From assembly GCA_036867785.1 (NCBI GenBank), contig CP145419.1, forward strand, positions 434,001-498,000: a stretch of 64,000 nucleotides of DNA, given 5' to 3'. Shown here in pieces: positions 1-64,000 of the stretch. The stretch comes from Plasmodiophora brassicae (lineage: Eukaryota). How positions within the stretch are numbered: position 1 is the stretch's first letter; every line of letters starts with the position of its first letter. The notes beneath the pieces were generated by a model. That model saw nothing but the letters and a program-made list of their open reading frames with translations. It ran no database searches and was not told the origin of the DNA. The translations under genes and the position numbers were made by a program.

Positions 1-3000
1 TATCCCTGGAACTGCTGTTGCGCTGAGCACGTAACGTGACAATAGGTGGCCTTGCTTCAATGGCTGAGAGGATACCTTCCATGATGAATGCTTTGAGGAT
101 GGTGTGGATCATCTCCCGACACTACAACAAGGACGAGCGAATGGTTCCGCTTATGTGCCTCATAGCACAGCAGATCGCAACGAACGTTGCGAACGAGATC
201 AACGTCAAGACAATCTTCAGGAAGAAGCCAAAGTCAGTTCCGATTTAGTCCACATGTCAGCTGCTGTTACCTTCTCACTCGCCGACCGTCCCTTCTATCC
301 AGAGTTGCGATGGCGACGATTGAAACCGCACGCGAAGTTCTCCTCACCTGGTTCTCATCGTATAAGGCGGCCCGTCTCAAGGTTAGACAGTATATGTTTG
401 CGAGTTCTGTGTTAATAACGTAATCGCGTACAGATCGAAAGTCTTGGTATGGAAAACCGTTGGGAGTTCGATCGCAAGAAGTTGTTTGATCAGACGAATT
501 ACATGGCGCGAATCTGCGAAAATCTGTATCAGATAGCGGAAACGCTTTCGCAGTTCAACCAGTTCCTTGGCAACGACCTCAAACGTATGACGAAGGACAC
601 AGTTGGCATTGAGGAAGTCATCCAGAAAGTGGACAACTTGGTCACTCCTCTTGAGAATCTCCCGTTCAACGTGTTCGATATGCGATACAATACGTCGTGG
701 GAGCAGGTCATGAAGAGCTTCAACGAGAAAGTGCTCGAAATCGAAATCCGAACGAAGAATTTCATCACAAATTCATTCCAGAAGCTGCGGTCTGCCGAAG
801 GTGCCTTTCAACTGCTCTGGAACTTCAACCGGATCAACACTCGAGAAGCGTTCCGCAATGAGATGGCCGACAAATTCAAACTTGTTCTGCGACAGTACCG
901 TGTTGAGGTGGAGCACATTCAGCAGCTGTTCCGGGATCACAAGGATACCCCTCCACTGCCGAAGAATCAGCCTCCCGTTGCGGGTTCCATTGCCTGGGCT
1001 ATGTCACTCTACCTTACGATGAAGAAGACGATTCTGAAGCTACAGAAACTGGAGAATCTGCTCACCAGTGAAGCTGGCAAGCCTGTAGCCGAGTTCTATG
1101 TCTCCGTTGCTCAAGAAATCTCGCAGTTTCAGATTGAATTGCAAGACCAATGGAAAGGGACCGTTAACGAGATCGTTACGCGCCGACTGAAACAGTCGAT
1201 CCTGGCAAGGCACCCACAGAACGGCGCCGTCATCGTTAACTTCTCCCCGGATCTCATACAAGTTATTCGGGAGGCCCGCTATATGGACAGGCTCGGCCTG
1301 GCTATCCCCAGGCTGGCGTTGGACGTGTCATTGCAATCACAGACGTTCCATTCGTCAGTGTCGTACCTGAACGGCATGCTTCAGGATTACTACCAAGTCC
1401 TCAGTCTCTTGAACCCCATCGAAACCGAACTACTCAAGGACAAGATCCAGGAGCTGAACAGCATCCTTGACGCGGGCTTCGATCCGCTAAACTGGAATTC
1501 GCTCGGCATTGCAGACTTCGTCCACTCCTGTAATCGCGGGATTACCGAATTTAACTCGATCGTGAACCGCGTTACGAAGAACCGCGCTTCCATTGAAGAC
1601 ATCATTAGCGAAATTGAGAACGCGCAGCTGTTCAATCCAGACAAGTTGCAGCAGCTGTTCAGAATTGAAGACTTCCGCGACCTCATCGAGAAGCAGCGCA
1701 GGACGACCACTGACGTCCTGATGCGGAAGTATGCCTCAATCCACACGATGATGCTGAAGATCGAGGAATCCGTCGCTCTCACCGACACGGGTCGCTGCGC
1801 CGCCATGAAGGATTATTATCGGTACTGGGAGATACAGCTGTTCAATGCCATATCGCAGCTTGTTATCAACGGCCTCAATACGTTCATGGCTCTACTGGGC
1901 GTTAAAGATCGAAGGAGGGCCCGATCCAGCCCGTCCCGTCTCTTGCTCTTGGTGACGGCCGAGATGAACCCACCCGATATCGTGTACAGACCAACGCTTC
2001 CCGACATCTACAAGTACCTGTCCACCATTCTTACCAACATCGTTCTGAGTTCCAAAGGTGCGACTCCTAAGGTTTATATTTCCTTGAAAAGCTAACCTAT
2101 GTATATCTTCAGCCTTCGTCCGCTGGATGGACATGTCGTGCGTGGAATGCTCCCCAATTCAGTTGAGGGATGGCGAAGAGAAACTGTACACGTTCTACGA
2201 CGATGTATCACAGAATCCAGCAGTGATCAAGGTCATGCTCTCCGTATCTCAAGCGATGCAGAAGGTGTTCAACAGCGTCGACGTGTTCGTTGACACATGG
2301 CGACGGTATGACAGCGAGTACGCTCTATGGAACCATAAGAAACTGGCGCATTTGGAGCGGATGCGTAACCGAAAGACGTCCATTGTAAACTGTCCCCGCT
2401 TGCCGATATGGAAGTGCTTGCCGCTAACGCGTTGGTCAGGTGTATTACGACACCAAGCTTCTGCGCTTTGCCTCGTTATCCAACAGGGTGTCGACAATGC
2501 CGACCTTCAAAGACATCGAGTTCATCCGAATTGACTGCCTGTCTATGGTCGTGTCTGTTAAGCAACAGGCCTCAGTCTGGTTGCACGCCTATGGCGATCT
2601 TCTGCGACACGGTAGGACCTTGTGAGCGGAGGCATACACAGCGGTTCCTAACGAAGTTCTAAGGTGCTGCGTTAATGCTCCACGATCTGCAATCGCGAAT
2701 GAATTCCTTGACGGCCGCTCTGGAAGCGCCCACTGACACGCTAGAGCAACTGCAGGGAGTTCTCGCTACAGTGATCGAGATTCGCACCATCTCCATGGAG
2801 ATGGAACTTGCATTTAACGACGTCGTTGAACGCTTCCGAGCGCTGCGTGTCTATGGACTGGAAGTCAATCCAGACGACGCCAAGGCGGTCGAAGGCATTC
2901 GTCAGCGGTGGCAGGATCTCCTGTTCGCATCTCGGTCAAGAGACCGTGCTCTGTTGCGCGTCAAGGAACGTTTTACTCAAGTTACTCAGAGCGACGTCTC

Positions 3001-6000
3001 CAGTTTCGCTGAGCAAACGGGCCAAATGCGAGCTCGTATCGCGAAACATGTAAGGGCATCTTGGTCACCATTGATAATCACGTCTTCTCAGATTTGTTGC
3101 ACAGGGTCCCGGATCTCCAGAGATCTCGCTGGACGATGGCCTTGAGGCACTGCGGTCATTTACTGCAGAATTGGAGGCCATGTACAGGACCAGCGATGCA
3201 TTGGGCAACGCAGAACGCCTGTTTGGATTGTCGGTGACGTCGTATCCCGAGTTGAGCGCGGCGCGTGACGCCTTACGTATGTGCGAGCCTATCTACGACG
3301 TGTTCGTTGACATGCAGAAGTGCATCAAGGAGTGGTCCCAGATGCTGTGGGTCGATCTGGACATGGAGGTGATTGACAAAGGCAGCGAGAAATGGCTTAC
3401 GCGCCTACAAGGGTTCGGTGAAGACATGCAGAAACTTCCCACATTCCGCAAAGTGCAGGAACGCATTGCCGGGTTCCGCGAGTCCATTCCTCTCATGTCG
3501 AACCTGAAGAACCCCGCTATCAGACAGAGGTAATGTGAAGTTCAATGTATTATAGGATGTCCCTGCGTGGTGACTGGTTTGCTGGCATAGGCACTGGGAC
3601 ACCCTGATGACGACCACTGGTGTGAAGTTTGACGTCAATCCGAAGACGTTCACCTTGGGCGTCATGTTCGAGATGAACCTTCACCGGTTCAAAGACGAGG
3701 TCGAAGAAATCACTATGTCGGCAACGCAAGAGGCTCGCATTGAAAAAGAGCTTGGCCGCATCGCGTCGATATGGTCTACCCGTTCATTCCCAATGTCGTC
3801 GTATCGATCCGACGACGGTAATGATGCTCTTCGGATCCTGCAAGATACCAGCGACGTTGTCGCCGACCTGGAAGACAGCGTCCTGAACCTGCAGACGATG
3901 TCCAACTCGCGGTTCATTGGCTGTTTCGCGGATGACGTCCGACGTTGGGAACGAGACCTTAACCACGTGATCGAGTGCATCGACGTGTGGATGCTCGTGC
4001 AGCGTAAATGGATGTATCTGGAAGGAATCTTCGTTGGCAGCGACGACATCCGAATGCAACTTCGTGATGCTGCCAAGGCGTTCGATCGCGTCGACACCGA
4101 TTTCAAGAAGATCATGGCCATGACGAGCAAAAACCCGAACGTCCTGGCAGCATGCAATGTTGACAGGCGTATCGATGACCTTCGGCGGCTGTCGACCGAG
4201 CTGGACCAGTGCCAGAAGAGCCTCAGTGACTACCTCGAGCGGAAGCGACTGGCGTTCCCGAGATTCTTCTTCATCTCCGATGACGAACTACTGTCGATCC
4301 TTGGCACTGCCGACCCCAACTGCGTCCAGGTCCACATGCTCAAACTGTTCGATAACGTCAAACAGTTGCGATTCGCTCGCGGCGACACTGTCGTTGTGGG
4401 AATGACATCCTCCGAAGGAGAGTCGTTCCAGTTCCGGTCGCAGGTGTCAACGTCGGGGGCCGTCGAGACTTGGATGACCGCAGTCGAGGAGGAGATGAAA
4501 CGGACCCTGCAGCAGATTTCCAAGGCAGCCGTCTTCAACTACCCAAAGATGAAGCGAGTTGACTGGATTCGTGACAACCTCGGGATGGTCGGCATCGTTG
4601 GCGGACAGATTTGGTGGACCTGGGAGGTGGAGGACGGCTTCAGGCAGGTCCGGCTTGGCAACAAGCACGCGATCAAGCACCTCGCTGCCAAACTCACTTT
4701 GCAGCTGTCCGATCTTGTCACCTGTGTTCGCGGCAGTGATCTCGACGGGCACATGCGCAAGAAGGTCAACACCATGATCATTATCGACGTTCACGCCCGC
4801 GACACCATCGACCGGTTCGTGCGAGACTCGATCCTAGACGCCCGCGAGTTCGACTGGGAATCCCAGCTGCGATTCTACTGGCGCAACGATGTCGACGACA
4901 TCCGCATCGCCCAGTGCACCGGCGAGTTCCGATACGGCTACGAGTTTATGGGCCTCAATGGGCGACTTGTCATAACGCCGCTTACCGACCGCTGCTACAT
5001 GACGCTGACGCAAGCACTAACGTTCCACATGGGTGGGTCACCAGCCGGCCCCGCCGGTACAGGCAAGACGGAAACCGTGAAGGACCTTGCAAAGGCCATG
5101 GCGCTGCTGTGCGTTGTTACGAACTGTGGCGACGGTCTCGATTATCGCGCCATGAGCTCGATCTTCTCGGGCCTGGTCCAGGCCGGCGCTTGGGGCTGCT
5201 TCGACGAATTCAACCGTATCGACCTGGAAGTGCTGTCGGTCGTTTCGACACAGTTGCGATGCATCCAGGCGGCGCTGCAGTCTGGAAAGGAACGGTTCGA
5301 GTTCAGCGGGCGCGAGATTCGTCTGCGACCTCAATGCGGGTTCTTCATCACGATGAACCCGGGTTATGCTGGCCGAACTGAACTTCCAGACAACCTCAAG
5401 GCCCTGTTCCGCCCCGTCACCATGGTTGTCCCCGACCTGTTGCAAATTTGTGAGATCATGCTGTTCAGTGAAGGGTTTTCGTCTGCGCGCGTCCTGGCTA
5501 AGAAAATGACGGTCCTGTACAAGCTGTCTCGCGAGCAGTTATCGAAGCAGTGCCACTACGATTTCGGGCTTCGTGCCCTGAAATCGGTCTTGGTCATGGC
5601 CGGTGCTCTGAAACGCGGTGCGCCAGAGTTCGACGAGAACCTGGTTCTCATGCGCGCGCTGCGTGATATGAACCTTCCCAAGTTCGTGTTCGATGATGTC
5701 CCATTGTTCCTCGGTCTGATCGGCGACCTTTTCCCTGGCATGGACTGCCCCCGCATCGGGCACCAGAAGCTGACGACTGCCGTTCACGATGATCTGGCGT
5801 CCCACGGCTATAAGCACAGCAACGAGGAACTGTTCCACCTGCAAGTGGACAAGGCCATTCAGTTGTACGAGACGATGCTGACGCGACACACCTGCATGGT
5901 CGTCGGTCCGACCAGGTAGGAGGCAACATTATTCAAATACGTGTACGTATGATCTCAGACCTGGACAATCAGGGGAGGGAAAACCGTTGTGATCGAGACG

Positions 6001-9000
6001 CTTGCGCGAGCTCAGGGGATCGCGTTCGGCATAACAACCAAGGTGCAGACGCTGAACCCCAAAGCGCAATCAGTCGCCGAGTTGTACGGTGTACTGGACC
6101 CGATGACGCGAGACTGGACGGACGGCATCCTATCTAAACTCTTCCGGGACATGAACGAACCGCTGAAAGGCGACGCTCGCGAGCAACGCTGGCTTGTGTT
6201 CGACGGTGATGTCGATGCGCTCTGGGTGGAGAACATGAACTCCGTCATGGACGACAACAAATTGCTAACGCTGCCAAACGGCGAACGTATCCGGCTGCAA
6301 GATCACGTTAAACTGCTCGTCGAGGTCGCTGATTTGCAACACGCTTCGCCTGCCACTGTCAGCCGTTGTGGTATGGTGTATGTCGACCCCAAAAACCTTG
6401 GGCATCAGCCGTTCCTAGGTATGGATCTCGCAAATCAAGGTTCCTGAATAACGTCGCTTCTAACCGACTTGCAGAGCGATGGCTGAATACGCGATCGGCA
6501 TCCAACGCGAAAGAAGTCGCTATTCTGAAGCCGCTGACCGCCAAATACGTCGATGCGTGTGTCCAATTCGCTTTGACAGGGATGACGACGTCAAACGTCA
6601 TCAGCGAAGGGGGCGCCTTGCGTCAGGTGATTCCACTGTGCGGGCTGAACCTAGTCGACCAAATGTGCACGCTGTACACCGCCGTCGCCGGCGCCGAACA
6701 ACTTGGTGACGACGAGGCCGTTATCGAATGTCTGCTCATTTTCACCATTGTCTGGTCGATTGGGAGCGCTGTTCTGGAGGGATCCCGTCATCGGCTCGAC
6801 CAGTTCATCAAGGGGCTGTCTGGACGGCAGTGTGCTGCCAACACGCCCAACAAGAGTCAGTTGCCGCAATCGTCACTCTACGACTGGTACTTTGATTTCA
6901 AAGCGAAACGATGGGTCACCTGGGCCGATGACGTCGACGACTACAAAGCGCCAGTACCCTTCCAGTTCTCTAAGATCCTGGTGCCCACGGTCGACACGGT
7001 CTGCTACACGTACATGCTGCGACGGTACTCTGAGGCGCAGCGCCCACTTCTGCTGTGCGGTTCTAGCGGTACTGCCAAGACTGTTGTCATCCAGAGGTAC
7101 ATGGACAATCTCGACCAGGACCGTTACTCCACCCTGAACATCAACTTTTCATCGCGGACCTCATCACTCGACGTGCAGCGCATCATCGAGGACAACGTCG
7201 ACAAGCGCACCGGGCACATCTATGGTCCACCGAGTGGCAAGAAACTGTTGGTCTTCTTCGACGATGTCAACATGCCCGTCGTAGACAAGTACGGCACGCA
7301 GCAGCCGATCGCCTTGCTCAAATTCCTGCTGGAACGCGGCGCCATGTACGACCGCGGCGGGGACCTGGCACTCCAGTCCATTCGCGATCTTCTCTATGTT
7401 GCAGCTATGGCGCCCCCTGGAGGTGGGAGGAACCCAGTTGATCCGCGATTCATTTCGCTATTCGCTGTTGTCAACGTCGCGTTCCCGTCGTCCGCCTCCC
7501 TCCACCACATCTATTCGTCGATCCTAATGGCACATGTCGCCGACTTCCCCGAGTCTGTCAAGGAGACCGCTTCGGCCATCACGAACGGAACGATGACGAT
7601 GTATGCGATGCTCGTGGAACGTTTGCCTCCGACACCGTCCAAGTTCCACTATATCTTCAATCTCAGGGACCTGTCCCGAGTCTTCCAGGGCCTTTGCCTG
7701 GCCCTTCCCGATACGGTCCGCGATGGGTACCAGCTCGTCCGCCTCTGGCGTAACGAGGCGCTGCGCGTGTTCCATGACCGACTGATATCCGACGAGGACA
7801 GGAAGTTGGTGCAAGAAGAGATCATCGGCAAGGTCGTCAAGGACACCTGGCCGGCGACGTTGAAGACCGTCATGCAGGACCCGATCCTGTTCGGCGACTT
7901 CCGCATGGTGAACAGCCCAACGGAATCTGCCCTCCGTATCTACGAGGACCTGGGCACGTATGAGTCCATTCGGACAATCTTCGATGGCGTCCTGCAGCGG
8001 TACAACGATGCCGCCCCAGGCAACAGCATGAACCTGGTCCTGTTCCAGGACGCGCTGGAGCATCTGACACGCATTCATCGCATCGTGCGAATGTCTCGTG
8101 GCAACGCACTCTTGGTCGGCGTCGGCGGCAGTGGAAAGCAATCACTAACACGTCTGGCAGCCTTCTGTGCCCAGATGTCGCTGTTCGAGATCCAGCTGTC
8201 CCGGGGATATGGCGAATACGAATTCCGCGAGGACCTGAAACGTCTGTACGGGATGCTTTCTAAGCAGCCGGTCGTGTTCCTGTTCACCGACGCGCACGTT
8301 GTCGACGAATCGTTCCTGGAGCTCATCAACAATATGTTGACGACGGGCATGGTCCCTGCGCTGTTCACCGACGAAGAGAAAGCGCCGCTGATCGAGTCGG
8401 TCCGCAAGGAGGTCGACAACGCCACCGCGGATGCCTGCTGGTCCTACCTCATCAACAAGTGTCGTGACAACCTGCACATCGTCCTTGCAATGTCACCCGG
8501 TGGTGACACGCTGCGTCGCCGCTGTCGGAACTTCCCCGGTCTCGTCAGGTATGCCAGGTTGCCGTTCCTTATGGTAACGCGTGGCTCATGCCCTTATAGC
8601 AATTCTGTGATCGACTGGTTCTTCGCATGGCCGGCCGATGCACTTCTCGCAGTGGCGAATCACTTCCTGGCGAACGAGGACCTCAGCACGGAGCACCGCG
8701 ACGCTGTCGTTCAGCACATGGTTCGCGTGCACCTGTCGGTCGTAACGTACAGCGCTCGGTTCCTGCAGGAGTTACGTCGGTACAACACGGTGACGCCCAA
8801 GAACTACCTGGACTACATTGGCAATTATCGTGCACAGCTACAGCAGTGCAGGCAGGAGAACGACAAGAAGGCGAAGCGGCTGGTTGGCGGTCTGCAGAAG
8901 CTGATCGAGGCCGCCGAGGCCGTCGACGCCATGCAGGAAGAGCTCCGCGAGAAGAAAGTCGTGGTTGATGCGGCCGCCGCCGAATGCGCCAAGATGATCC

Positions 9001-12000
9001 TGCAGATCCAGGAGCGCAGCGCTGAAGTCGAGGCGAAGAGGAAGTTCGCGAACGAGAAGAACGCCGAGCTGGAGGTCGAGGGCGAGCGCATCAAAGCCGA
9101 GAAGAAGATGGCCGAAGACGCGTTGGATGAGGCGCTGCCCGCGCTGGAAGCCGCTGCCGAAGCATTGAAGAACCTGAAGAAGGACGACATCACGAATGTG
9201 AAGTCGTACGCGAACCCGCCTGGCCCCGTCAAGGACGTTTGCCAATGTGTCCTGGAGTTGAAACCGTCCGGCAAGGAGGACCCTGCATCAGGGTGGGCAG
9301 GCGCCAAGTCGATGATGTCCGATCCCGCCTTCCTGTCGAAGCTGCAGAACTACCCGAGGGACGACATTACTGAGAAGCAGGTTGCTCGCGTCAAGAAGAT
9401 CCTGACGAAGAAGACGGACGCCAAGTCGGCAGTAACCGTCGAAAACCTAGAGCGCATCTCTGTTGCCGGCAAGGGCCTGCTCGTCTGGGTGCTCGCCATT
9501 ATCGATTACAACCGCGTCGCCAAGAACGTCGAGCCGCGTCGGAAGAAGGTCAAGGCGATGGAGAAGGAGATGGCGCAATCGCAGGCCGATCTACGTCAGA
9601 TTCGGCATGAGCTCGGCCTTCTCGAGGAGGAAATTGGCCGGCTCTCGCGAACGTATAGCGAGAAGAGCGAAGAAGCTACACAACTGACAGCTGAGGCCGA
9701 CAAGATGGCACAGTACTTGGCGGCCGCTTCCCAGCTTATCCAGGGTCTCGGCAGTGAACGCACCCGATGGTCCAAGGACAAGGAAGAACTCGTCGAGAAG
9801 AAGACGCGATTCGCTGGCGACTGTCTTCTGGCGGCTGCGTTCCTGTCCTACACGGGCGCCTTCACGTTTTCGTACCGAAACGAGATGATCTACAAGGACT
9901 GGCAGGAGGATTTGCGATCGCGGAAGGTCCCGCTGACAGACCCGTTCCGGCTGGAGTCACTGCTGACCACTCCTGTCCAAGTGTCGGCGTGGCTCAGCGA
10001 AGGACTGCCCGGCGATGAACTGTCGATCCAGAACGGCATACTGACGACGCAGGCGTCACGCTTCCCATTGTGTATCGATCCGCAGATGCAGGCGCTGAAG
10101 TGGATCAAGGAGAAGGAGACGCGCACGAAGAAGTTGACCGTGCAGACGTTCAACGATAGCGACTTCATCAAGTACCTCGAACTCTGCATCCAGTTCGGAA
10201 ACCCGTTCCTTTTCGAGGGCGTTGACGAGGACGTCGACCCGATCGTCAACCCGATCCTGGAGAAGAATCTGATCACGTCCGGGACCGGGTCGGCGGCCCG
10301 CAAGCAACTGCGTCTGGGCGACAAGCTCATCGACTGGGATGACGGGTTCCGTCTGTACATGGTCACCAAGCTCAGCAACCCGCACTACTCTGCCGAGCTG
10401 GCCGGTCGCGTCATGATCATCAACTACTCGGTCACGATGCAAGGGCTGGAAGACCAGCTCCTGAACGTTGTCGTCGGGTTCGAGCGCCCTGACCTGCAAC
10501 AGCAACGGGAGGAGCTCATCCAGACCATGTCGAAGAACAATATCAAGCTGGCGGAGCTCGAAGCCGTTCTGCTGCGCGAGCTTACTGAAGCGACCGGGAA
10601 CATCCTTGAGAATGCCGTCCTGATTGCCACGCTTGAGAACGCCAAGACCAAGTCGGTGTCGATCGCCGAGCAGCTGGAAGAGAGCAAGATCACGGCGCAC
10701 GAACTCGAGAAGGTGACCATGGGCTATCGGGCCGCCGCCAAGCGTGGCGCCATCCTGTTCTTCGCCATGGCCGGCCTGTCCAACGTCAGCAAGATGTACG
10801 AGTACTCGCTGTCGTCCTACCTGCAGCTGTTCGTTCGGGCGTTGTCGTCGTCGGATCGGGACCCGATGATCGCGTACCGCCTGCGAAACATCATCATTCG
10901 CCTAACGCGCATGGTCTACGACTACGTCTGCACTGGCATTTTCGAACGGCACAAGCTCATGTTCTCGTTCCAAATGACGACCATGATCATGGAAGGCGAG
11001 GAAGAAGGCAAGCTGGACAGGGACGAGGTCGACTTCTTCCTGAAGGGCAACCTGGCTCTGGAGGCGGACCTGTCCACGAAACCGGCCGAGTGGATATCGG
11101 CGCAGACCTGGCGCGACGTCCTGCGCCTCTCTGAACTGTCGGACCAGTTCGCTGGCCTACCCGTGCACATCGCCGACCATCTCGGCGAATGGTACGCATG
11201 GCAGGCCGGCGAAAGGCCCGAAGACGACCCGCTGCCGGCCGGGTTCGCCGGCGGAGCGCTGACCAAGATGCAGACCATGCTGGTCCTTCGTTCGTTCCGT
11301 CCCGATCGCGTCTACAGCGATGTGCGCCGGTTCGTGGTGCAGACCATGGGCGACCCGTACTTCGTGCAGCCGCCCGTGCTCGAGTTCGGTCGCATCTACG
11401 CGCAGTCGTCGTCGAAATCGCCAGTCGTCTTCATCCTGTCGCCCGGCGCCGACCCCATGATCGAACTCGACAAGCTCGCCGAGCTCCATGGCGTCAAGCA
11501 GGCGAACCGCTTCAGGCACCTCGGTACGTGGGAACGTGCCGGTTCAGTTTGTCAGGGGGTGGTGTCTCATCGATGCCTTAGCACTTGGTCAGGGTCAGGG
11601 CGAGATCGCGTTGAACCTGCTGAAGTCAGGGTCGTCGCGTGGGTTCTGGGTGGTCCTCCAGAACTGCCACCTGATGCCCTCCTGGCTGAAGACGCTAGAG
11701 AAGACTCTGGAGACCATGTCGGTCACGGCGGTTCACAACGATTTCCGCCTATGGCTGACAACGGACCCGACGCCTCGGTTCCCGCTGGGCATTCTGCAGC
11801 GGTCGCTCAAGGTCGTCACCGAACCGCCCGACGGCCTACGCCAGAACATCAAGAGTTCCTACTCGCGTATCACTGACGACATGCTGCGCGAATGCCCTCA
11901 CGCTGCGTTCCCATCGCTTGTCTACGTCCTCAGCTTCTTCCACGCCGTCGTCCAGGAGCGCAGGAAGTACGGCAAGATTGGCTGGAACGTGTCGTACGAC

Positions 12001-13320
12001 TTCAACGAGTCCGACTTCAATGTGTCGCTGCGCCTCCTGTCCATGTACCTGACGAAGGCGTTCGTCAACGGCGACGAGATGATCCCATGGGGGTCACTGC
12101 GTTACCTGATCGGCGAGGCCATGTACGGCGGGCGGGTCACCGACTCGTACGACCGTCGCGTGTTGATCACCTACCTGGACGAGTACATGGGCGACTTCCT
12201 GTTCGACGACTCGCAACCGTTCTTCTTCTCACGCAGCGGGTTCGACTACGTGATCCCGAACGTGGCGAACCAGACGGACGTGAAGTCGTACGACGCGTGG
12301 ATCCAGGCGATCCCGCTGGAGTACTCGCCCGAGGTGTTCGGCCTGCACAGCAACGCCGAGATCGGCTACTACACGAACGCGACCAAGGCAATGTGGCGCG
12401 ACCTGATCGACATGCAGCCGAGAGCGGTGACAGCGGGCGGAGGCGTGTCCCGCGAGGAGATGATCGCATCGGTGGCCGCCGACATCGAGCACAAGATTCC
12501 GGCCCCGTTCGACCTAGCCGTTGTCAGGAAGTCGCTGGAAGACGGCGCCGCCGCTCGCGCGAATCGCAGCGATGAACCGATTGCCCCGACCGCCATCGTC
12601 CTGCTGCAGGAGCTGGAACGGTGGAACCTGCTGGTCGTCAAGATGTCGACGTCGCTGGCGGAACTCCAGAAAGCGCTCCAGGGCGAGATCGGTATGTCCA
12701 CCGAGCTCGAAGCTATCGGCACGTCGCTGTTCAACGGGTACCTGCCGGAAGCGTGGCGCGCACTGGCGCCACAGACGAAGAAGATGCTGGGCAGCTGGAT
12801 CGAGCATTTCCAGCGGCGGTACGAGCAGTACCATCAATGGATCCTGACGGGGGACGACCCCGTGGTCATGTGGCTCAGCGGCCTGCACATTCCCGAGTCG
12901 TACCTGACGGCCCTGGTGCAAACCACGTGCCGGCGACGCAAGTGGCCCCTGGACAAGTCGACGCTGTACACAAAGGTGACCAGCATAACGGACGCCAGCC
13001 AAGTCACCGAACGCCCTGCCGACGGGTGCTACATCGACGGGCTGTACCTGGAGGGTGCCGGATGGGACCTGACGAAATCCTGCCTAACGCGCCCGAACCC
13101 GAAAGAGCTGATCGTGCGCCTCCCCATCCTGCAGGTCATCCCCGTCGAGCTGACCAAGCTGAAACTGGCGAACACGTTCCGGACGCCCGTCTATGTCACC
13201 CAGGACAGGCGGTCGGGCATGGGCGAAGGATGCGTCTTCGAAGCCGACCTGACGGCCAACGAGCACGCTAGTCACTGGGTCCTCCAAGGCACCGCCCTCG
13301 TTCTCAACACCGATGCATAA
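1..13320 (+). CDS. DNAH10: Axonemal dynein heavy chain, inner-arm I1/f alpha type (DNAH10-like); multi-exon, 5' part outside the window
   Basis: ORFs 449-2095, 3607-5919, 6366-11876 and 11488-13320 join through short GT-AG introns (e.g. 233-302, 382-433, 3050-3104, 8549-8599). P-loops GPAGTGKT (AAA1), GSSGTAKT (AAA3) and GVGGSGKQ (AAA4); motifs CFDEFNR and LCIDPQ; coiled-coil stalk. The C-terminus [15 protein letters not shown] resembles the DNAH10 ending. Confidence 0.93.
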
Positions 13321-13525
13321 TACACAACCCAGATTGATCTTCACTAGCGAACACGTGGCAGGGCCCGACATTGCCAATGCAATCCCGCCCTGAGCTCAGC
13401 GACAGCAGCCCTGTCCAGTGCGGCAGCGGCCGGCTAGCGTCTCAGTGCGCACCGACGTCGAGTACAATGTACTACGGAAGTATCACAAAGTTCAGCCGTG
13501 GTGACAGCACATGCGAAACAGCGTT

Positions 13526-14533
13526 TCACGGTTCATAGCAGCCGTCTGTAGGTTCCCACAAGCACTGGTTTCTTCCAGCACGTTGACATCCAGGGCATGT
13601 TTGGCGCTCCTGAGAGTGGGTGATTCGTGAGCTGTTCTTGTCCATGAACATCCAACAGCGGAACACGTCCACAACATCTGCAGCCTGATTGTGCAACGTT
13701 TCTGAGGAAACCGTGGTCGGCAAGGCATCATACACAACAGATTGTGCGAATGGAACATAATCTGTCAGATATCTGCGCGAAAGCAACCACGAGCAATGAC
13801 ATTTCGCGCACTGCTGTTTCGTCAGCAACATTCGCGTTGACGCTGTTTGGGGTTCCGCCTTTAAGACAACGGTGCTCAACAGAAATGGTTCCATACCATC
13901 GGCCAACGCTGAATACTCTGCAAGGTCCTCGCTACAGGTCCCTGCGACACTATGGGTACAGTCGGCGTCTTTGTTGGCGAACCGTTTCACGTAATTATGC
14001 CAAGGAACAGCGTTTGCAACGGTTAAGAGATTATCCCTCAGAGCGTCAGCTTGCAGCAACGTGTGCTCTGCTGAGTCAACTGTTCCTTTCACCAGAATAC
14101 CGAATTCATCACGTAGCCTTTCCTTGATTCGTTGATATTTCTGGCGCATGTCCAGGGCATCAAACGCGTTGGACGAAGCAATCGCATTGAGGCATCGTCG
14201 ACCGTAATTGCTGACAGCCACGTACTTCTTCACGATGAACTCGTCTTCTTGCAACGCTGCTGCGCTCACCACTGTTACATGGATGGGGCGAAATTTAGCG
14301 TTCTCTCTTCTTAGCCTCGATGTTAAGAAGGCACATGATTCTACCAGAATACTCTCAAGCAACCGCGCTGCGGTTACAGCGTCATCGACGCTGTCCCTGA
14401 ACGTGCTTGTGCAGTAATGATTTACAGGCCCGCCCCACATCGCTTGTAGGGCTTGGTTGAAAACTGGAGGCGGCAGGTACGAGAAAACAGGAATTGCTAA
14501 ACTTAGAGCGATTATCGGGCGGTACAGCGACAT
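13526..14533 (-). CDS. Putative secreted protein (signal peptide) with a degenerate C-terminal Cys-rich/RING-like region; effector candidate
   Basis: Uninterrupted ORF; ATG at 14533 gives MSLYRPIIALSLAIPVFS (hydrophobic leader). The C-terminal region has CAKC...H...FRCW...CPGC. Confidence 0.6.
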   Translation of the reverse strand: MSLYRPIIALSLAIPVFSYLPPPVFNQALQAMWGGPVNHYCTSTFRDSVDDAVTAARLLESILVESCAFLTSRLRRENAKFRPIHVTVVSAAALQEDEFIVKKYVAVSNYGRRCLNAIASSNAFDALDMRQKYQRIKERLRDEFGILVKGTVDSAEHTLLQADALRDNLLTVANAVPWHNYVKRFANKDADCTHSVAGTCSEDLAEYSALADGMEPFLLSTVVLKAEPQTASTRMLLTKQQCAKCHCSWLLSRRYLTDYVPFAQSVVYDALPTTVSSETLHNQAADVVDVFRCWMFMDKNSSRITHSQERQTCPGCQRAGRNQCLWEPTDGCYEP

Positions 14534-14717
14534 CGTGTTCTTGGGTACTAACAACGACACACCGTCCCAGCGGTGTTGTGTGCAGCGGGCGATTTTGAAG
14601 GTTTGGCACGCTGGCTGGACGACCTTCGCACACTCGGGTCACGCGGAACACAAAAGTGCGCCCTGGTGCCCAAATTAGGTGAGCGCTGGTCGTCGTCGCC
14701 GAGTGTGCAGCTTTGAA

Positions 14718-15368
14718 ATGAGTCCGACGTCGATGTTGTTGGCATTGGCCCTAGGCGTCTGCATGTCATGTGTTATTGGGGCGGTGTCTACCGTCGAAGT
14801 TGACGGTGTGGAATACAAGGTCAAGTCTCGAGATGAGTCTCTTCGCGATGAACGCGAGCGAGCCTCCGCGTACGATGCAAGCGTGGTCGAGCATGTCCAG
14901 CACACGCACGACTTCAACTATGAGGTGCTGCGCGAGAAGCTCGCGAACCGTGACCTTCCAGGAGCGAAAGCGTACATTTCGGATTGGAAACGCGTGCTGG
15001 AGGATCCCGAGGTGGAGGACAGCCGTACGACTGTGCTCATTCAAGTCATCATTTCGAGCCTTGCGGACAGTGATGTGCTGGAACTTGCCAGTTTCATTCT
15101 TCAGGAAATTCATTTGGATTTCGAACCTGATCGGCAGGACGAGCCCGTCGATTGCTTGAGCGCCGCCCGTTACGCCGGTCGCCGAAACATCACCCAGCAG
15201 CTTTCGGCACTGTTTGACCTGCATCACTCATCTAGCCCTGAACCGGATGAATGTCGGTGCAACCGACAAGGTGTGATTTCACCACCGCAACGCGTGGCGT
15301 TCGGCAGATTTCAGGTGCCTGCGAAGCGTCGTCTCTCTCACCCGTATGATTCTCCCGAAACGGACTGA
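14718..15368 (+). CDS. Putative small secreted protein, possibly with degenerate ankyrin-like repeats; effector candidate
   Basis: Uninterrupted ORF; leader MSPTSMLLALALGVCMSCVIGA. DCLSAARYAGRRNITQQL resembles an ankyrin helix-turn-helix. Divergent from the 13526-14533 gene. Confidence 0.6.
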   Translation: MSPTSMLLALALGVCMSCVIGAVSTVEVDGVEYKVKSRDESLRDERERASAYDASVVEHVQHTHDFNYEVLREKLANRDLPGAKAYISDWKRVLEDPEVEDSRTTVLIQVIISSLADSDVLELASFILQEIHLDFEPDRQDEPVDCLSAARYAGRRNITQQLSALFDLHHSSSPEPDECRCNRQGVISPPQRVAFGRFQVPAKRRLSHPYDSPETD

Positions 15369-15599
15369 ATACGACATTGCAAGCGTTATCATTTCTCATT
15401 TTACTAAACTTGGTTATTCCGTTATGCATGCATGCTCCAGTGACTGCTTAGTATAGACTACCTATGTAGCTGGGTGGGACGTAGACCCCCCGTCAAATGA
15501 AAATTTGCTTATACGCGTCATCGGCGATGCTGAGCGGTATCTGCGATTTCGCTTCGGCCGGACATTATTGTAATACATTGGCGAGCCCCAAACACGAAC

Positions 15600-17178
15600 A
15601 TAAGTCAGCGTCACGCACATATCACCCCCCCCCCTCCCCCTGTCGCGGAGAATGCTGCAGCACAGTGTCGGACGGATGCCGCCAGTCACGCAGGATGCAC
15701 ATCCAGGACTGTCGCCGGTCGGTTCTCCCTCCGCGGCTGGCGACAACGAACCAGGCCACGTACAGGTTGTGCACGCTTTCCAGATCTCATTGCCGGGCGC
15801 GTACTGCGTATGACCCCGCCTGACACGACTGGCATGCGTACTGGTTCGCACCGACCGCCATGCGGTACTGTTCAAGCGGGCATTGCGCGATCGCGAACGA
15901 CGTCGGCTTGGTGAAGGATGACACACCACCAGCACCCCCTCCGACGCTCGCTGTGATCGTGAAGGTAAATACCGACCCCGAGGCGGCAGCCAGCTTCCAT
16001 CCCGTCAGCGTTGCGACTCCGTTCGGCACCGCGTGCGATATCGACGCCCCAGTCACCGTGTATGCGCCCGTCGCCGGCGTCGACGATGGCGTCCCGCCGA
16101 TGACAACTTGCAGTGTCGACTCATCGGCGACGCGTTGCCCGAACTTGTCGACGGCCTGGACGACGACCGCGTTCCCGCCAGCATCCACGACGGGCGCCTC
16201 GCTGACCTGCAACGCGGCCGGTGTCGCCACGAGCCCGATCCCGCACAGGTCTGATGCGAAGTCGTTGCCGTATGACGATGCCGTATTTGCCGACCAGATG
16301 TTCGAGCCGTCCAGCAGGACGGAAATGCGATTGCAGTCCGACGACGACCTGGAGGAGGTGGACAGGAACAGGCCGGCGCCTTTGCTGGCCGTGTTGCCCG
16401 CGAAGGTCGACCCGGCGACAACGAGCGCGGACGTCGCGATCGAAGTCGTGACGGTGATACGCAGCGCGCCCGCACCCCGATTGTTCGTGAACGCGCACGC
16501 ACCGATCGTCATGGTCGCGCATCGCCCTGTAATGGAGCATGCGATCGTGACGGCCGGCGTGGTCGTCGCGCCGGTGAACGTCGACGAATTCAGGTGAGCG
16601 TTGGCGATGTCCGTGAGCTGCAGTGCGTCATTCGTGAAAGCCAGGCCGGTCACGGCGAACGAGTACGCGGCCTTCACGTTGAGGCAGGGCGACGACGACG
16701 GGCAGGTCACCGTGGCCGTATCCGATGGAGACGCGCGTGTCAACGTCACGGAGAACAGGCCTGTGTACGACCCGTCGGCGATCGTGACTGTCGTCGTGGA
16801 CGTGACGCCAAGCGACGGCAGGAGAGCGAGGGCGCCCGAGATGGCCCCGCACGGTGTCGATCCGAGCGACGCGAGACATGAGTCATGACGCATCGTTGCC
16901 GGTCGGCGACACCGATGCCGACCCGAAACACGTCTGCGCGCAGTATGGCAGCTGGTTGTTGGAGAGCGGCGGGGGCCACCGTGCCACACATGTCATGCCG
17001 GGCGGCAGCGCCCTACACGGTCGTACGAATCAATACATGAGAAGCGACACTGATAACTGCCGAACAGTTGACTGTGCGTTAAACGAGGAAGCGAATCGAA
17101 GATGGCGAACGGGACCTGCGTGTACCTGTTCGTTGCGCCGCCCACGTCCAGACTGGTCAGTCCGGTCAGCGTGTCGAA
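15600..17178 (-). pseudogene. 3' part of a disrupted surface-protein gene: LRR fragment, Pmp-like (GGA/FxxN) beta-helix repeats and Cys-rich (GCC2/GCC3-like) repeats
   Basis: 17074-17178 reads FDTLTGLTSLDVGGATNRYTQVPFAIFDSLPRLTH (LRR-like). ORF 15787-16989 has FTNNRGAGAL, FAGNTASKGAGL, WSANTASSYGND and CPLEQY...CQSCQAGSY. The Cys-rich pattern continues in another frame (KACTTC...CASC), implying a frameshift or decay. Boundaries are approximate. Confidence 0.6.
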
Positions 17179-17207
17179 CCTATGGTGATGCGAGGCATGG
17201 CATGTAA

Positions 17208-17387
17208 TGATTCATAATGGGAAGGCTAGCGACAGTGGCCGACCCATGAGTCACGACGACGTGACGCAACTGGTGCACAGTGGCGACCGTGCCACTGTGT
17301 GTGCGACGTCATGGGGACGTCGGCTTCCCCCACGTTAGATACACTGGGGACTTTCACTTTCCTAAGCGCTTCGAACTGCTTGAATCA
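17208..17387 (+). repeat. 5' LTR (180 bp)
   Basis: Starts TGATTCA and ends TGAATCA (7-bp terminal inverted repeat); identical by eye to 22154-22333. Confidence 0.98.
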
Positions 17388-17401
17388 GATTAAGAGTCCC
17401 A
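17388..17401 (+). promoter_or_regulatory. Primer-binding site complementary to the anticodon arm of tRNA-Lys(CUU) (half-tRNA primer)
   Basis: GATTAAGAGTCCCA directly follows the LTR. Its reverse complement TGGGACTCTTAATC matches positions ~27-40 of eukaryotic tRNA-Lys(CUU) as I recall the sequence. The usual TGG start of a 3'-CCA PBS is absent. Confidence 0.8.
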
Positions 17402-17408
17402 CTCTCTG

Positions 17409-18878
17409 ATGGCGACGATCCCAAGCATCCCAGCCGACCTGGCCCAAGCAGAGGCCGTGATCGCCCAGATAAGCGCTGCGCTGTCCGAGGCCCAGCGGCA
17501 GCAGGATCGGCTGGAGGCGGAGGTTGAACGTCTGCAAGCAGCGGCGGCCGGGAGCGGGACCGGCCAGCGCGAGAACGCGGCGCTCAAGGATCGTCTGGCG
17601 CGGCTGGAAGCTGCGCAGAAGGAAAGGCTGACGGGCCTGAAGGAGTCCGGCATCAAGATCTCCGTCCAGCTGAAGGGCAAGGACAATTACCTGGTCTGGG
17701 CGTCGTCGATGACGACGATGCTCAAGAAGTCGGGCCTGCAAAAGGCCGTGGAGCCCGCGACGCGCGGGCACAACGAAGAGCCGGCGTCGGAGCAAGAGAG
17801 GCTCCACGCAATGTACGCTATCAAGAAGAACGTGCATGAAGACGAACTTCCCTTGATACTCGACATACCCGACGACCGTCCGGACCTGGCGTGGAGCGCC
17901 ATCCAGACGGAGTATTCCGGCCAAACGGGCACGGACCTGGCGATGTTCGACATTCTTCTGTCAACAACAAAGCTTAAGGCGGGCGCCGACCTCACGGAGA
18001 CCAAGGCGCACCTGACGGCGATGCGCGACCTGGGCATCAACCTGGCCCGGGCGGATCCGAATCGGACGAAGACTGAGTCGGACATGGCGACGAAGGTCCT
18101 TATCTCGCTGCCATACACCGAGTACAAGGACTTAGTCAACGCGATGCTGCGCGGTCCCATCGGAGAGCTGACGCAAAGCAAGGTCCGCGCAGAAGTGCTC
18201 GCTCAGTACAAGCGGGGAGCGATAGAGCGCGGCGACGACGACAGCGGCTCCTCGGCGGCCATGACGACGACGGGGTTCTCCGGCAAGTGCTTCAACTGTG
18301 GAAAGGCTGGACACAGGGCGGCCGACTGCCGTAGCCGCAAGAAGACCGGCAACGCCGAGCGCGGCAAGGCCAGGAACGGCAAGCGGAAGGGGGGCAAAGA
18401 GGAAGGCGGTTCGGCGTCGATCGCGCTCCTGACGAGCCTGGCGGGCGTCGAGGACGCGCCGCGGAAGGGCATCCGCGACTTCATCGTCGACAACGCGGCG
18501 ACGTGCGGCCACGTGTCCACCCACAAGGCGCACTTCGAGGAGCTGGACTTCATCGCCGACAAGGACCGGCCGACGATCGGCGGCATCGGCCCGCAGCGAA
18601 TCAAGGTCCATGCCAGGGGCAACGTCCGCCTCAAGCTGGCTAACGGCAAGTCGATCACGCTGACAAACGTCGCGTACGCGCCAGATGCATCCGCGAACAT
18701 CTTCGCGGTGCGTTCGGCACTCCTGCAGCTCGGCAAGGACGGCAAGACGGGCGCGGAGCACCATGAGCAGACGCGCTCAGCCCGGCTCCTGGACGGGGCC
18801 GGAAGGACGATCGTGACCAGTACGGTCCGCAAGGGCCTGTACTACCTGGATCTGCACAAGGTCCAGGATTTCGAGTAG
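17409..18878 (+). CDS. gag: Copia ORF1: Gag (coiled coil, CCHC zinc knuckle) plus aspartic protease
   Basis: Zinc knuckle CFNCGKAGHRAADC; protease-like FIVDNAATCGHV and ITLTNVAYAPDASANIFAV; ends GLYYLDLHKVQDFE*. Confidence 0.92.
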   Translation: MATIPSIPADLAQAEAVIAQISAALSEAQRQQDRLEAEVERLQAAAAGSGTGQRENAALKDRLARLEAAQKERLTGLKESGIKISVQLKGKDNYLVWASSMTTMLKKSGLQKAVEPATRGHNEEPASEQERLHAMYAIKKNVHEDELPLILDIPDDRPDLAWSAIQTEYSGQTGTDLAMFDILLSTTKLKAGADLTETKAHLTAMRDLGINLARADPNRTKTESDMATKVLISLPYTEYKDLVNAMLRGPIGELTQSKVRAEVLAQYKRGAIERGDDDSGSSAAMTTTGFSGKCFNCGKAGHRAADCRSRKKTGNAERGKARNGKRKGGKEEGGSASIALLTSLAGVEDAPRKGIRDFIVDNAATCGHVSTHKAHFEELDFIADKDRPTIGGIGPQRIKVHARGNVRLKLANGKSITLTNVAYAPDASANIFAVRSALLQLGKDGKTGAEHHEQTRSARLLDGAGRTIVTSTVRKGLYYLDLHKVQDFE

Positions 18879-18923
18879 CGGGGGTGGCGCTGGCCGCCCC
18901 CGATCACGATCATCCAAACCAGC
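18866..18923 (+). promoter_or_regulatory. Predicted -1 programmed ribosomal frameshift signal (slippery heptamer plus stem-loop/pseudoknot)
   Basis: G_GAT_TTC at 18866-18872 in the ORF1 frame; 6-nt spacer GAGTAG; stem 18879-18888/18893-18902; GCTGG (18889-18893) is complementary to CCAGC (18919-18923). Confidence 0.8.
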
Positions 18924-21900
18924 CAGAAAACAAGAGCCCGAGCAAGGAGGAGCCGGCCGAGAAGAAGGAAACGCGCAAGCCCGCGGACGTAAAGCGCGAC
19001 AGAACGATATCATTGGCGGAGGCGCACGCGAGGTGCGGCCACCTGTCCACGATCACGATCAGAAAGGCAGTCAAGAACGGGGCAATCACCGGTCTCAACA
19101 TCGACGAGGCCGACCTGGCGAGCGACGAGGTGCCCAGGTGCAAGGTGTGCATCGAGGCCAACCTCAACCGAACGGCGATCCCGCGGAGACGGACACGGAC
19201 GGTGCTCTCGAAGCTGCAGATCGTCGGGGCGGACCTGCAGACGTTCGACACCAGGTCGCATGACGGAAAGACGTACATGGCGTGCTACGTTGACCACGCG
19301 ACTGGTGTCGGTGCCACGGTCAACCTGGCAAATAAGGGTGACCAGGAGCAAGTCGTCATGGACGTGCTGACCCGGCTCGAGGTCATGGGCGGCACACGCG
19401 TCGACACGTTCCGCGCCGACCAGGGCGGCGAGTTCACCTCGACGCGCCTGGCGAAGCTGCTGCGCGAGCGGGGAATCGCACAGGAGTTCAGCGACACGGA
19501 CCGCCCGCACCAGAACGGTCTCGCGGAGACGTTCGGTGGCAAGATTGTCAAGATGATGCGCGCAGCTCGTGTCCAGTCAGGCGTCCCGCGCAAGTACTGG
19601 ACCGAGAACGGGCGGCATCAGACGTGGGTAGCCAACCGCGTGCCGCTCCAACGACACGGCCACCGGACGACGCCAATCGAGGAACTGACGGGGGAACAAG
19701 CAGACCTGTCGAGGGCGATGCCATTCGGTTGCGAGGCGTGGGTCAGGATCCGGCGGCAAAAGAAGTGCAAGCTGGACGCCAGGGCCGAGCGCGCGGTCCA
19801 CATGGGGGTGTGCATCGACAAGAAGGCGTACCGGCTGCTGCTGTGGCACAGCCGCAAGATGATCGAGTCTTCGGACGTGGTCTTCTTCCCCAACGAATTC
19901 CCGTTCAAGGATGACAGCGGCTCCCGCGGAGAGGAGACCCGCAAGCGCCAAGAGACGGCGCAAGCCCAGCTGCAAGGAGGCGGCGATGGCGGTCAAGACG
20001 ATCGTCATGGGCAAGAAGACGACGGCGGTCGGGACGATCGCGTCGCACGACAAGACGACGGCGATCGAGAAGGTCGCGTCGGTCAACAACAGGGCGGCGG
20101 CCAGGATGGCCGCGCCATTCAGCGAGGCGGCGGCGGGGACGACCGTGCCAGGGAACTCGCAGGTGCCGGTGAAGACCGGCATGACGGACGCGATGAGCAA
20201 GCAGCTCAGGGCGGCGGGGATCGAGGACCTGCTGCTCAAGGCGTCCCTGAACCGAGGCGGTCGACGCGCATCAGAGGAGCGCCCGCTCGGTTTGCCGACG
20301 TGGACTACGACGGCGAAGCGCGGCGCCAGAGGGCGGCCAGCGCCAGGGCGGCAGCAGGGGCTGCCGACAACGTCGACCAGGCGGCAGCAGCAGATGCTGT
20401 CGACCACGACAACGAGGCCAACGACGACCCGGACAACGAGGACCAGGTCAACCAGGACGAGGCGCTCGAGAACGAGGACAGCTACCTGGAGGAGGAGGAC
20501 GCTGGCAACGCGTTCCTCACTGAGTACGAGGCCGAGAACGGGCCTGACCGGGACAAGTACCTGGCGGCGCAGGTCGAGGAGATGCAGTCGCTGAAGGAAG
20601 CGGGCACGTATGAGATCGTGGACCGCCCGACCGACGCTCAAGTGCTGCCAACAATGTTCGTGCACACGACGAAGCGCGACGAGGACGGGGAGATCACGCG
20701 CCACAAGGCCCGCTTCTGCGTCAAGGGATGCTGCGACAAGTTCAAGGGCCAGAAGGAGACGTACTCGCCGACGCTCCGGTATGCGACGTTGCGCATCATG
20801 GTGGCGCTGGCGGCCATGCTGGGCGTGGTCATCCACCAGCTGGACGTTAAGACGGCGTTCCTGAATGGAGACCTGCCGTACCCGATCTACTGTGAACAGC
20901 CGAAGAACTTCGTGGTCGGAGGACGCGGCAAGGTGATGAAGCTCCTGAAGGCGCTGTACGGCCTGGTCGAGGCGCCGAAGCTCTGGTACGATAAGCTCGT
21001 ATCAGTTCTGTTCGAAATCGGCTTCACAAGGGTGACCGGCGACCCGTGCCTGTTCGTTATGTTCACGACGAAGGACGGCCGCAGACAGATCACGATCCTC
21101 GGGGTGTTCGTGGACGACTTTATGATGTTTGGCACGGATCCCGACGTCATCGAGTACGTCAAGGCAGCGTTGGGCAAGAAGTTCAAGATGAAGGACCTCG
21201 GCATCGCGAGATGGATCCTGGGGATGCGCATCAAGCAGGAGGCAACGCGCATCACGATCGACCAACAGCAGTACGCCAAGGAGGTGGTCGCGCGGTTCCA
21301 GACCGACATCGACGAGGCAGCCGCCGGGCGCCGCTTGCGCGCGCCGGCCACGGCTCTGCCTGTCGGGCAGATTATGCCCCGGCGAACCGACGGTGTTCCG
21401 CACCAGCATGAGCGGTACCGCGAGGGCGTTGGTTGCCTGGCGCATCTGTCGATCGGCACGATGCCGACAATCACGCACGCGGTGTCGCAGCTGTCGCGTC
21501 ACCTGAACAACCCGGGTCGGGAGCATTTCGAGGCGATGCTCCACGTGCTGCGATATGTCCAGAACAACACGGATGTCGGCATCATCTACGCGAAGAGCAA
21601 GACACCGGCGACTGAATTCGACCCGATGGCACTGAACAAAGACAACGTGAAGGAGTCGGAGCCCCGGGCGGCGGTCGACTCGGACTTTGCGATGGACCCG
21701 GACACATCCAAGTCGGTCACGGGATTCATCGTCACGCTGATGGACGCAGCTGTGAGCTGGCGATCGAAGCAGCAAAGCCTGGTGGCGACCTCCTCAGCGC
21801 ACGCGGAGTACGTGGCGGCCAGCGAGCTGGCGCGTGAAGTAGTGTGGGTCCGGATGCTCCTCACCGACATCGGGTTCACTCTGACGGACCCGTCGATTGT

Positions 21901-22147
21901 GCTGGAGGACAACACGGCTGCCGAGCAGATGGTGAAGACGCTCGGGGTCACGGACCGGAACAAGCACATTCGGGTGAAATGGCACTATGTGCGAGAGTGC
22001 GTCCAGGAGGGACTGCTCCGGTTCGAGCGCGTGGCGTCAAAGAACAATCCGGCGGACGCGCTCACCAAGCCGACCACTCGTGAACCTGTGGAGGTCATGA
22101 AGAGGGCGGCCGGGATGGGTCGGGTGGACCTGTCGCTGGCGCCTTAG
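18869..22147 (+). CDS. pol: Copia ORF2: integrase, reverse transcriptase and RNase H, in the -1 frame relative to ORF1 (no nearby ATG)
   Basis: IN zinc finger AHARCGH...CKVC; DDE core ADLQ/RADQGGEF/QNGLAE; RT QLDVKTAFLNG, LYGLVEAP and VFVDDF; RNaseH VDSDFA, AEYVAA, EDN and NPADALTK. Confidence 0.95.
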   Translation, partial: FRVAGVALAAPDHDHPNQPENKSPSKEEPAEKKETRKPADVKRDRTISLAEAHARCGHLSTITIRKAVKNGAITGLNIDEADLASDEVPRCKVCIEANLNRTAIPRRRTRTVLSKLQIVGADLQTFDTRSHDGKTYMACYVDHATGVGATVNLANKGDQEQVVMDVLTRLEVMGGTRVDTFRADQGGEFTSTRLAKLLRERGIAQEFSDTDRPHQNGLAETFGGKIVKMMRAARVQSGVPRKYWTENGRHQTWVANRVPLQRHGHRTTPIEELTGEQADLSRAMPFGCEAWVRIRRQKKCKLDARAERAVHMGVCIDKKAYRLLLWHSRKMIESSDVVFFPNEFPFKDDSGSRGEETRKRQETAQAQLQGGGDGGQDDRHGQEDDGGRDDRVARQDDGDREGRVGQQQGGGQDGRAIQRGGGGDDRARELAGAGEDRHDGRDEQAAQGGGDRGPAAQGVPEPRRSTRIRGAPARFADVDYDGEARRQRAASARAAAGAADNVDQAAAADAVDHDNEANDDPDNEDQVNQDEALENEDSYLEEEDAGNAFLTEYEAENGPDRDKYLAAQVEEMQSLKEAGTYEIVDRPTDAQVLPTMFVHTTKRDEDGEITRHKARFCVKGCCDKFKGQKETYSPTLRYATLRIMVALAAMLGVVIHQLDVKTAFLNGDLPYPIYCEQPKNFVVGGRGKVMKLLKALYGLVEAPKLWYDKLVSVLFEIGFTRVTGDPCLFVMFTTKDGRRQITILGVFVDDFMMFGTDPDVIEYVKAALGKKFKMKDLGIARWILGMRIKQEATRITIDQQQYAKEVVARFQTDIDEAAAGRRLRAPATALPVGQIMPRRTDGVPHQHERYREGVGCLAHLSIGTMPTITHAVSQLSRHLNNPGREHFEAMLHVLRYVQNNTDVGIIYAKSKTPATEFDPMALNKDNVKESEPRAAVDSDFAMDPDTSKSVTGFIVTLMDAAVSWRSKQQSLVATSSAHAEYVAASELAREVVWVRMLLTDIGFTLTDPSIVLEDNTAAEQMVKTLGVTDRNKHIRVKWHYVRECVQEGLLRFERVASKNNPADALTKPTTREPVEVMKRAAGMGRVDLSLAP

Positions 22148-22153
22148 GGCGGC
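22146..22153 (+). promoter_or_regulatory. Short polypurine-tract-like sequence overlapping the pol stop
   Basis: AGGGCGGC lies immediately before the 3' LTR. Confidence 0.55.
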
Positions 22154-22333
22154 TGATTCATAATGGGAAGGCTAGCGACAGTGGCCGACCCATGAGTCAC
22201 GACGACGTGACGCAACTGGTGCACAGTGGCGACCGTGCCACTGTGTGTGCGACGTCATGGGGACGTCGGCTTCCCCCACGTTAGATACACTGGGGACTTT
22301 CACTTTCCTAAGCGCTTCGAACTGCTTGAATCA
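22154..22333 (+). repeat. 3' LTR (180 bp)
   Basis: Identical to the 5' LTR and followed by the TSD TGTAA. Confidence 0.98.
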
Positions 22334-22338
22334 TGTAA

Positions 22339-22462
22339 TGCCATAGATAGGTTGCATGGGAGCGTGGCCAGGTGATTCGACGCGAGCGTCAACGACAACA
22401 GGTTCGTCAACCGCGACAAATTCCTGATGCCGATGCTTTCTAGGCCGTAGTTCGACAAATCG
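22339..22462 (-). pseudogene. LRR-coding fragment upstream of the copia insertion (same broken gene as 15600-17178)
   Basis: Minus strand reads DLSNYGLESIGIRNLSRLTNLLSLTLASNHLATLP (LxxLxLxxNxL pattern). No intact 5' end is visible. Confidence 0.6.
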
Positions 22463-22879
22463 CTTTGGTGACATCGTCTCATACTGCACATTCCCGCGCC
22501 TGTTCGTCGGTTGCAATGTTGGCCTCGCTGCGCCTTGACTGCCTGAAGAATCCCATGACGGACAAGCGACGGCTGGCGTCTCCTGTCCACCACATGCCAG
22601 AGGCCATTAGGTCGTTTCGCATCAGGAGCTGCAAGCAGTTCACCCAAAGATGATGGGCGCATTTACAGAAGAGGAGCAGGTTGCGTTGTCTTCGTAGAGG
22701 ATGCGTTGGACCGTGGTCAAAAGGTCCCTGTTTTTTTTAGGCGCTTGGCTCCATGCCGGGGCGCCTGCGTGTCTGCGGACCGGGGAGCCGACCCGGTGCG
22801 GAAAGGCCGTGCAGCTGCAGCGCATCGGACCGTCAGCACTGGGGGGTGGACGAGTCGTCGTCGTTGGGCTGTAGGACCG

Positions 22880-23573
22880 ATGAACCTGTTCATCCTGTCG
22901 GCCTGCCCTCGGCAGTGTGCGCAGTGGATGTTTGACGTGCACATCGTGAAGATCATCACGGAGGCGATCCAGATGCTGTGCGTGGCGAAGCGCATGCGGG
23001 ACCCGGAGGCCGACCACTCGGGGCTGTACGGCGCGTCGCACGTCAACCACCCAGTCACGATCTGGGTGCGCGAATCCGCGGAAAACTATCGCTGGACGAT
23101 GGCGCTCTGCGACGCCATGCACGACGAATGGAAGTATCGGTTTGACCACGAGGAGTCCCGGGTTCACGGAGCGTATCAGAAGATGCTGCTGCTTGACCCG
23201 CCGCATGATGAGGCCTTTCCGCAGCGGTCCTTGACGAAATTCGCTCAAGCCATGCCCGAGGAGTACCGATGCGACGATTCCATCGAGGCCTATCACCGAT
23301 ACTACCAGAGCCCTGACAAGCAGCGCCTAGCGTCGTGGCGAAAGCGCGACCGCCCCGACTGGTAACTCCGCCTGCTGGACGTCGTCGTTGGCTAACCTGG
23401 GCAATAGGTTCGTCCCTGATCCAAGGTTCTTCGGGTTGAGACTCCGCCGTCTGGCCAAGGAGGGTAAGCGGCGCGCTCGCGACACCGACGTCAAATCCGA
23501 ACCTGTTGAAGATGGCATCGGGCCGGCGCCCATTGTCGAACGCTTGCGTCCTCGCAAGAAAAAGACCACATAA
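22880..23573 (+). CDS. Pyrimidine-dimer DNA glycosylase (T4 endonuclease V/DenV-related)-like protein of phage/bacterial type; predicted exons 22880-23361 and 23408-23573
   Basis: MNLFILS..P...AQ..D.H.VK...E..QML, Y..SH.NHP..IW.RES..NY.W and FAQAMP.EY...D..EAY..YY...K..A.W.KR.RPDW match the 'MNIF..DKHVVKM..HPSTIW..AMPD' family as I recall it. A 46-nt intron (GTAACT, branch GCTAAC, TAG) restores RPDWF and adds a tail ending RLRPRKKKTT. Confidence 0.72.
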
Positions 23574-23833
23574 CATACATCGTGATCCACGATTCGTTGG
23601 TAGCAGCGTGGCAAACATCTTCTGGTCTATTGTATTAATCCAATATGCGGGTCACGTTGGTCCCAACTGGGCGACGGTCCAGGCAACGCCTGCCCGAATT
23701 GCCGGCGCCCTGATCAATAGCGAGGGCGCGCGCACGCGAGAAACAGGAAACAGAGAGCTGCGTCCGGCGTTGGCGCACTTGCCGTCGGAGTTCCAGTGTT
23801 GGCGGGGACTGTGTAAATATTTATGGCAAAAAC

Positions 23834-23841
23834 TATAAATA
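23834..23841 (+). promoter_or_regulatory. Possible TATA box for the 23973 gene
   Basis: TATAAATA in an AT-rich patch ~140 bp upstream of the ATG, in otherwise GC-rich DNA. Confidence 0.4.
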
Positions 23842-23972
23842 GTACGACCCCAGTCGGTCAGACAACCAGTTCCAGTGCCCTACGGTGTGGTCCCAGTCGT
23901 GAAACAACCAGTGCCGTTCGGGAAAACGGACTGCGCCTCGAGGACTGAGGAGCAGACTGATATTGGATCGAT

Positions 23973-25946
23973 ATGGCGAGGCCATGGTCTTCGTGCATGG
24001 TGGTCGTGCTGACACTGCTGGTCGTCGGCGCGCGGGGATCCGGTTCCGAACTTCCGTCTTGGTTGGTAAGCGTCACCGAGGAAGAAATGCATTCAGCGCC
24101 GCGTTATCGTAGCCCGCGTGGCCCTGTCCAGCCCGAGATGAGCAGCGCCGACGATGTCGACCCAAAGGCACAGCTAGGTGAAGCTGCGGTGCAAGCGACC
24201 ATGGCGCGCGACTTCCTCAAATCGGTCCTTCAAGATGCTGTGCCCATGATCGACACGAACCGCTACAGACAGAAACGCATCAAGAGGAGTCTCCAAGAAG
24301 TAGTCGAACTAATTGCACCGATGATGGCACAAGATGTGCCGGATGTTCTGTCATGGGTCTACTCCCACTCGAGCATGGCGTCGGTGCAGTCATGGATCGC
24401 GGCTGCAGAACCAGGGTCACAAGATGACGCGTTCAATATTGCGCAGGCAGTATACAAGCTGATCAAGCTGTCTCAAGGCGAAGTTATTAGTGCTGCACGA
24501 TACGATGAGCGATTTTGCGACTTCGTGATCGAGGAGCCTGGAGGCTTGACGTGGAGGCTTCTTTCTTTAGATCCTTCTGGCGGGCGTTGCCAAAACCAAG
24601 ACCAGGAAAATATGTTTCTGACAGACGAGATGGTCAAGGCCCATCAGCCTGATCTGTACATGATGTACGCTATGACAATGTCTGATCCTACTGACATCGA
24701 GAACATCAAAAACATGATCGATATTGCACGTACTCTGGAAGAAAATGATGCCTTGTCATATAACCTGTTCCTCCGCGTTGAAGAACTGGCACACTATTCG
24801 GCCGTGTTTCGTGCATTGTTTCCTCTGATCCGCAACCACCCGCTCTATGATAGAATTGATGAAACGCCAAGCCTGTATCTGGACGAGTTGATGTTGAGCG
24901 TCGACGACAAGCTTCAACGTATCCTTATTGCATCCATGAACTACGTCACCAAGGTCGAGCATTATCAGCAGGACTCTTGTTATACGATCAGAGACTGGCA
25001 GAACTCGGGCAAGAGAACCGAGGTAGTCAAGGCAACAATGAGGGCTGCAATGAAGGCGGCAGCTTGGGAAGTCTTTGAAGTCCAGGTAGACGATGACCTC
25101 ACTACCCCACTGTTCCCGCTAAAGGAACCGAAGACACGGAACAAGAGGGCAAAGAAGACGAAGAAGAAGAGGCGACAACCTGAGAGTGACGCCGGATTGT
25201 ACGCCAAGTATGATGAGGGCATGGGGTCGGCAAGTACCAGTCTTGGCGTCGGCGACGTTCAGTCCAGCTCCTGCGATGACTCTGGAGCCGGTCAGTGGAG
25301 CTGTGAGGTTGGCGACTATGTTCAGCAAGCACCCGAAGGAGCCGGTCAGTGGAGCTATCGAGCTGGCGACCATGTTCACCAAGCATACGAAGGAGCCGGA
25401 CATTGCAGCTATGAAGGTGGCGGCTATGCTCACCAAGCATACGAAGACGGGCAGGCGAGCTATGACGCTGGCGACTCTGCTCTGGAAGCATTCGAACATC
25501 TCGCGATCACACCCACGCACGTCACCGACGACCAGTACGAGCGCTCTTACCTGAACGAGGGCACCGGGCAGTACTGGCAGGATACCGTCGCGTCCGGGAG
25601 CAGTGTCCTGCCTTCGTCACCGACAAAGCGTGGACGCAGGTCCCGGCGCAAAGCAGCAGCTGCTGCACGATGTGATCATCAAGGCAGAGACGACGCCGTG
25701 CCGACGGCGACCAGGCTGCCCGACGAACTACCGACTAGGCTCGACAGGTTCGTGACGACGATGTCGGCACACTTCAAGATGCGACAGAGCTGTACCCAAG
25801 GCACTCTCCACTTCTACGACAAGGAAACGGGCGAGTCTGTGTTCAGCATGCATCGCCCACACGGCAAGAAGAACGCCGACATCCGCCCAGATGTCCTGAA
25901 TCGCATCCACAGCAGTCTACGCGCGTACGAAGATCAGCGCCGCTGA
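23973..25946 (+). CDS. 657-aa putative secreted protein with basic NLS-like tracts, 18-aa repeats and a C-terminal HicA-like domain; effector candidate
   Basis: Uninterrupted ORF; leader MARPWSSCMVVVLTLLVVGARG; basic tracts KTRNKRAKKTKKKRR and KRGRRSRRK; C-terminus GTLHFYDKETGESVFSMHRPHGKKNADIRPDVLNRIHSSL. Confidence 0.75.
   Translation: MARPWSSCMVVVLTLLVVGARGSGSELPSWLVSVTEEEMHSAPRYRSPRGPVQPEMSSADDVDPKAQLGEAAVQATMARDFLKSVLQDAVPMIDTNRYRQKRIKRSLQEVVELIAPMMAQDVPDVLSWVYSHSSMASVQSWIAAAEPGSQDDAFNIAQAVYKLIKLSQGEVISAARYDERFCDFVIEEPGGLTWRLLSLDPSGGRCQNQDQENMFLTDEMVKAHQPDLYMMYAMTMSDPTDIENIKNMIDIARTLEENDALSYNLFLRVEELAHYSAVFRALFPLIRNHPLYDRIDETPSLYLDELMLSVDDKLQRILIASMNYVTKVEHYQQDSCYTIRDWQNSGKRTEVVKATMRAAMKAAAWEVFEVQVDDDLTTPLFPLKEPKTRNKRAKKTKKKRRQPESDAGLYAKYDEGMGSASTSLGVGDVQSSSCDDSGAGQWSCEVGDYVQQAPEGAGQWSYRAGDHVHQAYEGAGHCSYEGGGYAHQAYEDGQASYDAGDSALEAFEHLAITPTHVTDDQYERSYLNEGTGQYWQDTVASGSSVLPSSPTKRGRRSRRKAAAAARCDHQGRDDAVPTATRLPDELPTRLDRFVTTMSAHFKMRQSCTQGTLHFYDKETGESVFSMHRPHGKKNADIRPDVLNRIHSSLRAYEDQRR
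25284..25478 (+). repeat. 54-bp (18-aa) intragenic tandem repeat, ~3.5 copies
   Basis: Units start with GGAGCCGG at 25284, 25338 and 25392, with a degenerate 4th at ~25446: GAGQWSCEVGDYVQQAPE / GAGQWSYRAGDHVHQAYE / GAGHCSYEGGGYAHQAYE. Confidence 0.9.
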
Positions 25947-26065
25947 CTGAATGCCATTTGAAATGAAAGTACCCGACACGTGCGGAATTCTGCCCTGGCC
26001 CACACCCTGTCGTTCGTTTCGTTTCGCCTTTGCGTTTCGCGCTATATATTCAGGTCGGCGCCGCC

Positions 26066-26155
26066 TACACGTCCGGCATTGTTGCCGGCATCGACAGCAA
26101 TGGGAAAGGCGCCGTCTACGGCTATGGTGGCATAGGTTCGTTCGAGCGAGTCCCG
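26066..26155 (+). pseudogene. Isolated fragment resembling 20S proteasome subunit beta-6 (PSMB1/Pre7)
   Basis: YTSGIVAGIDSNGKGAVYGYGGIGSFERVP resembles the beta-6 segment YY..I.AGLD..GKGAVYS(Y/F)D.(V/I)GS(Y/F)ER. No flanking parts of the gene are recognisable. Confidence 0.55.
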
Positions 26156-26434
26156 CTCCTGGCGAAATGCATGATGGTCGAATGCATCCTGATGCTAAAC
26201 GAGCCCGTACGTACCACCACGCGCGGGGGTGGGGGTGGGGGCTATGTTGGTAATATCATTGCCACATGTCAACCGCAGTCGGCAGTCGGCCCCGGGCGAA
26301 CCTGGAAGCCGAGCCTGGAAGCCGGCCCGAGCCTGGCAGTTCTGTATTGTATTTGGGGGTGGCAAAACCAGTCGAAATCCCGCGAATCTGGAGCGGTCAG
26401 GCCGTCACAGCGTGAAAGTTCAACTGCGTTGACG

Positions 26435-29400
26435 ATGAAGGTCCCGGGGCCGACCGGACCGCGCCTGCCTCCCGATGCGTACACGCCAAAGTGGTTCGCA
26501 GTGGGCCCGGGCGAGATGCCGCTGGACGGGTCGGACTCGGGTGCTGAGACGACCTACGAGCTCAGCCGCGCCGTCGCCCGATCCATCGCCCCGGCTGCCG
26601 TCACTCGATCCATCACGAAGATTGTAGAACTTCGGGTCCACTCATACCCAAACGGCGAATTTTCAGACGATTCGCTTCCGTGTAGATGGCTGCGAATCGT
26701 GGAGAGATCGCCATGAGGATTTGTCGTGCGGCGCATGAACTGGGCCTGAACACGGTCGCCATATTCTCTACGGAAGATCGGCTCAGCCTGCACCGATACC
26801 GTGCCGATGAATCGTACCTGGTCTGTGAACGTCCTGTCAAGGGTCTGCTATTGCACTGAACGGCGAGGTTGCCGTAGGTCGGTGAAGGAAAGGCTCCAAT
26901 CGCGGCCTACCTTGACATGGACGACATTTTGAGGATTGCCATTGACAACAAAGTTGACGCAATCCACCCTGGATGTACGCAAACGATTTCCTCACAGTGT
27001 GTATCACATGGAAGCTGATGGCTGGCGCAGACGGCTTCTTGTCAGAAAGCAGCGAGTTCGCCGAACGCGTCAGGAAGGCTGGCATCATCTTCGTTGGACC
27101 GTCCGCGGACGCTATCGAGCGACTGGGAACGAAAACAAAGGCACGAACGATTGCCATTGCGGCGGGCGTTCCTGTCATTCCCGGTTCGGATGGACCCTGT
27201 CAGACTGCACAGGTACTTCCTAAGGCACCGTTTCTCGTGCAGAGTTGTTTGACAACGTGCGAAACGCGTGGTTAGGAGGTTCACAAGTTTACTGAACAAC
27301 ACGGTCTGCCTATCATATTAAAGGCAGCTTATGGTGGTGGCGGTCGCGGAATGAGGTCAGCAAGTGCCTGCTGCCCGTGTTGCAATCGCCCCTAACCGCT
27401 ATTCAGGGTTGTTCGTTCAAAACCGGAAATCGACGAGGCGTTCCGGCGAGCTTCATCTGAAGCTTTGGCGAGCTTCGGTAACGGTACCGTCTTTGTTGAG
27501 CGCTTCCTGTCAGAGCCGGTAGACATGTGCTGCTCCGTTGTGTCGCATCGTAGCTGACGTCTGTCATAAGCGGCACATTGAGGTCCAGATTATGGGCGAC
27601 ACGCAAGGCAATGGTAAATGTTGCTCGGTGATCTGCAATTAGGAGACCTCATAGAGCTCACAGTCGTGCACTTCTTTGAACGTGACTGCAGCGTTCAGCG
27701 ACGATACCAGAAAGTATGTGTGCCCTATGCGTTGTGCTTGTAAATGCGAATGCATCGCATGTCCTAATTTCCGTTGCACAGGTTGTGGAGTTTGCTCCGG
27801 CGCAGAACCTGGCGCCGACGACCAGAACCGCCATTCTCGCGGATGCTCTCAAGATTGCAAAGGAGGTCGGATACTACAACGCCGGCACAGGTAATGGGTT
27901 TTGCTTTGATCCGCATTGATGTAAACGGCGCTGATACGTGTATGCAGTTGAATTCCTTGTGGACGAGAAAGATCGGCACTATTTTGTAAGGGGGTTCGGA
28001 ACGCTGGATGACACTGTGGTACCCATAATCGCGATGACTAGATTGAGGTCAACCCTCGAATTCAGGTCGAGCACACCGTTTCGGAAGAGATCACTGGCTT
28101 CGATCTCGTCAAAACGCAGATCGCCGTCGCGTGTGGAGTGCCGCTTTCGGAGCTTGGCATAACGCAGGACGCAATTCACTGCCATGGGTGCGCCATTCAG
28201 CTTCGAATCACAACCGAAGATCCAGTGGAGGGGTTCCGGCCAGACTCTGGCCGTCTTGAAGTGTACCGGTCTAGCGGCGGAATTGGGGTCCGCCAGGATG
28301 GGGCTTGTGCTGCTGGCAGCATCGTGTCGCCTCACTATGATTCGCTTCTCGTCAAGGTCATCGTTAGTGCTCTTACGTTTGACGAGGCGATTATTCGCTG
28401 TCTTCGCGCTCTGGCAGGTTCGTGCAACTCTATTACAACCACCCTACACTAGACACTGAAGGCGGAATCTAGAGTTCAGAATTCGTGGCGTGAAGACCAA
28501 CATTCCTTTCCTGCAGAAGCTGCTGACGCATCCGTACTTCCGCCAGCACCGCGGGGCCCACACAAATTTCATCGATCAGACACCAGATGTGCTCACTTAC
28601 CGCCTGTCGGCTGACCGAGCGACTCGGTTGCTGTCATTCTTGTCTGACATCAAAGTCAACGGCCTTGACCTGCCGAACAAGGTCGATGTTCTTCCAGATC
28701 CTGCACCACTGCCGCCGCTGGATTTGTTCACACCGACTCCTGATAAACGTCCGTCCGGCTTCCGAGACATTCTCCTTCGACACGGACCCAAAGCGTTTGC
28801 AAAAGCCGTTCGTGAACATGAAGGGGTATGCTAAAGCCTTGTGTCGTTCAACAATCTCAACTAACTGTCTCTTAGCTGCTTATCATGGATACGACCTGGC
28901 GTGATGCCCATCAGTCATTGCTGGCGACGCGCGTCCGGACGTACGACATCAAGCAGATTGCGAAACAGACGTCGTTTGCCCTGTATGTGTCATGACAAGC
29001 AAGCAGCTGACCATTCCACGTTATTGACTGTTGGTGTGTATAGCGCTAAAGCCTACAGTATTGAATGCTGGGGCGGGGCAACGTTTGACGTTGCCCTGAG
29101 GTTTCTGCACGAGTGCCCATGGGAACGCTTGGAGACATTGCGACGTCGTGTTCCCAATATTCCTTTCCAAATGCTGCTCCGTGGTGCGAACGCTGTAGGT
29201 TATACGTCATACCCAGGTGACGCCGACCAACGTCTGATCCCATGTAATGAACTGCACTGATCGTGCTCTGCCGGCAGACAACGTCGTCTTTGAATTCGTC
29301 AAGTGCGCCCAACAGCATGGGATCGACATTTTCAGGGTCTTCGACTCGCTGAACTCCATGGAGAATCTTGCTCTTGGAATCAAGGCCATCCACGCTGCTG

Positions 29401-31184
29401 GCGCCGTTGTAGAAGCCTGCATTTGCTACACTGGGGATGTCAGCGATTCAACGAAAACCAAGTATACGACAGAGTACTACCTTGATCTCGTCCGTCAGCT
29501 CGTGGAACTCGACATTCACGTGCTTGCAATCAAGGACATGGCGGGGCTACTGAAGCCAAAGTACCTATCGCTAGTCCTACCTTTCTGTTGCGATGATCTA
29601 ATTGTTTCGCAGAGCGGCCCGCATTCTCGTAGGAGCTATCAGGAAAGAATTCCCCTGGCTGCCTATCCATGTGCACACACATGATACAGCAGGCACTGGT
29701 GTCGCTGCCATGATTGCCTGTGGTGAAGCTGGGGCGGACGTCGTTGATGCTGCTATTGACAGTTAGTTGTTCCTTCGGCCTCACCGTTATCCTGTCTTGA
29801 TGCATCTGCCAGGTCTGTCCGGGCTGACATCTCAGCCGTCAATGGGCGCTATCGTCGGTGCTCTTGAAGGGACCCCACTGGACACTGGCCTTTCGCTGCA
29901 GGATCTGTCGCATCTGAACGACTACTGGGAAATGACGAGAGGTTCCATTTGCCTTGTTGGTTTCATGGTAACGTTACTGACGGTCGCCACCAGAACTCTA
30001 TGCGGCTTTCGAGTCGCCAAGTTTGCGAAGTGGCAATTCAGATGTCTACGTAAGATGACGTTACTTGAAGATCATTGGTTCCCGAAGTCTTACAAGTGTT
30101 ACTGCGACAGATTCATGAGATGCCTGGAGGCCAGTACACCAATCTGCAGTACCAGGCGTTTAAACTTGGTCTCGGAAAAAGCTGGCCGGCCATCAAGGTT
30201 GCTTACGCGCAGGTTGACCTCATCGTTGCACACCGTATCGAGCGTGTCGCTAAGCACCTGGATCATCTAGGCGAACCGCTTGCTAGGCGATATTGTTAAA
30301 GTGACTCCATCGTCTAAGGTCGTCGGTGATCTTGCACAGTTTATGGTGCAGGTGAGGAGCAGTCCCATGACGCTGTCCTCCTCGTTTGCTTATACGACAT
30401 GCAGAATGGGCTATCCGAAGATGACGTCCGAGCTCAGGCGAAAACACTTTCGTTCCCCACCTCCGTCGTTCAGTTCTTCCAAGGTTACATTGGCATTCCC
30501 CAAGGCGGCTTTCCCGAACCCTTACGAAGCGACGTTGTTCGCGACCTGCCGTGCTTCAAGGAGCGGCCCGGCAAGACGTTGCCACCTCTCGACTTCGCTG
30601 ATCTGCGGGACCGCTTGGAGAAGAAGTTTTCGTTCCCGATTCGCGAATGCGATATTCTCAGTGCTGCTCTCTACCCTCAAGTGTTCGACGAGTATGGCGA
30701 ATTCGTCACCAAGTACGGTGACATATCGGTGCTCCCGACGCCGCTCGTGTTCGCTCCGGTGGCCGTTGGCAAAGAAGTGTCGTTCGAGATCGAGCGCGGT
30801 AAACGCCTGTACGTTAAGTTGCTGACCGTGGGGCCGGCCACGGGGAGCGGCAAGCGCGAGGTCTTCTGGGAAGTCAACGGAAACGCCCGGTCTGTTCATG
30901 TTGACGACCGAACCGCAGCTGTTGACAGCAAGGCACGACCCGCGTCGGACCCGAACGATCCCGGATCCGTTGGAGCGCCCATGAGCGGCGTCGTCGTCGA
31001 CGTCCGCGTTACGGTGGGCACCGCTGTGAAGGTGGGCGACCCACTCGCTGTCCTCTCTGCAATGAAGATGGAGACGGTCGTTGCCGCCCCTGTTGGCGGC
31101 GTTGTCGCTGCGGTTGCCGTCTCCTCGGGCGATTCCATCACGGCTGGCGACCTGATCGCGTCCATCAAGAAGGCCCCCGAATGA
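26435..31184 (+). CDS. PYC: Pyruvate carboxylase (multi-exon); start codon uncertain
   Basis: [82 protein letters not shown] and the biotinylation motif AMKM, joined by short GT-AG introns. Confidence 0.96.
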
Positions 31185-31263
31185 ATGCCGTCGTCGACAA
31201 CTTGGCCTGTCACGTTTGGCAAAGCACCATCGATATACAGAACTGTGGCCAACGTCCCTTTGT

Positions 31264-31902
31264 CTATTTGTCCAACAGGTCCACGTCATGCGCAGCGCTG
31301 ACGTCGTCCAATTCAAGAGCAGCAGATGGTTCGATAGGGCCCAGTGCCTTATCCTGGGCGGAGTGGTCGAACACGGGCCCGTTGGCCGCTGCGTTGCGGT
31401 TCATCAAGCGTCTGAACGCACACTGGGTCGCGTAGAGAATCACCAGGGCAATGGCGCACACCACGATGATGGTCGTGCTCTGCGACTTCGTGCCTGGCGT
31501 AACCAGCTTGACGCAAGGCGATTGCTGCTCTGTTGGGAAGACTTGCCCATGGCAGGCGAACAGGACGCTGACCTGGACCTGAACGTTGCCGATTGCGGAG
31601 AGGCTGGATTGCAGGTGAAGAGCGAGGCCGGAGACACTGGCGTCGTCGGGCGGCGTTACTTGGTACATGGCGGATGACGAAGCGTCATTGTCTGACGTGG
31701 CCGACAGGTCGACCGTTGTGCCCGCTGGGCATAACGACGCGATCGTCGACGTCATGTTCTGGATCGCGCTCATCGACACGTTTGTGCTCGGCCAAACGGC
31801 GACCACATGGACGAACGGGCCATCGTCTGGCACTCCCTGCAGGATCGATATGCCAAGCACCACAGCCAGCACAAGGCGCGGCAGCCCAGACGAACTCTGC
31901 AT
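31264..31902 (-). CDS. Small type-I membrane protein of unknown function
   Basis: Signal-like N-terminus (LVLAVVLGISILQG), a Ser/Thr-rich ectodomain and one TM helix IIVVCAIALVILYA. Confidence 0.6.
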   Translation of the reverse strand: MQSSSGLPRLVLAVVLGISILQGVPDDGPFVHVVAVWPSTNVSMSAIQNMTSTIASLCPAGTTVDLSATSDNDASSSAMYQVTPPDDASVSGLALHLQSSLSAIGNVQVQVSVLFACHGQVFPTEQQSPCVKLVTPGTKSQSTTIIVVCAIALVILYATQCAFRRLMNRNAAANGPVFDHSAQDKALGPIEPSAALELDDVSAAHDVDLLDK

Positions 31903-32282
31903 CGTGTCGGTCTCTTAGAGGCGCAGCCTCTCACTCTCTCTGGTCTGCCTTTCACAGTGTACCCAGCCCCGACCCGAAACGACGCCTCCATGACGGTTGC
32001 CAGGACTGCTTTCACTGTTGAAAGTCGCTGCATTACCGTCCTGGGAACAGGCGCGGATTGCCACTCAGAGCGTATAAAGGGGCGGGTATGATTGTGGGGG
32101 GTTTGGCAGGTCGAACGAGCGCCCGTCAGATCTGACGACCGGCACTGGCAGCTACTGGATCTCGCTGTTGGGGTTCTGGAGCAGCACTCCCAGTCGTTCG
32201 CCAGTCAGTCGCAGACTGTCACTCGGGGCGACGTGTTCGAGGCAGCCATCATTGTGGATCCGCCCATCGGGGGACGTCGGCG

Positions 32283-33153
32283 ATGGCCAACGACTACCGC
32301 TATCCGGGGATCATCGACGTCGCCGTCAACTACGATGACATCGACCTGAACGTCGTCAGCATTCCGGGCGAAGGCGGGTCCCCGATCTACACTCTGACGC
32401 GGTGCGAAGCAGCCCTGCTCGTTGCCCGAGCGTTCGTGACGTACGGGTCCATCGCCCTCTACTGCTTCACCTACACGACGCTGCGGTTCGGGTCCAGTTG
32501 CCTAACGCAGGACAACGCGGCCTCCACCGACGTCGTCTACCTCGTACACGGCATCATGCTGTTCACCATGATCGCGGCCGCCTTCACCATCTGCGTCGAC
32601 CTGCGGTTCCTCTGGATCGTCAGGCGCCACCGCTCCCGGCAAGCCCTCGACCAGCGCGTTGTCGAGCTGTTCCCGTCCCCGTTGTTCATCCTTTACTACG
32701 CGTACACGCGCGGCGATGGGTTCGGGGCCAACTCCAGGGAACCTGCAATGGTAACCCCCGGGGCCATCAGCATCTCGACGTCGAACGCTGACCGACCGCC
32801 TGCAGTTGCACATTGGGTTGTACTCGATCATCTGCGATCTGCCGATCGCACTGATACTGTCCATTGTGCTGACGTCGTTCGAGGTCGGGTTCCCGTCGAT
32901 CACCTGGGCGGCGTTCGCGATCGCCATGTGGAACACGAGCAGCGGGTGCTTCGTGATTCCCTGTGCGTTTGCGGACCCGCCCAAGGACCAGGACGACGAC
33001 CTGGACAGGCTGGAGGGCGACGCCGGCGACAAGCTCGACGAGAGGCAGATACAGCTGATCAGGGCCATGCGGATGCGCGCCAGAGAGATCCTGATCGACA
33101 AGGAGAACCGGCAAGCACGACGACATCGAGGCACGGCGGCTCGACAACCGTAA
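32283..33153 (+). CDS. Multi-pass membrane protein of unknown function (intron ~32751-32806)
   Basis: Several hydrophobic segments. Exon 2 (LHIGLYSIICDLPIALILSIVL...) continues in frame to TAA at 33151-33153. Confidence 0.65.
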
Positions 33154-33219
33154 CCGCAGAAACCCGCATTCCTATACAAGAACTCGAACGGGACGACGAA
33201 CGTCGGTCGGACGGCTTGT

Positions 33220-34181
33220 TTACTTGTTAAGCGCAACCGGCTGGAACCGCAGGAGGCAGCAATCGGAAACAAGTGGAAGGGCCCGGAGCAAGTCCTGCAC
33301 AGCGTCCGGGGTCGACGTGCGCTGGTCGATCGTGCACGTGCATCGGACGACGCCGGGCGACTTGACGCGAACGGAATCCCAGCGCACGCCCTCGCTGCGA
33401 CCGACCGCGCCAATTTGCCCCACGATGACAGCGGTATCCCCTCCAGGCGCGGCGGTCACGTCGTAGAGAGCGCTGCAGACATCGTTGTCTTCGCCATCCA
33501 GGCGCCGCTGCGCCCTCTTCGGCAGTGCCAGCGTCGATGCCGGCAGCGCCCGGGCCTGCACCTCGTAGGCCATGAGCTGACGAAGGAAGCCGGCATTCGG
33601 GCGGATGACTACACAAGAGCGGATCAGGTTTGGAGTCGACGACCGAGGAGGGGCGGGCGCACCGACTTGGTCGGCGTTCCCGAACGAAACCCAGCGCGTC
33701 CTTCAGCGACAGGTCCGGCGAGGACATCAGCAGGTAGGCGATGCAGATCGTCGGGGCACGCGACACGCCAGACACGCAGTGGACGAGGACGGCCACGTTC
33801 CGTTGGCGGGCCTGCTGTATGGCGTTGAACGTCGATTCGAAGTGCGGCGTGATAATCTGCCGAACGGAGTCATGCCTAACCGCGGGAGGACGTCAGATCA
33901 GGATGGCGAGGGCGCCCTCGCGAACGCGCTGACAGTTCGAGATTCATAGTCGGGACCGTCCGCCCCTCCTCCGGTTTGCATTCCTTGGCACAGTTTCTGC
34001 ACAGACGCCGGTTAGGAACGCCTGGAGCACAGGCGCGCGCGCGCCGCGCCTCGTACATGATCAGCCCGATGCCGTAGTGCTTCAGCGCCGTGCCCTGCCT
34101 GGCGTCATGCTTCCCGCCCAGGTACAAGGCGCCAGGGACGATCTCGCTGGCGCGCCACAGCAGCGACGGGTCGACGACCAT
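33220..34181 (-). CDS. Dual-specificity protein phosphatase with a C-terminal EF1B-GEF-like domain (multi-exon)
   Basis: SEIVPGALYLGG, catalytic VHCVSGVSRA (HCxxGxSR), AYLL and IRPNAGFLRQL, followed by ~80 aa resembling the EF1-beta C-terminal domain. Confidence 0.88.
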
Positions 34182-34588
34182 CGGTCCGGTTCCCGGCGTC
34201 GTTCACCGATTCGGATTACTGACACGTCGTTGGAGCCCGCGTCGCCGGATACAACAACAGCACAGCTGCCTCTTTCGTTTTTGGCAGCCGGGCCGGCCCT
34301 CGGCAGCCGCCAGTGCCACGCCGGGACGCGCCCGCGTCGTATGTGGACGGCGGCTCTCTATCCAGGAAGTAACCTCGGATCGGCGTTAGGTCGGTAGGTA
34401 CTGCCGCGGTCGTACGGTGGAGCGAGCCAGCGCGCCCCAAGGCGGGCAGTTGGGTCGGACTCGTCGGCTGTTCGAAGGAGGTCCGTGGGCAAGCGCGCCC
34501 GACCACTAAAAATAGGACTGGGCTGGGCGCAGGTTCTGCGCGGTTTCCTCCGTGGCGGTGCGCCCGCGACACCTGGGACGGCTTCGTC

Positions 34589-34990
34589 ATGTCGTCTGCC
34601 GCTGGTCGCATCCTGGCGACTGGTCTCCCCTACTTCAACTTGTATGTGCCTCGCAGTGCGTCGCCGCGCCTCGTCTGACCTCTGGCGCCCCGCGCAGTGC
34701 CATCGGATCGTTTGCCCTGTCCTTCCAGATTGGTGCGGCCGTCGCTGCTGTCCGCCGGCCGGGCTGTGATCTCACCAGCTGTTGTAGGTGTCCTTTATCC
34801 ATGGCATTGCCAGTTGGACAGAGATTTCCTCGAGATGCGCAGGAACATCGATGTCAAGTTGGCTGACTACCATCGAATGAAGTTGGAGAAGCTGGACACG
34901 CTGCAGTCTATTCTGGCTAATCAGGCGGCGCCTGCGACATCGTCGTCGCAGGCGTTGGCAACTTCGGACCTGCCTGTGTCGTCTCCATAG
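34589..34990 (+). CDS. Small conserved single-TM protein (three exons)
   Basis: The spliced product reads MSSAAGRILATGLPYFNFAIGSFALSFQIGVLYPWHCQLDRDFLEMRR...YHRMK. It resembles a small uncharacterised fungal/protist family with an 'ALxFQxxVLYPWH' motif (from recall). Confidence 0.65.
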
Positions 34991-35365
34991 ATGCGCCCGT
35001 ATCTTCAGTTCTGCACCACAGTCCAACCGACGGCATCAGATCATGAATTCGCATTGTCCCGACCGCTAAATACAGGCTGGGTTTGGTTTGGGGGACAGTC
35101 GCCTGCTGGACCTGTGCAACGTAGCCTCTCAGCTGCCTGCAGTGACGAATCTGCCTTGCAATGAGCCGCTCTGATCGGCCCTGCTGTGGTAGACGATCAT
35201 GTGAAATTTAGCCCTGCAGAGCCTGCCCACTTGAACGGCCATTCTGACAAACCGCTCTCTGTGGCCGTAGGCCCAACTAATGTTAGCGACGTTATAGGAC
35301 TGCTTATCATCGTGGGCAACCCTCCCTGGCAACACCATCACAAAGGCAAACCGGTGGTCACCGGT

Positions 35366-36531
35366 TCATTGAGAGTCGGTTGGTAAATAGTACAGGTCAG
35401 GGCCGTTCTCGCAGAGGTTCCCGAGGTGGACGAGGCGACGCAGGTGCTGCTGGAGGACGAGCCTGGCAGCAGATTGTAGCTGGCCGGACGTTTCACCATA
35501 GATGATCCGCTGGATATCGTCGCAGGACAAGGCGCCATTGCCTGATAGGGAGTCCAGTATTTGGCGATCCCTGGCCAGTCTCTACGCACCGATCAGGGAC
35601 GTAAGGAGGCGCAGGTAATTACCGATGGTCCCTACGTGCTCGATGTAATGCTGGATCTTAACGCGAGGGTTGTGCACGATTGACCCATGTCCTGGACAGA
35701 TTACCTGGAACGCCGGTTCACGAGCGGCTAGCGCCATCAGGGACTCCATGTATCTTCTCACAATAATACCTCAGCGTTAACGGATTTCCAATCGTACACG
35801 TTCGCCACCTGGTCAGGTCGTCGAACACCGCAGTCGAATCACCACCGAGGATACAGTCGCCCGAGAACAGAATATCGCCCGGCGTTAGGGCGAAGCACAT
35901 GTGATCCGACGTATGGCCAGGAGCGTAGATGCACGATAACCGGTACCGTCCACACGTACTTTCAATCACCTTTCGCCGGGAGCAGCGGTGCCTCAGTCGG
36001 GAGAATGGTACCGAAATGGAATGGACTTTACCTGGCCATCGCATAGACGATCGATATCGTCAATGGGCAACTGCTCAGTCTTGTCGGCGAGGTGTTTCAG
36101 GACAGGAGTATTGTTCCCGAACCTGATGCAGACGGTTACCACGTAGGCGTCGCTCATGTCGTCCGCGGAAACAGGTTACACGTCGCGGACGAGGCGTACG
36201 GCCCCAATGTGGTCGTGGTGGCGATGCGTGATCAGGACGCACTGCACCCTCTGTATGCCGAGTCGGTCGCGCGCCCCGACCAGCGCGTCCCTGTACCCGT
36301 CGCACTCTGCAGACACGTCCTCTCAATGGGGGGCTTCGACCGTCGACCCATCACGCCGGGGCACGATTCGTCCGCACCCTGCCCAGCGTCGACCATGATT
36401 CTCGTCGGGCCTTCGCTGACAAAGTACACGTTCGTGCCCTGCAGTGTCATCGGCCCGGGATTCGGGCAGACGATGCGCACGACGCCCTCGGCAACGACGT
36501 CGTCGGCCAGGGCCGCCGCACGACGAGCCAT
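35366..36531 (-). CDS. LACTB2: Metallo-beta-lactamase-fold endoribonuclease, LACTB2-like (multi-exon)
   Basis: [22 protein letters not shown] (HxHxDH), [20 protein letters not shown] and a C-terminal winged-helix-like exon. Confidence 0.88.
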
Positions 36532-36591
36532 CGACCTGCGCAGTTCGACACCGCTGAAGACAGGCCACGCCAAAGTGTACCGCGTTGTTCT

Positions 36592-38016
36592 TTATGACGC
36601 CTTGGCTTCGGCCAGAAGGTGCTGGATGCGGTCGCGGACGGCGCTGGCGAATCGGTTCGGGTCCGCGTCGTCCTGGTCGACATCGGGGGTCCTGAACGCC
36701 AGCGTCAGGCGGCCGGCCGCGGTGACGGCCATGCACTGCCGGAGGTTGATGGGCGGCGTGTGAAGTACCGGGACGACTTCGTCGACGACCCGGGATCCGT
36801 ATCGGGGCTGGATCGGGACGACCCCGAGATTGGACAGGAACCCCATTGGCGCCTGATTCGTGTCCGGGCGCGTACGCGCGCCGACCACCGTGACGCCCAT
36901 GCTGGCCAGGCGTGCCATTGCGAACACGGTCCCGTCCGACAGCTGGCAGTGTATTGCCTCCCGGCACTGACGGGCCACCTGCCAAGGGTCGTCGCTCCGC
37001 TCGACCCGGATCCGCGTCGTCTGGACGTGGAATGACACGCGATCGGCAGGGATGCGCCCCGTCGGGTAACGACCTCGTAGATCCACTGGGCACAAACAGG
37101 ACGCTGGCCATGTGGCGCTTGACGGCAACTGCTCCATTACCTGCCGCGCCGAACACGTCATCAGTCGGATCTGTGTTCCGATAGGCAACCACACAGTGTC
37201 TACCAGGGCCATCAGGAGTGTTGTCATGGTGACGCCGTTGGCGCGCGCCAGTTGCACACGCGACTCGGTTTCCGATTGCGCCAGGGTCACAGTGGACCAT
37301 CTTGCCGATGATTCGGTGAAGTCGACGTTATCGGGCGGACGTAATGGCGTCGACTTCCAGCGAAGAAAGGCAAGGACGGGGTTGGCCAATCCCAAACCGC
37401 AGGCGAGCTTGAGGTAGGTGGACCAAGGGAGGTTCTGGGTCCACGAAGCCATCGCTTGCTCGATGAACGGAGGTACTGGCGTCGGCGTCGTGGACGGAGG
37501 CGCTTGCTCTGTGAGATGGCACAGGAGTTCGTGCATGAGGTGCGACAGGGATCTCCCATCGCCGACGGCATGCTCGGCGGTCAGCATCAACTCGAACGTA
37601 CAATTGCTGCCTTGTGACCCTGGGGCGACCAACGTTAGGCTCCACAGTGGCGACCCGATCTGATAGGCGCCCATGCTGTCCCAAACGTCTTGCCACGAGT
37701 CATCGTGTGCGAGCACGTGTCGGCCGCATCTGACTGGAAGTGTCTCCTTTACGACGAATTCGTCGTCGGCGTTCATGGTTGCTCGCAGCAACGGATGGCG
37801 TTGCTGTACGATCGTGACGGCGTTCGCCAGCATTTGATCTGTGAACATCTCCCCAATGATCCGCACAACGATGCCGACCCGTAAGGCTCCATGACGCTCC
37901 CGGGAGAACGTCATCATCCCGAGCTCTAGTGGGGGAATAGGGAGCGTTGTCACGTTTGCTGCCGGAGCAGACGTCGCCGTCGGAACCACTTTGTCGAACG
38001 ATAACCCGAACACCAT
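36592..38016 (-). CDS. CoA-dependent acyltransferase (condensation-domain/alcohol acetyltransferase/PapA5-like)
   Basis: QQRHPLLRA, catalytic EHAVGDGRS (HxxxDG), PVDLR and LSNLG. A probable in-frame 54-nt intron lies near 37140-37200. Confidence 0.82.
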   Translation of the reverse strand: MVFGLSFDKVVPTATSAPAANVTTLPIPPLELGMMTFSRERHGALRVGIVVRIIGEMFTDQMLANAVTIVQQRHPLLRATMNADDEFVVKETLPVRCGRHVLAHDDSWQDVWDSMGAYQIGSPLWSLTLVAPGSQGSNCTFELMLTAEHAVGDGRSLSHLMHELLCHLTEQAPPSTTPTPVPPFIEQAMASWTQNLPWSTYLKLACGLGLANPVLAFLRWKSTPLRPPDNVDFTESSARWSTVTLAQSETESRVQLARANGVTMTTLLMALVDTVWLPIGTQIRLMTCSARQVMEQLPSSATWPASCLCPVDLRGRYPTGRIPADRVSFHVQTTRIRVERSDDPWQVARQCREAIHCQLSDGTVFAMARLASMGVTVVGARTRPDTNQAPMGFLSNLGVVPIQPRYGSRVVDEVVPVLHTPPINLRQCMAVTAAGRLTLAFRTPDVDQDDADPNRFASAVRDRIQHLLAEAKAS

Positions 38017-39250
38017 AACTCGCCGGCGCCCGTTTGACTGATTGGAACTGTCACAAGACCTGCAGGTACTGCAACCGAGGACGTCCGACGCAGGCAATAG
38101 CTGTTGAGCAACGAATTGGTCCACTGATTACAGGCAATGGCAAGCGTACGCACGCCTCCGATGATGTCAAAGTCATCATGTCAAACACATCATGCCGATC
38201 AAGTCAATTTAATCGCAGTATTGCACGGGTTGAGAGATTTCTGGCTCTCTTGCAAACCCTGGTAGTCTCCACTGGACCTCCCTGGTATCCTCGATGCCAG
38301 CACCTCCCCCGATTAGGCATCATCTCGCTTACTCGCTCTGTGGTTCGTTTCATGACCTGCTTACGCCTGCCTGGCGGGATCCAGCTTGCCCATAGCCTGG
38401 CACAGCCGTCCTTCTCGAACCTATTTGTTACTCTGATGATCGTAATGACCAAAACCGACGACGATCGGGAGCTCCACGACGTCACGGAGCAGATGAACGC
38501 GCTGCGAGGGGAGCGGTGAAGGCAACGTGGCCAACGAACAGCAGGGTGATCATCAACCGGAACTGCCGGGTTGCCGACAACAATGCCAATGCAGCGTAGC
38601 CCAAGGTCGACACGGCGGCCGAGGCACCTGAAGTAAGGGTTTGCGAGGCAAAGCGCATCCATCGTTGGCTCCATACCCAGAAGCGACATACCAACTACCG
38701 GACCTGATTGGGCATACCTCGCAGTCGGGTACCGCTCAGGGAGACGCTCCAGCGGCATTTCCTTCAGCGCTGTGGAACATCAGCGGACACTGGAAGTCGT
38801 TCCTGACGGTGTCGTGATTCACAGGCTACGGCAGTGGCAGATGGCCCAGATGCCGTCCGAGAGCGGGACGCACTGGAACGTCTTCAGCAGGCGACACGAA
38901 GCGGTGCATCGGGGCGCGACCTCACAGGAGCAACGCATCACGTTCCGCTAATCTGCCGATCGCGGACGCGCTCTGCAATTCAAAGTTCGACACGGCCGCG
39001 ATCGTTGGGTGGGACAGGAACGGGGTCCTCCGCAGCGGCGACCGTTGCCGCGTGCAATTTGGGCTCACCTTTTCATCGGATCGGCGTTTCGACGGGCCCT
39101 ATTTCGAGAAAACGGGTCCTGAACATTAGGGCAACGAGCCGACGACGCGGCAGGCTGAGGGCAGCAGCGATTCCGTCCCGGGCCGCAAGATGCGGTTCGG
39201 CATTTGCGGAAGGCGTCGTTGTCGTTCAGGTCGACAACTGGTGCAACAAC

Positions 39251-39694
39251 ATGGGGATCGCGGCGGTGGTTGTCGTCCCAATCGTGGTCGTATCCGTCGC
39301 ATCGTGCATGGGCGCAAACGACATGGTCATGAATGTCCTCGGGTCCGTCGTCTCGCGTCGTACGTCGCCTGCTCAGCTGCGGCGAATCGCTGGCATGATG
39401 GAGGGCATGCAGCCTCACGAGCTTCCTGCAATGGCACCTCCCAGCCAGTCCAGGCGGCGGCGCACGTTCTCTGTTGCTTGGTATGCCGATATTGATCCTG
39501 CGACGGCAAAGGGCGTCGCCGACAATGCTGCCGAACGCGAAACAACCAGGCTACAGGGCTCCCCTCCGCGACAACCTGCTAGAAGCGCATCGCTTGCTCA
39601 GGACGGCCGCACCAGTCCGCGATATGCCTGGCGTCTCCCGCTTCATTACCCAGGATCCAGTGGCAACAACCTGACGATATCTCATTGCCGATGA
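39251..39694 (+). CDS. Small putative secreted protein (147 aa)
   Basis: Hydrophobic leader MGIAAVVVVPIVVVSVASCMG; no recognisable domain. Confidence 0.45.
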   Translation: MGIAAVVVVPIVVVSVASCMGANDMVMNVLGSVVSRRTSPAQLRRIAGMMEGMQPHELPAMAPPSQSRRRRTFSVAWYADIDPATAKGVADNAAERETTRLQGSPPRQPARSASLAQDGRTSPRYAWRLPLHYPGSSGNNLTISHCR

Positions 39695-39713
39695 ATACGC
39701 GGTCTATGGACAT

Positions 39714-39731
39714 ACACACACACACACACAC
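39714..39731. repeat. (AC)n microsatellite
   Basis: About 9 AC units. Confidence 0.9.
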
Positions 39732-39988
39732 CTCGCGTTGGCACCGTTTAGTGATAATTACCATAAACCTCACTTCAATGCGTTGCATGGAGGAATCGTC
39801 ATCGAGCAACAGTACGTACAACGGGATAGGTCGCGACGCGCTCGCTTGATAAAGCCCCGAGCTACCTAGCCAGAGACTGGGCGGATAGGCTTGCGCTGCT
39901 GGATAAACGAAGATATGCATGGTGTTTTAGGTCAGACAGTAATAATGCTCGACATTAATTAAACATGGGACGATGACGTGATCAGTGT

Positions 39989-40613
39989 TCACGGCGCTAG
40001 TGCGACCTGCGGCGACCCGGTGTTGTCAGCGCCTGCTGCTGCGTTCGCTGCGTCCTCCTCGTTCTCGGCAACCACTTCAGTCTTCCTGTAGTAGATGCTC
40101 TGGACTGGGCATAACGAATCCCCATACGAAGGCACCTTGCACCGAACTTCGACCTGAATCGGGGCCCGCTCGTCATTCCAGGCCTATATTGCATGTCAGG
40201 CGGTGCCAATACAAGGAATGAGTCCCGTCAACCTTGATCGGGCATACGCCGTCGCCACCGACAGCGCGCCCACGGAACGTTGCTTCAACACTCGTGAACC
40301 CAACAACGCCCCACGTGTCCGCCTTGACGATCAGTCCAGGCTTGCCGTCTTCGGCCCTTGGGATCTCAATACGTTGCACCTCATCGTCCTCATCACTCTG
40401 ACGGCGGCTCTCGATCTCGAACGCCACGCCGCTCGGAAGCGTCACGCGAACCGCCTGCCCGACACCGATGTCGTCCGGCGTCAGCAGGTCGACAGCAACG
40501 ACCTCGATGTGGTCCGTCGGCTTCATCCGAAGCTGGTACACGAATTCCGGAGCCCATTTCATACCGAACCCAGGGACCACATCGCCGAGACGCAACTGCA
40601 CGACTGGATCCAT
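39989..40613 (-). CDS. Hypothetical protein (two exons)
   Basis: ATG at 40613 (MDPVVQLRLGDVVPG...). A GTATGC...ATAG intron joins in frame to AWNDERAPIQVEVRCK...ALAP*. Confidence 0.55.
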
Positions 40614-40810
40614 CGGGCAACGCGCGAGCGCCCTCACTCCAACCTGATCTGAATGACGCTGGGCTCGCGAGCCACTGGCGCACACACGGGACAACTGCGC
40701 GACTGCACCTGCGGTGGAGGTGACGCATGCGGCCGGCCCAGCGACCATCTATGATTCGGCTTCAACACACTGGATAGTACATTTTAGACAATGGGACGGC
40801 CCGATGATGG

Positions 40811-42567
40811 TCAGGCTATTCTGGCCCGTTTCGGGGTGACGTTGTCGCTCGATGCGATGCCCGGCGGCAGGAGCAGGGAGATTGGACGCGCCTTCTTGGT
40901 CGCCCCGATCATCCAGGGGTGTTTCCTGACTTGGTCGCTGGTGAACCGCTTCCTGGGGTCTACTTGAAGGAGGGATTTCACGAGGTCGATGGCTGAATTG
41001 GCGTTAAAACCCAGGCACGGATGTGATGATATTGCCACGTACCTTCAGCTGACACGCCGTCCCAGGCCTCGCCTGGGAACGAATAATCGCCAGATTTGAT
41101 CTGATCGAAAACAGGTGTGTTCCTCCCTTCATAGAACGGTGCCGTCCCCGACAGAATCACGTAGAGGATGACGCCCAGCGACCACATGTCCTGAGCAAGA
41201 TTCAGACTCGACAACGTGCAGCAGGACAATTCACACATACCACAGCCTTCCCGTAGCCGACTACTTCGGCAGGCGTCAAACCGCTGGCAGGAATTGCCTG
41301 AGCTGTGATGATCTCAGGAGCCAGGTAATTGGCTGTCCCACTACGGGCGGCAGGGGTTCAGTGCTGAACCTAGGGCCAATGCAGATGACAACGTACCACA
41401 AGGTTTGCGCTAGGCCAGATTCGCCGACTATTCTGGACAGTCCGAAATCGCTGATCTTGATGTTCAGGGCGCCAGGAGAACGGAGAAGGACGTTTTCGGG
41501 TTTGAGATCACGATGGACAATCCCTTGTTCGTGCATGTAAGATACTGCCCCAACCATCTGCGTAAAGATGACGCGAGCATCGTCTTCGGGATAGCGCCCG
41601 ATCTTGATGATCTCGTCAAACAGTTCTCCGCCGGTGACGAGCTCGAGAACGAGGTATAAGTATGCGTTCGTCTCGTACGCATCGACAAGCTTGATGATAT
41701 GCGGGTGGGACAGTCGGGACAGGATATGAACTTCGGCCAGAAGTGCGTTCGTACGGGTTGGACCACTGACGGCAAACTTCTTCTTGTCAATGATCTTCAA
41801 CGCGAATTCGTTTCCAGTCGCTCTGTGTATGCAGCGGTACACGACCGCATACGCCCCTTGCCCCAACAGCTCTTTCTGTTCGTAGTGCGCGAACGGGCTA
41901 TTGGTTTCCTGTCGTTCGCACTCACCGATGGTAGCGCGGGCATGCAAACTCGCGACAGTACCTGTAGCTGTCGGTGCCGTTGCTTTTCGTCTTCCTTGAA
42001 GAAAACGTGAAACGATATACGAGGCCGGGTGCCATCTTTGTTAGGTGGTATCAGCGTCACTTCCGATCCCTGCCGCACGTGATTCAGGTTGCAGCGACCT
42101 CACACGAGACCTGGATCCGACATGAGTGACCACAACACGTTTGCCTTTGCCGATCTTGAGGTCGTCCACGAATGTACCGTTCGTGCTGGGAGCGCAGCTA
42201 ATGATTAGAACGTGTCGAATTTACGTGAACGTTTGCAAACTGCACCTCGTGTCTTCTATGAAGACAAGATTCTGCCCCGTGCTCGGATTCATCTCCCGTG
42301 CAATTCGAAAATGAGCCCCTCTGAATTGGAGACGTCAAACGTCCAGAGCGAACACACCAGGCCCTGTATCTAGACGTACGATACGGCAGGGTTATCGATT
42401 CGTACATCGCAGTTCGGATGCCTGCCGAACGAGATCGGGTTGCCGATCAGGGCGCAGTGCGAAAACAACGGGTTCGTGGACACGGCCCGTCCCCACCCCT
42501 CGTAGGAGTCCTCGTCGCAGGCCGGATCATCACCCCATGCGCCATCCTGGGTCTGCGTCCCTGCCAT
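40811..42567 (-). CDS. FHA-domain Ser/Thr kinase, CHK2/Rad53/Cds1-like (multi-exon)
   Basis: N-terminal TQTQ; FHA motifs FGRHPNCD, S..H and STNGTFV; kinase motifs LGQGAYAVV, HRDLKPEN, DFG and DMWSLGVILY. Confidence 0.9.
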
Positions 42568-43039
42568 TCGCGGACGATGGGCACCGCTGGGCGCCTTGCC
42601 CCCCGGGAAAACGTTTGACCGCGTTTTTGCGAGCGCTCTGCTCCCCTCGGCGGGCGCTCGCCGAATTCGGTGGGCCCCGCACGACGAACCGCGCTGCATC
42701 ATTGTGATCCGCGCGACCGCCCCAGAGCCGGTCTCTGCCATGGTCGAACACATGGCACGGCGAACGCGGACTCGCAAACGAGGCAGCAGGTGCCGGACGG
42801 GGCAACTGCCTACGCGCTTCCCGCAGACATTGGGGAACACCTGCAGCCGTACGGCTCACTGTGTGGACTTCAATGGTGGCGGGCACGGCCCCCACTGCGA
42901 TGCACGGGCGTCACAATCGGGTTCGTCGAACACGGAAACAGGTCCAGGCGTCCAGGTCGGGTTCTCACCGGGCGGCGACTGTTTTTTTAAGCAGTAAATA
43001 CCCTCGCTTTGTTTTGCGAACTTCCGGACCACGGTCTGG

Positions 43040-44210
43040 ATGTCATTTGTCGCCAGGACCGGCGTCCCCGCGATGCTGTGCTTGGGCCTCGTCCTGCTGG
43101 TGGCCGTCGCCAGTGGCCAACAGAAGGTGGACTGTGGTGCTCCGTTGATGGCGTGCGTGCTTATCGTGTGTGTGTGTGTTGCAGTCGGCGGATGAGAAGC
43201 TGGAGTGGATGCGGACGTCAGCGGCGGCGGCGTCGCATCGATTGATCCGGATGGGCAACGATGAGTTCCGGGACTATGTGCTTCGTGGGCCACGAAATTA
43301 CAACGTTGCGGTTCTGTTCACGGCCAAGGATCCCCGGTTCGCATGCAAGGCCTGCACGTAATCGTCGCCAGCAATCGCGACATGTGCCCTCGTCTGTTGA
43401 CACCGCTGCGTCGATAGGGGCATCGGCAAGGACATTCCTTTAGTGTCGGAAGCCGTATACGAAGCGTCGCAGCACGCTGGTACGCCAACGTTCGTCGTGG
43501 AAATGGATTTCGATTACAAGGACGTCGGGCAAACGTTCAACGACCTGGGGATGACGTCGGCCCCGCTGCTGTTGTTCGTCCACCCGTACGCCAAGCAGAA
43601 CATGCCAAAGTCGTCGACGTTCGTAGCCAAAGCGTCGAACCTCGACAAGTTCGACTTCAACTCGAAGGGCTTCACCGGCGAAGCCGTCCTACGTTGGATC
43701 AACTCGCGCGCGGGCGACCTGAGCGCGTCGATCTCGCGCCCATTCGACTGGGCCGCGTTCGTCGAAAATGTCGGTGTGCCGGCCCTGTCTGGTGTCGTCG
43801 CGTTGGCCGTTCTGGGCCCGCTCTTCTGGCGTTTCCGGAAGAACACGTCCATCTACCTGCTGGCATCGTTTGCAATCTACCTGTTCTGTGTTTCCGGCGG
43901 TATGTACAACATCCTTAAGGAGACGCCCTGGGCACACTTCGACGACAGCGGAGAGATGTCGTACGTGCACGGGGGAAGTGGGTGGCAACTGACGTCGGAG
44001 TCGTACATTTGCGGTGGCGTTCAGCTCGCTATTGGCATTGTCGTTATCTTCCTGAGCACGAAGGCCGTCGAGGTGGAATCGCCTGGTAGCCGCCAGGTCA
44101 TGTCAGTGGCAGCGCTGATCACTGCTGTCTACCTCTGGGCCAAGATCCGCCATCTCGTCTCCTACAAGATGGGCGGATACAACGATGGATGGGTCTACAA
44201 GTGGGTCTGA
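43040..44210 (+). CDS. Oligosaccharyltransferase subunit OST3/OST6 (MAGT1/TUSC3-like)
   Basis: Signal peptide; thioredoxin-like GPRNYNVAVLFTA...CKAC; SGGMYNIL; QLTSESYI; four TM segments. Confidence 0.9.
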
Positions 44211-44280
44211 ACAATACAGTCAAAGGGTTCGGCCCGCTCTACATACGTCCGGATGGCGAACGTCACCGTCCCAGATAGGT

Positions 44281-45020
44281 TCAAGAGTCGGCGCCGACAG
44301 CGTCTTTATCGTCTGTTCCTCTGGGTGGATTGGACGCCTTCGGGTGCCAGCGGAGCGTCGAAAACCGCACCTCCGAGCCGTCGCATGACGCCAGCAGGAT
44401 CGCCTTGTTAACCGCGGTGCCCAGCCGGCAAACTGACGCACGAATCGTTAAGAGGCTCGTGCGGATTCGATCATACAATGCCCGGCACGTACTCGATATG
44501 ATGTCGAGGATCGGGATGGATTCGTGCCGATCGCGAACGATAACAATGTAGCTGTGTACGATGCGATCAGGCCTCGTCTATGACGCATGCCATGCGTGCA
44601 TACGACCTCGAATGGACCTGGTCCGGATGACGTTGATAGACTAGGAAGTCACCGGCGAACTTCAGTGCGGGCGTCAACCACCAGCCTCGTTGCCAGAGCG
44701 CTTCGAACACGCGTTGCCGAGCGTCACTGACGCCCACAGGCGGGCCTGTGATCGACAACCATCCCTCTCTGGCAGCCAGAACAGCCTCCTCGTCCATCAG
44801 CACGGCGGACACGGCCAAGTCCTCAGGCAACTTCGTCGGCCATCCTGTCGAGACGCTTCAGCCGCGCGTCGCCCAGACGCGCCCACGTCGTCGTACGAGA
44901 CAGGACGCTGGCGCCGAGGCGGCGACCCTGCAGCGCGCGGGCCCTGGCCTCGCCGCGAACGACCACCCCGTTGAGATGCACGCCTGGTACAACTGCGGCG
45001 GCGGCTTCTTCCGAGGACAT
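44281..45020 (-). CDS. SEN34: tRNA-splicing endonuclease catalytic subunit, SEN34-like (multi-exon)
   Basis: VFEALWQRGWWLTPALKFAGDFLVYQRHPDQVHS and RLGTAVNK contain the catalytic Y, H and K residues. Confidence 0.85.
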
Positions 45021-45230
45021 CGCTCAGCCCTCCCCGGATGCAACCGCGGATTTCAGCGCGACGCGACACGCGTGCCAGTCGGCGCAGGCTGCAGCTCGCA
45101 CTGGCCGCGAACTGCAACCACCGCTGCCTGCGGCGTTCTCGTACGTGGGCCATTCGAGGTGCCAAACGGCTCCGGCAGTGTAATCGGAAACGGAAACAGG
45201 GGACGGGGTAACGGACACTGTGCGCATCGG

Positions 45231-48200
45231 TCAGTCCTCGTCCATGAAGTTGCCGGCGACCTTGACGAAGACGTCGTCGAGGCTGGGCTCGGCAATGCCC
45301 CAGGTGGACACGCCCAGCAGACGCGCGTCGTTCTGCATGACGTGGAACACGCGTTCCAGGTCGAGCGATTCCGTGGACTCCACCAGGTACTGCCGCTCGA
45401 AGCGCCAGCTCGACCCGGCGGGCGCTCCCGTTCCCTAGGTGGGTAGGCAATCGCACGTGGGCTGTCGTCACCCCGGCCATGATGAACGGTTCAGGTACCG
45501 GGTTCACTGTCGCTGCGATCTTGCGCAGCGTCTCTGTCGATTTGTTCGCGTCGATCAGCCTCGCGCTGGGCGACACCGACGTCGTCATGAAGTTCGTGAT
45601 CTTGAGCAGGATGCGCCTCTCGCACTCGCCGACCGTCGCGTCCGACAACGGCGGCGGATCGGGCGACGACACGTCCATCCGCACTGTGATCGTGTACCCT
45701 AGTCGGCGACTATGGTCAGGGCCCCCATGCTGACGGCGACGCACGATCTGGCTGCCTCCCACCATGTCCAAACCGTTTCTTCAGTCGCGCTTGCGACCCG
45801 ACGCATCGCAGACGCCCAGCGGCAATGATGGCGACTGTCAGCGCTCGCCGTCAGCGTCTGGCGGGGTACGCGAGACGCCGCACACCCAAACCTCGGGTAC
45901 AGAGGTTGTCGGCCTCCTCCATGGAATGCGTCTGTGTTACGACGACGCGGATCAGCGGACGATGCTGGGCAATGCGCTCTGTGCCCCTGCTGGACCTTAC
46001 CGTGATAATCACGCACCGGCCCTGCGCCTTCTGCTGCCCGATGATCTTCCAGATGTGCAACCGCGTGTCCGGATCCAGCCCCCTGCGCCGCCAACAGTTA
46101 TATCCCGTTCAAGGTCAACGACATCGGGGGACCGCATGCGGACGTGGTTGGCTCGTCGAGCAGGACGACCTTGGGCGACCCAATCTGCGCCGGCACGCCG
46201 GGTTAGAACGCGAATCCGGCCAGCGGCAACGGCACCGACCAAGGCGATGGCGATCGACAGGCGTCGCCTCTGCCCTCCGCTCAGCGAGCTCGAAATCGTG
46301 TCTGACGCGCGGCACTGAGAATTCAAGCCCACGGGCGCCGTTTCGCCATCATCAAAGCGCGGTACCGAACGGGTCCCCGTCGAGCTCGACGTTCTCGGCA
46401 GCACGTTGCACCCACCCGACGATCTGCGACGACGGGCACGACCGCATGCGGGCGTAGAACGCCAGCGTCTCCCGCACTACGTCGAGCACGCTCGTCGTCA
46501 GGACGTACGAATCGGGGCAGGTCGCAGGGCGATCCCGACCGGTCAGCGTGGGCCAGACGACGTCGAACTGGGGGCAGCACCCCAACGACCGAAACAACGA
46601 CGTGCGGTCGTGGATGTCGCTGCCACCAACACGGGCGGTCCCTTGCGTCGGCCTGCACGCACGACACGAGCGTCACGAACGGGGGCTAGGCGGCGACGTG
46701 CGCGATCGTCAATCGCGTACCTGATCAGGCCGCAGAGCATGTTCAGCGTCGTGCTCTTCCCAGCTGTGCACGAAGGCGGACGGCGCGTCAGCGTCCCTGC
46801 ATCGTCAGGCGCGCGACGAACCGTCACCTCCGTTGGGGCCCAGAATGGCACAGCACTCGCCGTACTCGATGCCCAGGTACAGGTCGTCCAGCGCGGCTTT
46901 GCCGTCGTAGGCCTTGCCCAGGCCGGCAATGGACACGGCCAGTCGCCGCGACGACGTGTCGTTCAGGACGCGGTCGCGCTCCGCCTTGACGTCCTCGTCT
47001 TCGTCGTGGTCCGGCGTGGACCCGAGCGCCAACGCCACCATCGTCGGCTGAATCGACTTGTTCGGCGGCCGACAGAGCGACCGCCAGCTGATAGGCGGTC
47101 GTCCAGGTTCCTTGCTCGTCGGCAGGGACACCTGCAGGTACCATCCGATGACGGCATACGCGATGCCGACGGCCAGCATGGCGAAGATCTGCCCGGTCAG
47201 GACGCGAACGGCGCCGGGCCCGGGGCCGTCCACACTGTTGTGGAACATGACCGTGAACAGGATCGACGGGAACGCGTACATCGTCCAGGACGACTGGTAG
47301 TCGGGGAGCACGACGAACACGACGCCCGCGATCGTCGTCGCCGCCGCCACGACGTAGACGACAATGGAGGCGATGCCACCCGATCGAAACAGGGCCGACA
47401 CGAGGATCGCCACGCCCGCCTCCGTCAGCGACCACGACACGAGGGTGCACACAAGCAGGGCCGAGTTCGCCTGCACGAACGTCGCCGATGTGATCACCGC
47501 AGACAGGCCGACGACGAACACCATGATCAGCAGGGACGTTCCCGCTGCCGGCGAGTCAGACGACGGTACGGGGAGGGGGCGCGTTCGTACCGATCCAGAC
47601 GATGCTGGCCGTCCAGTAGGACAGCCCCTTCATGCCCTGCAGCGTCATCATGAACCGCAGCTGCGTCTGCTTCTCGGTGACGAGCAGATCGATGGCGAAC
47701 GGCATCAGGAACATGGACGTCAGCGGGACGAAGATGTCCAGGATGAAGATGCCCGGCGGCGTCACCTTGGTCCCCACGAACGCGACGGTGGGCAGCGGCG
47801 CGAACGTGCCGTCGTTCAGCGCATCGGGGTGGCCCGTCGCTAGGCTCGACGCCACCACGCGAATCAGGCTCGCCGTGTCGACGAGCGACGTCACCGCCGG
47901 GAAGTTGTTGTATTCGCGCGGTGTGGCCCATTGGGACGCGCCCGCGTAGAACACCCCTTGGCATGCGCTCGCATACAGGCTGCCGTTGTAGTACATGACA
48001 AGGCGCAGATTCGTCCAGGCGCACGGCGAGTTGTCGCTGTCGTAGAACGACGCCTAGCGCGGTGCGATCAGAGGCGAAGCGGGTGCTGGGCGGGGCCGCC
48101 GATGTTACCCGGATCGTCCTCGGCGCTGCGGTTGAATTGTCGATCTGCATCACCAGGGACGGGAGCGACGCCTTCCACGTCGCGATAGGGTCCGGCTTTA

Positions 48201-51200
48201 CCTGAGCACAGGAGCCATGACGACGCCAGGACGTACAGGAAAGGGCATCGTCCTTACGGAGTAGTACATCCAGTTGGAGGCGTTCTGGTACACGGTGTAC
48301 ATCATCGACGTCGGCTCCTCCCAGAGCCACGACACCCGCGAGTGACCGGACTGGAAGAAGGAGCATTCGCTCGGGAACGCTGTGGCTTGCTGCTTCCACT
48401 GGGTCTGCGTCCTCGTCACCGCACCGACCGACCCTAACCGGGAGAGCCCCCCGTCACGAAGCGGCCCCGTGTGGGTCGGGTTGCGAGCGAACCGGCGCGG
48501 AACGTGATCCCTGAGGCGATGGAGCTCGGCGCCAGCAACGACACGACGGCGGCGGCGTTGCCACCCTCGATCCATATCGACGGGGACCCAACGTCCTTCG
48601 TAGATGACCGCTGGCGTGTCCAGTCGTCGGCGAGGTCGTTGGCGGCTTTGGTCAGGTTGCAAGTGGGCGCCGCCGCCGTCCCATACGACGCCTGCGATGC
48701 CCCTGCCGCTGCGACGCTTGTCAGTCGGTCCCGTCTGATGTGGCGATCGGTGACGCCCTACTCGGGTACAGGAAGCACGTGCTACCCCGGCAGCAGTAGT
48801 GCTGGTGAAGGTACGCATCGTAGTAGGCCTGGGTGGACGTCCCGCCGCCGGACATCAGGGCGATCAGGGCGATCGATAGGAACAGGACGACCGCCAGGCA
48901 GCCGTTCGCCCGACGACGATGCCGAGCGATGCACAGGTTCTTGTAGAGCACGGCGTTGATCTGTGGGGAGGGCGGGCGTCAGCAGCGGATGTAGCACACG
49001 ACACCACCCGAACCTGGCTGAGGATCACGGCGCGGACGCTGGTGCCGAGCGCAGCATCGTTAACCGGTTCGTACCGGGCAGGTTCGGGGGCAGGGACGTC
49101 CAACGGTACGGCAGGGGTCGGCGGCGATGTCGGCGATGGCGCGACGACGTTCCCGACACGGTCATCGAGGACAGGATCGCCATCGTGCTGGCCGGTGGCA
49201 CACTTGACGCAGACGAGGTCGTCAACCTTGACGGGAACGCGGTCCAGCGTGTACAACGTCGCCCGTTCCCGATCGCGCAGCCGGCAGAGAACGCAGCGCT
49301 GCTCCATGACGGCACGGTCGTCGTCAGCGCGATTGTCAGCCGCAACGACCTGCACGGCCAGCCTGGTTGACTCGCCCTGCTCTGATGCCGAGCATCCATC
49401 CCACGATACCTCGATGGCGACGTCATTGTTGGCCTGGCAGACCTTCAGGAACACTTGCGCCAGGGTCGTGTGCGATATCGAGCATTCGCGTTCCAGCCGG
49501 GTCCCGTTCTGGCGTGCCGCCAGGTTTGCCTCGCGAACCGCCTTGAAGAACGCCGGCAGGAAACGCGCCTGGGCGCTTGTGACGGCGACACGAACGCCAC
49601 CAGTCGATGCCTCCACGATCTGTGCCAAATGCGTCAACAGCCCGGGACGCTCACCAAGGCGAGCCAACGCGGACCTCGGCGTCGGGAATGAGGCTGTTCA
49701 CGAACGCCAGCAACCTGTCGGACGTTGTTATAGACGACGGACGGGGTCGGAAACGGGGTACGATACGATTGTCGCGGTTCGCCACCCGCCAGCAGCGATA
49801 TTTCGAATTGCTTGCCGAAGCGGCGTTTCAAGAACGAGGTGCTGCCCTCCGCTTTGAGCTGAGCGCGGTGCTGAACGACGCGTGCGTCAGACGTGAGGTT
49901 AGAGCCACCCGCGCAGGCGATTCGATCGCTTCACCATGATGAGCACTTTGTCGGCAAGGTGGTCCGCTTCCTGCACGGTTCCTGTTAAAACGAGCGCCGC
50001 ACCTCGTCCAATGGGCGCAACCGACCTCCATGCTGTGCGTTGTTAGGAGGACGACGCGGTTGGATTTGATCCTCTCGACGACGTTCCATACCCGCCTCCG
50101 GTTGATTGGGTCCATTCCTAGATGGGATCGCTAATAAGTAGGTTCACCATGTCGGGTTGCAATGTGTCCACCTGTCGTCGGCTCATCCAGCGCCTGTACA
50201 TTGCATGTTTCAAAATGCCGGTTGTCGACGGGCGAACCGGCGCTGTCCTACGATTAAAAGGGGCTCTCCTAGCAAGGACAGGACGACACTCATACGACGC
50301 TTCATCCCTAATGCGTACAATGTGGTTATTGGCATGCCCGACCGGACACGCCGAACGCGGGCATACCGCCAGAGAACGTGCGGACGACCTTGTCCTTGAC
50401 CTTGAGCAGCGCAACCTGTTTCAGCAGCCATGTGGCATACGGTTCGGGTGTCCTGTGCAAACCGGTTCACTATTTGCCGTCCACGATGGCTTTTGGTCCA
50501 TCAGGCGTTACTCGTTGGCGCCCTCCGCGGGAGGACGGAAACACATGTACAGACGAATGTGCTCCAGTGGTGTTAACAGGTCCCAGAGAAAATCGCCTTG
50601 CGAACATGTTCCTAACGAATGTGTAAACTACATCGAACACATCTCTGGACGATCCGCTGCACGCCACCAATGATGGCCTGGATAGATGCACTGTCGTGGG
50701 TGACGCTATGGCCGCACACAAAACCTTCGCCGGCGGACGGCTCCATCAGCCCAGTGATCATGTTGAACAACGTGCTCTTGCCAGCTCCACTGCAAAGCCA
50801 ATGCTCAGTTGATCACGTTCGTTGATCGAGGTACCAAATGGAACGAACTTTTGGCCAAGCAGAGCAGTGACCTCGTTGGGCAGCATCGAGGTGGTCACCT
50901 CCCTTACGGCGGTAGTCTTATCGAACGTCTTGCTGATCTTGCGAATGTTCACCGATTGCTGCTGCGCAGACGTTTGCTGAAGGAGCGCCAGCGTGTCTCC
51001 ATCAGTTGTCACGCTAGGCACAAATCGCCCATCAGACGGAACAGCGGGCAACGTAATGGTCAGCCCAGACGCACGTTTTACGCTGGGCACCGAACCAGTA
51101 CCGACGAGTCACCGGGAAGTACCAAACCTGTCTTCCGCCCAGCTCGCCGACAGAGAATATCTGATCGGCGTACCAGACCGCCACCTGGGCGCAGCGTCAG

Positions 51201-52846
51201 ATACAGGTAGGCCAGCTATGCAAGGCACAAACCATGTACAAAAGGGTGATGACAATGAGCGCGTCAAAGGTGCTGCTTGTCGACGGAGGATTGAACGTGA
51301 CGGGTGTGTTGCTCACGACCAATGTGCAATTGCCCTGGGGGTCGTCGACCTGCGAGAACGGGTAGTCGGCCAGGGACAGAACCCGTTGGCCGTCCATGTC
51401 CGGGACGGTGTGGAGCACCGTCCTCGACGCGCAGTCGTCGATGATCTTCATCAGCAGAAACCAGGGCATCAGCGAATGCCCGTACAACGATGCTGGTGGT
51501 GTCGTAGGACTGTACTGCGAGTAACTGTACGGTGGGGCGTTCTCGATTGCACCGAGGCCCCCCGACGTCAGGTAGGTGGCGAGAGAGAACACAATGGCAA
51601 GAACGACGATAGACCCAGTGAACGCTTTCTGGAGGACGGGTTTCGGGATGCAGGCGGTCAGGAGGCCGAGGGCGATCATCGCCCAGCCAAAGAGCCAGAA
51701 TGTGAGGAATACGATGCCGAACGACGTGTTGTACAGGACAAGGAGGTGCGCGCCGACGCAGAGCACGGTAATGGATCCCACAAGGCTCGCGGCGGTTTGC
51801 AGGATCAACAACGGGATGAAGATCGAGGCCAGATACGCGCTCTCGTACAGCCCCAGCCGCCCTGTACACCGGCCCTATTGAGTTGCTGGTAACGATCCTT
51901 CCGGGGAACAACGAGCTTACGAAGAGGATTGACGAGGCCGGACTGCTTTTCGTCCGCCATGGTATAGGTCGCAAGCACCATTATGGGCAGGTACGCGAGC
52001 GTCACAACGACGGGGAGGAGCATGAGCTGGAGGTCGAACGGCTGACTAGTGGGCGTGTACCTGTATAGCAGGTCGCCGTCGGCCGTAATATCAGGCAGAG
52101 GTTGCGTCTGCGCGACGTAGAACGGTGTGGTGCTGCCCTGAGCGTTCCCCAGGATCTGAGCGTGCAACGCCGTGTGAAGGATGTAGCCGGACGGCCCGAA
52201 CGCGGTGCCGTTGGTCATGAGCAGGAAATTCGCCACGCTGCCCCCCCTGAAGGTGATGGCTGCGCTGACCGCAATTGGATCGTCGACATCGTATAGCCTC
52301 GAGGCCATGTTGGGAACGGTTTCGAACCCGATAATGTCCTGCCCGTACGCATAGCCCGTCGAGTTCGCAAACGCCTTCATGACGGCCTCGGTCGCGGGCG
52401 TATCAGGGGCGTATACGATGGGCGACGTGCACGATCCTAGATCTGGCAGCGTACACGGCTGCGCACGAGGCATCTGAACCAGGCGATGATCAGCAGTCTA
52501 TAGAGTCGCCATGCAGCGCCAAGGCCACCTGGAGACTGGTTACCGCCGGATTGGGGTTGCCAACTGTGCCAGACCCAGCCGCACGGAGCGACCATATTCC
52601 TGCATGACGCGTTCGCTGAGTCGCACTGCCTGATGGCCATTCCGGTGATTGCCAAACACCTGGTGGTAGACTGCCCAAGTAGATCCACAGGATCGGGTTG
52701 AGGATGACGACGGCCCCGAGCGCTGGCCGCCTGACAACGACAATCAACGTGTTCTTGATTGTGAGCCCCTTAAACTGACGCCACCAGCGCCTGACAAATA
52801 GGCCGGCGTTTGCCGCTCCTTGTCGTAACGACAGCCCGCCCGCCAT
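45231..52846 (-). CDS. Full-size ABCA-family transporter (multi-exon)
   Basis: Two TMD-NBD halves. N-terminal RQFKGLTIKN; Walker A GQNGAGKST and GPNGAGKST (both split by introns); signatures FSGGMKRR and LSGGQRRR; LTTHSMEE; TLAQVF; C-terminal SLDDVF. Confidence 0.9.
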
Positions 52847-53089
52847 CCTGTCTGTTCGTGCACTTGAGTTTGCACAGTTGTATAGAGTAACAGGGAGCTG
52901 CTGCCAGGCACAGATGCCCGCGTTCACAACTACCAGTGTAGTAGTAGGCGGCTAATTAGTTGGCGAACCTGGTGGTGCGCCCACCTGCAGGTTCCCGTGA
53001 CTGGGTGTGCGCACCTGAAAGGGAAAGCCGATTAGTGGGCACCTGATGAAGGTTCTGGGGTTGTCTTTTATCCGCTACGGGAACTGAGG

Positions 53090-56000
53090 CTATCGGTTCG
53101 GGTACTCGCAATTGTACCTCGTGCCCTCGACTCGAACGAGGGAACCCCGTTGGCGCGCATCGCGAATTAGGGCCGCCCACGGTTTCGACGACCGCAACGT
53201 GGAGGCGTGCCCGACAATCCACATTGCGTGTCGCGCACGGGTTACGCCCACGTTCATCCGGCGTATATCTTGGACGAACCCGATCCGACCGCGGCCAGCG
53301 CGAACACACGAGAACATAATGATGTTTTTCTCCCGGCCTTGGAAGCTGTCGATTGTGGAAACCTCGACCACCTTGAAACGTTCGCCCAACACAGACCGTA
53401 CCTGGTCGACCTGCGCCGAGTACGGGGTGATCACGGCCACCTGTGACAGATCGACGTCTGGAAACGAATTCACAAGGTTGCCTGATAACGAACCAGTCAG
53501 GTCATCGACTGCGTGCTGGTCGCCACAGACATACCCAAGTGCTGTGCAATAAACGACGCTTCCGAGGCGTTGCGAACCGATCGCCGTTGCGTCTCCTGAC
53601 CCGCAACATCAAAGAAGAGATACGGCCGAAACCGTCGATCGCCATAATACTGCATGTCGTAGGCCAGAGTGCTTGGAGCGTCCTTCAATCTGTCTTCGTA
53701 GAAGTAAAACGACGGAAATCGACGGATTTCTGCAAACGGCCAAACAGAATGAACGCGCATCCTAGCACAATACAAACAAGATACCTGGATGCATGCGGTA
53801 CTGAATGTCCAGCGTCAGAACAGGACAGCCTGCTTGTTGCAGTCGTTCGAACAGAGACCGCTCATAGATACGCGCACGCTCATCCATCACGAAAACAGTA
53901 GCGGGTAGCTGCCTCGGATCGCCGATCATGATCAGGGAGCGCACAGACAGCGTGGCAACCAGCGGAATCAAAGTCGATGATTCGACGCATTGGGCGCTCT
54001 CGTCAATGATACAAATCTCAAAGCCGCGCGCAGGGACCTCCCCGCCCCCCAGGAAACGACTGGCAGTCCCGCTCAACGTAGAAAACACAATCTGGGCCTC
54101 ATCCAGAAACGATCGCTGAAGCAATGTGCACGCGGATTCTCTGTTGTGATCCCTGACGATCTCCAACCGTTGTCTCTCGAGAAGTATGCGGTACCTGTTG
54201 AGATCGTAAGCAAGCGTACGTCCCGCGAAATCCCATTTCCTGACCTTTCTTCGGCCAGAGACGTGATTTGCATAGCAAGGTTGCTAAGATCACAGGGTGC
54301 ACCGGTACTCTGCAGGTGGAGCGCGTACTCGTGAATCTGTAGAACACACATGAGCAAGCGGATGTACGAAAATATCAACGTCGATACCTGTCGAAGGTTT
54401 TCAGCGACCCGCTTCCTATGCTGATCGACAACCGCCAGTCGATCATTTAGTTGTTCTATAGCAACACAACAGTTAGATTCGTAGGAGGCGTGGAGGACTA
54501 CCGCAGCCTACGTTTGGAGTAGCGAAAGAACGCATCGACGAGATGGTCCAGCGAGATATTGTCCTTAATTACGCCAGCCCGTATGCTGGACGGCCTACCA
54601 ACGCGTACAATGTCTGGAGTGTACGGCCGCCCATTACCATCAATTAGCCTGTCAGTGGCAACGCGTGATACAATTTCATCGACAGCCGCGTTGCTTGGCG
54701 CACACACCAGGATACGAGGCCGCGGTAGAATGGTAGCACGGGCCCCTGAAGGAGAATTAGGTGGTGACGACATGACCTATATGGGTATGTTACAGATTCC
54801 GCCTAGTAGATTCACAACTCATTTTCACGTACGCTTGCGAGCTGTTCGAATACGATGTCAATGGAAACCTTCGTTGTGGGCGGTTCGGCTGCTGGACTAT
54901 CTGTAGGCATCGGCTGGGATGGCTTCTTTTGAAGTGACATCATCGAGACGGCAAGAACGGATAGGTAGTGCCTTTGATAGAGGCTTAGATGAAGTACGTT
55001 CAGCAAATGCAGTACCGTGGTCGTTTTCCCTGTTCCAGGCGGTCCCTGCGAATCGTGTCAGAAATCTGTTACGATCCGAACAGAGGCGAATTATGCGACC
55101 TGGAGCAAGGCAAACGGAGCCTTGAATTCGGCGCAGGTCTTAACAGCATCGAGTTGACTGGCGTTTAGGCACTGCTCAAGACGCGACATCACAAGAGGGG
55201 GCAACTGGTCCCAGGCTGACTCGAGAAGATCAAGCGGAACAGAACCATCGAAAGCAGACATTGGCTTCAATATAAACGGCAGTAGTTTTGACCGTGCGCA
55301 GGTTCGAACTGGAAACAATGAGAACTGGCGATCGAGCACAGCAGGTACCGCTTACCTGCGATGTACTCGCGCATGAATGTGATGGAGGTACCAAGCCTAG
55401 TCACCGTAACAGAGCCGCCCAGATCAGCGGACTTCAATACACGCAACGTGTACAGTGGTGGCCGTTGATCTAAAACCAGCGCCATGACCGATACCGACGA
55501 CGCCTGTACACAGACGAAATCCTTGATCGCGATATCCGAAACTGGTTCGCTTAAACGGACTCGTAGGTGTTCCGCTACAGAGAGGAGCAAACCATCAGCG
55601 AACGGAGAAACATTTGACCGACGCTTGCCTATTACTATCAACAATGGTCGATTCGGCGTCCACAGGCGAGTTTTCGTCCTGGCCTGAAACAAGGTTGCCT
55701 CGCAGGTCGGCCCATAGGAGCTCGGTGAAGAGCGAGCAATAGTCATCGAACGAGTCAAAGCAGATAGTGCTGTTCAAGTCTATCGGTTTGACCTCTCGCG
55801 GGGAGGCTGATACCACGTCGCCCCATCGCAGTACCTCCTCAACAAATTCGGCCTCAAGATCGACTCGGCCAGCATGACTAGAAACCGGCCTCGTCAATCG
55901 TGGAGCAGCAGACGAGGTCGATTCGCCTGGAGCGCTCTGCGACCGACTGAATCCAGTTTTGCGTTTCAGCACGCCTGACGGCTTCGTCGCCAGAGCAGCC

Positions 56001-56221
56001 TGCTGCGCCTGCAGCACCTCCCGCGCCCTACTGATTACCGTCGACGTCCCACTAGCACGCTTCCGCTTTGAGCGGACAACAATGACGTCATCGTCGCTCT
56101 CGTCCTCATCGTCGGCCGTGCACCAGTCGCGACGGCGTCGTGACATGCCTCCCGCGGGTTGGACGACGCAAAATCCGCCCACACTGGTCACGTCACGCGA
56201 CAATTTGGCACTGAGGTCCAA
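53090..56221 (-). CDS. UPF1-like superfamily 1 helicase, Sen1/senataxin-like (multi-exon; 5' end uncertain, may extend towards ~56900)
   Basis: LNASQ, LLQ|GPPGTGKT, ILVCAPSNAAVDE, IIDESAQ, GDPRQLPAT, SLFERL, QYRMHP, VITPY, TIDSFQGRE and RMNVGVTRAR. Confidence 0.9.
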
Positions 56222-56926
56222 CTGCAGTTGCCATGTCTACAGCCTACAGGTACGCAGTGTTAGACATTTGTCCTACGCGTTGCACACAGAGTCGTGACTG
56301 GCGGCATTCATTTACCTCTTCAAGTTGCCGCAAGTCGTTCAACCAGAAACGACTGTACGATGGCTTCTTTGTATGGTCGGAGGAAGCCGCGCGATAAAGT
56401 CGTTGACCGTCTTCCTTCATCCACCTCGAGCGCGATGGTCGTTGCAGGGGTACCTGGGTAATCGGACTTCTGGCGGTCGCCCTAAGCCATCAATAAACTG
56501 TGCGATACTGAGAAGAGGTCCTGCTGACGTACGTTACTCTACGAAATGAATGGCCTTCAGTGGACCCTCGGTCTCGTTTATGAATCGGAACATGGATGTT
56601 GTGGCTGCATCACAAATTGTTCCACCATGCATCGACAAGTGTTGAACTCAGCATAACAGAGTCAGTTCTATTGTGAAACTGATTCGCCATACATATAGCG
56701 AGCCGGCAGTGATCTGTCCCGCCCAGCCGTACTGATGTCATCTACCGTCCTGGTGGGAGGTGACCACTCTATATACAGGTTTGAACGAGCTTCTGACATC
56801 CCTGATAGTCCTAATGACGATCTATGAAGGTATCCAGCGAGCCAGAATGTATCTCAGTTCCCAGGCTTCCAATGCAATGCGGGTTGTACGAGCCCAGGCC
56901 ATGCTGCATTTCGTGCGTGTGCGTGG

Positions 56927-57814
56927 ATGGGTGACGAGCGCCATAAGGCCGCCGACAGCGATGCTCAGGTGGACTGGACGATCCGCCTGGGTCAAATCAT
57001 CGATGCGAATCAGCGGCTGATTCGTTCGGCCTCGGTGGCGCTGCCGGTGGCCGGCGTCCTGTTGCTGTCGTACCGGGCCGGGTTGTGGACGCGGTTCACG
57101 TCGTGGGAGGCGGCGCGCGGGGCGTCGTCGTTGTCTGGATACGTTGCCAGCATCACGATTACCCGATCACGCGTCCATGTCTTCCTGGACCATACGACTG
57201 TGCTCAGACGCGCACTCGGTCTGAACAAATCTGAAATTCCAGCAGCTGAGACGCTGCCCACCACGTACGATCCGTGTCGTCATGACCTCAAGTATCTGTA
57301 TTCGTAACGAGCCTGCAGATTGGCCGCGATCCGTCCTGCCGATTCGTACAACGCTAGAGTAGCAATCAAGAATATGCTGTGGCGAAGGTCCCACATGACT
57401 GGCACTCGTCAGACACAACGCGCTTACGTTCGCCGACCTCTATCAGGAACGTGCATGTTTCCCCCCTGGACGTCGACACATCGCAGTTCCGCCCTGCGGT
57501 CGTGTACCGAGGCGTTCGTTGGTGGAAGTGGGATGTCAGCGAGAGGCTCCTGCGTCGTGGACATGCTGTCGTCGACATGGCCGGGGAAGCCGCATCGCTC
57601 GAACCTGGGGTCGGACGGACCAGAAGCCCCACATGTCGCTAACGTTAGCATTGACCTGTAATCACCATAGGTTCTACAGAGATATGTTCGGGCACAGGAT
57701 GCTGCCCAAGCGTTCGGCCGGGGGATTTGGAGACGTTCAGCCTACGCCGACAGAGGAAAAGCGTTCTGGCGAATCTTGCAGCGTGGGTGGGAGAGCAGGG
57801 TTGCCTCGAACTAA
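56927..57814 (+). CDS. Staphylococcal-nuclease-like (LCL3/C3orf33-like) membrane-anchored protein, probably degenerate active site
   Basis: N-terminal TM helix; LAAIRP; DVSERLLRRGHA; last exon AQDAAQAFGRGIW (SNase-like C-terminal motif). Confidence 0.6.
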
Positions 57815-57918
57815 CGCGTCTGGACGCGGAAGTCGCAATAATACACATGCCGAAGCTCGAAGTTTATTACGCCGAGCATGTCGTAAGTGTTGGTCATTGC
57901 GATAGACGGAGAGCGCTT

Positions 57919-58500
57919 CTAGGTGGAAGCCGCCTGTGGCACTTTCCCTGTACGAGGTTTCGGACTGGGACTCTCCATGGATCGCATAGCGGTATCGATG
58001 CGAAGGAGTAACTTGTCGGTATCGGTATTGGCCTCATCCAGCGCCACATTGCCGATATCGACAGCAACGCCGCGAGCGTTCTTCAGGCGATCCACGTCGT
58101 TCGATTCAATGGCCTGGACGACTTCGGCAGTTACCCCCGCAAGGAGACGTTTGTCGATCGCTTCCCGCTTCTCAGTGATCCGGTTGTTGTGGGCAGCCGT
58201 CATCGGCAACTTGCCGTTGCGATGCGTGTCTAGCCACTTCTTGTACTTGACAAGGAACTCCTGAATCTGTTTCAGTGGCGGGGTGGCGCCTCCGCGTGGC
58301 AGTAGCTCAGTGACTTTCTTTAGGCTGCCCTCGGCCTCATGGCCGCGTTTCGCAGCGGCGTCGTACGCCAGGTATATGCCAATGCCAAGGCCGACAAATA
58401 TGAGAAGGACGCACCCCGAGACGATACCCCATCTGATGATTCGCGACTTCCGCGCCCCTTGATGGCCGCCAACCGGGTTCGTCGTTGGAAGCACGGTCAT
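57919..58500 (-). CDS. Hypothetical single-pass membrane protein
   Basis: Uninterrupted 193-aa ORF with TM segment WGIVSGCVLLIFVGLGIGIYLA and a helical C-terminus; AT-rich TATA-like sequence upstream (~58554-58564). Confidence 0.6.
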   Translation of the reverse strand: MTVLPTTNPVGGHQGARKSRIIRWGIVSGCVLLIFVGLGIGIYLAYDAAAKRGHEAEGSLKKVTELLPRGGATPPLKQIQEFLVKYKKWLDTHRNGKLPMTAAHNNRITEKREAIDKRLLAGVTAEVVQAIESNDVDRLKNARGVAVDIGNVALDEANTDTDKLLLRIDTAMRSMESPSPKPRTGKVPQAAST

Positions 58501-59149
58501 CTCGAGTACGTTATCAGGCAGGTGGGCTGGTCGAGCGCTGCAGCGTTGGTTCCTATAATATATACAATACTATGCCGTCCACTATTTGCTGAACGCCCGA
58601 CCTCGGCAGGCGTTCCGTCATGGAGGCATTAATGCCGAAGACTAATCCGTAAACCGTCGGCGCTACGTCCCCGACCCTGGGCCGGGTGATCGCCAGTCAG
58701 ACAGATCCGGGTCAGTCAGCAGGAATCAGCCTCTACGCGTCAATTCGGAGATCCGGAATCCCGATCACGTACATGCGCCATCTGGGATTCCGGCTTATGA
58801 GCCCATTCTCCGCTCCATCGGACCGTCCAGCAGATAACGCGCGTGATGGAGAGCGCGTCCGCTGCTTCTGGCAAACGACGGGCAGCCCTCGTAGGGGAGT
58901 ACCAATGTTTCGGTTTTACATTGGTTACATTCCGCTGCCTATGCGAATGGCCGTCAGGAGAAGCCATGACGATGTAAAGAGTACCTACCCATGGACTCTT
59001 GGTTCATGCATCTAGGAGGTATACCAGTGCTGTCGTCGGCCGTGACTGGTACGGACTTATTGCGTCGGCGAGGGCAGGGGCTCGATTCGGGTGCTCGGCG
59101 GGCAAACGCGTGTCGGGCTCGTGAGGTCGCTGGGGCGGCGTCGATAGCC

Positions 59150-60003
59150 ATGAGCGCGGCGGGTGGCCCCCAGAACAAGACGTACCAGTTCAAGCTGGTT
59201 TTGCTCGGCGACTCTGCTGTCGGCAAATCGTCGCTCGTCCTGCGATTCGTCAAAGGACAGTTCTTTGAGTACCAGGAAAGTACAATTGGAGGTACGCGCT
59301 CATCGTACGTTCCAGGCCGCGCTAGTCGTTTTAATTTCGACCATCTTCAGCCGCATTCCTGACACAAACGGTGGTTGTCCAAGACTGTACGGTCAAGTTT
59401 GAGATCGTATGCTTGTGTTGCAGTGCGGCCAGCCTCGTTATTAACTATATGTGTAGTGGGACACGGCTGGGCAAGAACGGTACCACAGTCTTGCGCCCAT
59501 GTATTATCGCGGTGCCGCAGCCGCCGTCGTTGTGTACGATGCTGTCACCCCCTTTTTTCGGTTGCGTAGTTCCATTCTGAATTTGTTCGGCAACAGATAC
59601 GACATCACATCAGAGCAGTCGTTCGCTCGTGCGAAGAAATGGATTGAGGAGCTCAGACAACTTGGCAGTGCCGATATGGTCATAGCCCTGGCTGGGAACA
59701 AGACGGATCTGGAAGATCAGCGACAGGTCACACCGGAGGTTGCGAAGGCGTACGCCGACGAGCAGGACATATTCTTCACTGAAACGTCCGCCAAGACTGC
59801 TGACAACGTTAACGAACTATTCGTCATGATTGCTCGGAAGTTGCCCAAGGTCAGCACCGGTTGTAGGTCGTGTCGCCCCATTGTCGCTAACGTGCCGCCG
59901 TTAGGTGTTCGTCCCGCAGGAACCGAAGACTGGCAGCATTGTCATCGAGAACACCGGATTGGACCAGTCCAGGGCCGGCTGCTGTGGCCTGTCCGGGCAT
60001 TAA
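59150..60003 (+). CDS. RAB5: Rab5 GTPase (multi-exon)
   Basis: [49 protein letters not shown] and ETSAK; C-terminus AGCCGLSGH*. Confidence 0.96.
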
Positions 60004-60229
60004 CCTATGCGCTGCTGTCGGCAGATCAGCCATCCGCAATACTAAACGTTCGAGTCGACATGATCTGGACTGTCGATCAGCAATCTATCATTATTCTAGA
60101 ACCGTGTCGTGTGGGCGGCACGCGTATGTCAGTGAGGTCGTCGCAGTCGGGCGGTGGTCGGAAGGTGCGGCGGTTGTCAGACGGAGTTTGCGGTCTAGGC
60201 TTTGCCTTGGATCGCGGCGGGCGACAACC

Positions 60230-62268
60230 ATGGCGCTCAGTTTCTCGGTCACGATGCCCGCGTACTCGTCGCTGTTCCTGAACACGGGCAAGAACATTGA
60301 TGAGGGCGACAAGGGTACTGCTCGGCGGGGCTGGATGCTAGCTGGCCGCGATTCTGACCGGATTCGACCTAGTTGTTCTTCCGGATACCGTGCTTCGTGG
60401 CCTGCTCCAGCTGTATGGGCAGCGCCCTATGCCAACGCCCCTGATATTTGAGATCAGGAACGCGCCTATTGGCCGGGTATCGCATTGTGGCGTCCTGGAG
60501 TTTACGGCCCAGGACGAAGCCGCGTTCATGCCGAACTGGATGCTGGAGAACCTGCTCCTGTCCGATGGCGCTCCTGTGCGCCTGACGCTCTGTACATTGC
60601 CGAAATTGACGTTCGTCCGATTCCAGCCATTGCAGTACGCGTTTACAAAGATCCCGAATCCGAAAGCCGCGTACGATTGCCTTCCGCATCGCCTGGTTGC
60701 TTGGCTGATCTCGCATACTGGTTTTACCCAGATTGGAAGAAGCGCTGCTAAAGTTCACAGCGCTGACGCGTGGCGATACGATTCTGCTACGGTACCATCA
60801 CGAAGAGTATATGATGCAAGTGACCGACGTGCAACCGGATACGGGCGAGCGAGAGCCCCCTGCCGGATGCGTTATCGATGCCACCATTGAGGTTGATTTC
60901 GATCCGCCGCTGGAGGAAGCCCCAAAGGAAGAAAAGATCTCAGTGCTGGAGCTCGACGTCCCCGAGCAAGGGCACGTCATGGCAGACCAATTCAGTAACG
61001 CGAGACAGTGATCGATATTCGCCATGTTGTACTGATTAAGGTCGTTGCCAGAATACTACCGGGTAAAGCTTCGTGACCCGTCGATCGGTCTTCGCGTGTC
61101 GATCGATTCAACCGGGACACGCCCGGACGTGTATATATCGACATCGGTGGATCGGCCGTCGCCGACGAACAGCATGTTCTCGGGCAGTGTTGGGTCCCCT
61201 GCCGAAATCAGGACCGATTCGCCAGGTTTCTCCAAGTCGTGGTACTATATCGCCGTGCACTCTTTCGGTCAGCCTGCGGCATACACGCTTCTGGCAACGC
61301 AGGTGTGATTGCTCGCTCGGTCGCAGACGCACGTGTCTAAGACGGTTTGTCAGGTCGAGGATGATGTCCAACAGGGGCAACAGCTTGGCAAGATTCCGTC
61401 GCCGGTGGCATCGTCATCCGACCTGGCATCAACGCCACCCGGGCAGCGCTGCGACAATTGCATGCGGGTCGTCCCCGCTGCGTCCTTCCAGATGCATTCG
61501 ATCGTGTGCGCGCGGAACAACTGGGCCTGCCCCCAGTGCCGAAAAGTGATGCCCGTTCGCGAACGAAACAAGCACGCCCATTGCGATCTGTGCGACGCGG
61601 TCATTGTCCCCGAGGACAAGGAGAAGCATATCGCCCTGTTCCACGCCAAGGTGAAGTGCCGATGCGGCCAGGAGATGGACGCGCTGGCGTTGCCATCGCA
61701 CCAGGAGAAGTCGTGCCAGTTCAGGCTGCAGCCGTGCCGATGGTGTGGTGATTCGTTCCCGCTGAACCAGAAGTACGCCCACGAGCAGATGTGCGGGTCG
61801 AAGACGGTCCCGTGCGCGCGATGCGGCAAAGCGGTCATCCGGCGGCAGACCGACATTCACAATGCCGCTGAACACGGCATCAACCCATGCCTGGATGCTT
61901 CCGGAAACCGAAGAACGGTGGCGTCGGTAGAAACCGAAGAGCGACAGGCACGAGCGCAGGAACTGCTGCCGACGTACGGTGCCAACCTGGCCAACAACGG
62001 CAACGATGAAGACGCCATGGTTGCCCAGGCAATCGCTGCATCGCTCAACTACCAGGGCGGTTCATCCGCAAGCGCCCCTGCCAACGAGGAAATGGACCCT
62101 GAACTCGCTCGAGCCCTCGCCGCCTCCATGGAAGCCAGCGCCCAAGACCAGGACCTCGCGCGGGCCATCGCCGCCTCCATGGAAGTCGACGCGGAGACCC
62201 AGCGCGACCTCGATCTCGCTATCGCCGCTTCCCTCGCCGAATCACCCGAGTCCAAGTCCGACTTCTGA
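60230..62268 (+). CDS. UFD1-domain protein with a PPC-like beta domain, TRAF/XAF1-type zinc fingers and four UIMs
   Basis: [26 protein letters not shown] and EVDFDPP (UFD1); PDVYIS...WYYIAV (PPC-like); several CxxC/HxxxC fingers; four L/VxxA(I/L)AAS(L/M) UIMs. Confidence 0.85.
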
Positions 62269-62436
62269 CATCCTCCATCGCCAGCCTCGATTCGATGAAT
62301 GAAAACAGGAATAAGCAGCTGCAGCAGCAGCAGCAGTTTGCCGCAGCGGTTGAGCGACGGCCGTGCGGCGTCGCGAGTGTTGCGTAATTCCGTGCAGTCA
62401 AGTCCGTGGCCGGCGGAGGAGAGACGCGGCCCGTTG

Positions 62437-63449
62437 ATGACGACGTACGTCCGGCAGCAGGACCGGAACCAGGCGGCGACGCTGTGGTGCGGCAACCTGG
62501 CCGACCAGTGCACGGAGGAGATATTGTGGGAGCTGTTCATACAATGCGGGCCGCTACGTAAGAGAGGGGTGTCTCGCGTCGGGTCTGCGTCGCCCTGACA
62601 AAGGGTCTGCGTTGCGTGCACAGTGGACGTTGTGATGCCGACGGATAAGGTGACGAACCAGCACCAGAATTACGCGTTCGTCGAGTTCCGGTCCGAGGCC
62701 GACGCCGACTACGCGATGAAGGTGATGAACATGGTGAAATTGTATGGCCAGTCGATCCGGATCAACCGGTCGTCCCGCGAGAAGGACGAATTCGACGTTG
62801 GCGCGAACCTGTTCGTCGGCAACCTGGCCCCTGAAGTCGACGAGCAGATCCTCTACAACTCGTTCAGCGTTTTCGGACAGGTGTGCCAACCTGATCTTGC
62901 TGTCGCTGGTCAGCCCAACTGAACATGTTGATGGGTGTACAGGTTCTGAACGCCAAGGTGATGCATGATGACAATGGGGCACCGAGAGGGTTCGGCTTCG
63001 TGAACTTTGCAACGTTCGAAGCGTCCGATGCGGCGCTGGCAGCCATGAACGGCCAGTACCTATGCAACAAGGCGATCAACGTGTCGTACGCGTACATGAA
63101 GGACAGCACGCGCGGCGAACGTCACGGCACCGAGGCGGAACGTCAACTGGCCAAGAGCCGGGCGGCCATGCTGCCGAAATCGGCCACCAAGGTGCATTCG
63201 CACTTCTCGGCGGGTAGTACGGCACCGCCGCCGCCGGCTCCGGTTGCCGCCGAACATCCCGTCGGGTTCCCGCCCATGGTCCCACCTGGATACGGGTACG
63301 CCGCGCCGCCGCCCATGCATTTCCCAGGGGCGTTCCCGCCGCCGTTCCCAGGCGCGTTCCCGCCCCCGGGACAGTTCGCGCCGCCCCCCATGTTCCCGCC
63401 GGGCATGGCGCCACCGCCCCCACCCCCACATCAACGACAACAACAATAA
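62437..63449 (+). CDS. SF3B4: Splicing factor 3B subunit 4 (SAP49)
   Basis: RNQAATL, LWELFIQCGP, two RRMs, DVGANLFVGNL, GERHGTEAERQLA and a Pro-rich tail. Confidence 0.95.
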
Positions 63450-63521
63450 TAATCGGCACAGACAGACGCATGCACCCGTTCGATGTCGGCACGACGCGTC
63501 CCGTGCGCCACCTGTTGTATA

Positions 63522-64000
63522 TTATAGGATGACGCAGCACGATGTGGATTTGGCGGGGGCGACGGCGGCAGCAGGTTGCTGCTTGTCGGCATCCGGTTCC
63601 GGTTCCGGTTGCCGGTCGCGAGTCGGGCCAGGCGGTTTCCCCATCGCGGCCCCGTGCGACATCGAAGGTTCCGTCTGGACGTTCACCTGATCGGGGCTTA
63701 ACGGCGCCGCGTCCTCGGCCGTCTCCATGCTCTTGAACGCCTTCGGCGAGGAGTGCATCGGCGGCGGGCCATGCGCGGCGCTGCTCGCCTGCGTTCGCAA
63801 CGTCTTCTCCACGAGCTCCTTCTTCGCCATCGGCGACATGTTCGATCGGGACGCGGGCGCCGGCCCATCGTTCTCGTTGTCGGCGGGCGTCGCCAGCGTT
63901 TTCGACGCGGCCGCCGCGTCCCCGTGCTCGCTCGAGTCGGCGTTGCTCGACAGCATCCTGGCCTTCGGTGTGCTCTGATCGCTTGCCTGCTGGTGGTGAA
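63522..64000 (-). CDS. 3' end of a low-complexity protein ending in a CaaX motif (CCVIL); 5' end outside the window
   Basis: Open minus-strand frame ending ...AKSTSCCVIL*. Confidence 0.6.
   Translation of the reverse strand, partial: HHQQASDQSTPKARMLSSNADSSEHGDAAAASKTLATPADNENDGPAPASRSNMSPMAKKELVEKTLRTQASSAAHGPPPMHSSPKAFKSMETAEDAAPLSPDQVNVQTEPSMSHGAAMGKPPGPTRDRQPEPEPDADKQQPAAAVAPAKSTSCCVIL

Follow-up and report, generated by a model that had tools for sequence, protein, structure and literature searches.

An intact Ty1/copia retrotransposon of Plasmodiophora brassicae with a putative primer-binding site for a 5' fragment of tRNA-Lys(CUU)

The window, by which we mean the whole 64-kb stretch of Plasmodiophora brassicae DNA that was analysed, carries near its start a gene for an axonemal dynein heavy chain of the I1-alpha/DNAH10-like type (419-13320), which extends over at least four long reading frames, presumably separated by short introns. 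The best named relatives of this dynein come from algae, oomycetes, chytrids and animals and share only about 50% identity with it. An LTR retrotransposon is located 3.9 kb downstream of the gene, and three long frames in the flanking DNA (370, 401 and 661 codons; 13526-16992 and 23961-25946) gave no match to Pfam. The LTR pair of 180 nt, 100% identical, is the sole such direct repeat in the 64-kb window, and further LTR elements are absent from the window. The retrotransposon is an intact, recently inserted member of the Ty1/copia group (Pseudoviridae), and is composed of the following features.

17203..17207, + strand: left copy of the target-site duplication, TGTAA, 5 bp, read directly
17208..17387, + strand: 5' LTR of 180 nt with TG...CA ends and a 7-nt terminal inverted repeat, found as a direct repeat with 100% identity
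17388..17401, + strand: core of the candidate primer-binding site, GATTAAGAGTCCCA, complement of nt 27-40 of tRNA-Lys(CUU)-type sequences
17402..17407, + strand: possible extension of the primer site, with four of six bases complementary to tRNA nt 21-24 and mismatches at 25 and 26
17409..18878, + strand: gag-protease frame, 489 aa, with Retrotran_gag_2 (below threshold), zf-CCHC and Pol_BBD (Pfam)
18767..22147, + strand: integrase-RT-RNase H frame, open over 1126 codons, with rve (below threshold), SH3_retrovirus and RVT_2 (Pfam)
22146..22153, + strand: putative weak polypurine tract, six of eight purines, assigned by position only
22154..22333, + strand: 3' LTR, identical to the 5' LTR, found as a direct repeat
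22334..22338, + strand: right copy of the target-site duplication, TGTAA, read directly

In the first frame the zf-CCHC and Pol_BBD (protease barrel) families score above their Pfam cutoffs, while Retrotran_gag_2 remains below with 24.8 bits against a cutoff of 27. In the second frame SH3_retrovirus and RVT_2 (E 3.6e-54) are above the cutoffs, and the integrase core rve is below with 30.2 bits against 32.6. The order of domains is gag, protease, integrase and RT-RNase H, and the position of the integrase before the RT is the Ty1/copia order. The TG...CA ends of the LTRs together with a 5-bp duplication, a further criterion for Ty1/copia, are likewise present. Since the LTRs are identical, the insertion is framed by the 5-bp duplication and both the gag-PR and the IN-RT-RH frames are open, this appears to be a young and probably active copy, and the bases adjoining its LTR should for this reason be a working primer site.

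Two details of the second frame are recorded here as observations. Between the integrase SH3-like domain and the RT there is a low-complexity stretch rich in Gly, Asp, Arg and Gln (19900-20570, approximately residues 215-430 of P0002), for which no Pfam family was matched. At the end of the frame the polypurine tract (22146-22153) overlaps the pol stop codon and adjoins the 3' LTR, and it is unusually poor for a seemingly active element.

The IN-RT-RH frame is in -1 relative to gag-PR and overlaps it by 112 nt (18767-18878). No canonical slippery heptamer of the X XXY YYZ type is found in this 112-nt overlap, the only candidate being a relaxed C AAG GGC. The database proteins nearest to the pol are 15 metagenome proteins with 44-55% identity and P0019 (45% over 63% of the query), and among named copia proteins (fungi, Volvox, plants) the identity does not exceed about 34% over most of the query length. 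In a FastTree phylogeny of 62 database matches (P0002-P0061, P0074 and P0088, with the remaining matches left out and without GyDB/REXdb references), the window pol and 16 relatives form one group of 17, whose branch has a length of 0.88 and an SH-like support of 100. All 16 relatives are devoid of the gag and protease-barrel Pfam families, and the longest of them, with approximately 1040-1080 aa, come near the 1126-codon pol frame of the window. Among the more distant matches of at least 1200 aa, most carry gag and protease fused to pol. Because the relatives are without gag and protease domains and of similar length, the separate IN-RT-RH frame may be regarded as a feature of the clade and not as a mutation of this copy, as the sequence comparison suggests. 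A distinct copia lineage marked by the change of frame between protease and integrase had been proposed before, and both the 17-member clade and the domain content of the relatives support it.

The 14 letters GATTAAGAGTCCCA (17388-17401) start at the base directly after the terminal CA of the 5' LTR, where the original prediction had placed the primer-binding site, and they are single-copy in the 64-kb window even when up to two mismatches are allowed. The reverse complement, TGGGACTCTTAATC, can be read as an anticodon arm, composed of a five-letter stem strand, a seven-letter loop and two bases pairing with 31 and 30. In the loop, 33 is T, 34-36 are CTT and 37 is A. By direct reading, the two other loop registers with T at 33 put a pyrimidine at 37, which leaves CTT (Lys) as the only sensible anticodon.

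Such an anticodon-arm pattern occurs in 936 of the 127,974 14-mers of the window (0.7%), and the chance of one given 14-mer is approximately 2e-9 under the window composition, or 2e-7 if 100 distinct arms are allowed. These figures bear on the explanation that the site is a relic or a chance resemblance, in a copy unable to prime or using some other mechanism. In its favour, the examination covered a single copy, and the collections scanned yielded no relatives with a 5' end; both the low chance figures and the combination of 100% identical LTRs with two open frames, which argues for a very recent successful reverse transcription, make it very unlikely.

The viral-contig collection was scanned with the full arm of 17 letters, that is the 14-mer and the three letters closing the stem. 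Two matches were obtained, both inside tRNA-Lys-type sequence: the first (L045) is a gene called tRNA-Lys(ctt) by ARAGORN in a phage tRNA cluster, the second (L046) is part of a eukaryote-type tRNA-Lys, has CCA at its end and is contained in an 8.5-kb viral record; its 5' part is missing, and hence it received no ARAGORN call. In an alignment of these two with the reverse complement of the site (A2) the positions T27-C40 are invariant (14/14), and so are A21, G22, A23 and G24. The CUU anticodon stem-loop noticed earlier is thereby matched at 14 of 14 positions (nt 27-40) by two sequences of the tRNA-Lys(ctt) type, which come from a phage contig and a viral record and not from Plasmodiophora brassicae. 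The longer span proposed at the outset (17388-17407) is also meaningful, as it complements nt 21-40 of both sequences at 18 of 20 positions, 25 and 26 being the mismatched ones. The anticodon stem of tRNA-Lys(CUU) varies between lineages. In the 64-kb window itself ARAGORN and Rfam, the latter at gathering thresholds, found zero tRNA genes each.

The L046 piece deserves mention in its own right. It occupies 118-181 on the minus strand, near one end of the record, corresponds to the 3' two-thirds of a eukaryote-type tRNA-Lys(CUU), and appears to be a primer tRNA that was captured, or else to have arisen by recombination.

Contigs from the sequencing runs X6, X1, X11 and X7 were aligned to the phage tRNA cluster L045, used as a stand-in reference, at 80% likeness; contigs resembling human DNA had been dropped before this step, which could hide a conserved eukaryotic tRNA-Lys. 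Ten different contigs (12 pieces) were aligned, none of them from X7. Three contigs on the tRNA-Lys gene of L045 differ from it in 9 of 55 letters, with depths of 299 (X1), 491 (X11) and 5.2 (X6), and their flanks resemble what we take to be plant organelle tRNA. The other pieces on this gene are short contigs with a depth of 2-4.5, and no host tRNA-Lys could be read from the aligned pieces. DNA of the element itself occurs in runs labelled 'plant metagenome' and in others that carry either of two coded organism labels. Taken with the axonemal dynein gene, this indicates a flagellated and probably plant-associated host, for which the protein search gave no close named relative. Separately, twelve small runs guessed to be RNA (X7, X8, X10 and X12-X20) contain 96-98% of the sampled words of the element (17000-22500); if they are RNA, this would mean full-length element transcripts. 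None of the runs containing the element is annotated as RNA.

The best reading of 17388-17401 is, in our judgement and going by sequence, that a 5' fragment of tRNA-Lys(CUU), in other words a half-tRNA, probably serves as primer. [quoted passage not shown] Reverse transcription would then start at nt 40, whose 3'-OH lies in the 3' strand of the anticodon stem, and the primer would be the tRNA truncated to its first 40 nt or so, as in the Hemivirus-type elements copia, 1731, Ty5 and Osser. In the established retroviral scheme minus-strand DNA begins at the base immediately 5' of the paired primer, and the cDNA has its right end at this base, except for the few bases that the integrase trims. 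As both LTRs have the same CA end, the 3'-OH of the primer must lie opposite 17388 or within a base or two of it. Lys(CUU) reads a codon starting with A, like iMet, Ile, Arg(UCU) and Asn, and should as these carry t6A at 37; this modification being common to known half-tRNA primers, a Lys primer poses no extra problem. No account of the cut at nt 40 is known to us, not even for copia and Ty5. The match to the tRNA stops at nt 40, which is the position given for the 3'-OH of the Hemivirus primer in the relevant part of PMC1181622. The earlier proposal of a tRNA-Lys 5' half of about 39-40 nt may in this way be kept as to its register, with the end at nt 40; that the host has a tRNA-Lys(CUU) with the matching arm, and that this tRNA is cut at nt 40 into the half that primes, we infer.

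The reading is made from the sequence of the site, and another host RNA with ...GGGACUCUUAAUC at or near its 3' end, whether another isodecoder or isoacceptor of tRNA, a small RNA resembling a tRNA or a piece of a non-tRNA, might take the place of the primer. We consider this unlikely, since CTT is the only anticodon that fits when T33 and a purine at position 37 are required of a seven-letter loop, both full-arm matches in the viral collection are of the tRNA-Lys type, and nt 21-24 match the D-stem of tRNA-Lys as well.

Priming by the 3' end of a tRNA and self-priming were the two alternatives named with the original prediction, and both were checked. The site begins with GAT and not TGG, so that no tRNA CCA end can pair at the junction. 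The sole TGG within 40 nt is at 17410-17412, 22 nt off the LTR, in TGGCGACGATCC..., where it overlaps the start of gag. A full-length tRNA priming there through its CCA end, with the Lys-like 14-mer as a coincidence, is scarcely credible. The complement, read by us as a tRNA 3' end, does give a C at 61 and a plausible acceptor strand, but the implied position 56 is G and not the conserved C. Moreover, priming at 17410 would copy 22 nt into the end of the 3' LTR, whereas the 3' LTR has the same CA end as the 5' LTR, and the exact match of the 14-mer to tRNA-Lys arms would be left unexplained.

Self-priming, known from Tf1/Sushi and proposed for plant copia elements of the TAR type, would have the 5' end of the transcript fold onto the site and be cut to yield the primer. 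A GGGACT in the LTR at 17347 does complement part of the site. However, the longest complement in the LTR to the first 20 nt after it is only 6 nt, which 418 of 1000 shuffled LTRs equal or surpass, the best ungapped match to the 14-mer in the LTR is 9/14, and a second GATTAAGAGTCCCA with two mismatches or fewer is absent from the window. We hold this mechanism to be highly improbable.

Of the tRNA-Lys(CUU) fragment as primer an extended version can be proposed, in which the whole clade (17 pol sequences from soil and plant-associated eukaryotes) has switched to this 5' fragment, expresses IN-RT-RH through a non-canonical frame change after the protease, and relies for the cut at nt 40 on an element or host activity distinct from the loop cutters that produce stress halves. 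This is speculative and rather unlikely; if true, a new tRNA-fragment pathway in this lineage could become visible through the activity of the elements. A metagenome scan using the pol protein, in search of relatives with a 5' end, gave none. A metagenome scan with alignment A1 gave 44 loci (L001-L044), of which the closest four (L001-L004) are 1.0-2.6 kb long and without 5' ends. Among the loci of at least 3 kb, LTR pairs are present only in L010, L021 and L027/L028, whose elements are 26-31% identical, and the LTR junctions of these are not readable as anticodon arms. ARAGORN called no tRNA in the 44 loci. The scan of the viral collection for relatives of the element gave none and that of the genomes one distant contig of 2.4 kb.

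The finding would add tRNA-Lys(CUU) to the anticodon-arm primers of copia elements, in a poorly sampled eukaryotic lineage. For annotation it means that tools seeking only tRNA 3' ends would call an intact and apparently active element primer-site-less. The understanding of half-tRNA priming is left unchanged; the mechanism would be the ordinary one, with a tRNA that we did not find reported for it in the literature searched, the supplementary tables of which (including those of Neumann et al.) may list more primer types. The novelty claimed at first was overstated, as half-tRNA priming with several tRNAs is already in print in the sections seen of PMC6317226, PMC10886601 and PMC4139406. The background given with that claim, namely iMet for copia and Ty5 and Arg for Candida, agrees with the parts seen of the literature (PMC6317226, PMC10886601, PMC1181622, PMC4139406).

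As far as the excerpts of these papers go, the Hemivirus elements Ty5, Osser, 1731 and copia are primed by a half-tRNA and begin their cDNA at the 3'-OH of nt 40 in the anticodon stem-loop, and the type of primer does not track the RT phylogeny (PMC1181622). In a survey of plants, half-tRNA sites were present only in Ty1/copia, where Osser, Bryco and part of Gymco-II have Met and Bianca has Ile (PMC6317226, in part). In fungi, Copia and Helenus families employ the anticodon loop in the tRNAs for Tyr, Ile, Asp, iMet and Asn (excerpt of PMC10886601), and elements of Candida internal regions of tRNA-Arg(UCU) and iMet (excerpt of PMC4139406).

The element described here resembles the Hemivirus type (Drosophila copia and 1731, yeast Ty5, Volvox Osser, plant Bryco and Gymco-II), as presented in the excerpts of PMC1181622, PMC6317226 and PMC8515867, in a site which adjoins the 5' LTR, is without TGG and complements an anticodon stem-loop. 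It also shares with this type the order gag-PR-IN-RT-RH, the 5-bp duplication and, by the predicted register, the primer 3'-OH at nt 40. Unlike the Hemivirus type, which uses the initiator tRNA-Met, its site reads Lys(CUU); it also has PR and IN in different frames, and its pol clade is without a named member.

Full-length tRNA-Lys-primed retroelements use the same species of tRNA, but pair with its 3' 18 nt including CCA, whereas the site of the window corresponds to nt 27-40. HIV-1 is primed by tRNA-Lys3. Full-length tRNA-Lys primers are also described, in the passages seen, for Drosophila gypsy with tRNA-Lys2 (PMC1635307) and for plant non-chromovirus Ty3/gypsy (PMC6317226). Tf1/Sushi are likewise without a tRNA 3' end; unlike in them, complementarity between LTR and site is here no better than chance.

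Close in kind are also the half-tRNA elements with primers other than iMet, which likewise use an anticodon arm and in which the tRNA switches during evolution, although the excerpts of PMC6317226, PMC10886601 and PMC4139406 describe none with Lys. The Arg(UCU) loop, by our own reading, has the anticodon letters in a different order from those of the window site. For iMet, Ile, Arg, Tyr, Asp and Asn half-tRNA priming is on record in the sections of the literature cited above, and the element of Plasmodiophora brassicae would be one more case.

What the first reader, a model, noticed from the sequence alone, without database searches (positions are those of the whole stretch)
18860..18925. Copia element with a -1 ribosomal frameshift between protease and integrase
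Seen in sequence: ORF1 (Gag+PR) stops at TAG 18876-18878, and IN-RT-RH is in the -1 frame with no nearby ATG. The last ORF1 codons hold G_GAU_UUC (18866-18872), then a 6-nt spacer, then a 10-bp GC-rich stem (CGGGGGUGGC/GCCGCCCCCG). GCUGG at the stem loop can pair with CCAGC at 18919-18923, which would form an H-type pseudoknot. Established knowledge: this is the standard -1 PRF layout, and GGAUUU(N) heptamers are used by plant RNA viruses. Ty1/copia elements usually use one ORF, a +1 shift (Ty1), splicing or stop readthrough, and recoding normally falls between gag and PR. Inference: this element makes abundant Gag-PR and scarce Gag-PR-IN-RT, like an avian retrovirus gag-pro/pol. The identical LTRs make an inactivating indel less likely. 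I cannot confirm that the arrangement is undescribed.
Basis: partly seen in the sequence, partly recalled or inferred. Interest (0 to 1): 0.82.

Follow-up and report, generated by a model that had tools for sequence, protein, structure and literature searches.

The report
Copia retrotransposon with conserved -1 frameshift
A young, intact copia-type jumping gene has its enzymes split over two reading frames at the protease-integrase boundary, and the same slippery sequence, nearby stop codon and RNA hairpin recur in distant relatives, so this looks like a deliberate ribosome slip and not damage.

Summary
Window 17208-22333 is an intact Ty1/copia element with identical 180-nt LTRs and a 5-bp target duplication. 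Gag-PR (17409-18878) ends at TAG 18876. IN-RT-RH is open from 18767 in the -1 frame and has no ATG before 19277. The overlap holds one usable heptamer, G_GAU_UUC (18866-18872). Six nt later comes a 10-bp hairpin of -23 kcal/mol.

The break is not an indel or assembly error. An identical 4976-nt contig occurs in 4 of 4 sequencing runs laid, and one run carries the empty target site.

The arrangement is clade-wide. In the RT-RH search, 12 of 12 relatives at 44-54% identity lack Gag/PR. Of 47 Gag-PR representatives that reach the protease end, 25 end in Q-D-F (CAG GAU UUY). In 23 of these the stop follows within 0-1 codon. Two metagenome loci have G_GAU_UUU, a stop 3 nt on (all three stop codons occur) and a GC hairpin whose stem sequence differs.

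This layout matches the tested -1 signal of pea enation mosaic virus 2. The proposed pseudoknot is at chance level.

Verdict: a programmed -1 frameshift between PR and IN, confidence about 0.8, shown only by comparison. It is a new variant of a known kind, of moderate interest.

The parts
17203..17207 (+). target-site duplication TGTAA, left copy
   Evidence: same 5 bases at 22334-22338
17208..17387 (+). 5' LTR, 180 nt, TG...CA
   Evidence: 100% identical to the 3' LTR
17409..18878 (+). ORF1, Gag-PR, 489 aa from the first ATG (open frame from 17394), stop TAG 18876-18878
   Evidence: Pfam Retrotran_gag_2, zf-CCHC and Pol_BBD. The clade profile matches the solved Copia VLP protein 8vvw at E 2.8e-14.
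18282..18332 (+). CCHC zinc knuckle (nucleocapsid)
   Evidence: PF00098, residues 297-313 of P0001
18480..18716 (+). protease beta-barrel domain; active-site loop DNAATCGH at 18489-18512
   Evidence: PF22936, E 2e-10. In one search this loop aligns column for column with the DSGA[ST]-H loop of ordinary single-ORF copia polyproteins.
18866..18872 (+). slippery heptamer G_GAU_UUC in the ORF1 frame
   Evidence: Only candidate in the overlap. CAGGATTT is invariant in the window, L008 and L014. Q-D-F ends 25 of 47 Gag-PR representatives.
18876..18878 (+). ORF1 stop codon, 3 nt after the heptamer and at the base of the hairpin
   Evidence: Same position in L008 (TAA) and L014 (TGA). The stop lies 0-1 codon after QDF in 23 of 25.
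18879..18902 (+). 10-bp GC-rich hairpin with loop GCUG, the likely frameshift stimulator
   Evidence: -23.0 kcal/mol, z -4.5. Counterparts: L014 86-111 (11 bp, -24.5) and L008 151-168 (7 bp, -14.5).
18872..22147 (+). ORF2 as read after the slip: 1091 codons of IN-RT-RH (frame open from 18767), stop at 22145-22147
   Evidence: Pfam rve, SH3_retrovirus and RVT_2.
19025..19150 (+). integrase N-terminal HHCC zinc finger, upstream of the first ATG of ORF2 (19277)
19253..19507 (+). integrase catalytic core
   Evidence: PF00665, residues 163-247 of P0002
20606..21301 (+). copia-type reverse transcriptase (RVT_2); the RNase H region follows up to 22144
   Evidence: PF07727, E 3.6e-54, residues 614-845 of P0002
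22154..22333 (+). 3' LTR
22334..22338 (+). target-site duplication TGTAA, right copy

Best explanation
The element is a recently inserted, probably autonomous Ty1/copia retrotransposon. Its genomic RNA is decoded with a programmed -1 ribosomal frameshift placed between protease and integrase.

Most ribosomes start at AUG 17409 and stop at UAG 18876. They make a 489-aa Gag-PR protein with a capsid-like domain, a CCHC nucleocapsid knuckle and the protease.

A minority slip back one base on G_GAU_UUC (18866-18872), with tRNA-Asp in the P site and tRNA-Phe in the A site. The 10-bp hairpin 6 nt downstream (18879-18902) stalls these ribosomes, probably helped by the stop codon at the hairpin base. 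They then read CGA at 18872 onward and make a Gag-PR-IN-RT-RH fusion of about 1579 aa (488 + 1091).

Protease is therefore made in the same amount as Gag, while integrase and reverse transcriptase are made in small amounts.

Shown here: the anatomy, that it is not an error, and its conservation across a deep clade. Inferred: the slip itself, its efficiency (probably a few percent), and the role of the stop codon.
For: 1. Real sequence and a young, mobile element. An identical 4976-nt contig (0 other letters, 0 gaps) covers 17208-22153/22181 in 4 of 4 runs laid, from 4 studies and 4 organism labels. No indel was reported at 18860-18925. Run X2 also holds a contig across the empty site, skipping 5131 nt (element 5126 + TSD 5). 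The LTRs are identical and the TSD is intact.

2. The split is clade-wide.
- In the first ORF2 search, 7 of 7 relatives at 41-49% identity are 932-1079 aa and have no Gag/PR domain. The next 5 hits (26-34%) are 1242-1655 aa, and 4 of them carry Gag/PR domains.
- In the RT-RH search, 12 of 12 non-self hits at 44-54% identity lack Gag/PR domains. There is then a drop to 37% or less, where fused polyproteins are common.
- In a quick tree of 15 split and 28 fused rows that I chose from those lists, the split rows sit on one branch with SH-aLRT 100.

3. The slip site is conserved as codons. Of the best 150 Gag-PR representatives (each from a cluster at 50% identity), 47 reach the protease C-end and 25 of these have Q-D-F there. 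Of the 25, 4 stop at once, 19 after one more residue, 1 after four residues, and 1 runs on. The residues just before QDF vary.

4. DNA of two relatives.
- L008 has G_GAU_UUU, GUC UAA, a 7-nt spacer and a 7-bp hairpin. Its PR is in frame 3 and its IN in frame 2, a -1 relation.
- L014 has G_GAU_UUU, CAG UGA, a 6-nt spacer and an 11-bp hairpin.
- All three stop codons occur at the same position.
- The stems share GGGG/CCCC at the base. L008 has C-G and C-G where the window has G-C and U.G and L014 has G-C and U-A.

5. The ORF2 frame has no ATG before the integrase zinc finger.

6. The same layout is a tested -1 signal. In PEMV2, G_GAU_UUU lies 3 nt before the stop, which sits at the base of the stimulatory hairpin, and replacing the stop with a sense codon cut frameshifting by 72% in vitro (passages of PMC4737148; PMC5009743). 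GGAUUUU is also given as the slip site of yeast L-BC virus (passage of PMC8780742).
Against: - No protein, ribosome-profiling or reporter data exist, so frameshifting itself is not shown.
- The heptamer is not canonical X_XXY_YYZ. The P-site tRNA re-pairs poorly. The window has Z = C, whereas the documented sites and both DNA relatives have U; a table of known sites lists only GGAUUU A/U (passage of PMC3500957).
- Only 3 sequences give DNA. Both relatives are damaged elsewhere: L008 has a further break inside IN near 508, and L014 has two further frame breaks. The hairpin comparison rests on these three, and MAFFT alignments were not in structural register, so no formal covariation count was made.
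- For the other 22 QDF lineages, the frame relation is inferred from protein ends only.
- One QDF representative (P0035, from a 2087-nt contig) runs in frame from QDF into integrase.
- Six further representatives end near the protease end without QDF.
- The runs laid are contigs, which drop rare variants. A minor spliced or indel form cannot be excluded.
Confidence: 0.8

Rival explanations
1. The frame break is a copy-specific inactivating indel or an assembly error in an element that is normally a single ORF.
For: Most Ty1/copia elements are single-ORF. More distant relatives here are: loci L001, L003, L004, L006, L009 and L010, and 16 of 47 representatives run on far past the protease. One QDF representative (P0035) is continuous. 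The 180-nt LTRs say little about age.
Against: The same sequence occurs in 4 of 4 independent runs. The exact Gag-PR protein is recorded on 3 contigs of another assembly source. The stop falls at the same place in 23 of 25 diverged lineages, with long intact ORFs on both sides. The break sits on a slip site followed by a hairpin.
Confidence: 0.02
2. The two frames are joined, or ORF2 is expressed, by another route. Candidates are a small intron across the junction, translation of ORF2 from a non-AUG start or by reinitiation, or a separate transcript.
For: On paper, frame-fusing GT..AG intervals of 47-164 nt exist in all three DNAs. The host has short introns of 55-57 nt. Gene callers start several relatives' ORF2 at the junction, with N-termini MLRG.., MRG.., MKG.. 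and MGG... Drosophila copia regulates Gag and Pol by splicing (recalled).
Against: No joint inside the element was seen in 4 of 4 runs, while flank introns were seen in two of them; this is weak, because contigs drop rare forms. The window's candidate donors (GTCCAG, GTAGCG) are poor, and donor positions are not conserved. An intron would not explain the invariant CAG GAU UUY, a stop fixed 0-1 codon after it, or a hairpin at a fixed spacing. The window has no ATG before 19277. The start residues at the junction in relatives fit TTG or GTG codons formed by the U-run plus the stop codon read in the -1 frame (inference).
Confidence: 0.08
3. Frameshifting occurs, but the stimulator is an H-type pseudoknot (loop GCUGG pairing with CCAGC at 18919-18923) or another long-range pairing, and not the plain hairpin.
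For: The complement exists in the window. L008 has its loop complement CCGG at 182-185. Related viral signals use long-range pairing (passages of PMC4737148).
Against: Chance gives the window 5-mer in 736 of 5000 shuffles and the L008 4-mer in 1431 of 5000. L014 has no Watson-Crick complement. The pairing would consume the whole tetraloop and open a stem pair, leaving no loop to cross the second stem (inference from pseudoknot geometry).
Confidence: 0.07
4. The two-ORF elements are non-autonomous. Only Gag-PR is made, and integrase and RT come in trans from other elements.
For: No direct evidence. It is conceivable because frameshifting is unproven.
Against: ORF2 stays open for about 1000 codons, with conserved IN, RT and RNase H motifs, in relatives at 41-54% identity. 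This requires selection on its translation.
Confidence: 0.03

Closest known systems
-1 frameshift signal of pea enation mosaic virus 2 and other umbraviruses; related signals in dianthoviruses and luteoviruses (PMC4737148, passages read; PMC5009743, passage)
   Same: The shift site is the non-canonical G_GAU_UUU. The pre-shift ORF stops 3 nt after the site (or directly after it in some viruses, as in 4 of the 25 QDF lineages). The stop sits at the base of a hairpin 5-7 nt from the site.
   Different: These are RNA viruses of plants, unrelated to retroelements, so this is analogy and not homology. The PEMV2 stimulator is a large bulged hairpin that also pairs with the 3' end. Here it is a short perfect GC hairpin, and no long-range partner was sought. 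The window has C as the last base.
Gag-Pol -1 frameshift of yeast L-BC totivirus, slip site GGAUUUU (PMC8780742, introduction passage)
   Same: Same heptamer, used to make a capsid-polymerase fusion in a non-plant host.
   Different: It is a dsRNA virus, and the shift lies between capsid and RdRp. I did not read further details.
Alpharetrovirus gag-pro / pol organisation, e.g. Rous sarcoma virus (recalled; RSV frameshifting is only mentioned in the PMC4737148 passage)
   Same: Protease is encoded at the end of the gag frame and so is made in Gag amounts. The remaining pol enzymes are reached by a -1 shift.
   Different: In retroviruses RT follows the shift and IN is last. The shift site and stimulator differ. 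It belongs to another family of Ortervirales.
Ordinary Ty1/copia (Pseudoviridae): one gag-pol ORF, or separate gag and pol ORFs (ICTV profile PMC8515867, whole text read). Ty1 +1 frameshift, Tca2 stop codon and copia splicing are recalled.
   Same: LTR structure, 5-bp TSD, copia-type capsid, CCHC knuckle, PR-IN-RT-RH order and RVT_2 reverse transcriptase.
   Different: The ICTV profile places PR in Pol. Here PR is in the Gag frame and the recoding point is between PR and IN, with a -1 shift. The 2003 survey of gag/pol recoding, as summarised in PMC5009743, reports -1 sites mostly in animal elements. I could not read the survey itself.

Membership tests
Ty1/copia (Pseudoviridae) LTR retrotransposon | Direct LTRs with TG...CA ends and a 5-bp target-site duplication | tested here: met
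   180-nt LTRs 100% identical, TGATTCA...TGAATCA, TGTAA on both sides
Ty1/copia (Pseudoviridae) LTR retrotransposon | Domain order capsid-NC-PR-IN-RT-RH with a copia-type RT (RVT_2) | tested here: met
   Retrotran_gag_2, zf-CCHC, Pol_BBD; rve, SH3_retrovirus, RVT_2; Copia VLP protein 8vvw, E 2.8e-14; protease loop aligns with DSGA of ordinary copia
Ty1/copia (Pseudoviridae) LTR retrotransposon | Primer-binding site complementary to initiator tRNA-Met next to the 5' LTR | not tested
   No tRNA gene in the window and no host genome held. Only 21 nt lie between the LTR end and the ORF1 ATG.
Ty1/copia (Pseudoviridae) LTR retrotransposon | Usual coding layout: PR belongs to Pol (single gag-pol ORF, or a gag|pol boundary upstream of PR) | tested here: not met
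   PR lies in the Gag ORF and the boundary is between PR and IN. ICTV profile PMC8515867. This is a typical feature and not a defining one, so membership stands.
Programmed -1 ribosomal frameshift signal (eukaryotic viral type) | Downstream ORF in the -1 frame, overlapping, with no start codon of its own | tested here: met
   L008 also has PR in frame 3 and IN in frame 2
Programmed -1 ribosomal frameshift signal (eukaryotic viral type) | Canonical heptamer X_XXY_YYZ in the zero frame | tested here: not met
   G_GAU_UUC: the first triplet is not XXX. It matches the documented non-canonical class G_GAU_UUU, with U in L008 and L014 and C in the window.
Programmed -1 ribosomal frameshift signal (eukaryotic viral type) | Stable RNA structure 5-9 nt downstream | tested here: met
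   10 bp at 6 nt (window), 11 bp at 6 nt (L014), 7 bp at 7 nt (L008); background rate
Programmed -1 ribosomal frameshift signal (eukaryotic viral type) | Conservation of the site and of the frame break in diverged relatives | tested here: met
   25 of 47 representatives end in QDF, 23 of these with the stop within one codon; 12 of 12 close ORF2 relatives are split
Programmed -1 ribosomal frameshift signal (eukaryotic viral type) | Transframe protein produced | not testable with these tools
   needs a reporter assay, mass spectrometry or ribosome profiling
Umbravirus-type cassette (G_GAU_UUU, stop at the hairpin base) | Stop codon 0 or 3 nt after the shift site and adjacent to the stimulatory hairpin | tested here: met
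   The hairpin starts 0-1 nt after the stop in 3 of 3 DNAs. Stop position by protein ends: 4 + 19 of 25. PMC4737148 passages.
Umbravirus-type cassette (G_GAU_UUU, stop at the hairpin base) | Large bulged hairpin with long-distance pairing to the 3' end | not tested
   The hairpins here are short and perfect. No search for a distant partner was made. The resemblance is functional and does not imply descent.
H-type pseudoknot stimulator | Loop-to-downstream pairing, feasible and conserved beyond chance | tested here: not met
   the complements occur in 15-43% of shuffles, and L014 has none. The pairing would use the whole tetraloop.

The most novel reading that the evidence does not exclude
A deep lineage of Ty1/copia elements has moved its Gag/Pol recoding point to the protease-integrase boundary, so protease is made in Gag amounts. 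Apart from this genome, the lineage is so far seen only in metagenome and read-archive assemblies. It has independently arrived at the same G_GAU_UUY / stop / hairpin -1 frameshift cassette used by umbraviruses and a yeast totivirus. On this reading the arrangement is ancient, functional and undescribed.
Probability: 0.5. Interest if true: 0.65.

Novelty: new variant of a known kind. Interest (0 to 1): 0.58.

Why it matters
Three points make this worth recording.

1. It adds a third recoding layout to Pseudoviridae. The known ones are a single ORF, and a +1 shift or stop codon upstream of the protease. In the new layout protease stoichiometry is tied to Gag, as in alpharetroviruses. That bears on how particle assembly and protease activation are balanced.

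2. It is a case of convergence. The unusual G_GAU_UUY shift site with an adjacent stop codon appears here in a retroelement as well as in plant RNA viruses. This gives an independent natural system for asking why a stop at the hairpin base helps frameshifting, a question the PEMV2 authors left open (PMC4737148).

3. There is a practical consequence. Gene callers and transposon annotators will report such elements as broken or as two genes. The Q-D-F-(x)-stop ending is a simple marker for recognising them.

Tried and rejected
- **Whole genome:** none is held for this window, so I could not examine other genomic copies or copy number. The window holds only one copy.
- **DNA of more relatives:**
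  - The viral-contig scan found none.
  - Two genome-contig scans found none.
  - The single metagenome scan gave 23 loci, of which only L008 and L014 belong to the split clade.
  - The tool that fetches the contigs encoding a given protein is closed, so the DNA behind the other 22 QDF proteins could not be read.
- **Frame breaks in distant loci:** those in L002, L013 and L017 lie inside integrase. L018 has a +1 relation without the motif. I set these aside as decay or as unrelated.
- **RNA evidence:**
  - No RNA holder is listed.
  - All four runs laid are contigs. Two show 57-nt GT..AG skips in the flanking gene, so they probably contain RNA.
  - Expression of the element is not shown, and the lack of an internal joint is weak evidence.
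- **Pseudoknot:** at chance level.
- **Formal covariation count:** the MAFFT alignments A3 and A5 do not put the three stems in register. I made no count and built no covariance model.
- **Rfam:** no match in 17100-22400 at E up to 1.
- **tRNA genes:** none in the window, so the primer-binding site is unidentified.
- **Protease fold:** A profile search of solved structures matched only the capsid and zinc-knuckle parts. Protease identity therefore rests on Pfam and on the aligned active-site loop.
- **ESM Atlas:** only generic copia Gag-PR clusters.
- **Cluster look-ups:** no organism names for clade members.
- **Literature:**
  - Seven searches for a copia PR/IN or -1 frameshift description found none.
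  - This covers open-access papers only.
  - The 2003 survey of gag/pol recoding (Gao et al., RNA 9:1422) is not held.
  - I did not try any paper supplements; those of the diatom and fungal copia surveys could list such elements.
  - Passages on frameshifts in PMC2806351, PMC5445492, PMC11889832 and PMC3441728 do not describe this layout.

Full report
**Observation**

The window holds one LTR retrotransposon at 17208-22333 and no second copy. Its 180-nt LTRs are 100% identical. They begin TG and end CA, and they are flanked by the 5-bp duplication TGTAA.

- ORF1, read stop to stop, spans 17394-18878. Its first ATG is at 17409, giving 489 aa, and it ends at TAG 18876-18878.
- ORF1 carries a copia-type Gag domain, a CCHC knuckle and the Pol_BBD domain. 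A profile of ORF1 and its relatives matches the solved Copia VLP protein 8vvw at E 2.8e-14.
- ORF2 is open over 18767-22147 in the -1 frame. It carries the integrase core, an SH3-like domain and RVT_2.
- The first ATG of ORF2 is at 19277, past the HHCC zinc finger at 19025-19150.

The Pol_BBD domain is the protease. Its loop FIVDNAATCGH aligns column for column with the hh-D-S/T-G-A-S/T-x-H loop of ordinary single-ORF copia polyproteins.

**The junction**

The sequence reads CAG GAT TTC GAG TAG. This gives G_GAU_UUC at 18866-18872, then 6 nt, then a hairpin over 18879-18902: 10 bp including one G.U, with loop GCUG.

- The hairpin folds at -23.0 kcal/mol, z -4.5, and 0 of 200 shuffles fold as well.
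- It is the only in-frame heptamer in the 112-nt overlap with a U or A triplet in the A-site position.
- In the whole window, hairpins of 10 bp or more start at 11 positions on the + strand. GGATTTY-NNN-stop occurs once on both strands together.

**Not an error, and a young mobile element**

No genome is held for the window, so I used public runs. Twenty rows from 9 studies hold all sampled words of the element. I laid four of them, from 4 studies with 4 coded organism labels.

- All 4 hold a 4976-nt contig identical to 17208-22153/22181, with 0 other letters and 0 gaps. No inserted or deleted letter is reported at the junction.
- The exact 489-aa Gag-PR protein is also on record on 3 contigs of an independent assembly source.
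- Run X2 holds a contig that skips 5131 nt from 17200 to 22332. That equals the element plus one copy of the duplication, so it is the empty site.
- X2 also has a 5186-nt GT..AG skip. This implies a 55-nt host intron into which the element inserted.

The insertion is therefore polymorphic and recent.

The runs are contigs, with three consequences. No holder is on record as RNA. Spliced joints in the flank (57 nt, GT..AG, in X1 and X2) only suggest that RNA is present. The absence of a joint inside the element is weak evidence against splicing.

**Comparison at the protein level**

*ORF2 search.* Seven relatives at 41-49% identity were found. All 7 are 932-1079 aa and lack any Gag or protease domain. 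The next 5 hits (26-34%) are 1242-1655 aa, and 4 of them carry such domains.

*RT-RH search.* All 12 non-self hits at 44-54% identity lack Gag/PR domains (640-1082 aa). None of them bears an organism name. Identity then drops to 37% or less, where fused Gag-PR-IN-RT polyproteins from plants, green algae and fungi are common.

*Tree.* I built a quick maximum-likelihood tree of 15 split and 28 fused rows picked from those lists. The careful search did not finish. The split rows sit on one branch with SH-aLRT 100.

*ORF1 search.* Two relatives were found, ending ...QDFQ and ...QDFA. The window ends ...QDFE.

*Profile search.* A profile of these three sequences was scored against 1.84 billion representatives of clusters at 50% identity, and the best 150 hits were examined. 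Of these, 47 reach the protease C-end.

| Group | Count | Detail |
|---|---|---|
| Q-D-F at the C-end | 25 of 47 | see next table |
| Run on for 55 residues or more (ordinary fused elements) | 16 of 47 | |
| End nearby without QDF | 6 of 47 | P0033, P0052, P0064, P0066, P0070, P0111 |

| The 25 QDF representatives | Count |
|---|---|
| Stop directly after QDF | 4 |
| Stop after one more residue (E, Q, A or C) | 19 |
| Stop after four more residues | 1 |
| Continue in frame into integrase (P0035, on a 2087-nt contig) | 1 |

Some of the 25 are short fragments, so they may not all be separate lineages. The residues just before QDF vary (HKV, HQS, AAI, ASS, ...). An invariant tripeptide at the very end of a protein, next to a variable linker, is what a constraint on the nucleotides CAG GAU UUY would produce.

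**Comparison at the DNA level**

Only two clade members could be read as DNA.

| Sequence | Shift site and stop | Spacer | Hairpin | Frames / state |
|---|---|---|---|---|
| Window | CAG GAT TTC GAG TAG | 6 nt | 10 bp, -23.0 kcal/mol | ORF1 to ORF2 is -1 |
| L008 (61% identical in integrase) | CAG GAT TTT GTC TAA | 7 nt | GGGGCCG/CGGCCCC, 7 bp, -14.5 kcal/mol | PR in frame 3, IN in frame 2, so -1; a further break inside integrase |
| L014 | CAG GAT TTT CAG TGA | 6 nt | GGGGGUGGGUC/GACCCACCCCC, 11 bp, -24.5 kcal/mol, 0 of 200 shuffles as good | two further frame breaks; the net protease-to-integrase relation is still -1 |

Both relatives are damaged copies. Across the three sequences, all three stop codons occur at the same position and the hairpin starts 0-1 nt after the stop.

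The stems share GGGG/CCCC at the base. At the next two pairs the window has G-C and U.G, L014 has G-C and U-A, and L008 has C-G and C-G. These are a few compensatory changes read by eye. MAFFT did not align the stems in register, so I give no formal count.

Two Gag-PR / ORF2 pairs probably lie on the same contigs, because their longest-contig lengths are equal: P0031 with P0005 at 4677, and P0030 with P0006 at 15278. Their termini (QDFC-stop with MLRG..., QDFQ-stop with MRGM...) fit a -1 overlap in which the gene caller used a TTG or GTG formed by the U-run and the stop codon. This is inference only.

**Mechanism**

The layout is that of a tested -1 signal.

- In pea enation mosaic virus 2 the shift site G_GAU_UUU lies 3 nt before the stop, and the stop sits at the base of the stimulatory hairpin.
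- P-site mismatches are tolerated, while the A-site tRNA must re-pair.
- Any of the three stop codons works, but a sense codon cut frameshifting by 72% in vitro.
- In related viruses the stop lies directly after the site.

These points come from passages of PMC4737148 and PMC5009743. GGAUUUU is also given as the Gag-Pol slip site of yeast L-BC virus (passage of PMC8780742).

I therefore read the element as follows. Most ribosomes make the 489-aa Gag-PR. A minority slip on G_GAU_UUC, with tRNA-Asp in the P site and tRNA-Phe in the A site, stalled by the hairpin. They continue from CGA at 18872 to give a Gag-PR-IN-RT-RH fusion of about 1579 aa. The window's last heptamer base is C where the documented sites have U or A. 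tRNA-Phe reads both UUC and UUU, so this should still allow re-pairing (inference).

The proposed H-type pseudoknot is not supported. Its 5-mer complement appears in 736 of 5000 shuffles, the L008 loop complement in 1431 of 5000, and L014 has none. The pairing would also leave no connecting loops.

**Rivals**

- *Private indel or assembly error:* excluded for practical purposes.
- *Splicing or another start:* cannot be excluded from contigs, and frame-fusing GT..AG intervals exist on paper. The donors are poor and not conserved in position. This route also would not explain the invariant heptamer, the fixed stop or the hairpin.
- *Gag-PR-only, non-autonomous family:* contradicted by about 1000 conserved open codons of ORF2 across the clade.

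**Comparison with what is known, and novelty**

Frameshifting at -1 is standard for retroelements. A protease in the Gag frame is the alpharetrovirus arrangement (recalled).

The ICTV profile of Pseudoviridae, read whole, places PR in Pol and mentions one to three ORFs (PMC8515867). The 2003 survey of gag/pol recoding could not be read. As summarised in PMC5009743, it reports -1 sites mainly in animal elements.

Seven full-text searches found no description of a copia element with a -1 shift between PR and IN or with this heptamer. Those searches cover open-access texts only, and I did not try supplements.

I file the element as a true Ty1/copia member with a new variant of a known recoding mechanism. 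The shift site and stop layout converge on those of plant and fungal RNA viruses. Interest is moderate: the finding is solid and tidy, it would mildly surprise recoding and transposon specialists, and it is not a new principle.

Noticed in passing
window 17163-17207 and 22339-22350: The element sits inside a 55-nt GT..AG intron of a + strand host gene. Run X2 has both the empty-site contig and the spliced form. Flank depth is about 300 in X2 but 0.3-13 in X3, which carries the same organism label as the likely source. The insertion may lower expression of that gene, but the depths are not normalised.
   Followed up: partly
window 18489-18512: The protease active-site loop is D-N-A-A-T-C-G-H. 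Across the split clade it is D-[NSGTH]-[AG]-[AST]-x-C-G-H with one extra residue, against D-S/T-G-A-S/T-x-H in ordinary copia. Whether this goes with protease being made in Gag amounts is unknown.
   Followed up: partly
window 18847-18865; L008 124-136: A small hairpin abuts the 5' side of the slip site in the minimum-energy folds: 7 bp in the window and 5 bp in L008. Upstream hairpins modulate frameshifting in PEMV2 and SARS-CoV according to PMC4737148. This may be chance.
   Followed up: no
window 17308-17578: Run X8 holds a 292-nt contig at low depth (4.4) with 25 other letters and 25 gap letters over the LTR end and the start of ORF1. It looks like a diverged second member of the family in that organism.
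   Followed up: no
P0035 (protein on a 2087-nt contig): This is the one clade member in which the Gag-PR frame runs straight from QDF into integrase. It is either a natural continuous variant or a sequencing error in the U-run.
   Followed up: no
window 17388-17408: Only 21 nt separate the 5' LTR from the ORF1 start codon, so the primer-binding site must lie there or overlap ORF1. It does not resemble the usual tRNA-iMet 3'-end site as I recall it. No tRNA gene is in the window.
   Followed up: no
window 419-13320 (+): A dynein heavy chain gene lies in four long open stretches: DHC_N1, DHC_N2, AAA modules, stalk and C-terminal domain.
   Followed up: no
window 36592-38127 (-) and 22559-23365 (+): One ORF has a PapA_C-like condensation domain (E 4e-8). 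Just downstream of the element there is a weak, below-threshold match to pyrimidine dimer DNA glycosylase (E 2.5e-4).
   Followed up: no
L018 1300-1900; L005 1306-1308: Two distant copia loci have other junction types. L018 has protease and integrase in a +1 relation. L005 has an in-frame stop about 460 nt upstream of integrase. These may be decay or other recoding strategies.
   Followed up: partly
tree: The nearest fused neighbours of the split clade in the quick RT-RH tree include green-algal copia proteins (names given by the source: Haematococcus, Pleodorina). Support is only 94 SH-aLRT, and the rows were chosen by me.
   Followed up: no
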